A stretch of DNA of 63,856 bases, filler included, from Tricharina praecox (lineage: Eukaryota): assembly GCF_024521635.1 (NCBI RefSeq). It is 3 parts of 3 records of this genome, joined end to end, with 100 filler letters (N's around TTAATTAATTAA, not from the genome) between each part and the next. Parts side by side here need not be neighbours in the genome. Positions count along the whole stretch, not along the records: positions 25,346 to 48,759 come from NW_026250475.1; 2 more parts are not named here. The stretch is one strand, 5' to 3'. Of the stretch, positions 1 through 63,856 are shown piece by piece (positions within the stretch are counted from its first letter, which is position 1; every line of letters begins with the position of its first letter). The translations under genes were made by a program, and so were the position numbers. The notes beneath the pieces were generated by a model, which was given only the letters and a program-made list of their open reading frames with translations, was not told where the DNA came from and ran no database searches.

Positions 1-434
1 AAGTAAGGGCCCAAGGGGACGATTGCGGCCGTGACTATTGACGACTGGCTGGCGAGGTGGTCATTGGTGAACACTAAAATGTCGTATATCAGGTACCTAG
101 CTCCGGGTACGCCGAGGACCCAGATACCTTACCGGTACAGAGGGAGTGTGGAGCCACTGGAGCTAAGTGTGGAAGTGGGCAGGAAGAACGGGGTTGGTGT
201 GGAGACGTCGTGTTGGGGTGGGGGAGCGAACTCCACGGGAATTCAAGAAGAACCGCCGCAACCGGCGGTTCATCTTCAGAACATGGGCTTCGGCGTCCCT
301 GTGAACATGCGCAACGCCAGTCACGCATCTATAGAACACCACACCAACTCAATCTGCCCTGTACCGTCGGTATCCTCCAACTTTCTTCATCCTCTCGCGC
401 ATCGGCCAGAAGAACAATGAAAGCTGCTTCAATA

Positions 435-625
435 TTCGCATCAACTGGAGACAGTGCAATACCAGCGACACCATGGGGACCAACATGCGCAAGCACAGCG
501 GCAGCCAGCCCCAATTTGCAAAAATGAGGTTAATATTAGAACCGATGTTGTAATCGGATTTCAGATATTAAACTGAAAAGAACAGATACTACACTTGATC
601 TAAGCCAAAAGGCTGTAGATGGAGT
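435..625 (-). ncRNA. U2: U2 spliceosomal snRNA (~190 nt)
   Basis: Reverse complement reads ATCTACAGCCTTTTGGCTTAGATCAAGTGTAGTATCTGTTCTTTTCAGTTTAATATCTG (stem I, GUAGUA branch-recognition sequence, stem IIa). Sm site ATTTTTG near 518-524 and stem-loop IV CTGGTATTGCACTGTCTCCAG follow. Ends approximate. Confidence 0.96.
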
Positions 626-708
626 TAGTATTGTAGTGATGATGAAGGTTGGGGAAGGAGGACGTACCAAAGAGAGCTGAGGAAAAAGGGGGAAAGGGAG
701 GAGGCGAA

Positions 709-887
<179 letters not shown>

Positions 888-3425
888 TTTTATAGCGGTT
901 CTGAGGCTCTGCGGTTGCGGAGTTGTGGGTGTCGTTTTGGCCGGTGTAGGGCTAAGGGCTGGAGGGGTGGCTTACTACTCTACTTACTTCTTACATAAGC
1001 CACTAAACTGTATCTAGGCCGTCGACGACCGTGCCAAAACCCGACTGCTCTAACCTATTTGCTCGGACCTCTCTCTCCTGTGCCGAGCCGAAAAAAACAG
1101 AGCAAGCGTACTAGTAATTACTCCCTCTGTCTAGGTCATAGACTCGTGTCTATTGCGGTTACTCTTTAGGCCTTCTATCTCTCTATGACCTCCCTCCGAA
1201 TCACCGAAGATGATATTTAGGGGAAAGGCATCGCGTGGAAATTGCTACTAGAACAATCGAATAGGAATCGAGTGCACGCTCTTCGTATCTCTCCCACTGC
1301 GGAGATGGGGATTACAGATGCATATGGATGTATGATACTCGACGAGGCTGTGGATCCTTCAAGATTTCATCGATCTTTCAACCCATCATCGTACAAGGAG
1401 GTCAGCTCTCTTCTATAGCTGTATGTATGATAGGAGCAGCAGTCAGCGGAAGCCAGATGTCGTCGTGCTAGGTATCCATATGGTCGCTATGAGAGCAAGC
1501 TTGAGCGACAGCTTTTGAGAGCGGCAGACAAGTTCCGACACGGTACTTCACAGTGCTACCTGCGTAATTACACATAATCACTCGGTTTGAAGGCTATACG
1601 GTACTCCTCGAAGTGATGGACTTCTTTTGGCCGCAGCGGACTGTATGGTATGTAGCGGGTTCTTCACTCGACCCCTCTACACACGGGCGGGAAGGAAAGG
1701 GTCTGTGGTAGTTACTCGTAAACGGATCACCAACTCATTCCTTTGCAGCAATAGGCTCCCGAGTCCCGATGCCGTGTGTTCTTCTTCTTCCCTGGTATCA
1801 TAGCTTCGGTACCATATATATAACCGCCTCGTAACTAGGACTCGCCTATCTACGTCGAGCTCTTGGTAGTAAGCTAAGATCGAGTAGCTACTATATATAG
1901 ACTTGCATACAGCATCTCTACACGCTGGCAGGTAATCATAAATCTGATACTATTGGGGGCTCAGTGCATACACAGCCGTGACCCGCCGTAAGGCACAAAA
2001 CGATAGCATCCAAGGATTTTATCTAGGTAGGTAAACGGTCAACGAGCAACTTGCAGGTGCGTGGTCGCAATTCAGGAATACTTCAACGGAAGTTCTACCG
2101 TCGCGAACCTCGCAGATATATCCAGTTGTGTAACACATGTCGTTTTGACGGTTTACCGAGTGAGATCGTGTGATAGCAGAGCCTGTTTACAGTTTGTACC
2201 TATGGACACCCGTGTATTTTTGGTCTCCTGTCATACGCCAACTTAAGGCCACGTCGCCGGCTCGGTCCGGGAGTGTAACGATAGCACAATTCTTTGTACC
2301 GGAACCTACTCTAGTTCACGGCACTTTCCCTTTTAACGTGTGCCACACGCCCACATGGCCACGGCGTCCTCTCCGCGATCTCGTTCCGACCGCAAACCGA
2401 AATGCAGCGTGGGTAGAGCACCTAATCTTGCTCGATGGTGCATTGAGGCTGGTGATCACAAACGATCGCGAGTGATGCCACGGTGAAAGAAACATATCAT
2501 AAGTCGCATCCGGTGTTTCACCACTCCTAATTGCCGGAGTGGCATCCCTTTCCTGCATCATCCCTGTTGGGTGTTGGTGGTCATCAAACCCTGAACGCCA
2601 GTCGGGATGTACAGGACTGGCAAATACTCTACTCGAGCTAGGCGGCAACGGCCTAGAGGGAAAGCTCCCTGCTCGTTCCCCCTCGAAATCCTCGTGTTGC
2701 TGTTGGTTTCATCTTGCGATGGAGAACCGAGAAAGACAGGATTTATTATCTACATTCCCATACACTCTTGATAAATCGCCGAATTGAATCATCCGGCACT
2801 CTCTCTTTCTTCTCTTCTTCTTCCCGCTGTCGCTATTTCCCCGTCGTTGAGTTCTCTGCCTCGATTAAAACATAAAGCTCACCTGCAGTAGCTCCCCATC
2901 TCTACCCCTAGATACAGGCTTTATCCTACCCACTTCCCTTAGCGAGCGAGAAGTGAAATTGGAATGGTCTGGAAAATGTATATAAAATGATAGAATCGTA
3001 AATGGTTCAAGTTACATGTGGTCCGAGCGCACGAGCTGCGTCTGGACGACCCCTGCTCGTGCTTCTACAAGACAAGACGTGCATCTCCCGAGCAACGGGC
3101 AACGCAGCAACGGACCCTCAAACCCCTTCTCTGTTTGCCTTGCTCCTCCTCCCTCCAATCCCCCGTTCCACCTTCTCCCCCTTTCCACCTTCAAACCCTC
3201 TCTTCATTCCAACACTCCTCACTCCTTCACTTCGTTCCAACACTCTCGCTCTCACACCTCCAATACATACGTGAAGAACCCCCCTCGCCTCTTCTTCTCG
3301 TACCATTTCACCTAATATTCTACCACCGATAACCAAACCCCCCCTCTCCACTCTCTCTCCCCAACGAATTCAAACGAACACGAACACAACAGTCAAGTTG
3401 CACGATAACCGCACAAACGAACAGA

Positions 3426-5095
3426 ATGTCGTCCCAAACATGGCCGGAACTCAAGGCTGACCACCCCATCATCAAGCTCCACCAGAAGCTTCCAGAGATT
3501 CTCACTGCTTCTGAGGGCTACAACTCGATCTGGGGACTCACCCTTATCGCTCCTCCTGCCGCTGAGCCCAGCGCCATCCCGCCACCCCTCCTGCCACCAC
3601 CTCCACTCCTCCCCCGCCCGGATGCCGCTGCCCCTACAACCAGAAGCCGGCGTCGCTGCCGAGACCCGCGTTCCGTCGCCTCGGCCGACAAGAAGCCCGT
3701 CCCACAGCCCACCTTCGCCGCGCTGATTCCTGCAGAAGTTCCTGCGCGCGAACGCGAACGACGTTTGCCAAGGCCTTCCCCGCAGCTGAAGGACACCATG
3801 GTGTGCGCAAGGGGTTCTTCTCTTCTCGCCGACGGAGAGAGCAGCAAGGGATGGAGCGAGACCAAGTTCAAGGGAATCGGATACGTCAACACCATCAAGC
3901 ACAAGAGCGGTGTGGAGAAGGTCGTCTCTTGGAACATCTACGGTGCCACCAAGGATATCAAGGCTACGTTTTCGGCGGACTCGACGAGTTCATCCGGTGG
4001 AGGGTCAATCTCATGGAGGAGAGCTTGACGCGTCTCAAGTTGGGCGAGGCCACCGAGCCGATCCCCGACTACGGTCAGGGCGAGGATCCTTACATGAGTC
4101 TTCAGGTCCATGACTACATGAACGTTTTCTTTTCCTTTCTTGCGACTTCCGTCGGAGGTCAAGGCGGCCAGCAAGAAGACGATTGAGATGTTCGCAAGAT
4201 ACTACCCCCCCCCCCGAAACGTTGGAGAGGAAGTTTTTCGTGTAATGTGCTCGTTTCCGCGATCGATGCGATTGGTTTGCATATAACTGACTTTCGTGAT
4301 GCAGGAACGTCCCTCCCCGCGCCTCATGGGCTGGGTCTACAAGCTTGCATCAAGAGGCTGTTGAGCAACGCTACGGTGTCAAAGGTATGTTTTTTGCCAT
4401 TGGATATGTCGAGGAGTTCATCGCTGATTGCAATTTCTCTTCAGTTGGAGATGTTGAGTTCAAGCAAGGAGCTGGCCTCCTGGTTGGGCGAGGACATTCC
4501 TAAGCAGTACGGTGGAAACGCCGAGCCTTTGGAGTCGGGTAGCAACTCGGTCCACAGCCCCAAGGACGTCGACGGAGAGGCTGCCGAGGAGGCCGCCGTC
4601 AAGGAGAAGGAGGCCAAGGAGGCTAAGGCTGTCGAGGAAGCCACCGCTGCCGCCGCCGCCGCGAATGAGCAGGAGACTAAGCCGGCTGTCGTCGAGGAGG
4701 TCAAGGCTACCGAGGAGGCACCCAAGGAGGCACCTAAGGAGGAGGCCGCGCCAATCGTGAGCGTCACCACCCCCGCTGAGACCACCGTGGAAGAACCGAA
4801 GGTCGCCGAGATTCCCGTCGTGGCTGTCCCTGAGACCGCTACAGTAGCCGAAATCGAGGCCCCTAAGGCCGAGGAGACGCCGGTTGCCAAGAAGGAGGAG
4901 GAGGTCACCCCCTTGCCCCTTACCGAGCCCGTCACCGCCGAAGTCGTCGTCGTCGCCGAGGCCGCCACGCAGCCAATCACTGAGGTCGAGGTTCGCGAGG
5001 ATGCTCCAGCGGCTCCCAAAGACATCTCCGAGGTCCCCATTCCTGCGCCCATCGCTCTCACCGAGGCCCCCAAGGTCGAGGAGAAGAAGGAGTAA
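3426..5095 (+). CDS. SFH5: Sec14/CRAL-TRIO phosphatidylinositol transfer protein, SFH5-like, with a long Glu/Ala/Pro-rich C-terminal tail; several frameshifts in this assembly
   Basis: Motifs spread across frames: YNSIWG, ILQKFLRAN, VVSWNIYGATKD, DEFIRWRVNLME, GEDPYMSLQVHDYMNV, YY-PETLERKFF, EDIPKQYGG. Probable introns near 4243-4304 and 4385-4444. Confidence 0.85.
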
Positions 5096-6232
5096 ACATT
5101 TGCACATGTTCCACTATTGATACTAGTTTTTTCATCCTTTTTCTCTCTCTGGCATTTTGGCTAGTGCTGTGTACGGGCGTTCTTTTCCGTTTCATTTCAT
5201 TCCCTTCTCTTTTTTTCAATTGTCTGCTTTGTTCTTTTCCTTTCTTTCGTCGTCATCGATCTCTCGGGGACGTGTGATGGATGGATGGGTGGGGGAGTGC
5301 ATTGGGAAAAACAACAAATCGGTGAAGAGATTCTGAGGCGGATATAAAAAGCGAGCGTGTTCTTTTCTTCACTTTGCTGTCTGGTTTGGAGGGAAAAGAA
5401 GCGGTGTTTTCAATGTTGATATCCCACTTCCTCTTTCTTTCGATTGTCTTGTGATTTTCACGTCTGCTCTGCTTTTGCGTCCGTCTGTTGTGTTGATCTT
5501 CTTTGCTGTGTTGTGTCTTTCTCTGTCTGCGGTTGTTGTTGTCGTTGACGATGTTTTCTAATGTTTAATGCGTTGTTGCAACTGTTCGTTTGCCCACTGT
5601 ACTTTAGGATCAAGGAATGGGGGAGGAGGGGGAGGAGGGGGTGGAAAGCGACGTTGGGGATTCGTCTAGTTACCTACATAGAGGAGAACCAAAGATTGAG
5701 GTTAGAACAAGCTTTTTTTTTTTTGCCCTGCAGCTTCGCCCGGTGCATTGAGTTCGACCAACAAAAGTCATGGCGTGTGCAAATACAATGTGTATGCAGT
5801 CACCTTTCTGCCGAGCGAGTCCATCTATCCAATAACCTTCGTCCTTCGGGATGGTCATATATATGTAGAGTACTGGCTGGATGTTCAAAGTTCAGTGGCG
5901 ATATGACTGGGGGTAAGAGCATAAACCTTGTATTTGTAGTTGACTCGAACGGAAACTCGTTGCGGTTCGTTGGACACAGCCCGTGACCTGACTGAAAGGT
6001 TTTGGCTATGACGCGCTATGTAAATATCCCTGCTTCGAAAACGGACAGCTCACATGCACGCACGCGGAGCATCTCCGAAAGAAAGGTATGAGAGCGGAAG
6101 TGCTCTGAGCCGCCCCGCAACCACTCCCTACTATCACTACCACAACCACCGCCTCTTCGCGGATTATCATCACAAGTTCACAACAAACCAACACCACGCA
6201 CACCCCCGACACCACATGCTCCAACCGCAACA

Positions 6233-9200
6233 ATGCTCCTCGTGCACACCACCGGCAGCACTCGAATCGGCGAGGTGCGCCGGTACACAATAACGTACAC
6301 GCCGTCGTCTGACCGGCTGCTGCCATTGCCTGCCGCGCTGCACCTACGGATCAAGAACACCGCGCCGCTGCCGTTCCGCGCCGCGTACCTGCACGGCCCG
6401 TACACGCTGTACGTGTCCGTGCGGCGCCAGGAGTTCGAGCCGTGGACGAGCAGTACGCCCGGCACCAGGGAGCGCGACGAGGAGCTGCAGGGAGAGCGCG
6501 ATAGGGGCCAGGGGAAGCAGGAGGGCGGGATTCCGGTGTAGGTCACTCGGGAACAGATGGAGGGGGGGAGGGGGCGCTTGTGCTGACGATGATGGGGGGA
6601 GGGCAGCTACGATCCGCACCTCAAAGCCGGCGCCTCGTTCTACGCGACGCTGCCGATCCCGCCAGAGCTGATCGAGGACTCGATGCGGATATTCCGCGAA
6701 TCGGGCGCGCCAGATGCTCCCGGCTGTCGGAAGGGGTACGAACACGGCGGGCGCATGAGTCTGGACGGGAAACGCACGTTCTCGCGCGATCCGAAGCGAC
6801 GCCGCAGCGTCACGTGGATCATCGAGGTCATCAGTCAGGTGATCTTCTCGACGACGGCGACGGTCGGCTACGAGATACTGCTCGGGAGAGACGAGAAGTG
6901 CCTCAGCTTTGCGTATCCGCTTGGCAGCGGGAATACTACGCCGCGGCCCGGGAGCTCGGGAAGTGATGGTACGGGAGCAGAGAATGGCGTGTTGTCTCGT
7001 GCGGTGCAAGTGAAGTTGCAGGGGACGAAGGAGCTATGGGAGACACCTGCGTTTCCGAGTTGGCAGGAGGGGCTGACGAGGGAGGAGATGGCGAGGGATC
7101 CAGAGGAGCAGGATGAGGCGCGGGAGAGAAGGAGAAAGCAGAAAGTGAAGAGAAAGACGAAGGATGTGCATTTGGTTATTCTCACACATGGTTTGCATAG
7201 TAATACCGGTGCGGATATGCTATTTTTGAAGGAGTCGATCGATGAGGAGGAGAGGAAGGCGACACTGATGCGGAGGAAGCTCGTCGAGGAGGGCAAGATG
7301 TCTGCCGCCGAGGAGGAGAATGCCGAGCAGGTGATTGTGCGCGGGTTCCACGACAACAGCTGTCGCACCGAACGAGGGATCAAGTATCTCGGGAAGAGAC
7401 TCGCGAGATTCGTCCTCCACACCGCACGTCCAAACCATCCTCCGCTGCCGCAATCGGGCCGCAATAAGTTGCACAAACCGAGGAAGCCGCATCATCACCC
7501 GCATCTGACTCCCGAAGCAAGGGATAACGGACTGCCAGGGCTGAACGACGGGGCTGGGGATGTACCACCGTACAAGATTACAAGTATTTCATTTATCGGC
7601 CATTCCCTCGGAGGCCTGGTGCAGACGTATGCGATTGCTTACATCCACGCACACTCGCCCACCTTCTTTCAAGAGATCAAACCGGTCAATTTTGTCGCGC
7701 TTGCAACACCATTTTTAGGATTGTCCAACGAGAACCCGCTCTACGTTCGGTTCGCACTCGACTTTGGGCTGGTGGGAAAGACTGGACAAGATTTGGGCCT
7801 GAAGTGGAGGGCTCCCGGCGCGTTTGCGGCGTTTGGTGGCAATGGGACAGCATCCAAGTCTGCGGGTGGTGATGGAAGTTCTAAGCCTCTTCTCAGAATC
7901 CTGCCCACGGGACCGGCGCACGAAGTTCTCAAGATGTTCCGTAATCGGACGGTGTACGCAAATGTTGTCAACGACGGAATCGTTCCACTCCGCACTAGTT
8001 GCTTGCTATTCCTAGATTGGAAGGGACTCGGCAGGGTTGACAAGGCGAGGAGAGAGAATGGTCCTGTCGGTGGCCTGGTTGAGTGGGGCTGGGGCCAACT
8101 CGTGAGTACCAGTACGGCAACCTCTGCGAGTAAACCACTGCCGCCGACGGGATTTGGGTTTCCGGGTGGGTTTGGGAATACATTTTGGAGCAAGAGTGGA
8201 GACTCGGCCACTTCTTCGACAGTGGTGCCGCCTACCATCGTCGCTCACGGCACTGCAGAGGAGCCAGCGGCCCAGCGACTTATAGAAAACAATCCGGTTA
8301 CTGAAGCACCGCTCACCAATGAGCCCTCGGCGAGGGAGCGCAGCCAGCAACAGCAGCTCACCATTTCTGCACCACCCTCCCAACCCTCATCTCCCAGCAT
8401 CAAACCCACGCCCAATCCGTTCAGTGCATTCATGACTCTCCTTCGCCCACACGCTGGCACTAAGTCCAAACCGGCAGGAAAGATCTACCACCGCTCCCAG
8501 ACCCACTCCACTGTGTCTTCGGCCGAATCATCATCCGCAGATTTGGCCCTCTCCTCGCCCAGCGACGAGCCCACCACTCTCGAAGCGCCGCCCAAAACCT
8601 CCATCTTGGAAGCCGCGGGCGACGTCCTCAACCCACCCCTCCCCAGCACCGAATTCCTGATCGACCCCGGCTCGCGCCCACAAACAATCTTCCACGACCG
8701 CGTCTACCACGCGGACGAAATCCCGCCGCTGCCCGCCTCCAAACGCAGCACCGGCCTCGCCAACATATCCACAGCGGCCAGCAACATTCCCGTGGAAGAA
8801 AAGATCGCGCGTGCCTACCACAAAGGCATGTCGTGGCGCAAAGTCCTTGTGCGGCTCGAGCCCGACGCGCACAACAACATGGTGGTCCGGCGCATGTTCG
8901 CCAACGCCTACGGCTGGCCGGTAATCCAGCACCTGGTCGAAACGCACTTCGGCATGAGCTACGAAGCGGTCACCCCGGACGCCTTCGAGGGCCGCCAGGA
9001 GCGCGCAGATACCCCCGAGGGACTTACCGAGGCCACCTCCCCGACCGTCGCGAAAGCGCCCCCGGACACCCCGACCCGCCGCCGCAGCGACACTGTCGAT
9101 ACTGCTTCGTGGACGTCGGACGCGTTCAACATCTCGGACGACGACGTGTCGACGACCGACTCCGAGGAGGACGCGAACGCGGAGGAAACACTGCAGGCGT

Positions 9201-9802
9201 TCCTGGGTCTGCCCCCTACGCCGCAGAAGCAGCAGCTCGAGCGCGGGACTACAGAGGTCTCCAAGGTCTCTGCCGAAGCTGCGGCGGCGGGTGGCGTCGG
9301 CACCGGTGGAACTGTGGGCTTGGGACTAAGGAATCTCAGCTTTGGAAGCGGTCCTGGCGGGGGCTGGGGAGAACGCAGGAGGAGCGGCGAGAGCGAGAGG
9401 CGCAGCGAGGCTGTTAAGATGCTGGAGCGCTGTAGTAGTACTACTACCGTGAGACAGGCGCAGAAGACTAGTATTGGGAGTTCCGGCGGTAGTCCGGCGA
9501 GTGGCAGCGGTGGGGAGGTGTGGAGGGAGGGCGAGAGGGAGGGGCTGCTTGAGGGGGAACACGAGGAACGGGAGGAACGTGGGGAGGAAAGGGGCACGAA
9601 AAGTAATGATACCGTTAGGCAGGTGAGAAGGATCAGTGCCGTTGGCGGGCCGGCGAGTGGGAATGGGACGCATGTCGAGGCGGAGAGCGAGGGGTTGTTG
9701 GCGGGGCAGGAGCAAGTAGAAGAGGGGTTATTGGCGGGACAGGAACAGGAAGAGGAACAGGCGGAGGAGCGTGTACAAAGCACTGTGACGGGCACGGAAT
9801 AG
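6233..9802 (+). CDS. DUF676 alpha/beta-hydrolase (ROG1-like putative lipase); exons 6233-6537 and 6607-9802
   Basis: HLVILTHGLHSN, the ISFIGHSLGGLVQ GxSxG nucleophile elbow, ATPFLG, NVVNDGIVPLRTS, WRKVLVRLEPDAHNNMVVRR. A GTAGGT...GCTGAC...CAG intron (6538-6606) joins the two exons in frame. Confidence 0.92.
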
Positions 9803-11083
9803 CGATGATGTGCGGAGGAGTTGCATATATTGGTGTTTTTTTGAGCGGCTTTTTCTCTATATCATCTTGCTTGGTCTTGTGTGTTGAGGATAGTATGGAT
9901 GTCTGTATGCATACCTAGAATGGGATTTGAGGGTTATATCAGTCACTAGGTCGGGGTGGAATCTGGACGCGAATCGAAAATTGTAATAGTAAGGCGGCTT
10001 TATTCATCCTTTACTTGGTACATTCGAATTTCAGTCACTCATCTCTCGTCAAAACTCGGCACCACGCATATTGCCACGCACCATATGCTCTTACTAGTAT
10101 ACGTGGGCGTTTGTACAGTACGTACCCCTTAAATCTCTGGCTACCAGCCCCACATTCACCACTCTATCCGTTCATCAACGAGTTTATGAGTTTAATAAAC
10201 GAGTTGATTGTCGTGTCACCGAGATGCGGTGCTTGCATGTGGTTTTTGTCGTCCACTAGAATCCAGGCCATCACCTTCGCTCTTCACGTGGTAACCACTG
10301 GTATCATCGCTCATCACTGCTCGTCACGTGACACAATTGCTCATCGCCGGGTAAACTACCCGCCAAAAGGCAGAAATCCACACAGCTAGCCCGCAGCGGG
10401 TTGACTTGCAGACATCTAAGGCACGCCGCACGACGACATGCGGTGCGCGGCGGATGATCAGATAATCATTGATAAGCCTCTTGGCATGACACACAATTTA
10501 TCAGATGGTCTGATATCTGCAGCCTTTCTTCGCCGGCTGCTATCTTTTCGGCGCGGAGTGGCCGGCCAGGGTTCCGTGCGTGCGTGAGACCACACGGCGA
10601 CGGATGCCTGGCCACACACGTGTCTCGCCAGCATGCTTCGATGATGAATGAGCCCGACCAATTCGCTCACCAGCCGTCATAGAAAGTCTTCACAGAGATC
10701 ATACATATCATCATGCGCACCCGTTTGTTATCCGCATCGGTATGCATAGCACTTCCTTCTTTCGTGCCAGCTGTCGAAAGGAATCATCATCATCCTCTCC
10801 GGACAATATCCGTGTCCGTCGACACTCTGCCGGCCAGTCACCCCCCCCTCCCTCCCATCCCAGAAACATTCCCGGAGGTCGTCATCCCCCCCCACACCAC
10901 CAACTCACCACTCACCACTCACCGCCCATCATCCGCCAACCAGCAGGCAGGCCCCCGCCGCACCCGCCCCACACCGGATCGACGAGGCGGATCGCGACGA
11001 AACGGAGCTTACCATATTAAGCCCCCGCACGGAAAGCCCCTGCTAGAACCTCTACATGTCGACACCTGCATCACCGTCCGCGC

Positions 11084-14000
11084 ATGGCAGTGGCCGGCGC
11101 AGCAGCAGCAGCCGAATCCCTCCAGGAGGAGGAGGAGGAGGAGGAGGGGGGAGGAGGAGGAGGAGGGGGAGGAGGACGAGGCCTCTCGCACCGGCTCACC
11201 CCGCCCCTGTCTCACCGACCTGATCGCTCGCCGAACCCCAGTAGCAGCACCAGTAGTAGTCACACCCATGGCTCATACGCCAACACCGACTCTCCTCCGC
11301 TAGACCACGAGCCGGAACTCGAGTTGTCGTCGCTTCCTTCCCCGCGACTTACTCGTGCCAGCGCTAACCGCGGGAGCCCTCTTGCTTTTCTCCCCACCAC
11401 CGCCGAAGACGACGCAGACCCGTACCCCTCCCGTTCTCCCGCCAGCTACTTATCGGACCGCGACCGCCCGTTGACATCCCCCTCCGCCGCGCCGCTGCCG
11501 TCGCCGCAGCTTCATACCTCTCGTACGACTCCGGCCACGAGCTCGATCGCAACCGCCGCCCACCGCGCCGACCACCACCACCACCGCCAAAACAATCACA
11601 CTACTCACAACACCGACCAAACACTGATACTAGCGGCTTCGACTTCGGCTTGGGCTTTGGCGCCAAATTATCCGGCTGGTACAATCACATGAAGGCGACA
11701 CATTTTCCGCTGCTGCGTTCGTCGCCAGCAGTAGGCACCGGCAGCTACGGAGCCCTTCCGACGAGCTACCAGGGATCCGGTGCATCTTCGGAGACCCCCT
11801 CGGACGAGGACCACGGTGCTACCACGGAGGAAGATGAGGGACCGCTGTCATCTGCTACCGACGGACTGATGGGTGGTGGTGGGACTCGCAACAGAAAATG
11901 GAAGGGCATACGGACGGGTGTGGAAACAAGAGAAGGACTAGAAGGCTATCAGATGGACCCGAATGAAGCAGGGAGTGAGTCGGAAGCCGTGCTGGATATT
12001 GACGACGAAGAGGACAACGAGGAAGAGGAGGAGGAAGACGAAAATGACCCAAAGGATAATTCACCCTACCCGGAAGTGCGCGCATCCGTCCTGGCGACCG
12101 ATGACGAGTCCCTGTCGATCAACACGCCCAGAATGTGGACCCTGTCACTGCTCTTCACGCTCGTCGGGTCGTCGACGAACCTGTTCTTTTCGCTGCGCTA
12201 CCCGTCCATATCGATAACCCCAGTGATCGCCTTGTTGCTCGCGCATCCTTTAGGAAAGCTCTGGGACCAAGCCTTTCCCAATGACCTTGAAAATGAAGTC
12301 AAACCGACGGGGACGCTGGGTCGGTTCAGAAGTTGGCTGGGCCAGGGGCGGTGGAATAGGAAGGAACACGCTTGCGTATATATCAGTAGCAACGTCTCCT
12401 TTGGCTTTGCCTTTGCTACCGACGTAAGGCTCTTGTGTCTGGACGGCCCGTGGTTTCGACAGGCGCCAGGGATGACTTTTGGCTGATGATCCTCTCTCCC
12501 CATAGGTGATCGTTGAGCAAACGCACTTCTACCATCAGGACCCTGGCGTTGTTTACCAGATCCTCCTGACGTTGTCGACTCAAATTCTGGGCTACACGTT
12601 TGCCGGGTTGACGCGGCAGTGGCTGGTACGGCCAAGTAGCATGATCTGGCCAGGAACTTTGATGTCCACGGCGATGTTCACGACATTGCACGGCGAAGAA
12701 AATAAGCCAGCCGATGGGTGGGAAGTTTCGCGGTGGAGGTTTTTCGTGAGTCCTTTCGCACCTAACAGTATTCTAGTGATCTGCACGTCGTTATCAGATC
12801 ATTTGATAGCTGCCTGCAGAAGTGTGTTTCGAAACCACAGGTCCGCTAACCGTGATGACAGAATTATGTTTTCGCCGGAGGCTTCGTATGGTATTTCGTT
12901 CCAGGCTTCCTGATGCCCGCGCTCAGTTACTTCAACGCTGCGACGTGGTTTGCTCCCGATAATGTCGTCATCTCGAACTTGGTATGCCACATCGCCGTCC
13001 CACCTGCAGGAACGTATGCGCCCGCTAACTGCGATCACAGTTTGGTGTCAGGTCGGGCTTGGGAATGCTGCCGGTGACCTTTGACTGGGCGCAGATTTCG
13101 TACATCGGATCGCCGCTAATGACACCGTTCTGGGCTGCTGCAAATGTGGTTGGAGGGCTGATACTCGTGATGTGGATCATCGCGCCAATCATGTGTACGC
13201 TGCCGTGCACGTTGTTGTTGCTGTCGCAGGATAATTATCTGACCGCTTCGCAGATTACTCGAATGTGTTTTACAGTTCGTACATGCCAATACTGTCGAGT
13301 GATGTGTTTGACAACACGGCGCAGACATACAACGTTTCGCGCATTCTCACGCCACAGTTCTTGTTCGACGAGGAGGCGTACAAAGACTACAGCAAGGTGT
13401 TTATGCCGATCACGTAGGTCCCCTGATCATCGTGCGTTGTCGTCGGCCGTCGGCTGATGAGGAGGGGGGGGCGTTGCAGATATGTACTCTCGTACGGCCT
13501 GCAGTTTGCCGCGCTGACAGCTTTGGTCACACACACGGCCTGTTGGCACGGGAAGGACATCTGGCGCCAGTGGAAGAAGGTCATGCAGGCTCCCTCCCGA
13601 CGGCCTGCAGGTGGTGCCGAATATGCTCCGATCGCGACACCATCGTCTTCGGCGGGGGGGAGGCGCGCCAGGCGGCGTAGGAGCCGTCGTCTGTCGACTG
13701 TCAGCGACGGCGAGTGGGAGGAGATGGTCAATGGCGATGATGTTCACATACGGCTGATGAAGAAGTACGAGGAGTGTCCCACGAGCTGGTACCTTGCGAC
13801 CTTTGTTGTTATGGTTGCGGTCGGCATCTTCGTCGTCGAGTATTATCCCGTGCACCTTCCGTGGTACGGGCTTCTGCTGGCGTTGGGCGTTTGCGGCGTC
13901 TTCTTCGTTCCCATCGGGATCGTCATGGCGATCACCAACACGCAGTCATCGCTCTTCCTCGTGTGTCAGCTCATCTGCGGCACCATCTTCCCCGGCCGCC

Positions 14001-14767
14001 CGGTCGCCAACATGGTGTTCGTCATGTACGGGTACATCACGTCCACACAGGGGCTCAAATTCGCAGCGGACCTAAAGCTGGGGCATTACATGAAGATCCC
14101 GCCGCGCCTCCTGTTCAACATCCAGCTCTTCGCCACGGTAGTCGGCTGTCTGACGCAGATCGGAGTGCTGAACTGGATGTTCAACAACATCCCCGGGATC
14201 TGCACGCCCGAGGCGCTGAACGGCTTTACGTGTCCCATCGCGCGCGTGCACTTCAACGGCTCGATCCTGTGGGGGGTCGTAGGACCCGGCCGCTTCTTCG
14301 GCTCGAAAGAGCTTTACCGGCCATTGATCTGGGCGTTCCTGATCGGTGCGATCGCGCCAGTCAGTATCTGGCTCATCTGGCGGGCGCGCGGGAAGCCGCG
14401 CCGCTCCTTCCTCAAGGCCATCTCGTTGCCTGTGCTCTTCGGCTCGCTGTCGTGGATCCCGCCCGCTACGGGACTCAACTTCTCCGCTTGGGCGATTGTG
14501 TGCTACGTCTTCAATTGGGTACTCCGTAGGCGCCGCACAGAGTGGTGGGGGAAGTACACCATGACCCTCAGTGCCGCGCTCGACGCGAGTTTGGCCTTCG
14601 GCCTGGTCGTCGTGTTCTTTGCGCTGCTCTATCCCGGCTGGGGATGGCTGGAGAATCTGCAGTGGTGGGGTACGAAAGTGCATACGCAGGGCTGCGACTG
14701 GAGGGGCTGTGCGTTTAATGAAGTACCCGAGGGCGGAACGTTCGGGCCGAAGTTTGGGAGCTGGTAA
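11084..14767 (+). CDS. OPT-family oligopeptide transporter, multi-exon; start and first exon uncertain
   Basis: SPYPEVRASV signature, WNRKEH, WLVRPSSMIWPGTL, FDWAQISYIGSPL, DLKLGHYMKIPPR, SILWGVVGP. Introns at about 12424-12506, 12746-12861, 12982-13040, 13195-13253 and 13414-13479. Confidence 0.93.
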
Positions 14768-27323: not shown

Positions 27324-28232
27324 TCTTTTTTTGGGTTCAATCATTGATTGCATGCGACCTATCTATATCTAGATCATGGCAATATCAGCCCGCTGACCCC
27401 CCCCACCCCCCCCCCCCCCCCCGTTCCAAGGCACTGTCCAACCCGGCTTGCACCGAGCGGCCCGATGTGGCTTTCCCTGCCCCCGCCCCGGCCTGTCCCA
27501 AAAAGTAGATACACGGTAAAGGCTGAAATGGGCCTGCATGCTCGCCCGCCCCTCCCCGCCTATCCTCTCTGCCCTACGGGCTGACCCGCCCGCTGTTCCC
27601 ACCTGCCTTTTGCCGCTCTGTTCGAGGGTTCTCCCGCCTCCTATCTGTACCTCCGTTGGATGGTTTACCGGCTCGGCTTGTTTGTGGGGTTTGCGTGCCT
27701 TTTGCGGCCTGGAGTCCCTGTTGCTGCCTATAAAGACGATTACCCAGACACCGTTCCTGCCGTGAGCTGTATCAGCGCGCGAAGGGACGCCTCCCTCTCT
27801 ACTGATTCCCACCCCTCTATTGTCCGCTTTCCCCGTCCGCTTTCTCTCAACCTTCTTTTGACGCTTCCTACAGCCTCTTCGACAACAGCACTAACGAGCG
27901 CAAGCTCGCCGCTGAGAATCGTCTCAAGCTTTTCGTACAGTAGGTTGATGTTTTCGGCAATGGTTGGCGACGCGAAAGATTCGTCGTAACTAAAGACTGA
28001 TCGATCCTCTTTCTTCATTAACTCTGAGGGCGGTGGAGGGGTTGCGGTACACTGGCGAGCCAGGTGCTCGAGGCGACCGCAGTGGTAACTATTGCGATAC
28101 ATTATTCCAAGAGTGGTAGGAATGAAGTCGAAGTAAAATCCGCGATGTGGGAATCAGCGAATAGGAACATGACACGAGCTTAGCGTCTTGGCGAAACTAG
28201 GATGCGAGTGTGTTGTAGCGGGGATCGTTGAC
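27324..28232 (-). mobile_element. Non-autonomous LINE-derived retroelement, copy 1 (~0.9 kb, ORF1 remnant, A-rich tail)
   Basis: TSD GGCCGCTCGCCGCC (27310-27323) / GGCCGCTCACCGCC (28233-28246). A7 tail. Degenerate knuckle YHCGRLEHLARQC. Homologous to 36145-37384. Confidence 0.85.
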
Positions 28233-28858
28233 GGCCGCTCACCGCCGCTTGTAACCTCCGTGAGACTGGAAAACGGAAGTCGGCGAGACCTCGCATGACG
28301 CGGTAAACGGAAGGCCGTGATATTGCGACAAGGAAAACTGTTGCTACGAAGGGTGACTTTTACTGCGTTACATCGTTGAGCTATGATGGAATTCACAGGG
28401 CCTGAGATATAGTCAGAATAGAACCCAGAGCTGTAACTGCTTGCCGAGGAGTGCGGTATACCTTGATATTGTGCGAGACGGGGCAATACGGGATCAGTGG
28501 GCAGAAAATACGAAAGACGACGGGTGATATGAAACGCTGCTATGGTGCCCTGCAGCCTCTATGTGAAAGTTGTTGCTTTGCATCCACATCCGCCCATGAG
28601 AGGTTGACAGATTTACGTCCTTTGGGAGAGAAAATAGCGCGACGCCTCATGGGTAGTACAGGTATTGGAACTAAGTTACACATTTTGGTCGCGCAATTAT
28701 CCGAGCATCCTCCGCAATCCAAGATGCAGTCCGTTGATAGTCGCACTCAACGTGAATGACATACCCGTTCCGACACCCACACCCCTCTTTTCTGTCGCAC
28801 TGCCGTCTTCTATTTGCTTACTAGTCGCCCGTCGAGTTCTCCGCTTGGTGATTGTGAG

Positions 28859-29635
28859 CTACTGGGCCAAGTATCGGAGATTTTGGAAGAACAGAATCCA
28901 CCATCCCTGACAGTCCACTTCAATCAGGTGACCAGGCGGCATATACAAGCCACCCGACGGCATTTTCAGCTGATCATGAGTAGGCGAAAGGCTGGGCTCA
29001 CACGCTGGACACATGCAGCGCAGGTAAAACTTGTGGCCATCCCAGGTGAATATCCAACCATCCGGATCCGCATCGCCCCCCGGTTTGTGAATTAGGTAAA
29101 GCCTGAGATCCTTGTGACCTGTCGCAATTTTGAAGATGATCTGCTCGCATTCCAACGTGAAGTAGGGATTCATCGTACTGGCGGAGAAAATTCCGTTGGG
29201 TGGCCTGTTCAAACTGGCTCTGCCAAAACACTCCACTTCGGCTTCTGAGATGACGTATGGGGCGAAATCCGAATCCTCTTCGCCCGGGGCATCGTTGACG
29301 TTCGTGATTTCAAATAGCGGGAGCATCTCAAGGCACATCATGTCTCCGGCGATGAGGCGGATTTCTAGCTCGTTCTCACCATTCTGAATTGTGCCAGCGG
29401 TCACGGCTTGGCGGACGGAAGCGATTACAGCAGAAGCTGCTTTGCCTGTGATGCTTGAGTAATCGCGTTGCACGAAATAACGCAAATTCGCGATGTCATC
29501 TTGGATCGACTTGTATTCGCGGATCCAGTCATCGGTGTTGGCATCCTGCGGATCCCGCGAAGCGTTCAATATCCCATGCAGGTGTATCCCTAAAATGGGC
29601 TTAATCCACGCCATGCAAACTCTGGATGCGTTCAT
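28859..29635 (-). CDS. Hypothetical protein or pseudogene fragment (258 aa)
   Basis: Protein-like composition and an upstream GTGAGT...CTAAC...TAG intron near 29706-29647. No recognised family. Confidence 0.4.
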   Translation of the reverse strand: MNASRVCMAWIKPILGIHLHGILNASRDPQDANTDDWIREYKSIQDDIANLRYFVQRDYSSITGKAASAVIASVRQAVTAGTIQNGENELEIRLIAGDMMCLEMLPLFEITNVNDAPGEEDSDFAPYVISEAEVECFGRASLNRPPNGIFSASTMNPYFTLECEQIIFKIATGHKDLRLYLIHKPGGDADPDGWIFTWDGHKFYLRCMCPACEPSLSPTHDQLKMPSGGLYMPPGHLIEVDCQGWWILFFQNLRYLAQ

Positions 29636-31139
29636 CTTGTTTTCCTACTTCGCTACCGGTTAGAAAATAAGCAGACGGAGAGTGGAGAAGAAGGTGTAGG
29701 ACTCACGAGAAATTGTACTTGTAATCCTTTGCTTGAGCCGACTCGCAGGGAGGTGTGAGGACTGCGATCGACAAGGACGGTTATCGAGATCTAGTGGAGT
29801 GCTGCGCGGAGCAGACGAGCGTGTAGAGAGCCCAGATGTTGTATGGAATAGTCTGCACAGCTGCGCGCCTGCGTTCTGGTCGAAGATGGAGAATGATCCT
29901 TCGAAGTGAGGGTGATGATTAGTCCGTCTGGTGCCGTGGTGCATGGAGGGAAGGGGGGTGGTAAGATGAATGCGGTAGATGAGCGACGGTGGGTGGGAAT
30001 AAGGACGGAGGGTGGAGTAGAAGAAAACGTTTCAGTGAAGTCAACCTCGCTCACTGTCGCTAGTCCGGGAGTGGGGGTGAGAGCAAGATCGTGGTTGGTA
30101 ATTCAAGGGCTAGGTGATAGGAGCTACCTGGCGATGCACCGAAGCAGCACGTGTGGATACCCACACGTCCCTCTGCAAAACGTGGTGATTGAGTGTGGTG
30201 TGCATCCTGAATGAAGGAGATCTGAAATTAATACCCATATTCCCTGCGCGTGATGACTTCTTTAGACATAGTCTCTTATCATATTGACCTAAACAGTACT
30301 ACCACTACGTCATTCGCAACACGAGTGAGCGATGCCGGAGCACGTCCCAGCAGATCGTGCCACCTCCGCGCTACCATACTTCGCTAACACGCGGTCAAGG
30401 ATATGTTTGCACTACCTCGAGCCGTGCAGCCATTCACCTTCACACAGATATGGTTACTAAATATTATTCCATCGTCGTCTTTTCCGTGTCTGAATAACTT
30501 TGCTGATTTAGCATGGAGTGCTCACGTACAGGTCTGCATGCCACAGCACACCGGTGCTCCTATAAATATGATTTTGTGCGAATAACCGGTACCATATCAG
30601 AAAAAACCCACAACAGTACACGCAATGCGGCAGTTGCCTGTTCAGCTTCCAACCATATCTTTTTATTACGTGCGGTGGAGTTTCGAAATGCGACACACAA
30701 CGCGGCCTGATCAATGGGAGGGTTTCTGGAATCGCGCTTAAATAGCAATACTTATGAACTTCACTAAATGAGGTTACAGCATCAATCGTTACAACGATTA
30801 TAGTTGACCGATTGGGTAACATCACATGAGTGCCTTATTTTTTCAGCCACAGATAGTAATCTAGCGACCTCCCCGCGGATGCCACGCTGTCCTGCCCTCG
30901 GATACGACACTCTCAACCCCTCTGATTCGCCCGACAAATGATACGCTGGCTTCCGGCCTACTGAACGAGTAGCGCAATGAAGGCGGTATATGACCGTGAG
31001 TAGGAAACAGCCTACATTTCTCTGGAGGAAAGAGTAGAACGCCGGGTGGCGGTAACGATGGAGGTCATTTCGAAATACTATTATCATAATGGACAGGTTT
31101 GTAACCTGCAACCCTACTCTGCTCCCTGCACGTCACGAT

Positions 31140-34100
31140 TCACGGGAAGAGATTCGGTAGTTTTGAAGAAGAGTGATCGGAAAACAAGAAGATAAAATTA
31201 GAGTGTCAATTGCAAAAACTAATTACACAGAAAACATTGCAAAATAAAAAAGACCAAGAATCTATTCAAAACGCCTTAGATGCACCCAGCGCCTTGTGAA
31301 AATGAGGCTTCATGGTGTACTCTGAGGCATCGCCGAAAAGAAAGCCACCTTGATTTTCTTCTTCTTCATGATATTTGCGTAATGGAGGAGTGTGTTCCAT
31401 GTATTTTCACTGACGGTAACCTTTTACTCCTCAAAACTACTCACTAGATGGAACATGCCACTGGTATCGACCTCAACCTTGTTCCTGAATCCGCTAGATG
31501 GGGGCGGTAAGTGCTGAGGTCTAAAGTATATCATCGCCTCCCGGACCGCGGAGTCCGCCTGCTCGTCCACTCGAAGCTCCATCATGGCGGCCTGCTGTGC
31601 ATCGTCGAACGTCGTCGAAACAGGCACCTCCGTCCGTGGGGCAGTGATCTGACTCTTGGAGTACGAGCTGCCAATCGCAGCCCCTGCCAGGCGGGCATCC
31701 GCGGCGGCCCGGGGCCGCAACTCTCCAGTTACCACTGTTGTGGCAGCACTACCACCATACGTGCAGTCGGCATTATTGCCGGCAGAAGTGCTGCTGCTTC
31801 CCTGAGCAGCAACGCCACTTCCCACAGGTCCCGAAAAAGGGGACAGTCACCGCCAGCGGTGACTCTCTGCCTCGTGCCCGGAGCGTAATGCTACGATGGG
31901 CGACAGGGCTGTACTGCAAGCAGATTTGCTCCTCATCACGATCCCCAACAGGGCAGCCACGGCTTTCGGCATGACTCCCTACCCCCACAGATATGGGAGT
32001 ATTGCCGCGATTAAACAAACCCGACCATCGTCTGAGTCCAAACCGCCGTCAGCGACCAAACCGTCGTCAGCGACCATATCGTCGTCAGACCTACACGGCG
32101 ATTAGCGGGCCGAAGAAGTGTAATTGATCGTGTCATAAACAACTTACATATGTGCGATTGAGCTGCTCATCGCGTGTTGCGGGCGAACAAAAAGGCCAAT
32201 TCGATGCCTTCCTGAGCCGAAGAAGATGAAAAAGAAGAAGAGACCAGAGTCAGAGGTTGATGACGATTGCGGATTCAGGGTTTTGGTTGCGAGCTCGAAT
32301 TTGCGTGCTTTCATTTTGGATATACCTTTGCCATTTCTTTCTTCTGCTTGACATCGCCAATCATTCTCGCCACCATCTTCGCGCTGATGTTTCGGAAGTC
32401 GTCCAGCTGTTCTTCCAAGACCTTGTTGATACGGAGCGCAAGGCGTCAAGCAAAGAAAGGTGGAGTGGAGAAGGGGTTTGACTCATCACGGGCCCTAGAG
32501 GGGAAGCCACAGCTGTCGCCGTGGCCCGCTACTTCCACGGTTGTGGGAGTAGCGCCGCAAGAGCGGAAATGGATTCTGAATCCAAATCTAGGTGTAACGA
32601 TGGACATCGTCCTACAGAACGATGCCATGCGCACCCCGAAGATGGTGCCGTACGGAGCCGCTGTTGCTGTTGTAGCGACGGCGCTTGTCGACACAGTACT
32701 TGCACTCCCAGTGAGGTTGGCACTTGACCGTGACAGGGCCCCCGTGCTGCCAGATGGCAGACGTCAGCCTCTGCCCGCTTGTGGTTTGCACAGGTGCCGG
32801 TTCCGGAACGGCCGGGGGAGGATCATCCGGAAGGGTCGGGAGCCTGTAATACAACAACTTGCACAAGGCGTGATTGGGCGGGCTCAATAACATCTCCAAC
32901 CGAAAGTTTGCTGGCTCCCAGATGTCTGGTAGCGAGTGTTGCTTGAGTAATTCGCCCTCTCCCACGACCAAGCCTCTTCCTCATCACGGGCCCCAGAGGG
33001 GCAACCACGGCTTTGGCCGTGGCCGGCTACTCCCACAGCTGTGGGAGTAACGCCGCAAGACTGGCAATGATCACCAGCCGTATCGATGGTGAAACATCCT
33101 TCTTGTAGTACCCCACTGAACAGGCAATAGTTAGTCAAGCACCGAGAGAAATACGAATCGGTTTGGAAAATGAGGAGCTCACTTACCTCTCGAGTGTATA
33201 GCTCTCACCTCCGCGGTGGTGCAACGCAAGGCACAGTGGCACGTCGGAAAGATGCAAACTGAAAGTACCATCACTAATCAGTATAGTGAAACGATCATAA
33301 CATATGCGATGGAGAACCAACGAATCATCCACGTACCGCATAATCAACGGCCCAGGAAGGCAGGCTATGGTCCAAGTAAACGTTCCAGCCGATGGAAACG
33401 CTTACATGGGGCATGGCCGCGTTTGCAACAAAGGATACACTTCAGTGCCAGTGGCGACGTACAACTCTAATGCAGAAGGTGAATTCTCCATAGAATACCT
33501 TGAATATGGTCTAGGTGATGCGTGTCAGTCACTATCCACTTGCAGATGACTGGCTGGAACAGGTTGGAACACGGCTTCCTTGCCAAGAGCGAGACATATG
33601 GGGAAGACGGTGAAAGATGTGAAGTGAAACAGGAAGGGATATGAGATGGCTTACTATTCAGTATAGGATCGGGGTTGTAACGCAATATAGTGGTGTTTTT
33701 TATGATTCGGTGTTGACGGGGAGGATGTTGATGAAGTGGCGGAAAACGAGGGTAGGGGAAAAAGAAGGTGGCGGAAAAAGAGGGTAGCGGAAAGATGAGA
33801 AGGACGGAGCAGAGGGGTGAACGAGGAAGTTCTTAGTGAAAAAGATGATGAGAGGAAGAAGTAGCAAGATTGATTGGAGGAAGAGATGAGGAAAGATGAG
33901 GATTAAGGAAAGGAAGAGGCGACGACTAGTGGCAGGAAGAGGCACCCTTTAAAGAAATTACCCGAGGAGTAATTTCGCCGACACTAGTAGGGTTATGCAA
34001 CTTGTGAAGTGAGTACCGTGGAACTTTTAAGACCGTCGATTTTAGGGCACGGAATAGAATATTGGACCGTTTGGGCGGGGGAGTGAGACAAGTATCAAAC

Positions 34101-34160
34101 CATCCGCCGCCAAACATGCGTAACACGTCACTGATTGTGTCATCGCCTATACCATGAGCG
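31140..34160 (-). ncRNA. Unit A: candidate spliced, structured lncRNA locus (or decayed gene), inverted paralog of 39720-43025
   Basis: Shares upstream/promoter block, internal module and 3' block with unit B. Canonical-looking introns 33336-33274, 33186-33116, 32147-32091. No long sense ORF. Three tri-hairpin modules. Confidence 0.4.
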
Positions 34161-36144
34161 GGCGCAGTAAGCTGCTACCAGCCAGTAAGGCGTGCAAAGT
34201 TTTCCCGCACTTTAAGCAACTGATTGGACGAACGCCATCACAATCAGCGTAACACCCGGGACTGTTAAGGATGATGCGACCGCGTCCTGTTGATTTATCT
34301 TACGTGTGTATCCCATAGTAGCAATTGTAAATCTACCACGCTCTCGCTATTCGTGCGGAAAGTTCATATCTAACTGTTTCCCATCATGCTGTCGAATCCT
34401 GTTTCGCATCCACGATAATCGCGCTAACACAGATCAACCACTGTTCCCAATCGATCCCATGACTATTCCGACCGATTAGCGATCATCATCACCGTCCACC
34501 ACTCGTTCGCGCAGCTACCGCGGTCCCGTGTTGTGTTGAAGACTCGAAGATGCGTTCGCTCGAGTCTGGTTAGGCTGCATGACAAATAAACTGAAGATCT
34601 ATCTTTCTCTCTGAAATGTGGGAGTTGCACGCGAACTTATCAGCTGCTGCAAGCTCTTATCATGCTGCGTCCCGTCCGTGTAAATGTACGCGTAGACCCT
34701 GTTTTACGGGCAAACGGAGTGGGTGCCTGGTGCAGCATCGAAAGAGGGGATGACTTCGACATGTCCGTCAACCCCAAAGCAGGAGCAGACACAGGCAGGC
34801 TCGCCACCACCGTCTTGTACGAATATACGGGCACGATCCGGTAGTGGACCAGCTCATTAATACTGACACATAATATCAGTCTCCCAAGAGCGGCCAGTAG
34901 TGACAGGTGGAGTCAGCGAAGAGTGCGATGAGCAAACCCGTCATCACCGTGCTTGGGAATCAGGGACAGACGGAGAAAACGGTGCATCTGATCGCGGCAC
35001 GAGCGCTCGATTGCGCGCTCACTAATGAAGACGAACTTCCGGACCAGCTCCACGCCAGCTGAAGGCTTGACACCCTTAGGATACTAAAGTTTCCCGGATA
35101 TATGTCAGACGCAGACCCAAGCTGTCGGCGACAACAGTGTCTAGCTTGACGGCGCTGTATAGGTTATTTACGACTCCACTAGGCGGCGACAACGCCGCGT
35201 CCAATGATCTCCGACCACCGGCACAAGAAGCAGCGGTTGACAAACGTTCCGCCCTGTACAACCTGGTCAGAGGCATCATCTGGTTGCACGGACTCATCAG
35301 GATCGATGAAGAAGATGCCTCACGACATCCCATGCCCCGGCAAGAAGTAGCACCCTCCAATCCGTGCAGCATGTCGCTGCCATCCACCGGCGGCAGTCTG
35401 TGATCGCCATAGAGATTTTATGGTTTCGGACTCACAAAGTCACTCCCAGAAACGCAAAGCGCGACAAAAGATCGAAGTTTGCAGCCGACGACCTTAACGC
35501 CGGCAGTTTGCGGTGAATGGTCCCTCCACTCGTCATTCGGTGCATAACTGAGCGACAACCACCCCCTTCGCGAGCATACTTGTAAAGCGGTGTCACGGAG
35601 GCCATTGCCAAGGAAGCGGGGGCATAACTAGACCAATAGACATCTTTACGCCCGTTGCGAATGTTGTCGATATACGCCTCGCACCTGGTAGCAGCCTCGC
35701 GATTGATGCCCCTGTGGGGCTGTGCAGACAAGCTAATCTGGGCTCCTCTATGATGAACGGTGTGGGCAGGCGGTCCCGCTGGTCGCTGGGCAGGACGCCG
35801 TAAGTAAGGCGTCCGCGCGCGAGGAGGCCCGATGAAGCGGAAGAGATACAGGTGAAGAGGAGGTGAGAGAAGGATGAGGGCGGGGAGCACGCGGATCCTC
35901 CCGGTCACTCCCAGCTTTCCACATTAGACCCTCCGAATGATGTCTGCGAGTGTAGGGACAAGCAACGCGGCGGATCTTGATATAGACGTTTATTTTACTA
36001 GCTCATACTTGATCTGGTGTGCACTACATGTATCTCTGTTACCGGTGAAGACGGAGGGCGGGAAGATCTTCATCATCAATTCTCACCAAAGTCTGGCTGA
36101 ACAGTGAATGTTGCGATTCTCGGGCGGAACGATCGAATGATGGA

Positions 36145-37384
36145 CACGATCCTCACTACAACACACTCGCATCCTAGTTTCGCCAAGAAGCTAAGCGCGT
36201 GCCGTGTTTCTATTCGCTGATTCCCACATCGCGGATTTTACTTCGACTTCATTCCTACCCCTCTTGGAATGTCGCAGCGCACCTACCACAAGTGCGGGCG
36301 CGGCGGTCCACCGCCTCCCCTCCACCGCCCTCAGAGCCAATGGAGGAAGCTGATCGTTCCGGCCGTGTCTACAACGCGTCTGACCATGTCTACGACGCGT
36401 CTGATCCGTTGCTGATCGTTGCCGAAATCCATCACCTGTAGACAAACCTGTTCGCAAACCTTCAGACGATGTTTCGCCAGGAGCTTGGGCTCGTTAGCGA
36501 TGGTGTCGAAGATTCAGCAGGACGCGTCAGAGAACTCGTATCCGCAGTACGAAAGACGCGACAAGAGACAAGGGACCTCAAAGCCCTTATGGAGACGATG
36601 AGTGAGAAGATCGACAAACTCACAGAGGAGAACCGGGAACTCCGGGCGCAAACACAAGCAGTGACAGCTCCACAGCCGCTTCCGCCTCCTCCATCGACAC
36701 CACTTAAGCGGCCAAAACGGAACCTGACGGGACCTCAAACACCCCATCAGCCGACGAAGCAGCTGAAGAGTACCTCCCCGACATCGGTTCTCATGCAGTC
36801 GGAGCATGCCGGTGTGAGTACCGAGCCCACGCAACCACTACCGTCAACATCGGCCGCGGCCCCCAGGTCCGCACCTCTCCATGGTGAGATGGAGGAGAGA
36901 TGGAAGAAAGTCGAGAGGAAGCGAAAAGGGAAAGGGGAGGGGAAGAAGAGAGGGGTGGGACTTGGAAGAGAGGGAAGTGTCTCGCCATGGGCTGATATTG
37001 CTCGCGGAAGGGGCGGCGTGCATGTGACCGTCTTCATCGGCGAGAGCAAGAACGCCAGGCGGTAAAAGGCACCCAAGCCCCATGTAAAGGATTCGGAAAA
37101 CATTCGAAAGAAGGAACAGAAGGCAAGTGGGAAGAGCGGGCGAGTCAGCCCGTAGGGGAGAGAGGAGAGGTGGAGAGGGGCGGGCGGGCATGCTGGCCCA
37201 TTTCAGTCTTTACCGTGTATCTACCTTTTTGGGACAGGCCGGGGCTGGGGGGCAGGGAAAGTCACATCGGGTCGCTCGATGCATGTCGATTTGGACAGTG
37301 ACGTGGAAACAGGGGGGTGAACGGGGTGATATTGCTATGATCTACATAGGTCGCATGCAATTACTGAATAAACAACAAAAAAAA
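36145..37384 (+). mobile_element. Non-autonomous LINE-derived retroelement, copy 2 (~1.24 kb) with truncated ORF1/gag-like coding remnant (36469-37065)
   Basis: TSD GATCGAATGATGGA (36131-36144) / GATGGAATGATGGA (37385-37398). AATAAA plus A-tail at the 3' end. Coiled-coil, basic patch and SPWADIARG motif reminiscent of Tad1-like ORF1. No RT. Confidence 0.85.
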
Positions 37385-39916
37385 GATGGAATGATGGAAC
37401 GACGGAATTTCATTGTTTGTCACTCGACTTGTGCAGAGTATTCGGGCAGAATATGCGGGCAGATTGGTCATGTTGGTATTACGCACGCGTCTTGAGAATC
37501 CTCTTTATTCTCATACCTGCTCTTTCTGCTTCTGTCCAGTATGTCTAGCTGGTCATCCGCTGTGTTTTTGCGAAACAGTCAAGCAATCGAACATCACACT
37601 CATATTTTCTCAACAGTGAAGAGTGGATAGGAGACGGCTGTTCTATTTTCATGATCCAGATGATACTGTGCAAGCACTCAACATTTCACAGGCAACAGTC
37701 AAAGATGGTTGGGTGGACTCGCGGATCTTGAGACGGCGTTGGGTACTCGAAAGAATGAGTAATAGTGGAGTCGAGCGCCGGATATTTACCTAATGACCGT
37801 TCACGTTCAGGGCAGCTGGTAAAAAAACGACGAACACCCTGATTACGCATCAAAAGATGCAACCGTAGAAGCGTTGGCACATTCTGGATCCGTAATTGCA
37901 GCTTTAGAGGAATATATACTCAAAATTCACAATGCGGGTCCCCTAGCCACCGTCTCCATCACCGTCGGCATGTTTTGCGCCATCGACAATAGTAGGATTC
38001 CCTTTTCCGTGTAAAACTCGGGCCTACCCACCTTTGTCCCCCTGTACCTCATCTTGACTGGCGGACCGGATATCTGTCGGTAACGTGGTGTCGCTCTCGG
38101 TGAGATATCCTTACGTAGTCCCGCCGCAGCTGATCGTGTGTCACGGGAGTATTGGATTTTCAGGTGCAGGCAGCAGTGTGATCGAACGTAACAGAAGTGC
38201 TAAAGCTAGTATCTAGCAGAGTAGATGTTAGATAGTGCATAAAAGTAATGATGGTTTTACTTCGGAGGAATGCTTACCAATACGCGTCTCGGGAATGTCG
38301 GTGGTAAGTGTGAGCGCTCCAGGAGTCACGACTACTCGCGGAAATGATTCGGTGCAAGAGTCGCAGAATCGATGGATCAAATGGATAAGGGAGATGCCTG
38401 TCACTCGAATTCCGTTAACCATCACTATCACCCCCGACGTGATTATCATCACGGGCCAACCCCAAACGACGCTCGGCTGGAAGCGATGTAATCCGGGTTC
38501 AGGGCCATGATCTAATTCCGACGAGCTAATGGATATTGGATGACCCTGAAGCTGATCCACAAACGTAACCACCTCCGTAGCACTGAGCCGTCACTCTGCC
38601 TGCGGAGGTTTGAGGTCTTTCTGTTGGCGTCGCCCGATGATCAGTGTAGGAGGTGGTTGGTTGATGCACGTATGTCCGGAGGCGGATGAGAATGGATGAC
38701 GTCGGTATCTATGGTACTGTAGCGGGCGTATATGCTATCCTAGAAGGTCGTCTTAATCATAACGGAACGCATAAGAGCGAAGACACAAGACCTGAAAGGT
38801 GATGGGTACTAACAGTCATGGTTTAAGCGATCATGAATTGTCCGTCGCACTCATGTCGCGTGTTCTGAAAGCAGGTCTGGGATGCATAGGATGTATAAGT
38901 GCTTTGATAGGTGGACAATGCCGCTCGTCTACGTCGGCAGATGCAGCTTTAGGTAACGGAACCCGTTGCGCGAATATAGCTAGTCGGTGGCGATTCTGCT
39001 ATCTTGCTATCGAACCGTGTGATCTGCTTGTGTTGCCGAGCTCCGACGACAGACAGCGGTAGGGAATAGGAGGCAGAAAGGTTTGCAAGACGAGGACCTA
39101 GGTTTTGGGTGAAATTATATTTGGCCGAGGAGTGAGAAATCAAAGGGCTAGAAGGGTTCAGTTGCCGATTTTGTTGGAGCCTGGCACTGGACTGCTTGGA
39201 ACCGAGCGACCGCAACTTCGTCAGGTCATGACGTAACATGGTAAATGCAGTGTTTGCGATCTTGTCTTAGCTTATCCAGAGATTGCATGGCGTGAATCGG
39301 AACATGGCACAGGAGACATCAGCTGAAAATGATCGTTAATACATCTCTCCCCATGCGGTGATCGTGCAGGTTCGTATTCGTCCACTCTTGACTTAGCGCT
39401 CTATTGTTAATACTCATCGGAGCCTGCAACCACAACTAGACTGTAACGCAGAAGGCAATGTAATTAACTGTGTATGCATCTCTATTGTCAACAAACGTAC
39501 TACAGATTGATCACACAGCATGCCGTTGATCAGATGCCCGAGAGGTTAACAGTCGTGGGTTGGACAAATGTCGCAACCGTGAATACACACTGTACGCATC
39601 TTCGTCTGTTGAGTAATAGCACATGACTCACCAGAATTGCGTCGGCGAAAGGCCGGCGCACCAAAAGTAATCTCATCAACCTAGTCGCTGCGAGAAAATC
39701 GCGCAAACACTCACAAGTCACGAGCATGGCATGTAATCAGTGAAGTGTTATGCCTGTTTGATAACGGATGGTTTGATGCTTTTCTCACTCCCCGTCCAAA
39801 GGGTTCAACATGCTATTCAGTACCCTAACATCGACGATCTCAAAAGTGCCACGGTAATCACCTCGAAAGTTTCATAACCCTACTAGCGTCGGCGAAATTG
39901 GTGCTCGGGATTGTTT

Positions 39917-39922
39917 TATAAA
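39917..39922 (+). promoter_or_regulatory. TATA box of unit B
   Basis: TTTTATAAAGGG followed by a CT-rich tract. The counterpart in unit A is TTTAAAGGG (minus strand, ~33945-33953). Confidence 0.5.
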
Positions 39923-40494
39923 GGGCGCCTCTTTCTCCCACTCGTCCTCCTCTCTTCCTTTCCTTCATTCTCATATTTTCTCATCTCTTCCTCCAATCCA
40001 TCCTTCTCTTTCCTCCTCCCCTCCTCTCCTTCTCTTCTCCACAATACGTTTATCCAAATCAACTTACGGTATGCACCCCTCTCTACTACAACACCAACTT
40101 GCACCTCTACACCCTGCTCACTACAACCTACACCATTTGACCCCTGTTCGCTCCACCGTTCAGCATACAGCACGTCATTGCGACACAATTGCTCAAACCA
40201 CTAACAGCGCCCCAGGTACCGCAAGCACCATCCTCCAAATTATCGAGTGCAGATCAGCGCTCCGCACGCTAAGATCGTCAGATACACAGAGGAAATCGAG
40301 ACCGCGGCTCACGAAGGCGCTCACCCCGACGCGATGATGAATTCAGGGTGGGTGTGGCTGCTCCCGGTGCCGAAGGAGGTCATCCGAGATTTGGAGCGCG
40401 TGACGAAGTATCGGCTAGTCGGAAAGAAGTGTTGGGAAGCGACGAGCTAATCAATGTCAACGATTCGCCATTGGATGATGGATTCGCGATCGGA

Positions 40495-42590
40495 TCCGGC
40501 TTCGGCCGGCTACATTTCGCCACCACTAGGTGGCTCCATTTGGCACAGGCTGTGATGGCTGTGCCTCTACTTCTCTCCTGGGGTAATCCCATGATTCCGG
40601 GGCTTGATACCTCGGCTACAGAGACGTAGGTTCACTCTTCTCTATCTCTGTCAGTCTAAGGATGATACTAACTGATACTAACTGATACCGGCGTCCAGGG
40701 CCCAGTGGAGGGGTAACCTGAATGGAACGCTGCTCATGGAGAGAAGTCCGTGGCAGCGCAGCCTTTCAACGTTCGCGGAGCAGCTCTCAACAGAGTTGAT
40801 TATGTGGCGAGGAGCGGAAACTTCGAGGCTAGGCGTCAAAACCGGCAACCCGTTCAACAACCACAAGGAGTACAAGGGACAATATCAGTACCTGCGCCAC
40901 AGGGGCATTCAGCGTAGCATTCACATGGAGCGCCGCATGGACTCCAAGGGACACCATCACAACTACCGGCGCCACAGGGGCCTCATTCGTCATCCTCCAT
41001 ACCAGCACCACAGGGACTTAACGCATCATCGTCACCAGCAGCCGCCCCTCTGGAGCCCGTGATGATATGCACTCTTGCGGCGCTACTCTTACAGCTGTGG
41101 GAGGAGCGAGTAATGGCAAAAGCCGGGGCTGCCCCGCTGGGGCCCGTAATGAGGAAGAGTCTTGGTCGTGGGAGAGAGCCCATCACTCAAAGAACACTCG
41201 TTACCAGATAACTGGGAGCAGCAAACCTTCGGTTGAAGTTGTTGTTGAGTCCCCCCGACCACGTCCTGACCACGCTGGTGGACCACAGGGTTCCGACCAC
41301 GATGGATCCACCCGCCACATTTTACTTCTCGTCTTTACCTCGTGCTGTTCTTACCACCACCTCCATCCACGAAGACCAAAGAAGATGTCGGCAAGCCTCT
41401 GGTACGCGTACAATCTAGTACCCCTAGTAACGAATCCCGGTCAGCGATCGCTCGCACAGCAGCGCTACGACCATGTGCTCACCAATTGGTGGCTTAGTGT
41501 GGGATTATGGAAGAGAGGACTTTATTTTACACCATGAAGCCACAGGGTGGTCCGGCTTATGCCGGCGACATGTCGCCACCCATTAGTGGCTGGGTGTGGC
41601 ACGGGCATTGATGCCCGTGCCTATCCTTTTCTTGTGGGGAAAGATTTCCCCCCTAAGAATACGTCGTCCGGCTTCGGCCGGCGAAATCTCGCCACCGATC
41701 GGTTGCTGGGTGCGGCACAGGCAGTGATGCCTGTGCCTATCCCCCTCCTGTGGGGTAATCCCTATAGGAGGAGATTTTGTCCAGCTTATTCCAGCGACAT
41801 CTCGCCACAAATTGGTGGCTGAGTGTTAGTACAACGCCTTCAAGACGCCAATAACTCGGCACGACTAGCTGGTGACCCACAACCACAAACATTACCCCAA
41901 GTTCTACTTCTCGTATTCGCCCTCCGTTGTTACCACCTCCTCCACCCACGAAGACCACAGACGATGTCGGCAAGCCTATGGTACGCGTACAATCTGGGAC
42001 CCCCAGAGACGCTGCCGGGTCAGCGATCGCCCGGACAGCAGCTCTACGACTACGTCCTGGCCAATCATATAGACGTCCCCTGGGTCCATCATTTCATTGA
42101 TGGGCAGAATACCGCTACGCAAGCCCCCTAGCGGGCCATGCTTGAGGACACTAGGTATGTACAGACAAGTAACCGTCGCCCGGACGGCGCAAAGCTAACG
42201 CACATCTATAGCAACCACTTCCATATCACCGCGCGGTTCTCGCCGGTTGAAGTGGATGTTCACCGGACGATCATCACCACCTTCATTCACCGGACTTCCG
42301 GTTCGCGCCGGACGCATCTCGCCACCAATTGGTGGCTGGGTGCGGCATAGGCAGTGATGCCTCTGCCTATCCCCCTCTTGTGGGAAATCTCCACAGGAGG
42401 AGAAGTCGTCCGTCTTATGCCGGCGACATCTCGCCACTAATTTGTGGCTTGGTGTGGCACGGGCATTGATGCCCGTGCCTTTTCTCTTCTAGTGGGGAAA
42501 GATTTCCCCACTAGGGAGGATGTCGTCCGGGTCGGCCCGGACACATCCTGCCACCGGTTGATGGCTGGGTAGGCTCCATACCCATCAGGC
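40495..42590 (+). repeat. ~112-117-nt structured repeat, 7 complete or partial copies starting near 40495, 41550, 41666, 41779, 42296, 42408 and 42525
   Basis: Full units contain CCGGC-loop-GCCGG, GCCACC-N4-GGTGGC, GGCACRGGCA-KTGA-TGCCYGTGCC and a long CTCCTGTGGG...CCACAGGAG hairpin. Confidence 0.9.
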
Positions 42591-45546
42591 TTTAACCGCC
42601 AAGGTGAAATACTGGTGGGTCCGAGAGAGCGAGTTCCCCTTCACCTAGCGGGTGGTAAAGGGCAATGCAACCCGAAGATTTCGTGTTCGGGAACATGGAG
42701 CCCCGACTGCAAAGAGGTAGGTTCACTGTTGACCATCACACACCTATAGAGAATGTTACTGACTGATACGTAATCCAGGGCCCAAAGGATGGGCGAATAT
42801 GGTGACGTCTGTAGGTTCGACCCGCATGCGGCTATGGCTCATAGCTTCGGACGCCTCCACTTACATGATCTGCCTTTTGTTTATCTCCACACGTTTATAT
42901 ACGCTCTTCGTCTATTATATTCTGCTTTTTGTTTTGTTTAGTTGTTAATTGCAATCGATGTGTCTTCTTTTAGGTTCTGGTTTTCCGAATATGCTTCTCT
43001 GAAGCGGCCGAATCTCTTTCTGTGACTTTCGGCTAAACTATGCGTGCGCAGTGGGCTCAACATACCCATCATGCGTAATGATTTGCAGAGCCACAACTTG
43101 TTGCCATTCCGCCTCCATGAGCCACAATGCTTACTTCAGCCCATACTTTAGCCGAGAAACGGCGGAAAAAGCAACACTCATTTGTGCGTACTCTACAGTA
43201 AACACCCCGGTGAGTCGCCTACACGGTTAACCCGGCTGGTGAAGCTAGATGGCGGCGACTCCTTGATGTTAGGCTAAGGGTGTCGAGCGGAAAGGGTGTG
43301 CCATGTGGGCGGTAGGAAATATAGGAGTTACGTATGCACTCGAGTGATCTGATGGCTGCTTCTCTCCGTTTCGTGCCGCCCGGTTCGGCGCGATTAATCA
43401 ACGCGCAATGTACCCACTTCATGAGTGCCTGTGGGTTGGTATGCAGCGGAGACCAAATATTCCGCCCCATACGCGGTGTACAGCGACTATCCTCCACAGT
43501 GCTACGGTTCCTACATGATAGTGCCTACTACTCCCTACTCGAATTTAACGGCAGACGATGATCGCTGAGATTCCATGGGACGGCGGGCCTGTATTCCCCC
43601 GGACTCTAGGGATCCGGGCGGGTTCATCGCCGCACAGAAGCTGGGAGCCCGGACATAAACTCCCTTAAACGGCAGCTGTTTGTTTGGTGTCGATCAAAAA
43701 GCGAAAACACCATTGTCGCGCATGCAGGTGCAGTGAGGACAATGGATCGCAAGTGAACGGAATGACAATGATACAACAGAGACCCAAGCTTTCGCTGATT
43801 AATAACGACGAGTTTTATTGCTCTCGACGTCGCACGGCGCCCACACTATGCATACTTCCCAAACGTAGCCTCCCTGACCCGCAGAGTGGTCGGCCTGGGG
43901 GTATACGGCAGCCTAACCGTAAGTTTTTTCGTTTCTTACCGGTATAAAACAAGGCTTAAGCACACGGCAGTGAAGATCCTGACCATGCAGATCCCGGAAC
44001 ACTATGGGATAAAGCAAAATCTTATCCGGACTCCGAAGCCGGAACTTTAGTAGCCGATGCGGTCACAATAGTCCTCCCGCAATAAATAAATTCTCCTTGC
44101 CCGCTGTCACCCGGGGTACGTATAGTAATGGCTCGGAGATTATGTTGTTTTAGTTTTCGTACTCCGCATTGGAGTTTTCCAGGCGCCATTCGAGCACTCA
44201 GGCTACGTCTAACGCTGCGGGATATCGAAGTCGCTTACTCGTAGCGGAACACGATTGTATCACTGACCCAGAAGCCGCGACGGAAAGAAAGGTCTCTCCT
44301 GCTGCCGAGCTGTCATCGTGAGGATAATCGTGTAAGACCCGCCGATCCCTCCACTTGCCCGGTATGGGAAGGTGCACTCGATGGGTCGTGTTTGCAGTAT
44401 ATTGTTCCCGGCATATTGACTTGCATCATGCCACGCAGAAGCCCGAAGTTCCCGGTCTGATGGTCCTGTGGATAGTGTACCTCAATGACTTCCTCGCGAG
44501 GTATCTCTAAGTGAGGCCGGACGCGCGGTGAACCCGGAGTTGGGATGTCTGCTGAACCTGTCCATCTCAGTTCCAAACATCAGTTATTTTCTAGGTGCAT
44601 GGTGAATCCCACGACGTTTAGGAGAAGAGGAGTTCGCGTAAATCGCTGCAGGTTTGCTTAGGGTGCTGACGGCTCCAACGAAGAGCTTCGCGGGTGTGAC
44701 GATGGCCCTCGTCGTCGCCAGATTTGATATCTTAAGATGCGCGATGCGAAACGATATTGCAGGCGAAATCGGAGCAGTTTGAGCGATCTCGCGGAGGCGA
44801 TCTCGGAGGTGGACTGCGACATCTCGTCGTAGTGTTCGTTGTTCGAGTGGTTGAAGTCGTTACTGGTAAACTGGTTGTGTCTGCGGCTTAGCCGGGAACG
44901 AAAAACTCTTGCGGCGTGGTTCGCCACAGTCTATGATGTTTCACGTACCCATCGTCGACTCGCGCGTGAATAACACCAGGCCTCCCTCCCCGCGGGTACT
45001 GAAGTCTCCCCGAAACGTCTCGCCGATATTAGCAGTACATTTATGTCTTCCCTATACCTGATCGTCACTGCGGGGCTACTATCTGATGTCCGGGGTGCGT
45101 GGACCTGCAGCAACCCGACCTCGCTATCCGCGATGACTGCACCCAACATTTTCGGTGTTGTTCCCACCGCTTCCGGGAACCCATCACGTTTCGCTATAGC
45201 AACTTCGGAATTTACTCTTCACCGCCGAGACGATCCCCGTATCCTACACACTACATTCATCAACGAGCGGCTCCTTCGCCCGTCAAGCCGCTGGATCCCT
45301 CCGCCGCATCTCGCGCCGCTGCTCCGTCGTACCGCTCCCTTGACAGAAACGAACGGTCCGTGATTAACGTCAATATCGGCACCGGAAATGGGGCGGCTCA
45401 TTGGTGATGTGGCAGGTCCCGTGATGGCGATCCTGGTGCACTACGGTGATAGGAAGGCTACGAAAGGTCAATGCTAAAGTGCTATGGAGAACTGTCGAGA
45501 GGTTTCATGATGATGGTCTGCTAGACTTCAGCAGCTCACTGAGGAG

Positions 45547-45562
45547 GTATATAACCCCCCGC
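45547..45562 (+). promoter_or_regulatory. TATA box of the GH7 gene with an adjacent CreA-type SYGGRG match on the minus strand
   Basis: GTATATAACCCCCCGC about 110 nt upstream of the ATG; reverse complement contains GCGGGG. Confidence 0.45.
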
Positions 45563-45663
45563 ACTGCTACTTAGTTTTCTATCCTTACCAACCCAACAGT
45601 CCTTCATTCACCGGTATCATCCTCACGATCATTCAGCGTCCTTTACATCTTCCACTCTCCAAC

Positions 45664-47095
45664 ATGTTCAACAAGATCGGCCTCCTCTCTTTGGCCCTTG
45701 CCACCGTCGTCTACGGCCAGCAAGTCGGCACTCTCACCGCCGAGAGCCATCCCTCGCTCAAGGCGCAGAAGTGTACTTCCGCCGGCTGCACCACTGAGTC
45801 CACCTCAGTCGTCCTGGACGCCAACTGGCGCTGGCTGCATACCACCTCCGGTTCCACCAACTGCTACACTGGCAACACCTGGGACACGTCTCTTTGTCCT
45901 GACGGTGCCACTTGCGCCGCGAACTGCGCTCTCGACGGTGCCGACTACTCCGGAACCTATGGTATCAGCTCCACCGGCACCGCGCTCACGCTAAAGTTCG
46001 TCACTAAGGGAACCTACTCGACCAACATCGGATCCCGCGTCTACCTCCTCGAGAGCGACACAAAGTACAAGCTGTTCAAGCTCAAGAACCAGGAGTTCAC
46101 CTTCGATGTCGATGTGTCCAACTTGCCCTGCGGACTTAACGGCGCGCTCTACTTCTCGGAGATGAAGGCTGATGGAGGCTTGGCGGACTACCCCACCAAC
46201 AAGGCCGGTGCCAAGTACGGAACCGGTTACTGCGATGCCCAATGCCCCCATGACATCAAGTTCATCAACGGAGAGGTAAGTCATATTCACGTTCTACTCC
46301 GGGCCTACAATTACTAATTATCCTCGCCGACAGGCAAACGTGGAAGGCTGGGAGCCCTCCGACAACGACGCCAACGCCGGCTCGGGCACCTACGGATCCT
46401 GCTGCAACGAGATGGACATCTGGGAGGCGAACAGCATGGCCGCGGCCTACACCCCGCATGGGTGCACGAAGTCCGGCCCCTACCGCTGCGAGGGCACTGA
46501 GTGCGGCGACGGCGACGAGCGCTACTCGGGAGTCTGCGACAAGGACGGGTGCGACTTTAACAGCTACCGCATGGGCGACACGACCTTCCTCGGCAAGGGC
46601 AAGACTGTCGACACCTCCTCGAAGTTCACCGTTATCACCCAGTTCATCACCGCCGACAACACCACCACTGGCGACCTTGTGGAGATCCGCCGCGTCTACG
46701 TCCAGGGCGGCAAGGTGATCCAGAACTCGAAGGTCACCCTCGCGGGCATGGAGCCGTACGACTCGGTGACCGAGGACTTCTGCGCGGACCAGAAGACGCT
46801 CTTCGGCGACACCAACGACTTCGCGGTCAAGGGCGGACTGGAGACCATGGGCAAGGCGCTCGAGAACGGCATGGTCCTCGCCCTGTCCATCTGGGACGAC
46901 CACGCGGCAAACATGCTCTGGCTCGACTCCAACTACCCTCTCGACAAAGACGCCAGCGAGCCCGGTGTTGCCCGTGGCGCCTGTGGAACCGACACCGGCG
47001 TTCCTGAGGACGTCGAGAGCGCCTCCCCCAACGCCTCCGTCACCTTCTCCAACATCAAGTACGGTGACATCGGCTCAACCTACGCCAGCACCTAA
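45664..47095 (+). CDS. cbh1: GH7 cellobiohydrolase I, secreted, no CBM1; exons 45664-46275 and 46334-47095 (457 aa)
   Basis: Signal peptide then [26 protein letters not shown], catalytic [27 protein letters not shown]...CTAAT...CAG intron. Confidence 0.97.
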
Positions 47096-48759
47096 ATCGT
47101 TGGATAGGAAAGTTACTGGTGGGCGAGGCGTGGAGAGAAGGGTCGGGCTGGGCTCGGGCTGTATGATGATTTCGTTTGTCTGTAGTTCTTTACATTCGTC
47201 TGGGAGGTTTTGAAAGGAGGAAAAATGTATACCAGCTGGAATTACTTGTGCGAGCATGCATTGAACCTTCCGTGACGGTGACAGTGCGAGTGTTATCGAC
47301 TGCGACGTGATGAATCTATACCGAAGCTACGGGGCACACTTTGGCCGTTTAGATATTGCTAATAATCAACACAGTCCAACCGGGAGCTATCACTGCCCGC
47401 ATTGCAGCCGTATCCCATGAAAGCCCATATCATAGCAGTGATTTCACCTGAGCGACAAACAGAGGAAATGAACACAGCTCCCAAGCATAAGCTTCAGGTA
47501 GCACACTTGAATTAAAGTAGTTTTCACGGGATATTGTTCTGAAAATTGACAAACCCTCCGAGTCATGGCCAGAGAGGTGTGGAATAAAGTGTTTCGATTA
47601 GTCGGCTCACCGTTGAGCACTCGCTTTTTTTTTTCCGAAGCTTAGCGTTTGATTGGACACACGTCGCAACCCTCATAGATCGCAAGTAATTACTGATTAA
47701 ACAGGAGAAAATGCGCCGCAGCGCATATCAACAGTCATAGGACCGCACGTAACAATGAATTCATGCTCTCTCTATCTCTCACGTCCTAGCCATTTGTCCA
47801 ATATAGGAGTATAAAATCTTGATTATCTTCTGTCTTCTGCAGCGGCAGAAGTTCCTCAGTATACATGCGCTATGTAGACGGCCTCTATGCTCGTCCTGTC
47901 GGCGGGCTGCTCGTATACCACATCACGCTCAGAGCGCCAAACACGACTCGGACGCCTCTGGCCCGGTTGCCAGTTTTCCGGCACCAGATATGACTCGGAC
48001 AAGTTCTAGCGCCACCCCCGGCGAGAGCTACTCCCGCGCCAGGAGTCCCCCAGAGCGATCGGAGGTTTACCTCAGACACCTTTCTATCTTATCACGTTAT
48101 TGGGGTTAAACCGGATAGCCTTCGGTTCGTGAAAAATAGAGCAATCGAGCCGTTGTCTAAGATGCAGCCACAAAGAACTCTACACGGTGATACACATGAT
48201 CCCGGATGTTGAACAAAAGGAGCATTAGCCATTACTCCGGTACCAATGCCTAGCTTCGTGAAGTTAATACAGGCCGACTGTCCCATATCACGAATTTCTG
48301 TGGACAGCGTCGCTTCCGTGTGTTGCGTCATGGGCAATCACTCGCTGCGTCGAGATCTTTCCGTTTTCCGTTCTCACGGAGGTGGTGAGCAGCCTCTATC
48401 CGAGGAACCTCCGCGCCTCCCTCTACATATATCTTTTTTTTTCCGCTCTGTCTGATACACTATACACTACTTCAGAATACCACTTTTCTTAACAGGTCTG
48501 CCGATCGTGGGTGTGAGTGATCAACTGTGATATAACCCCAGCGACCGACCAAAGTCTGGCCGATTAGTAGCGTAAGGAACACAATTCTTCTTGTTCGCTC
48601 GCGACGGTGGCTTTGAGTGAGTGTGGGCCGTAAATCGGGTTGATTAGTAGCTGAACGACCACTCTTGTGTTGGTTGTTTAAAATAGTGACTTCGGGTGAG
48701 CGAGGAGCCTTAATTTTGTCGATCAACAGGTGAACGAACATAAAATGGCTCAGTGTGGG

Positions 48760-48859
48760 NNNNNNNNNNNNNNNNNNNNNNNNNNNNNNNNNNNNNNNNN
48801 NNNTTAATTAATTAANNNNNNNNNNNNNNNNNNNNNNNNNNNNNNNNNNNNNNNNNNNN
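48760..48859. other. Artificial contig linker (44 N + TTAATTAATTAA + 44 N)
   Basis: Identical to the linker at 25246. Confidence 0.97.
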
Positions 48860-51800
48860 GTTGGCGTGGGTTCCGATTGTCCGAATCACACGGTAGGGAC
48901 CATGATGTTTGTTTTCCAGCTTGCGACTGGGTCTCTCGGTGCGCCAGTTCCGACCATCCACCCATACCATGTCGCCTGGTTGGAAGGCTGGCGCAGGGGT
49001 TCGGTGTCGTTCGGAGTCGTCCTGTTGCCGTGCCTGGGCATACCGCATTTGGCTGCGGGCGACGTCGTGGATTTGATGCAACCGTTCCGCTGCACTCTGA
49101 GCTTGATGTTCCTCCTTGCTGTCGACACGGATATCCAGCTCAAAGTCACACCGTGGGTGGTATCCTAGGTTAGCGAAGAATGGCGACAGGGTAGTCGTGT
49201 CGGAGACCTGGTTGTTGCCAGCGAATTCGGCCATGAAGAGGTAGTCGACCCAGTCATCCTGGAGGTAGCTGACGTACGCGCGGAGGTGCTGTTCCATGAC
49301 GGCGTTCATCCGTTCGGTTTGGCCGTCGGTCTGGGGGTGGAAGGCAGTTGACAGGCGTGGCTCGATCTTGAGGCATGAGCATAGGTGTTTCCAGAATCTC
49401 GAGGCAAACTGGGGACCCCTGTCCGAGACGATGGTATTTGGCAACCCTGGTACCTGAAGATCCGGTCGCAGAACAGCTCGGCCAGTCCTTCCGAGGTGAT
49501 GGTCGTGGTACATGGTAGGAGATGGCGTTGCTTGGTCAGTCGGTCAACAAAAACACAGATGGCGTCAAACCCCTTTGAGGCCGGTAAGCCAGTGACAAAG
49601 TCGACTGAGATGTGTTGCCATGGCTTCTCGGGTACTGGGAGGGGGCGCAGGACACCATAGGGTGCGTGCCGGGTGGCCTTGGTTTGTCGGCAGGTGTGGC
49701 AGTTTCGGACAAACTGGTCAACGTCCTTTCGCATCTGTGGCCAGTAGTACCTTCGAGCAAGTAGTTCCAGGGTTTTTGCGCGCCCTGGGTGCCTCATGGT
49801 CGGTGGGCCGTGGTGGTCCTGGATCAGTCGTAGTCGGAGTCGGTCGTACTCTGGAACATAGAGGCAGTCTCGGTAGATCAGTCGCCCGTTGACTTCGCGG
49901 CATTCGGCCAAGGAGATCTCCTTCGAGTGGCGTGTACCATTTCGGAGTAGCTCGAGGATTCGATTTGGGACGGGGTCTATGTCGTAGCCCTCTGTTATCA
50001 GTGACGTGAGGAGGGGACGGTGTTGTTCGGGTTTGTTGGTTGTTGCCAACCGGAGCTCTTCCGGTAGGTTGTCCGGTTTCAGGACCGCCTGCTGGTTGGC
50101 AAGCAATCTTTCATCCCCTTCTTTAGGGAGGTCTCCTGACCTCCTGGTCAGTGCATCCGGTTTTCCTCCCGCTTTGCCTGGTCGGTAGACAATCTTGAAA
50201 GGGAAACGGGAAAGGAACTCTGACCATCGCGCTTGTCGTCGGTTAAGTAGTTTCGTTGTCATGAAATACTCCAGATTCTTGTGGTCGCTTAGGACTTGGA
50301 TGGGGTGAGGAGCGCCCTCCAGATGTGGTCTCCACTCCTCAAAGGCGCGGACGATTGCGAGGAGTTCTTTGTTGTAGATCTCGTAGTTGCATTCTGCCGG
50401 GGAGTGTTTCTTGGAATAGAATGCCACTGGGTGCAGGATTCCCTCGTCGTCGTACTGAGATAGGACGCCGGCAGAGACGTAGCCGGAGGCGTCAGTTTCC
50501 ACTACTATCTGCCGATCGTAGTCGAAGTGCCGGAGGATCGGGGCCGAGGTGAATGCTGTTTTTAGTTCGTCGAATGCTTTCTGCTGTTCCGGTCCCCACA
50601 CGAAGGGAACATACTTTCCATCCTCCTTCTTGGTCAATGCTGTCAATGGGGATACCACCTTGAAATAGTCTTGGATGAATCGCCGGTAGAAGTTTGCAAA
50701 TCCCAGAAAGCATTGCACATCGGTGACGGTACTCGGCTCCTCCCATTCCAGTATGCAGGAGACTTTCGCTGGGTCCATCTTGATCCCGTTTGTTGTAATG
50801 ATCAGTCCCAAATACTTGACTTCTGTCTGGTGGAAATGACATTTTTCGGGTTTGAGATGTAGACCGGCTGCTGATAAGGGCTGAAGTACTTTCCTGACAT
50901 GTTTCCGGTGTTCATGTAAGGATCCGCTGTAAATGAAGACGTCATCGATGAATGCGGTACAGAAGTCTTCGAGGAACGGGCGTAGCACATCGTTGATCAG
51001 AGCTTGGAAGTCGGCAGGGGCGTTGGTGAGGCTGAAGGGCATGACGAGGGATTCGAAGAGCCCGTAGCGTGTCCGGAAGGCAGTTTTCCACTCTTCTCCT
51101 TCCGCCATCCGCACAAGGTTGTAGGCACCGCGGATATCCAGGGTGGTGAAGTATTTCGCCCCGGATAGCCGCATCAGAGTTTCTTGGAGGAGTGGGAGTG
51201 GGTACCTGTTCTTGATTGTTCCTTCGTTCAGGCCCCTGTAATCCACACACAGGCGTAGGGAGCCGTCCGATTTCTTGACAAACAGGATTGGCGATGCTGC
51301 TGGAGAGGAAGAGGCACGGATGAAACCTTTGCTAAGGTTGTCGTCAAGCCATTCCTTCAATGCGACAAGCTCAGTTTTCGAAAGTGAGTACAGTGGTCCG
51401 TATGGGGGCGTAAATCCCTCCTTGAGTGGGATCTTACGGTCTTAGTGTCGGTGCGGTGGCAAGTTCTGGGCGAGGGCTTCAGAGAACAGCGGTAGGAACT
51501 CGTGATATTCGTGAGGGATATGTGCCGTGGGGTCCTTGTTTCCTTCCAGTGCGCCGTTGACTTCGGCAAGAGTGGTGTTGAAAATCGTAAGGCTTTCCTT
51601 GCTGACCAGTTCTTGGAATGACTCCATCCGTAAGGCTGAGATTCTGACTGTGGTTTCCCTTGAAAGGTTAGTGCATTCTTGGTGATTCATCCTTGGGGGA
51701 GACGTAATGCAGCGGGCCACGATGTCGCCGGCCCCCGCGCTTACCGCTGGCTTCTCCTGAGCTGCTTTTGACGCGAGAGCATAGGTAGATACGTCAGGTG

Positions 51801-54143
51801 GGTCGGTGGTGATTCCATGTGCAACTGTGGGCACTGCATTGCAGTTGGCTGTACAGTATTGGGAGCCAAAGGTGAGGGTACGGGAGCTGAACCGGATGGC
51901 CACATCGTGGAGGTCCATCCAGGGGATTCCGAGTACAACCGGGTAGTGGCCTAGTTTGGTGACAAACATAGGGATTTCTTCGTGGTGTTCCTGTATGGAC
52001 AGGGTGGTGGTGGCAACATGTGTGATGTCGCCTGACTCGATGGGACGGCCATCGATGACTTCGAGGGTGCGCAGGGATTTCAGGGGTACGAGGGGTAGGT
52101 GGTGATGGCGGGCGAAGTCTTTGTCTACAAATGCAATTCCGGTTGCCCCACAGTCGATCAGCGCATGCGTGGCAATGGTTTTGTCACCAAACGAAAGGTT
52201 ACACAATACGACAAGATGTTTTCCTTCTATTGATGATTCTTCCACAACCATTCCTGACACTGAAAGACTAGACAAACGAAAAATGGGGGACATAGGAGAC
52301 AAAGACTTATCCTGGGTACGACCAACAACAGTGCCATCAAGCGGTTGTTGGTCTAGGCTTTTCCCGACTGCTGGGAGGTCTCGCCGCAATGCTGGTTGCA
52401 GTTGTGATAGGTGCGAGACGGGGTGGTGTTGGTGGGCTGGGCTGACCCCAGCCGGGCAACGGCTGCTCGGAACGGATTTCGGTTCTTGTTGGGGCAGTGC
52501 CTCGCCATGTGGCCACTTCCTCCACAGTACAGACAGCGGCCTTCGCGGAGTCGAGCGGCACGCTCTTGATCTGAGATCCTGCGGCTGTTGGCATTCAAGT
52601 CCATAGCTCTGGGGGCCGTTCCTGTGGCAGTGGTCGTCACGGGCATGGTGTTATGGGTGGTGTGCCTGAGCGGCGCCGTGGGGTGTGGGGCGCTACTCTG
52701 CCGAGGGGGGTTGGTGGTGCGGCGTCCCTCACGAAGTTGGGGGGCACGCAGCTCGGAGTCAAGGCGTTGACAGAGGGCCACAAACTTATCGTAGTTGAGG
52801 CCCTGAGTACGGCCCACTAGTTGCTGGTGGAGTTCGATGGATACTCTCGCAGCGCGTCAAGTTTCGCATGCTCGTCCCAATTGCGCTTGGAGACAAGCAT
52901 CTGGAATTCCGCAAAGTAGGAGGTAAACTCCTTATTGCCTTGTTTCAGGTGGTGTAGCTTGGCTCAAGCGGTGGCCGCTGGCTCAGGGTCACCAAATGCG
53001 TTCTTCAGGAGTGTGATGATCGCATCAGCATCAGTGAGGGTGATGTTGTGATTCTCGATGTATGGCAGGATCTGGGCTTGGGCGCGGCCTTCCAAGCGGT
53101 TGAAGGCGTACGCCATTCGGAGTGCTGGAGTGGGGAAACGGGCTGGGTCGCTGTATAGCTTGAGTCGAAGTTGCGCAACGAACCCTTCGAGTTTGTCGCG
53201 TGTTCCGTCGAACATGGCAGGCTCTGGGACACGCTCAGCGCGGCTTTGAGGGTGGGCTTCGACGGTGGCGAGGCGGTTGGCGATCCGGCGGGCATCGGCA
53301 AGTTGTTCTTCGAGGTCGTCGAATCGCCAGGTTGGTATCGCTGTCGGGGACAGGGTGATTGCGCGGGCAAGGATTCTGAATCCGTTGTACAACCCCATCA
53401 GGGTTGCATCGTCGGCGGGTGCATCGTGATCGACGATGATTTCGAGTTGTTCGTAGATGGCGGCGGGAATTTCTCGGTAGAAGGGGGGAGCCACCGGTAC
53501 TTCGTCCTGCTGGGGGACGTCGGGTACCTGAGTGTTGGTGGCCATGGTAGTTCGCTAGGTGGAGAGATGGGGGACGCAACAAAGTGTAACGGCACGGTCG
53601 GGCAAGGCTCCAGGTAGCGAAGTCGGGCTGGGGATCGGGTTCTGGGTTTGGTAGGGGCAAGACGGGTACAGGAGACAAGGTGAGGCAGGGCTCAGTGCAG
53701 ACGGCAACTGAGAACAGAGGCAGGGACAAGGACTACGGCGCAGACGGCAGCCGAGGCAAGGACAGAGGTAACAGTGATCGAATTAACAAGTTGTTGCGTG
53801 AAGAACTAAATACAGAGGGGCAACGGCCCGTTTATATAGAAAATCCTCCACTTCTTCCCGCAACCTGACAATGACCGTGGGCGTGTGCCAGACCCTGAGA
53901 AATTCACCTTGCCAGTACCCCACTTCCGTGACTCACACCCTGCGCAGCCGCACTACCCCTGCTTCCTGCACACAGCCCCAATATCCTGCGACTCATTACT
54001 GCGCTATCCCTGCTCCCTGCACACAGCCCCAAATCCTCTGCGACTCATCCTTGCACTGCCGGTGCACTGCCTCTGCACTGCCCCCCAATTCTCCCGATCC
54101 TTGTGCCGACCCTCCCTTCGTCATTCCGTCGTGAGCCGTGACA
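48860..54143 (-). mobile_element. Ty3/Gypsy LTR retrotransposon, family A copy A1 (5' LTR, gag, PR, RT, RNase H, IN); 3' end lost at the gap; degenerate
   Basis: gag 53545-52353 with CLYCGGSGHMARHC knuckle. PR LIDCGAT, RT FIDD, RNase [16 protein letters not shown] and [10 protein letters not shown]. Stops at 52964 and 51442; frameshifts near 52850 and 49445. Confidence 0.96.
53585..54143 (-). repeat. 5' LTR of A1 (559 bp)
   Basis: TGTCACGG...CCGTTACA termini, TATATAAA near 53831-53838, homologous to 57512-58021 and 63383-63856. Confidence 0.92.
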
Positions 54144-55496
54144 GTCTACCTGGTATGCTTCGGTTATCAGGGTAGACAGTGCGGGACGGGGTACTTCCGA
54201 TGGGTTGGTCGCTGACAATCTCAGTTCTTCCGGCAGGTTCTGGGGTTTGAGGACTGCTTGTTGGTTCGCCAGCAGTCTTTCATCCCCCTCCTTAGGGAGG
54301 TCTCCTGACCTCCTGGTCAAGGCATCTGGCTTTCCTCCTGCTTTCCTTGGTCGGTAGACAATTTTGAAGTTGAAACGGGACAGGAATTCCAACCATCCTG
54401 CTTGCCGGCGGTTGAGCAACTTGGTTGACATGAAGTATTCCAAGTTCTTGTGGTCGCTCAGGACTTGGATCGGATGGACGGCCCCTTCAAGATGCGGTCT
54501 CCATTCCTCAAAGGCCCAAACGGTTGCAAACAATTCCTTGTCGTAAATTTGGTAATTGCATTCTGCCGGGGAGTGTTTCTTTGAATAAAAGGCAACCGGG
54601 TGCAAGATTCCATCCTCGTCTTACTGGGAGAGGATACCGGCCGATACGTAATCCGAGGCATCAATTTCCACCACTATTTCTCTGTCGTAGTCGAAATGTC
54701 GGAGTATCGGGGCGGTAGTGAAGGCAGTTTTGAGAGTGTCGAAGGCTTGCTGTAGGTCAATACCCCATTCGAAGGGGACGTAACGTCTATTTTCCTTTTT
54801 TGTCATCGCCGTCAGGGGGGATACCACCTTGGAGTAGTCCTGAATAAAGCGTCGGTAGAAGTTCGCAAAGCCCAACAAACACTGCACATCCGTTACCGTC
54901 GTAGGTTTCTCCCATTCGAGTACGCAAGAGACTTTGGCAGGATCCATCTGAATCCCCTCCGTGGTGATGATCAGGCCTAGGTATTTGACCTCCGTCTGGT
55001 GGAAGTGGCATTTTTCCGGTTTCAAGTGTAGTCCTGCCGATGAAAGGGCACGTAACACATTGGTGACCTGTTTTCAGTGTTCTTCCAGTGACTCGCTGTA
55101 GATGAAGACGTCGGGTCGTGGCGAAGATGGTGAGGTTCTCCTTTTCCGCCATTTGCTGGAAGGGCTTTATTCGGAGGGCTGAGATTCTGACCGTGGGTTT
55201 TCTGTGGTTAGCATCCTGCTGGTGCTCTTTGATCTGGGGAGACGTGATGCATCAGGCCACGATGTGGCCGGCCACCGCGCTTTCCGCTGGCTCTTGCAGA
55301 GCTACGTTTGGTGCGAGAGCGTAGGGTAGGTCTGGTGGGTCCGTGGTGATACCGTGGGCTACTGTAGGTACCGTATTGCAGTGTGCAGTGCAATATTGGG
55401 AACCAAAGGTGAGGGTGCGGGAGCTGAACCGGATGGCCACGTCGTGTAGGTCCATCCAGGGAATTCCGAGTACGATTGGGTAGTGCCCCAGCTTGG

Positions 55497-56141
55497 TGTG
55501 AGACTGGAACGAGTTTGCGTCGTCGGAGTCTATGGTAATATCGAGTGTAGAATAAAAGTCAGGGATTTCGATAATTCACAACGGAATAATCTTAAGGGTG
55601 TTTCTTTGATGGTTTTTTCGGTGCGATGATTGTAGTTTGGTATGGTTGCCCGCTCGGTTCGACTTATAGTCGTTCCGATCCTCAGCACGTGATTTCTCTA
55701 GAGTGCGGCCTAACGTAGCTCCGTTGCTTCCTTTGCATCGGAGTTCCGCGGCCTAGCCTCGAGTCGTCGTCAGCTCTCTTCGGATAGTCTTCTCGACTAG
55801 GCAGGTGGTAAACACCACGCGCCCAAGATAGATTGGAGTTTCCGAGCAATTATCTCCCTCATGCGCCGGCAGAGTTCTTCGCTCGAAGTTGTCTGCCCCC
55901 ATCGGTCGATGTTCGATTCTCTCGTCATAACAGTTTTTCCCTGGATCGGAGTTCCTACTGCGGGGCCCTATGAACGGAGATCTCAAAGTCCTCTGGACTG
56001 TTATCCCGATCTCCCGCATCTCCGATCACTGTCTAGACTCTGGAATCCGTTTGCTCCCTCCTTCCTATCTTGTCCTCGATCGCCTCCAACTATCCTTTCG
56101 GCTCGCAACTCTATTCCAATCACCCGGACTATGTAATCACA
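55497..56141 (-). repeat. Solo LTR of family B (645 bp)
   Basis: Reverse complement matches 62194-62883. TGTGA...TCTCACA termini. Confidence 0.92.
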
Positions 56142-57511
56142 TTCCATTGATGATTCCTCCACCACCATCCCAGACACTGACAAATTGGACAAACGAAAAT
56201 GAGTAGAAAAGGGAGAAAAAGACTCATTCTGGGTACGACCAACAACAGTGCCATCAAGCAGTTGTTGGTCTAGGCGTTTCCCGACAGTCCCTGGTTGTCG
56301 CCACAGTTCTGGTTGCAGTTGTGGTAGGGATGGTTGGGGGTTGGAGTTCCGTGCTGGTCAGGGCCCAGCTGTGCTGCTGCAGCGCGGAAAGGGTTGCGGT
56401 TCTTGTTGGCGCAGTGTCGGGCCATATGGCCACTGCCTCCGCAGTACAGGCAACGACCTTCACGGAGACGAGCTGCACGCTCTTGGTCAGAGATTTTCCG
56501 GCTGTTCGCACTAAGGTCCATGGGCCCCAGGGGTGCCGGTGTCGTGTTCGTGGAGCCGGGGACAAGGTTCTGAGGCTGGTGACGGGGCTGGGTTTGGGTT
56601 TGGTTGGCCGTCGGGGAGGAGTTGTGTGGTTTGTTCGCATTGCAACGTCCTTCACGCAGCTGGAGGGCGCGCAACTTTGAGTCCAAGCTTTGGCATAGTG
56701 CCACCAACTGATTGTAGGTCAACCCATGGGTGCGGCCCACGAGTTGCCGGTGGAGTTCGATAGAAACACCCTCGTGCAACGCGTTGATCTTTGCGTGCTC
56801 GTCCCAGTTCAGCTTGGACACCAGTCGCTGGAACTCCGCGAAATAGGATGTGAAGTCTTTGTATCCTTGTTTCAGGCGGTGAAGTTTGGCTCGGGCTGTA
56901 GCGGCTGGATCAGGGTCGTCAAAGGCGTTCTCGAGGATGGTGATCATTGCATCGGCGTCGGTCAGGCTGATGATTTTGTTCCGGATGTAGGGGAGGATCT
57001 GGGCTTGGGCGTGTCCTTCAAGGTGGTTGAAGGTGTACGCCATTCTGAGTGCTGGTGACGGGAAACGGGTGGGGTCGCCACATAGCTTGAGTCGGAGTTG
57101 GGCCACGAATCACACAAGCTTTTCCCTGATGCTGTCGAACATGGCAGGTTCCGGGACACGTTCTGCACGGCCCTGGGGTTGAGTTTCCAGGGTGGCAAGT
57201 CGGTTAGCGATGCGACGGGAGTTGGCGAGTTGTTCTTCGAGGCCGTCTACTCGCCAGGTTGGTGCTGCTGTGGGGGAATGGGTAATTGCGCGTGCGATGA
57301 TTTGGAATTGGTTATACAACCCTATCAGGGTCGCATTGTCGGCGGGTGTATCATGGTTAACGATGATTTCGAGTTGTTCGTAGATGGCGGCGGGAATTTC
57401 TCGGTAGTAGGGTGGTGCCACCGGTACTTCCTCCTGCTGGGGAAGGTCTGGTGCTGGGGTGTTGGTGGCCATTGTTTTTCGCTAGGTGGAGAGATGAGCG
57501 ACGCAACAAAG

Positions 57512-58021
57512 TGTAACGGCACGGTCGGGCAAGGCGCCAGGTAGCGAAGTCGAACTGGGGATCGGCTTCTGAGTTCGGCAGAGGCAAGACGGGTTCAGGG
57601 GACAAGGTGAGGCAGGGCTCAGTGCAGACGGCAACTGAGAACAGAGGCAGGGACAAGGACTACGGTGCAGACGGCAGCCGAGGCAAGGACAGAGGTAACA
57701 GTGGTTGAATTAACAAGCTGTTGCGTGAAGAACTAATTCCAGAGGGGCGCCGGCCCGTTTATATAGGAAATCCTCCACTTCTTACCGCAACCTGACAATG
57801 ACCGTGGGCGTGTGCCAGACCCTGAGAAATCCTCCTCGCCGATACCCCGCTCCAGTGACTCACAGCCTGCGCTGCCGCGCTACCCCTGTCTCCAACACAC
57901 AACCCCAATTCCTCCGACTCATTCCTGCATTGCCGCCTGCGCAGCCCCCTGCGCAGCCCCTGCGCTGCCTTCCGACCACTATTCCGACTCTTCCTCAAAC
58001 GTTCCTTTGTGAGCCGTGACA
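57512..58021 (-). repeat. 5' LTR of A2 (510 bp)
   Basis: TGTCACGG...CCGTTACA termini, immediately upstream of the PBS and gag. Confidence 0.92.
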
Positions 58022-61000
58022 CCAACCTTCCAATGCTACGCCAGGAAAACAGACGCGGGTACCGAACTGCCCGACAGTCCAAAGGTGTCATCCGTGACAA
58101 AGAGAAAGCGGGACACCCAGGATGCCGGACCCATTCGACCGAGGTCCAAGCAACGCAAGGCTGCGGCGGTTGTGGTGGAGGATGAAGCGATGACGGAGGC
58201 ACCTCCATTCTGGGAGAGGATTGAGAGCGAACCGGAGGATTTTTGAACGGCCCCACCACTCCGCAGAATGGGCGGCCAGGTGTATATGTTTGCGGAACGA
58301 AGAGACGACGGCCTCAGGATATCGACAGCGAATCCAGAGATAAGTGAAGACGAACGGACCAACCTATTTCGACGAGTCCAACCGCGCCGAGTGCCTCAGG
58401 GTGTGAGCCCCCAAAACTAGTCAGCGGACCACGACCAATCATAGAAATGATGCTCCTCTGGTCTGAGCACAAGCGACGACGGATCCGAGTACTCCTCGAC
58501 ACAGGATGTGCCATTCCGATCATCAAACGAAGCCTTGCACGAGAACTTGGGTTGCCCCTCATTCAACGGCCCAAGCCGGTGGAAATTAAGGACTTCCACG
58601 GAACCATAGTGGAAGGAGCCGGGGAATATTATACAATGCCGATGCTTCTCCAACACCGGAGGCACTACACCCACGAAACCTTCGGAGTGGCCCCCTTGGA
58701 CGACTGCGATGCCTACCTCCCGTATTGGTGGCTGGCTAAGCATGAGCCGACAGGGTTCTAGGAGAATGAAGCACAGAATATTCGCTTCACCAGCACCCGG
58801 TGCAAGGAACAATGCACCTTGCAACAAGCAACCAGCTTTCCGATGGAACTTGACACGTCTGTCGTTCACAATTCGGAGGCTTGCATTATCGGATACGTCT
58901 CAGCTGGCCCGGAATCAGATCCACCCATAAATCTTCTTCCCGAGAACTTCAGACGATATGCCAACATCATGAGCAAGGAAGCAGCCGATAAGCTTCCCGA
59001 CCACAAGTCCTACGGCCACACAATCGATCTCAAGGAAGGAGAGACTCCTCCATGGGGTCCTATCTATGCGCTGTCACAGAAAGAACTTGAGGCGGTCAGG
59101 GAGGGGCTCAAGGAGATGCTCCAGACAGGCAAGATTCGAAGATCCAAATCACCAGCTGGGACGCCGATATTATTTGTACCAAAGGCGCACGGCAGGGGTC
59201 TCCAATTGTGTGTCGAATACCGCGGTAGCAACAAGATTACCGTAGCCAATCGCTACGCACTTCCGATCATGGCAGAGTTGCAAGACCGAGTCAGGGGCCC
59301 GGATGTCTTCACCAAGATTGATTTGAAGAACGGCTATGAACTCAATCGCATCAAGGAAGGTGACGGATGGACGACGGCTTTCCGCTGTGGATACGGACTA
59401 TTCGAGTTTTTGGTCATGCCGTTTGGTTTGACCAACCCTCCAGCGACGTTTCAGGACATGATTAACCACATATTTCGGGATATATTGGACCTGGGACTGG
59501 TCGCATACATCGATGACCTCCTCATCTATGCTAAGACGCACGAGGAGCATGACAAGATAGTCATCGAAGTACTAAAGAGGTTGGAAGAAAATAAGTTGGC
59601 AATCTCACCAGAGAAGTGTGTCTGGTCGACAGGGAGAGTCGAGTTCCTAGGATACGTGATATCCCAAGATGGAATTGAGATGGCTAAGAACAAGGTGGAA
59701 TCTGTGCTCTCGTGGGAGGCGCCGCGGTCCCTGAAGGAAGTACAAGCCTTTCTTGGGTTCGCCAATTTCTACAGGCCCTTCATCAAGGATTTTTCAAAGA
59801 TCACGAGACCCTTGGCCGAGAGCACAAAAGAAAAAGGTAAAGATTGGAGATGGACAGGGGAGATGGAACTGGCCTTCGAGGAGCTGAAGTCTAGGTTCAC
59901 CACGGCACCGATTCTCGGGCACTACAACCCAGAACTACCTGTCGTGGTGGAATCCGACGCTTCGGACTTCGCGTTGGGCGCGGTCCTGTCTCAAAGGCCA
60001 AAAGATGGGAAGTTACACCCGGTTGCATTCCACTCAAGAAAGTTTACCCCAGCCGAAATCAACTTCGAGATTCACGATAAGGAACTACTAGCGATAGTAG
60101 ACTCTTTCAAACGCTGGCGGCAATACCTCGAGGGAGCAAAACACCAGATCCAAGTGTACAGCGACCACCAGAACCTTGGGTACTTCACAACCATGAAAGT
60201 ACTCAATCGACGGCAGGCGAGATGGGCACAAGAACTCGCTGGCATCGGATTCAAAATCTACTACCGGCCCGGCAGCCAGAACGGCAAGCCTGACGCATTA
60301 TCCAGGCGCCCGGAGTACCGCCCTGAAAAAGGGGGGGGTGAAGATCAGCCGATTACGACGATGCTGCATAAATGACACTTTGCAGGTGACAATTCGAGAG
60401 TTTCATCAATCAACACCGGAGGCGAGAGAACTGTGTTCCTGGTTTCGTCATCTCGGCTACAATCAATCCCCGTACCAAAGTGGAAAGAAGAATTTCTGGG
60501 TTGGGTCAGGAAGGCAGGAAAGGAAGATGCTGGGTATCAGGAGGCTCTGAGCAGCATGAACGACACGAACGAGGACGCAGGTCAGAAGGACACTGAGTTG
60601 CAGGGCCGAAAGGCCTGGGAACTGGCCGCCGAGAGTAGGGACTCCGGCAGGATGGGTCGAAAGGCCAGGATCCTGAGGATGGAAGATGGGTGCCTGTATA
60701 GGAAAGAAAGGCTATGGGTACCAGATGACAAGGAACCCGTCAGACACATCCTCGAGTCGGAACACGATACGAAAGCCGCGGGGCATATGGGCCAGGACAG
60801 GACGATCGAACTTATCCGACGCAATTTCTGGTGGCCAAAGATGGACGAGCAGATAATAGACTTCGTCCGGAGTTGCGCACAGTGTCAGAAAGACAAAGCA
60901 GCAAGGCACCAGCCGTATGGACTGCTCAACCCTCTCGAGTTACCATGCACCCCATGGCAATCAATAGCTATGGACTTCATTACCGACCTACCGGAATCCA

Positions 61001-62883
61001 ACGGATGCGACCAGCTATGGGTGGTCGTCGACCGCTTCACCAAGATGGCACATTTCATCCCCCTACCTAAGGATGGAAAGATAGCCGAGGATCTCGCGAA
61101 GATTTTTGCCTGCGGGATATGGCGCTTTCACGGATTACCAGCAGACATAGTGTCGGATCGAGACTCACGGTTTACCTCGGATACATGGAAAGAATTCATC
61201 CGGCTGCTAGGAATTAGGCCCCGGATGTCAACAACGTTCCACCCACAGACGGATGGACAAACGGAACGCCTCAACCAGACGATCGAAGCATACCTCCGCT
61301 CCTTCGTCAACTATGAGCAGAACCATTGGGTGAATCTCCTACCGATGGCTGAGTTTGCCTACAAGAACCCGGTTACATCGGCAACCGGAATGTCGCCATT
61401 CTATGCAAATTTCGGATACCACCCTTCGGCGGCAAACCCTGCTGCGGCAAATTCTCTCAACCCCGCCAGCAAGGTCTACGCTCCCTGGATGCATACAGTC
61501 CATGAGGACAACATCAAGACCCTCGAACGAACGCGCGAACGAATGCGCAAGTATGCAGATCAACATCGTCAGGAGGCACCGGCTTATCAAGTAGGAGACT
61601 TGGTAATGCTCAACGGGCGGAACATTCAAACCCGCCGACCCTCGCGGAAGTTGGACCACAAGAACCATGGTCCCTTCCAAATCGAGAAGATCGTATCGCC
61701 GCTCGCTGTCAAGCTCACTCTGCCAAGGAAGTGGAAGATTCATAATGTCTTTCACGTCTCGCTCGTTGAACCGTTCCGAGCCGGCACCCGAGCACCACCG
61801 GATCCCTCCCAAATCTTACGAGAGGCCGATGATGTGGAAGACAACGAAGAATACGACGTCGATGAGGTTATGGGGAGCTCGAAGAAAGGTCGACGAATGC
61901 TCTACCTCGTGAAAGGGCTCAACTACCCCGAACGACGGGACTGGACTAACGAGCCATTCGACAACTTCTCAGTAGGCGGTCGGGAAAAGCTACGCGAGTT
62001 TCATCGCAAAAATCCCGATGCGCCGAGGGACTACCGGCTCACAGATAAGTAAGAGTTTCTTCCCATGTGGTTTTCTCGAACTCGGGCAGGTAGTAGGATG
62101 AAGGGGATGGAGGACTTCATCCACAGTTATCAAGTTAGGATAAAGGTGAGGACTTGGGTGCTTCGGGCCGAAGCCTCGTGGGAGGGGAGATGGTGTGACA
62201 CCCCGATAGGTATCGGAGGTCACGACAATCGCAAGAGATCTGATTAGATAGTCTGGGTGATTAGAATAGAGTTGCGAGCCGAAAGGATAGTTAGAAGCGA
62301 TCAAGGACAAGATAGGAAGGAGGGAGCAAACAGATTCAAGAGTCTAGACAGTGATCGAAGATGCGGGAGATCGGGAAAACGGTCAAGAGGACTTTGAGAT
62401 CTCCGTTCATAGGGCCCCGCAGTAGGAGCACCGATCCAGGGAAAAACTGTTATGACGAGAGAATCGAACATCGACCGATGGGGGCAGACAACTTCGAGCG
62501 AAGAACTCTGCCGGCGCATGAGGGAGATAATTGCTCGGAAACTCCGATCTATCTTGGGCGCGTGGTGTTTACCACTTGCCTAGTCGGGAAGACTATCCGA
62601 AGAGAGCTGACGACGTCTCAAGGCTAGGCCGCGGAACTCCGATGCAAAGGAAGCAACGGAGCTACGTTAGGCTGCACTCTAGAGAAATCACGTGCTGAGG
62701 ATCGGAACGACTATAAGTCGAAACGAGCGGGCAACCGAACCAAACTACAATCATCGCACCGAACAAATCATCGAAGAAACACCCTTAAGATTATTCTGTT
62801 GTGAATTATCGAAATCCCTGACTCTTATTCTACACTCGATACTAGCATAGACTCCGACGACTCAAACTCGTTCCAGTCTCACA
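58022..62883 (+). mobile_element. Ty3/Gypsy chromovirus family B (probable gag tail, PR, RT, RNase H, IN, chromodomain, PPT, 3' LTR)
   Basis: PR VLLDTG, RT YIDD, RNase H ESDAS, IN HHCC and WQSIAMDF, GPF motif, chromodomain EYDVDEVMGS...YLVK...WTNEP. In-frame stops at 58759 and 60373. Confidence 0.96.
62194..62883 (+). repeat. 3' LTR of family B (690 bp) preceded by PPT GGGAGGGGAGA
   Basis: TGTGAC...TCTCACA termini with a purine tract directly upstream. Confidence 0.92.
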
Positions 62884-63856
62884 CTGCGCCCAAGCACGGC
62901 AGCAGGACAACACTGGCCAGCACCGAACCCCTGCACCTGCCTTCCAGTCTGGAGATGTGGTATGGGTGGACGGGTGAAACTGGAAAACAAGCACCACAGA
63001 CCCTACCGCAATACCCGAGCCATCGGAACCTACGCATACTCACTGGACATTCCCGACACCATCCAGAAGCACCGCACCTTCCCAGTATCCCACCTCCACG
63101 CATCCGCCGACGATCGCCTCCCCGGCCACATCCTGCCGCCACCGTACCGGTAATCGTGAACGACCAAGAAGAATGGGAGGTGGAGGAAGTGCTGGACAGC
63201 AGAACGCTGAGGGGAAGACTCCAGTACCTAGTCAAGTGAAGGGGTTTCGCGGCACCCAGGGGGGAACCTGAGGAGAACCTTGTGGATGTACAGGCAGTGG
63301 ACGGCTTCCACCAACAGTACTCAATGAAGCTTGGACCAGTCCAACATGCTCCCGTGGGAACTCGAGCCTTAGGAGGGGCTACTGTCACGGCTCGCGACGG
63401 AACGTTCGAGGAAGAGTCAAAACAGGGGCCGGAAGGCAGCGCGGCGGCAGTGCAAGGGGCTGCGTGGGCGGCAATACAGGAATGAGTCGGAGAAATTGGG
63501 GCTGTGTGCAGGAAGCAGGGGTAGTGCGGCTGCGCAGGGTATGAGTCACGGAAGCGGGGTACTGGCAAGGTGGATTTCTCAGGGTCTGGCACACGCCCAC
63601 GGTCATTGTCCGGTTGCGGGAAGAAGTGGAGGATTTTCCATATAAACGGGGAGTCACCCCTCTGTATTTAGTTCTTCACGCAACAACTTGTTAATTCAAT
63701 CACTGTTACCTCTGTCGTTGGCTCGGCTACCGTCAGCGCCGTAGTCCTTTTCCCTGCCTCTGTTCTCAGTGGCCGTCTGCACTGAGCCCTGCCTCACCTT
63801 ATCCCCTGAACCCGTCTTGCCCCTACCGAACCCTGAACCCGATCCACAGCCCGGCT
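62884..63856 (+). mobile_element. Family A copy A3: IN C-terminus, chromodomain, PPT and 3' LTR (63383 to window end)
   Basis: Matches the A1 IN tail. EWEVEEVLDSR...YLVK*RGF chromodomain. AGGAGGGG PPT at 63371-63378 then TGTCACGG. Confidence 0.93.

Follow-up and report, generated by a model that had tools for sequence, protein, structure and literature searches.

Inverted paralogous units in Tricharina praecox, one of which gives a spliced, apparently non-coding transcript enlarged by hairpin-rich duplications

Two head-to-head units with three shared blocks

Two inverted paralogous units, A on the minus strand and B on the plus strand, lie head to head in the window, which is the whole 63,856-nt stretch of T. 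praecox DNA analyzed, filler included. Their similarity is well above chance: blastn aligned 286 nt at 81.8% identity (E = 4e-65) and 211 nt at 82% (E = 8e-47), and a repeat search returned three pairs of inverted arms (33835 to 34080 with 39790 to 40035, 246 nt, 80%; 34071 to 34136 with 39735 to 39800, 66 nt, 82%; 32914 to 33074 with 41059 to 41219, 161 nt, 82%). The shared blocks were delimited by blastn with relaxed scoring. The unit limits below are those of homology.

31140 to 34136, minus strand: unit A, with promoter block, three c modules, CCHH zinc-finger-like ORF, and 3' block
39735 to 43025, plus strand: unit B, a transcribed, apparently non-coding paralog with four introns
33835 to 34136, minus strand: A copy of the shared 5' block (302 nt, 80.5% identity to 39735 to 40035)
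39735 to 40035, plus strand: B copy of the 5' block, with TATAAA at 39917 to 39922 and a CT-rich leader
32834 to 33074, minus strand: A copy of the shared internal block (241 nt, 79.3% identity to 41059 to 41298)
41059 to 41298, plus strand: B copy of the internal block (79.3% identity to the A copy)
31140 to 31270, minus strand: A copy of the T-rich 3' block (68.2% identity to 42894 to 43025)
42894 to 43025, plus strand: B copy of the 3' block (132 nt, 68.2% identity to A, E = 3e-14)

The A copy of the 5' block comprises ~180 nt of upstream sequence, TTTAAA at 33953 to 33948, and a CT-rich leader, and a 27-mer singled out by an earlier, sequence-only reading lies upstream of the TATA-like box in both units (33997 to 33971, minus strand; 39873 to 39899, plus strand). 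The A internal block contains a c module and the start of a protein family-homologous frame. The 3' blocks gave a Smith-Waterman score of 58 versus 20.6 ± 2.5 (maximum, 29) in 50 shuffles. The blastn and shuffle comparisons thus bear out the inverted paralogy proposed by the sequence-only reading, with its common upstream block, internal module, T-rich 3' block, and TATA-like box with CT-rich leader in both units. Its view of alignable flanks around interiors with different modules also held: the interiors (760 and 1023 nt on the 5' side of the c block, ~1.6 kb on its 3' side) aligned no better than shuffles (best local scores, 21 versus 20.9 ± 1.5 and 29 versus 24.4 ± 2.8), and c modules are mostly in A and m modules only in B. 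Unalignable interiors count against plain duplication and ~20% neutral drift, which does not predict them, so that large replacements or selection on the three kept blocks would be needed. The proposal of a divergently transcribed pair was not borne out: unit A carries no spliced or RNA-type contig, and the two 5' ends, separated by 5.6 kb that includes a repeat insertion, do not share a bidirectional promoter.

Splicing and internal growth of unit B

All four predicted introns of B, each GT..AG with a CTAAC or CTGAC branch site, are skipped in contigs from two RNA-like runs of two studies (X2 and X4), as the sequence-only reading had predicted for spliced reads.

40069 to 40215, plus strand: intron 1 (147 nt, GTATGC..CTAAC..CAG; skipped in an X4 contig, shorter side 85 nt)
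40626 to 40698, plus strand: intron 2 (73 nt, GTAGGT..CTAAC..CAG; skipped in a 1027-nt X2 contig; paralog of intron 4)
42155 to 42211, plus strand: intron 3 (57 nt, GTATGT..CTAAC..TAG; skipped in an X2 contig, side 83)
42717 to 42778, plus strand: intron 4 (62 nt, GTAGGT..CTGAC..CAG; skipped in X2, side 59, and X4, side 28)

The RNA-type contigs span B piecewise, the first starting at 39983 and the last ending at 42878, and show spliced forms only. Those of X2 and X4 differ from the window at 0 to 1 letters over at least 2.3 kb, and neither run has contigs on the non-repeat spacer next to B or on its outer flanks (bins 37444 to 39613 and 43086 to 43500). DNA run X1, in turn, crosses 39331 to 42683 in a single colinear 3372-nt contig, and the depth of B in the DNA run (7.42) is level with that of the 3' flank (7.19 to 7.24). 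A TATA box precedes the multi-intron transcript of unit B, which is genuinely spliced. An intact promoter and intact splice signals at four introns, together with exclusively spliced forms, are equally compatible with a selected RNA and with a young relic.

The transcript looks non-coding, with no credible long ORF. The spliced RNA (~2.76 kb) holds 20 ATG ORFs of at least 25 aa across three frames, the longest of 156 aa; its first AUG, at 40334, opens a 38-aa frame (40334 to 40450), and several AUGs precede each longer ORF. Codon periodicity was absent both from the comparison of the A and B internal blocks (mismatches by phase, 17/17/15) and from that of the two copies of a repeat within B, D3 (14/16/17). 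Within A's own frame, the A-B differences number 16/9/9 by codon position, the third position not being in excess. Codon-usage log-ratios per codon were −0.14 to 0.05 for the four B ORFs of at least 94 aa and 0.23, a noisy value for so short a frame, for the 38-aa ORF, compared with 0.28 to 0.64 (leave-one-out) for the reference set of six bona fide window ORFs. These measures favor the non-coding view of B taken by the sequence-only reading.

Unit B is enlarged through internal duplication of hairpin-rich modules, in line with the module duplication first proposed. There are three c modules in A and one in B, whereas the ~110-nt m module (types a and b of the sequence-only reading) occurs as five complete and two partial copies, in B only; neither was found elsewhere in the window.

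32980 to 33061, minus strand: c module copy 1, in A (~82 nt; predicted closing stem and three hairpins)
32482 to 32563, minus strand: c module copy 2, in A
31932 to 32013, minus strand: c module copy 3, in A, the most diverged
41072 to 41153, plus strand: c module of B, kept in an RNA contig
40491 to 40599, plus strand: m module copy 1, exonic, with four hairpins in a row
41547 to 41831, plus strand: m modules 2, 3, and partial 4 in tandem (41547 to 41655, 41663 to 41771, 41775 to 41831)
42293 to 42580, plus strand: m modules 5, 6, and partial 7 in tandem (42293 to 42401, 42405 to 42513, 42521 to 42580)
41320 to 41471, plus strand: D3 repeat copy 1 (83% identity to 41902 to 42050)
41902 to 42050, plus strand: D3 repeat copy 2

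A partial copy of the c module 3' end (41040 to 41065) precedes the c module of B. An X2 contig spans 41515 to 41754 in the m 2/3 region, and an X4 contig spans 42407 to 42714 in the m 6/7 region. The first D3 copy and its m array form a tandem super-repeat with 41902 to 42570, and introns 2 and 4 arose within a duplicated exon-intron-exon piece, both copies of which are spliced. The modules contain perfect 16- to 24-nt palindromes, UUCG and GUGA tetraloops are readable in their sequence, and 8 of the 12 perfect hairpins in the window (stem of at least 8) fall in the units, which occupy 9.8% of it.

A zinc-finger-like frame in unit A and a remnant of the same family segment in unit B

The longest stop-to-stop frames of A measure 140, 122, and 121 aa; as the sequence-only reading had it, neither unit has a long sense ORF. 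The 122-codon frame is related to a protein family, of which B retains a decayed segment.

32612 to 32980, minus strand: open frame of 122 codons in A, with a CCHH (BED-like) zinc-finger motif and homology to four T. praecox proteins
41156 to 41322, plus strand: decayed B copy of the family segment, split over two frames; carries TAATGA and other stops plus a 1-nt deletion
33116 to 33186, minus strand: best candidate A intron (GTAAGT..CTAAC..CAG), predicted by pattern scan

The annotated family members are four T. praecox hypothetical proteins of 141 to 228 aa, each with a CCHH BED-like finger downstream of an N-terminal domain. The A ORF retrieved all four by phmmer (E = 7.8e-27 to 5.2e-10), and they were the top four of its 6 matches among 1.84 billion representatives at E ≤ 0.001. 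The A frame is 55% to 74% identical to these proteins, reaching 74% over 65 aa with one of them (tblastn). The profile of the four proteins (hmmsearch) matched A in one frame (score, 144; E = 1.6e-45) and B in two different ones (41182 to 41322, E = 8e-6; 41156 to 41257, E = 3.8e-4). Profile positions 1 to 75, the N-terminal domain, had zero matches across the window and hence are absent from both units, and the zinc-finger part was unmatched in B by profile search and tblastn.

The finger pattern of the A ORF, W..HG...W.C..C...(15)...H....H, resembles that of small zf-BED (PF02892) proteins and the N-terminal fingers of hAT elements. Its Pfam zf-BED match (E = 0.0035, 17.8 bits) is, however, under the 20.6-bit gathering cutoff. 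It also matches the bona fide multi-BED protein P0006 weakly (E = 6e-4; P0006 itself, zf-BED E = 1.6e-24), and the ESM Atlas neighbors of one family member form small Ascomycota clusters in which 41% and 13% of the members carry zf-BED (score, 0.91). The differences are that there is no PDB match, the AlphaFold model of the ORF is not a confident one (pLDDT, 40), no transposase body accompanies it, and B lacks a finger match.

The candidate A intron is crossed by one contig only (from X7), which retains it and resembles DNA in its behavior. The intron pattern gave seven overlapping sense hits in A (five distinct acceptor sites) and one antisense hit; it also gave five hits (three acceptor sites) on B antisense and so is not specific.

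The homology of the internal block and the A ORF to four annotated proteins, together with the broken frame of B, speaks in part against the statement that the pair is something other than an ordinary pseudogene. Of the lncRNA reading as a whole, the spliced and apparently non-coding nature of B is supported and the rejection of a pseudogene origin is not.

Origin of the units and competing explanations

We consider A and B to be decayed duplicates of a zinc-finger-like gene, B being a pseudogene-derived spliced non-coding transcript grown by internal duplication, and put the probability of this reading at about one half. The units would be old head-to-head duplicates (~20% diverged) from a small lineage-restricted Pezizales gene family whose ancestral member was probably protein coding. 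Both copies would have lost the N-terminal domain, A keeping the 122-codon finger frame and B only a frame-broken remnant. B retains a working TATA promoter, the CT-rich leader, and four GT-AG introns in efficient use, and would hence be made as a spliced Pol II transcript, at least 2.5 kb long and not coding for the family protein. Its body grew as palindrome-rich pieces were duplicated inside it, segmentally and in tandem: the ~110-nt four-hairpin m, the ~82-nt c, the 150-nt D3, and the exon-intron-exon piece behind introns 2 and 4. The B RNA would need no function in trans, a tolerated relic being somewhat favored over a selected RNA, and inheritance from a palindromic founder, more than selection, probably explains most of the persistence of the hairpins.

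A functional lncRNA of structured repeats is possible but rather unlikely. In that case B, and perhaps A, would be selected, with the ~80- to 120-nt multi-hairpin modules as working units (protein-binding platforms or precursors of small structured RNAs) whose number changes by duplication. The complete splicing of B, the retention of modules in mature RNA contigs, the tetraloops, and the concentration of perfect hairpins in the units are all consistent with this, as are folds well below dinucleotide shuffles (z = −5.8 to −10.3 for m2, m3, m5, and m6) and paired cells of 87% and 91% in the m and c alignments versus 39% to 52% with partners slid; those structures, however, were derived from the very copies used to test pairing. 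Covariation was not above column shuffles: the seven pairs with double-sided changes in m were reached in 42 of 500 shuffles, and c had none, its paired share being reached in 175 of 500. Polarized stem transitions keep pairing in 22 cases and break it in 16 (with 30 transversions besides), and stem columns are barely more conserved than unpaired ones (0.75 versus 0.67 and 0.79 versus 0.66; Fisher P = 0.38 and 0.24). Rfam gave no family match at E ≤ 1, and no relative was found beyond the window for conservation comparison. The evidence that selection keeps the stems paired is weak.

The modules fold better on the transcribed strand, the sense minimum free energy being below the antisense one in 10 of 10 modules (consensus energies, −53.6 versus −44.9 and −40.7 versus −19.4 kcal/mol) and G.U pairs numbering 25 versus 7 A.C pairs. 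This strand preference also favors a structured lncRNA and counts against a plain relic.

That the units still code, A for a short zinc-finger protein (~94 aa from an internal Met, or with unrecognized exons) and B for small peptides, appears unlikely. The finger frame of A is open with its CCHH intact, and its 74% identity to one of the T. praecox proteins suggests that unit A may still be alive, a point against the decayed-pair reading as well; a 3' ORF of A (31424 to 31846) has an intermediate codon-usage score (0.17; off-frames, −0.40 and −0.36), and the B 38-aa ORF, though short, scores 0.23. This first B ORF loosely resembles the family N terminus (M..GW.W...VP..I.R), but the alignment has an E value of 52. 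Moreover, a double stop (TGATGA) lies immediately upstream of the A frame, for which sequence reading and pattern scan found no start or acceptor linking it to an upstream exon, and the finger ORF scores only 0.065. The codon-position differences, the upstream AUGs in B, and the lost N-terminal domain also oppose coding.

Descent from a mobile element, either non-autonomous or a decayed hAT-like one, is improbable. BED fingers are typical of hAT transposases, and the finger would then be the part of a transposase that binds DNA, whereas the palindromic modules would be its subterminal binding repeats or else insertions of MITE-like hairpin elements. The weak zf-BED match, the Atlas neighbors, the palindromes, the repeat-rich region, and extra contigs of 90% to 95% identity over 32236 to 33103 in the DNA run (depth, ~11.6 versus ~7) are compatible with such an origin. 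However, terminal inverted repeats scored at chance (7 versus 7.1 ± 1.3 and 6 versus 7.6 ± 1.3), with no target site duplication, and the transposon alternative named by the sequence-only reading is not supported. No transposase catalytic or dimerization domain was found in the units, the modules are confined to them within the window, B assembles as one colinear contig at flank depth, and the architecture is one of promoter, leader, and spliceosomal introns.

Very improbable is an inverted-repeat small-RNA locus, in which read-through over both units would give long imperfect dsRNA for RNAi: the inverted arms (240 to 300 nt, ~80% identity) lie 5.6 to 8 kb apart, but arms of 80% identity are poor Dicer substrates, the RNA contigs are unit-length, sense-spliced, exonic pieces of B only, and none of RNA type lies on the non-repeat spacer or reaches A.

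As decayed duplicates of a zinc-finger-like gene, the units would exemplify a familiar path by which a gene turns into a non-coding RNA, here one unusual in its repeats. Xist is the textbook pseudogene-derived lncRNA, reported to have arisen from the protein-coding Lnx3 and repeat-derived tandem arrays (PMC2430539, PMC12101419, PMC4316772). B resembles it in being spliced, in a promoter and exon-intron frame that would be inherited from a coding ancestor, in fragmentary, frame-broken protein homology, and in a body enlarged by tandem hairpin-forming modules. It differs in that its repeats stem from within-gene duplication rather than demonstrably from transposons, and in its Pezizales host; its ancestral family is tiny and uncharacterized.

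Like unprocessed transcribed pseudogenes, B keeps introns, has a frameshift, stops, a lost domain, and no codon-phase bias, and is transcribed. Unlike them, A and B are largely unalignable apart from three blocks at 68% to 80%, module amplification gives net growth, and an intact parent copy was not identified in this genome.

Fungal introner-like elements are described as structured, multiplying introns (PMC3609843), and B likewise has repeated, strongly folding ~100-nt units and two paralogous introns. By contrast, the m and c modules are exonic, kept in the spliced RNA, and low in copy number, and the intron paralogy in B comes from a duplication that included the exon flanks.

Paralogous units and the spliced RNA of unit B

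Our conclusion, held with moderate confidence, is that unit B is a pseudogene-derived, spliced, noncoding Pol II transcript that was expanded by internal duplication and that unit A is its diverged partner, in which a finger frame survives. Homology between A (34136 to 31140, minus strand) and B (39735 to 43025, plus strand) marks them as inverted paralogs and has sharp limits. Three blocks, colinear in A and B, could be aligned: a 5' block (302 nt, 80% identity) consisting of ~180 nt of upstream sequence with the 27-mer singled out by the sequence-only reading, a TTTAAA/TATAAA box, and a CT-rich leader; an internal block (241 nt, 79% identity); and a T-rich 3' block (132 nt, 68%; Smith-Waterman score of 58 versus 20.6 +/- 2.5 in shuffles). 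The segments between the blocks showed no alignment above chance, and within the window the three shared blocks were found in A and B only. The sequence-only reading had described two inverted units, and this description proved accurate, with the three blocks, the modules, and the four introns of B all confirmed.

A search of sequencing runs yielded one DNA-type run with 96% of the sampled words of B and two small runs with 48% and 25%. Runs X2 and X4 carry an RNA label only as a guess; four GT-AG introns are missing from their contigs, and for this reason we treated both as RNA. Contigs of X2 and X4, which represent two studies, were placed on 30500 to 43500 and were identical or nearly so to the window (0 to 1 differences on B). 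On B they span 39983 to 42878 in pieces, the first base (39983) lying 61 nt 3' of the TATA box; the contigs are assembled, and transcript ends and levels are not readable from them. All four introns predicted in B, each having GT..AG borders and a CTAAC or CTGAC branch site, were skipped, and the skipped intervals are exactly those proposed earlier from the sequence:

40069 to 40215, plus strand: B intron 1, skipped in X4
40626 to 40698, plus strand: B intron 2, skipped in X2
42155 to 42211, plus strand: B intron 3, skipped in X2
42717 to 42778, plus strand: B intron 4, skipped in X2 and also in X4, the latter with one short side of 28 nt

The DNA run X1 contributed a single colinear contig of 3372 nt across 39331 to 42683 without any intron joint, and neither X2 nor X4 covered the nonrepeat spacer or the outer flanks beside B. 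Taken together, the four joints in RNA-like runs, the colinear DNA contig, and the lack of flank cover leave no sensible interpretation of B other than spliced RNA; B according to the contigs of X2 and X4 is a stable RNA of >200 nt spliced at canonical introns. The RNA contigs differ from the DNA in B by one G>C only, and A-to-I editing of stop codons was dropped for this reason.

None of the RNA-type contigs listed on 30500 to 43500 lies on A, an absence that counts as no evidence either way. Exact contigs on A came from run X7 only and were unspliced; X7 also covers B intron 3 unspliced and therefore behaves like DNA. The introns of A, including candidates at 33116 to 33186 and 32091 to 32147, are predictions from a pattern scan that lacks specificity. 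With spliced contigs on B only, the proposal of a divergently transcribed pair was not supported.

The spliced B RNA was modelled at 2762 nt. Its first AUG, at 40334, opens a frame of 38 amino acids (40334 to 40450), and its longest ATG ORFs (156 and 144 amino acids) are each preceded by several upstream AUGs, one of the two beginning within a hairpin. Mismatches by codon phase were flat both in the internal block shared by A and B (17/17/15), which also has a 1-nt indel, and in the internal ~150-nt D3 repeat of B (14/16/17). In the finger frame of A, differences between A and B were distributed 16/9/9 over codon positions 1/2/3, these being small numbers. With six real ORFs from the window as the training set, the codon-usage log-ratio was 0.28 to 0.64 for those genes (leave-one-out) versus -0.14 to 0.05 for the four ORFs of B of >=94 amino acids, and the finger ORF of A scored 0.065. 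A Pfam search with 13 ORFs in and around the units produced a sub-threshold zf-BED match as its sole lead. Judged from these sequence measures, B appears to be without a conserved or translatable long ORF, and coding constraint appears to be relaxed in the homologous frame of A and B. The spliced contigs, the 38-amino-acid first ORF, the maximum of 156 amino acids, and the flat mismatch phase support the earlier designation of B as a lncRNA.

The 3' part of A also contains an open frame of 140 amino acids (31424 to 31846, minus strand) with a codon-usage value of 0.17 versus -0.40 and -0.36 for the off-frames. This frame had no Pfam match; it may represent a vestige, or else a live exon, of some other feature.

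Probable descent from a small zinc-finger gene family

The ancestry of the units was approached through a 122-codon frame in A:

32980 to 32612, minus strand: finger ORF of A, with the motif W..HG...W.C..C...H....H

Its ligand motif, W-x-C-x2-C-x15-H-x6-H, can be read directly, and its match to Pfam zf-BED (PF02892) reached 17.8 bits (E = 0.0035), below the gathering cut-off of 20.6 bits. Searching 1.84 billion representative proteins returned six matches at E<=0.001, the top four of which (P0001 to P0004) are all hypothetical proteins of Tricharina praecox (E = 7.8e-27 to 5.2e-10; 141 to 228 amino acids); three of these are on contigs of identical length, presumably a single contig. Common to the four are a ~70-amino-acid N-terminal domain, a "VVGEGGLL..S.P.NW" stretch, and the finger, and P0003 matched zf-BED at 14.3 bits. 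The four differ widely in length, and two are without some of the zinc ligands: the two Cys and the first His pair persist in P0001 and P0003, and P0002 and P0004 have lost ligands. A language-model look-up with one family member pointed to small Ascomycota clusters, partly with zf-BED (score, 0.91), and is a lead only. A PDB profile search gave no matches at E<=10, and the AlphaFold model of the finger ORF of A (6 sequences; mean pLDDT, 40.2) was unusable.

A profile of the four proteins, run against the window, recovered A in one open frame (score, 144) and B as two short pieces in different frames (41156 to 41257 and 41182 to 41322); profile positions 1 to 75, the N-terminal part, had no match anywhere in the window. 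The B remnant, as seen by tblastn, carries a TAATGA, further stops, and a frameshift caused by a 1-nt deletion, and no match extends past "...DPPAT," where the finger should begin. The first ORF of B matched the family N-terminus at E = 52 and remains a lead only. In A, the N-terminal domain is absent and a TGATGA double stop lies ahead of the frame; the finger frame itself is intact. The profile and tblastn homology and the broken frame of B suggest that both units derive from a family of small zinc-finger genes, at least as annotated, with B as a frame-broken derivative and A retaining the finger frame alone. In the T. praecox genome too, the family may be undergoing decay or be mis-modelled in part, and its four annotated "proteins" are flagged here on that account.

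The earlier view that the units are not a pseudogene was not supported, given the family homology, the stops and frameshift of B, its lost finger match, and its lost N-terminal domain. Protein-family homology, disabling lesions, and relaxed constraint were all found in B, as in an unprocessed transcribed pseudogene, the family being one of annotated models. Gene-to-lncRNA transitions are well described in mammals. Our literature search found nothing relevant on Pezizomycetes lncRNAs or on fungal repeated-hairpin lncRNAs and no comparable fungal case. Among known patterns, B comes closest to the conversion of a gene into a lncRNA, of which Xist is the example (PMC2430539, PMC12101419).

A transposon origin would be expressed in the unit ends and in copy number. 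The best inverted match between the unit ends equalled the shuffle expectation, leaving no terminal inverted repeat above chance; no target-site duplication was seen at A or B, and the flanks are unrelated. There are no further unit copies elsewhere in the window, and B forms one colinear X1 contig at a depth of 7.42; part of A has extra X1 contigs at 90 to 95%. Metagenome scans for the 27-mer of the promoter and for a degenerate 27-mer of the c module detected no loci. Known RNA classes fared no better: Rfam had no match at E<=1 over 31000 to 43200, and a snoRNA host gene (no C/D or H/ACA match), tRNA-like punctuation (wrong arm lengths; no tRNAs by ARAGORN), and telomerase RNA (no basis beyond CCCTA in the promoter) were dropped.

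Hairpin modules and the growth of unit B

Two kinds of hairpin-rich module occur in the units. The m modules of B (five complete and two partial, ~110 nt) are each predicted to form four consecutive hairpins, with tetraloops such as UUCG and GUGA directly readable in the sequence. The c modules (~82 nt; three in A and one in B) are predicted to have a closing stem around three hairpins, and a partial c 3' end lies just upstream of the c module of B. In well-preserved copies, folding is much more stable than in dinucleotide shuffles (z as low as -10.3). Perfect hairpins with a stem of >=8 number 12 in the window, a total reported as no higher than in shuffles (6 to 11), and 8 of the 12 lie in the units, which make up 9.8% of the window. 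Modules m1, c, m2, m3 (41663 to 41754 only), m4, m6, and m7 are inside the spliced RNA contigs and are thus exonic and retained; m5 is outside the listed RNA contigs. This location does not fit introner-like elements, in which the structured unit would itself be excised as the intron. The idea that frames are joined by excising the c module was dropped, the module length being out of phase.

The D3 repeat and m array are present twice in tandem (41320 to 41830 and 41902 to 42570), and an exon-intron-exon piece is also present twice, giving introns 2 and 4, both copies of which are spliced. These two duplications indicate that B grew by internal duplication.

Whether the pairing is maintained by selection at the RNA level or was inherited with a palindromic founder sequence was assessed on module structures derived from the same few copies that entered the pairing tests. 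Sense folds were more stable than antisense folds in 10 of 10 modules (consensus energies, -53.6 versus -44.9 and -40.7 versus -19.4 kcal/mol), and pairs bearing G.U outnumbered those bearing A.C by 25 to 7. Double-sided changes were seen in seven m pairs and in none of the c modules; 42 of 500 column shuffles reached the observed m covariation, so the control was not beaten and covariation was rejected as proof of RNA structure. Among polarised stem transitions, 22 keep and 16 break pairing, in addition to 30 transversions, and conservation is only slightly higher in stems than in loops. We regard selection as somewhat less likely than inheritance from the founder.

A wider reading, which we hold to be unlikely, would place B, possibly with A and the Tricharina loci that are annotated as small proteins, in an undescribed Pezizales family of spliced lncRNAs that arose from a BED-like zinc-finger gene and whose working parts would be amplifiable multi-hairpin RNA modules forming a protein-binding or processing array. 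Under such a scheme, c would be a ~82-nt four-way-junction unit, folded on the transcribed strand only, and m a ~110-nt four-hairpin unit with UUCG/GNRA-type loops, and the modules could offer an array of protein-binding or processing sites by analogy with the tandem repeats of Xist and NORAD. Should they be selected RNA units, this culturable ascomycete would be a tractable system for the origin and binding of lncRNA repeat arrays. 

Our main reading, of B as a transcribed, pseudogene-derived RNA, would, if true, provide a clean, datable fungal case of a gene becoming a spliced noncoding transcript, with one copy retaining a protein frame and the other caught growing via hairpin-rich duplication.

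Genomic surroundings of the units

The sequence of the window is nuclear and belongs to a filamentous ascomycete of the order Pezizales. Intron-split genes encode an OPT transporter, a Timeless-domain protein, a DUF676 protein, and a GH7 cellulase; the closest named proteins to the OPT frame are from Wilcoxina mikolae (80%), Geopyxis carbonaria (76%), Rhizina undulata (71%), and Pyronema domesticum (70%). Other elements are as follows, the U2 gene being the only gathering-level Rfam match in the window:

429 to 625, minus strand: complete U2 spliceosomal snRNA gene (Rfam, 136.7 bits, E = 9.7e-28)
27416 to 28228, minus strand: partial inverted copy of a ~1.3-kb repeat (73 to 94% identity to 36145 to 37445)
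36145 to 37445, plus strand: ~1.3-kb repeat with a coiled-coil-like ORF of 207 amino acids (36442 to 37065)
45514 to 47095, plus strand: GH7 cellobiohydrolase gene, two frames (Pfam, E = 9e-92 and 2e-116)
48812 to 57109, minus strand, and 58762 to 62052, plus strand: at least two Ty3/gypsy-type retroelement bodies (RT, RNase H, integrase, and gag domains)

The GH7 gene is the nearest clear gene downstream of B. Ty3/gypsy retroelements occupy 48.8 to 63 kb of the window, the frames of one body being split by stops, and units A and B lie at the edge of a repeat-rich stretch. There are 176 N's in the window, the first at 25246; the range 25246 to 25421, which presumes one run, is probably one assembly gap and makes statements on repeats or synteny across it unsafe.

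In A, positions 32326 to 32441 encode a helical-looking short frame that ends at a GT. Two contigs, one of X4 and a second one of X1, match the segment at ~90% and have the same five variant letters, pointing to a further paralog of it outside the window, which may be expressed. The ~1.3-kb repeat at 36145 to 37445 is skipped by one X1 DNA contig, which has 26 other letters instead, and is covered by a pile-up of many contigs at 90 to 95%; the RNA-like runs reach very high word depth within it, near 37329 to 37379. The repeat resembles a multicopy, expressed element, either mobile or repeated, that has been inserted between the two units.

Follow-up and report, generated by a model that had tools for sequence, protein, structure and literature searches.

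A palindrome-rich tandem repeat in the exons of a spliced, apparently non-coding transcript of Tricharina praecox

An array of ~115-nt hairpin-bearing units resides in exons 2-4 of a spliced + strand transcript of T. praecox, and this exonic location is the new observation. The window, i.e. the whole stretch of 63,856 nucleotides that was analysed, carries the array at a single locus. With a probability of roughly one half, the array represents a young higher-order tandem repeat, rich in palindromes and lodged in exons of a lineage-specific and apparently non-coding transcript, whose hairpins are eroding about neutrally. A founder unit of ~115 nt, in which the linker and arms 1 to 3 already formed four short inverted repeats, would have been copied into two subtypes, A and B, and the A-B block would have been duplicated again along with a ~165-nt module called X. 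Present hairpins would be inherited from the founder and decay at about the neutral rate, the few differences which look compensatory being plausibly CpG transitions and G-U intermediates in a palindrome free of selection. The transcript would fold into a string of ~20 stable stem-loops, as a consequence of the DNA repeat and not as a demonstrated function. The array may have originated by DNA-level processes, such as tandem duplication, template switching at quasi-palindromes and, possibly, the decay of a transposon. Hairpins, as well as changes that look compensatory, are reported to arise by template switching (PMC8794818), and mutation at quasi-palindromes is reported to be promoted by transcription in yeast (PMC3820800).

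Repeat units and transcript

A preliminary description of this DNA had recognised seven complete or partial units of ~115 nt, in two alternating subtypes, and these are confirmed in place both by a repeat search and by a core pattern. The repeat search identified seven copies of a 45-nt core (at 40495, 41551, 41667, 41780, 42297, 42409 and 42526, spaced by 1056, 116, 113, 517, 112 and 117 nt) and five copies of a 109-nt unit. Five units (u1, u2, u3, u5, u6) are full and two (u4p, u7p) partial; periods within the arrays are 116, 113, 112 and 117, and overall divergence among units is 11-28%. A degenerate 23-nt core pattern has six matches, exclusively on the + strand and all in 41574-42571, against 0.03 expected from shuffles (none of 100 shuffles reaches six). 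Units and interspersed modules are as follows, CM denoting the covariance model of the units.

40495..40612, + strand: u1, B-type, isolated and most decayed, exon 2; 87.2 bits (a training sequence of the CM), 30/40 consensus pairs, local z -1.8
41320..41486, + strand: module X1, first copy of the ~165-nt repeat preceding each array, 80% identical to 41902-42065
41468..41505, + strand: extra arm-1 fragment CACCAATTGGTGGCTTAGTGTGG at the end of module X1; repeat family D4 at 41480-41505, the rest read directly
41551..41666, + strand: u2, A-type, 116 nt, exon 3; MFE -59.8 kcal/mol, 35/40 pairs
41667..41779, + strand: u3, B-type, 113 nt, exon 3; MFE -68.2 on the + strand and -58.2 on the reverse complement, 36/40 pairs
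41780..41850, + strand: u4p, partial, broken linker hairpin and arm 1 only, recognisable to ~41826; CM score 20.6 bits
41902..42065, + strand: module X2, second ~165-nt copy, sole part of the locus with a relative elsewhere
42297..42408, + strand: u5, B-type, 112 nt, exon 4; MFE -62.2, 38/40 pairs
42409..42525, + strand: u6, A-type, 117 nt, exon 4; MFE -64.9, 36/40 pairs
42526..42614, + strand: u7p, partial, 7-bp linker hairpin and arm 1, recognisable to ~42590; CM score 28 bits

The hairpins quoted in the preliminary description are present in the sequence, yet not all of its details stand. The linker hairpin occurs in the forms quoted, but is broken in u4p (CCAGC/TCCAG) and u6 (CCGTC/GCCGG). 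The closing stems given as AAATCT/AGATTT and GACATC/GATGTC were one base out of register; in register, a single pair is compensated (A-U to C-G) and another changes from G-U to G-C (columns 19-119, 17-121). Stable tetraloops had been noticed, and UUCG is found in 2/7 linker hairpins and GUGA in 3/5 second arms, but loops are not conserved. Contigs of other public runs cover 41515-41754, 41771-42151, 42204-42404 and 42407-42714 with no differing letter, hence the array sequence is no assembly artefact. Searching the 64-kb window by the CM with filters off revealed no other copy of the unit, the marginal matches being copies of a second family, B (E=0.07, 0.14), and another palindromic repeat at 25972-26074 (E=0.05).

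Transcription of the + strand, as had been supposed, is documented by contigs of runs X2, X4 and X7 (three runs, three studies), which join across four + strand GT..AG introns and place all the units in exons 2-4. Since the kinds of these runs are guesses, only intron-joining contigs were taken as evidence of transcription.

39930..43026, + strand: inferred transcription unit, ~2.7 kb spliced, ends approximate, drawn from TATAAAG, contigs and homology to a paralogous locus
40069..40215, + strand: intron 1, 147 nt, GT..AG; one joining contig each from runs X4 and X7
40626..40698, + strand: intron 2, 73 nt, GTAGGT..ACTAAC..CAG, directly after u1; contig of run X2
42155..42211, + strand: intron 3, 57 nt, GT..AG; one joining contig, run X2
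42717..42778, + strand: intron 4, 62 nt, GTAGGT..CTGAC..AG, after u7p; one joining contig each from runs X2, X4 and X7

The contig supporting intron 2 is 1027 nt long, and covers 40325-40625 and 40699-41424 with one differing letter. Intron 4 resembles intron 2, and the flanks of both are repeated (family D8). A TATAAAG sequence at 39917-39923 lies near the inferred transcription start; exon 1 begins 85 nt or more before 40068, pieces of contigs extend to 42939, and homology to the paralogous locus ends at 43026. No convincing ORF was found in the spliced transcript, as the longest stop-to-stop frame (238 aa) has no early Met, and the first AUG (40326) opens a frame of 38 aa. Spliced, devoid of coding signal and carrying tandem structured modules in its exons, the RNA has the attributes of repeat-bearing lncRNAs, and is best read as the product of a lineage-specific, apparently non-coding, lncRNA-like Pol II gene.

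Folding and covariation

The dense structure attributed to the units is well supported by folding energies, as the two arrays have z values of -8.64 (0/200 shuffles as good) and -10.99 (0/100), and alone stand out in a sliding fold scan of 39900-43199, the isolated u1 reaching only -1.8. Stems are 5-13 bp long, and the arms, capped by 4-nt loops, measure 10-13 bp. Arm 2 does not differ between u2 and u6, and 3/5 units have it perfect. The + strand folds better than the - strand in 5/5 units, by 0.3-10 kcal/mol. In contrast, the four-way junction of the preliminary description gave way to a consensus of four tandem hairpins, which RNAalifold prefers, and in which the 5' strand of the proposed closing stem pairs instead with the conserved GGGTG after arm 1. 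Only 70.5% of cells have the closing stem paired. The fold as a whole is ambiguous, with an MFE frequency of 0.0003-0.0006 and a four-way junction in array 1 alone.

As the same CAUCU segment can pair either with GGGUG or with the 3' end of the unit, each unit might alternate between a four-way junction resembling a cloverleaf and an extended chain of hairpins, and the array serve as a multivalent scaffold or as a source of unit-length structured RNAs. The weak + strand bias, both in G-U intermediates and in the lower + strand energy of 5/5 units, would in that case reflect selection acting on redundant copies. That the array exemplifies a previously undescribed modular RNA class of this sort is improbable.

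Selection on + strand RNA structure, proposed earlier on the grounds that pairing is kept while sequence changes, was not borne out. The RNAalifold analysis recommended on that occasion yielded a covariation term of +1.96 kcal/mol, i.e. a penalty. The covariation measures of the four-way junction are equalled or exceeded in 11-63 of 500 shuffles, those of the tandem-hairpin fold in 13-435 of 500, and their level is within the calibration range of related, unconstrained sequences. Pairs with double changes are 5-6 against 3.0-3.9 in shuffles, 51-63 of which, in 500, attain that number. Cells changed on both sides are more unusual, 7-8 against a shuffle mean of 3.4-4.4, with only 10-13/500 shuffles as high. 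The pairs that differ between u2 and u6 are nine, none compensated, one kept one-sidedly, seven broken in one unit and one broken in both; among the 11 that differ between u3 and u5, none is compensated, five are kept one-sidedly and six are broken. Pooling the closest sisters, 0/20 differing stem pairs are compensated and 14/20 broken; the 6/20 kept correspond to a neutral expectation of ~0.25-0.30 (P(>=6) = 0.38-0.58). Stem changes since the last duplication have thus been disruptive or wobble, never compensatory. Between subtypes, one compensated pair is found in arm 2 and three or four in outer arm 3, and each of the alternative helices using columns 18-23 has one. The arm 2 pair, from G-C to A-U, is the sole clean compensated pair of the core helices; it lies at a CpG, and both changes are ordinary CpG transitions. 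In outer arm 3, A-to-B differences run via G-U intermediates which pair only on the + strand. Several + strand G-U mismatches had also been noticed previously; G-U exceeds A-C when cells are counted (18 versus 5), but the excess shrinks to 9 versus 5 (p=0.42) by pair position, a tally made by hand from the RNAalifold pair table. Paired columns change slightly more slowly than unpaired ones (0.12-0.30 versus 0.14-0.47), and are somewhat more conserved in 10/10 unit pairs.

No significant covariation beyond phylogeny is thus found among the five paralogous units, and a structured RNA under selection is not established. The repeats seem to be decaying rather than kept by selection, and we infer that the array is neutral. 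Some observations count against neutrality, namely the conservation of arm 2 and of paired columns, the changes on both sides, the better folding of the + strand and the G-U intermediates in outer arm 3. Moreover, four near-perfect palindromes of 5-13 bp per unit need an origin, and the one proposed above is conjectural. As the paralogous units are only five, the tests have low power, and weak selection may have acted on redundant copies.

The same observations could be accounted for by functional RNA modules with selected stems, working as a multivalent RBP platform of the Xist A-repeat or NORAD kind or excised as ~115-nt RNAs. Exonic location and + strand transcription, extreme local structure, the stabler + strand, the prevalence of G-U over A-C cells, the between-subtype compensated pairs and the slower paired columns would all suit such modules. 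Their existence is nevertheless doubtful, because covariation does not surpass controls, the recent stem differences are never compensated, and the loops, which are the usual protein contacts, are unconserved. Nor do the linker hairpin broken in 2/7 copies, the largely decayed u1, and a global fold so ambiguous that it attains the four-way junction in one array suggest a maintained structure.

Searches, flanking modules and other readings

The unit had not been assigned to a known family, and none emerged from searches. Rfam 15 at E<=1 over 39000-44000, with models for hammerhead, twister, twister-sister, hairpin, hatchet, pistol, HDV and VS ribozymes and for snoRNAs, gave no family match, the lone hit being BjrC80 (21.2 bits versus a gathering score of 80, E=0.63). 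At gathering scores, U2 at 429-625 is the only match in the whole window. ARAGORN found no tRNA gene in the window, and no Rfam tRNA-clan model matched at E<=1. The 94-aa ORF spanning u2-u4p, compared by HMMER to 1.84 billion protein representatives, retrieved itself and P0005, a repetitive protein of 469 aa 44% identical over 32 aa, treated as spurious because its tblastn E-value against the window is at least 0.054. A profile of eight ORF translations from both strands hit only the ORF of the window itself. A core pattern with 20 specified bases hit a single metagenome locus, a chance match inside a bacterial gene; that collection lacks the window itself. No account of a fungal repeat of this kind came up in full-text literature searches. 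The lack of Rfam matches, ribozymes included, and of unit relatives in the databases searched weighs further against functional RNA modules.

Other candidates were discarded. A miRNA-like (milRNA) precursor needs a Dicer duplex stem of ~20 bp or more, and here stems have only 5-13 bp. A snoRNA host gene is contradicted by the lack of Rfam snoRNA matches and by hairpins without internal pockets. Rnt1-type AGNN loops are confined to A-type arm 3, and organelle-derived GC clusters are at odds with flanks that are not AT-rich. RIP was dismissed because transitions and transversions are 25:24 between the B4 and B1 copies of family B; the neighbouring GH7 gene, which we take to be basidiomycete-like from its PDB identities, was also counted against RIP.

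Family B is hairpin-bearing, and parallels the units in having one near-perfect copy (B1) and decayed ones (B2, B3, B4). It is shared with a paralogous locus in inverted orientation.

41059..41298, + strand: module B4, decayed copy of family B, 79% identical to 33074-32834 on the - strand
31140..34136, - strand: inverted paralogous locus, with promoter/5' exon, B module and 3' end in common

The paralog hosts family B at 33074-32980, 32571-32482 and 32021-31932, and no copy of the unit. Identity between the two inverted loci is roughly 70-80% over ~300 nt at one end, 240 nt of interior and 120 nt at the opposite end. A LINE-like ORF and an A-rich tail separate them. In the paralog, 32615-32980 contains a weak zf-BED relic (E=0.0035, below the Pfam cut-off). 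The 171-aa ORF and P0002, the latter from a Logan contig and 71% identical over 105 aa, ungapped, to 41871-42185, retrieve only each other as protein queries. The X-like module of this relative is preceded by 162 nt in which no unit is found, which further disfavours functional units.

These data raise the question whether a degenerate transposable element, non-autonomous and e.g. hAT-like, contains the units as its internal or subterminal repeats, the inverted loci being two old copies transcribed from a promoter of the element. Two inverted copies sharing ends and interior, the BED relic, the interposed LINE-like sequences and the occurrence of an X-like module in contigs of another organism are in keeping with such an origin. 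It is nonetheless unlikely, as the homology boundaries show neither terminal inverted repeats nor target-site duplications, the left end in common resembles a promoter (TATAAAG) with a CT-rich leader and the right one a T-rich 3' end, the units reside at one locus only within 64 kb, and the BED match is subthreshold.

A GH7 cellobiohydrolase gene starts at ~45514 on the same strand, and the palindromes, clustered 2.9 kb upstream, might be DNA sites for dimeric transcription factors. Examples would be Zn2Cys6-type CGG-N6-CCG sites in the linker and CreA-like GTGGGG/CCCCAC sites in arm 3. Of the window, 6 of the 20 CGG-N6-CCG matches fall in 40497-42539, and GTGGGG occurs in arm 3, inverted in u6. 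The total of 20 is however lower than the shuffle mean (23.65), the local excess merely restates the linker hairpin, stems of 10-13 bp exceed the length of such sites, and the units belong to exons of a different transcription unit, outside the GH7 promoter, all of which makes this proposal very unlikely.

The conclusion of the preliminary description that the units are not a peptide repeat is upheld. Of the four periods, three are not divisible by 3, in-frame stops occur in u4p (TGA 41820) and u5 (TAG 42348), and the differences between flanking modules have no codon-phase bias (9/11/12 for X1/X2, 17/17/15 for B4/B1). The translation of the relative is, in our own reading of its alignment, about equally similar through intron 3 and exon, which suggests nucleotide closeness rather than protein constraint. 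Among seven local ORFs, Pfam at E<=1 gave the locus no family, a YihI match (E=0.24) being noise and the subthreshold zf-BED belonging to the paralog. Present or past coding in the frame of the 41022 ORF, with four stops (TGA, TGA, TAG, TAG) bypassed by readthrough or editing, would explain why only 4 stops fall in the 424 codons of that frame, as compared with 9 and 19 in the other two (13.4 +/- 3.3 in shuffles; P(minimum of three frames <= 4) = 0.007), why repeat spacings of 579, 630 and 858 are multiples of 3, and why the relative has a 159-aa ORF with Tyr at TAG 42129, but is hardly credible, since the frame window was picked after the fact, copies 3n apart inherit each other's open frame and about halve the effective length, successive units (periods 116, 113, 112) are read in different frames, codon-phase bias and Pfam families are missing, similarity to the relative is unchanged through a verified intron, and RNA contigs carry the stops with no differing letter.

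Comparison with known systems

If neutral, the array is a worked example of a palindromic DNA repeat mimicking a covarying structured RNA, in which extreme z-scores, apparent compensation, stable tetraloops and genuine transcription coexist without evidence of selection, and recommends caution when ncRNAs are sought by structure in eukaryotic and metagenomic contigs. If functional, the transcript would join the very few fungal lncRNAs in which a repeated structural module is defined.

Bacterial REP/BIME clusters are similarly made of clustered short GC-rich palindromes of two alternating types, transcribed in longer RNAs, with stems kept mostly by descent. Here, in contrast, the locus is eukaryotic, nuclear and exonic, single as far as the 64 kb show, and has no associated transposase or nuclease. 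Likeness to tRNA-like cloverleaves (tRNA, tRNA-derived SINEs, mascRNA-type RNAs) is limited to a possible closing stem around three hairpins, as the arms have 10-13 bp with 4-nt loops, and the weak closing stem competes with another helix.

The Xist A-repeat and NORAD lncRNAs are, like the RNA described here, spliced Pol II transcripts without coding signal with tandem hairpin modules in exons. Literature on repeat-bearing lncRNAs includes PMC8552494 and PMC3734131. In T. praecox, however, the units are 113-117-nt blocks, each with four short hairpins, and alternate between two subtypes; their copies seem to be in decay, and are known from this organism alone. Template-switch hairpins (PMC8794818) and quasi-palindrome mutation in yeast (PMC3820800) offer, in transcribed DNA, a selection-free route both to perfect short inverted repeats and to double changes at paired stem positions; template switching is proposed here as the likely origin of the units.

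Repeat units in the exons of a spliced transcript

The repeats at 40495-42590 are confirmed, and extended in that they are exonic in a spliced plus strand transcript. A repeat search identified a 45-nt core in seven copies and a 109-nt unit in five, with tandem periods of 116, 113, 112 and 117. A 23-nt degenerate core pattern has six matches, all on the plus strand and inside 41574-42571, versus 0.03 expected from shuffles. The two alternating subtypes initially described, here named A and B, are also borne out: array 1 (u2, u3, u4p) reads A, B, A-like stub, array 2 (u5, u6, u7p) B, A, B-like stub.

Repeat units
40495-40612, +, u1, full unit, B-like, exon 2
41551-41666, +, u2, full unit, subtype A, exon 3
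41667-41779, +, u3, full unit, subtype B, exon 3
41780 to ~41826, +, u4p, stub, A-like, exon 3
42297-42408, +, u5, full unit, subtype B, exon 4
42409-42525, +, u6, full unit, subtype A, exon 4
42526 to ~42590, +, u7p, stub, B-like, exon 4

Contigs of four public sequencing runs, the kinds of which are guesses, were mapped over 30000-47500. Contigs of three runs (X2, X4 and X7, from three studies) join across introns of the locus.

Introns of the locus
40069-40215, +, GT..AG, joined by contigs of X4 and X7
40626-40698, +, GT..AG, joined in X2 by a 1027-nt contig with 1 differing letter
42155-42211, +, GT..AG, joined by a contig of X2
42717-42778, +, GT..AG, joined by contigs of X2, X4 and X7

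The same runs also splice the intron of a nearby cellulase gene (46274-46331); with five spliced introns in three studies, the contigs are most simply cDNA. Plus strand transcription, postulated from sequence, is thus substantiated by four GT..AG introns, with all units in exons 2-4. The arrays are covered by contig pieces with 0 differing letters, and are therefore no assembly artefact. TATAAAG at 39917-39923 and a CT-rich leader lie upstream of exon 1. The introns following u1 and u7p (40626-40698 and 42717-42778) agree at their 5' ends (GTAGGTTCAC), and the exons downstream of both open with GGCCCA; hence the larger duplication copied an intron along with a unit. A short motif, CCACAGGG, is found within ~36-nt repeats at 40892-41035, 41284 and 41543, which run through exon 3 and again just upstream of u2.

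As far as tested, the transcript appears to lack coding potential, in line with the early view that the array is not a peptide repeat. In the spliced sequence the longest stop-to-stop frame spans 238 aa with no early Met, the first AUG opens 38 aa, and a Pfam search of the locus found no family. The flanking modules exhibit no codon-phase bias: the copies of the ~165-nt X module preceding each array (41320-41486 and 41902-42065, 80% identical) show 9/11/12 differences by codon phase, and the B module, a hairpin-bearing repeat distinct from subtype B, differs 17/17/15 from its paralog (transitions:transversions 25:24). In a stretch picked post hoc, 41022-42350 (+), one frame has 4 stops (TGA, TGA, TAG, TAG) in 424 codons, versus 13.4 +/- 3.3 expected from shuffles, and the other frames 9 and 19. 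Spacings of duplicated blocks (579, 630, 858) are multiples of 3, and an open frame is thus inherited twice. We regard the few stops as an unexplained oddity, not as coding evidence.

The DNA is fungal nuclear. The window also encodes an OPT transporter and a DUF676 esterase, besides the genes listed.

Genes in the window
45514-47135, +, GH7 cellobiohydrolase gene, intron 46274-46331 spliced in X2, X4 and X7
429-625, -, U2 spliceosomal snRNA gene (Rfam RF00004, 136.7 bits, full length)

The best solved relatives of the GH7 enzyme are 2xsp and 1gpi, which we take to be basidiomycete enzymes. A 177-nt G run of 97% purity adjoining the U2 gene (709-885) seems to have arisen in sequencing or assembly and not to be biology. 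Ty3/gypsy elements are found beyond 48760-48859, an N44-TTAATTAATTAA-N44 linker; the linker being an artificial contig join, these and other features past 48860 are not necessarily neighbours of the locus. At 36469-37065 (+) a 198-aa coiled-coil ORF is followed by an A-rich tail (37330-37385), on which contigs of X2, X4 and X7 with many different flanks pile up, with summed depths in thousands (X2, X4); 36469-37385 has the appearance of a 3' end, from a retroelement that is dispersed and transcribed.

Hairpins and the proposed selection on pairing

The fold of each of the five full units comprises a linker hairpin and three more hairpins (-45.5 to -68.2 kcal/mol), and the arrays have folding z of -8.64 and -10.99 versus dinucleotide shuffles. 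A sliding scan along the entire locus marks out the two arrays alone as unusual, on both strands (minima -9.0 on plus, -10.4 on minus), and the local fold of u1 is weak (z -1.8). The four hairpins per unit of the preliminary description hold. The closing stem of its four-way junction is paired in 70.5% of cells: it is well formed in u3 and u6, u2 and u5 have part of it, and u1 lacks it. The RNAalifold consensus of the five full units is four tandem hairpins, in which columns 18-23 (CAUCU) pair with a conserved GGGUG 3' of arm 1, not with the 3' end of the unit. In the array-2 MFE structure the 3' segment of a unit can equally pair with the 5' segment of the next around the linker hairpin; MFE structures make up 0.0003-0.0006 of the ensembles of both arrays. 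The stable tetraloops occur but show no conservation: 2 of 7 linkers have UUCG, and 3 of 5 second arms GUGA.

Selection on the four-way junction, or on RNA pairing at large, as had been proposed, is not established. The RNAalifold energy of -54.08 kcal/mol results from -56.04 of folding and +1.96 of covariation, and hence covariation penalises the fold. The four-way junction has 86.1% of its cells paired and a covariation score of 0.186 (reached by 11/500 shuffles), and 5 pairs are doubly changed versus a shuffle mean of 3.0 (63/500 reach 5). For the tandem-hairpin fold the figures are 87.5% of cells paired, a score of 0.190 (50/500 shuffles) and 6 double-change pairs (51/500). By calibration, such covariation values arise in 5-25% of unconstrained related alignments, and the shuffles are not exceeded. 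Pairing in slid controls is 39-50%. The hairpins do exist, but it is mostly conservation that keeps them.

Sister units provide the most telling evidence. None of the 9 pairs differing between u2 and u6 is compensated (1 kept one-sidedly, 7 broken in one unit, 1 in both), nor is any of the 11 differing between u3 and u5 (5 kept one-sidedly, 6 broken). The 6 of 20 differences kept match the neutral level for single substitutions, ~0.25-0.30 (P = 0.38-0.58). The older subtypes A and B are separated by 3-4 double changes; that of arm 2, from G-C to A-U, falls on a CpG and consists of two CpG transitions, and those of outer arm 3 run via a U-G state still seen in u6. G-U exceed A-C pairs 18 to 5 by cells, and 9 to 5 by pair position (p = 0.42). 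The plus strand is more stable than the minus in 5/5 units, by 0.3-10 kcal/mol, a weak hint rather than a test. Since five paralogous copies give covariation tests little power, a functional structured-RNA scaffold has some chance of being correct, though a minor one.

Relatives and the paralogous locus

The units match no recognised RNA family, as initially supposed: Rfam has no match at E<=1, and ARAGORN finds no tRNA match. No relatives emerged from a metagenome pattern scan, HMMER against 1.84 billion proteins, or a multi-frame profile search. A unit covariance model, the search envisaged at the outset, found no additional copy over the window with filters off. It marginally matches (E=0.05) a 40-nt tandem repeat at 25930-26036 (2.6 copies, each with the palindrome TCGGGATATATCCCGA and then a T run).

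Only one relative was found for the locus or any part of it, a 159-aa sequence from two Logan contigs (P0002/P0003). In P0002, residues 55-159 match 41871-42185 at 71%, gapless, across a TAG at 42129 (Tyr in P0002) and into the verified intron 42155-42211 with similarity about unchanged, which fits kinship at the nucleotide level better than conservation of a protein. The window has no match to residues 1-54, and this copy thus lacks a unit in the 162 nt that precede its X module.

An inverted paralog of the locus resides at 34136-31140 (-). The two share promoter and 5' exon (39735-40036, 80%), B module (41059-41298, 79%) and 3' end (42905-43026). The paralog has zero units, and its interior differs in hosting three B module copies, each with 2-3 hairpins of its own.

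B family copies
31932-32021, 32482-32571 and 32980-33074, -, inverted paralog
41059-41160, +, decayed copy, this locus

Between CTTGCGGCG and GTGATGAGG, the B layout has a palindrome of 12 bp, then a hairpin of 9 bp and one of the form CCCC-N3-GGGG; the unit covariance model matches two copies marginally (E=0.07 and 0.14). Inside the paralog, an ORF at 32615-32980 (-) terminates in a motif resembling a BED-type zinc finger, its Pfam zf-BED match (E=0.0035) falling short of the cut-off, and is possibly a hAT transposase relic. That the units themselves descend from a transposon relic, a notion overlapping with the repeat reading below, seems unlikely.

At roughly even odds (about 0.5), the array is a higher-order repeat that is young and rich in palindromes, within an lncRNA-like, lineage-specific gene. 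The hairpins of a founder unit would have been inherited by its copies, and be eroding neutrally. An origin at the DNA level is plausible, either by duplication or by template switching at quasi-palindromes (PMC8794818, PMC3820800). In the B family the palindromes of B1 are near-perfect and those of B2, B3 and B4 decayed, so both loci gain palindromic repeats that later erode.
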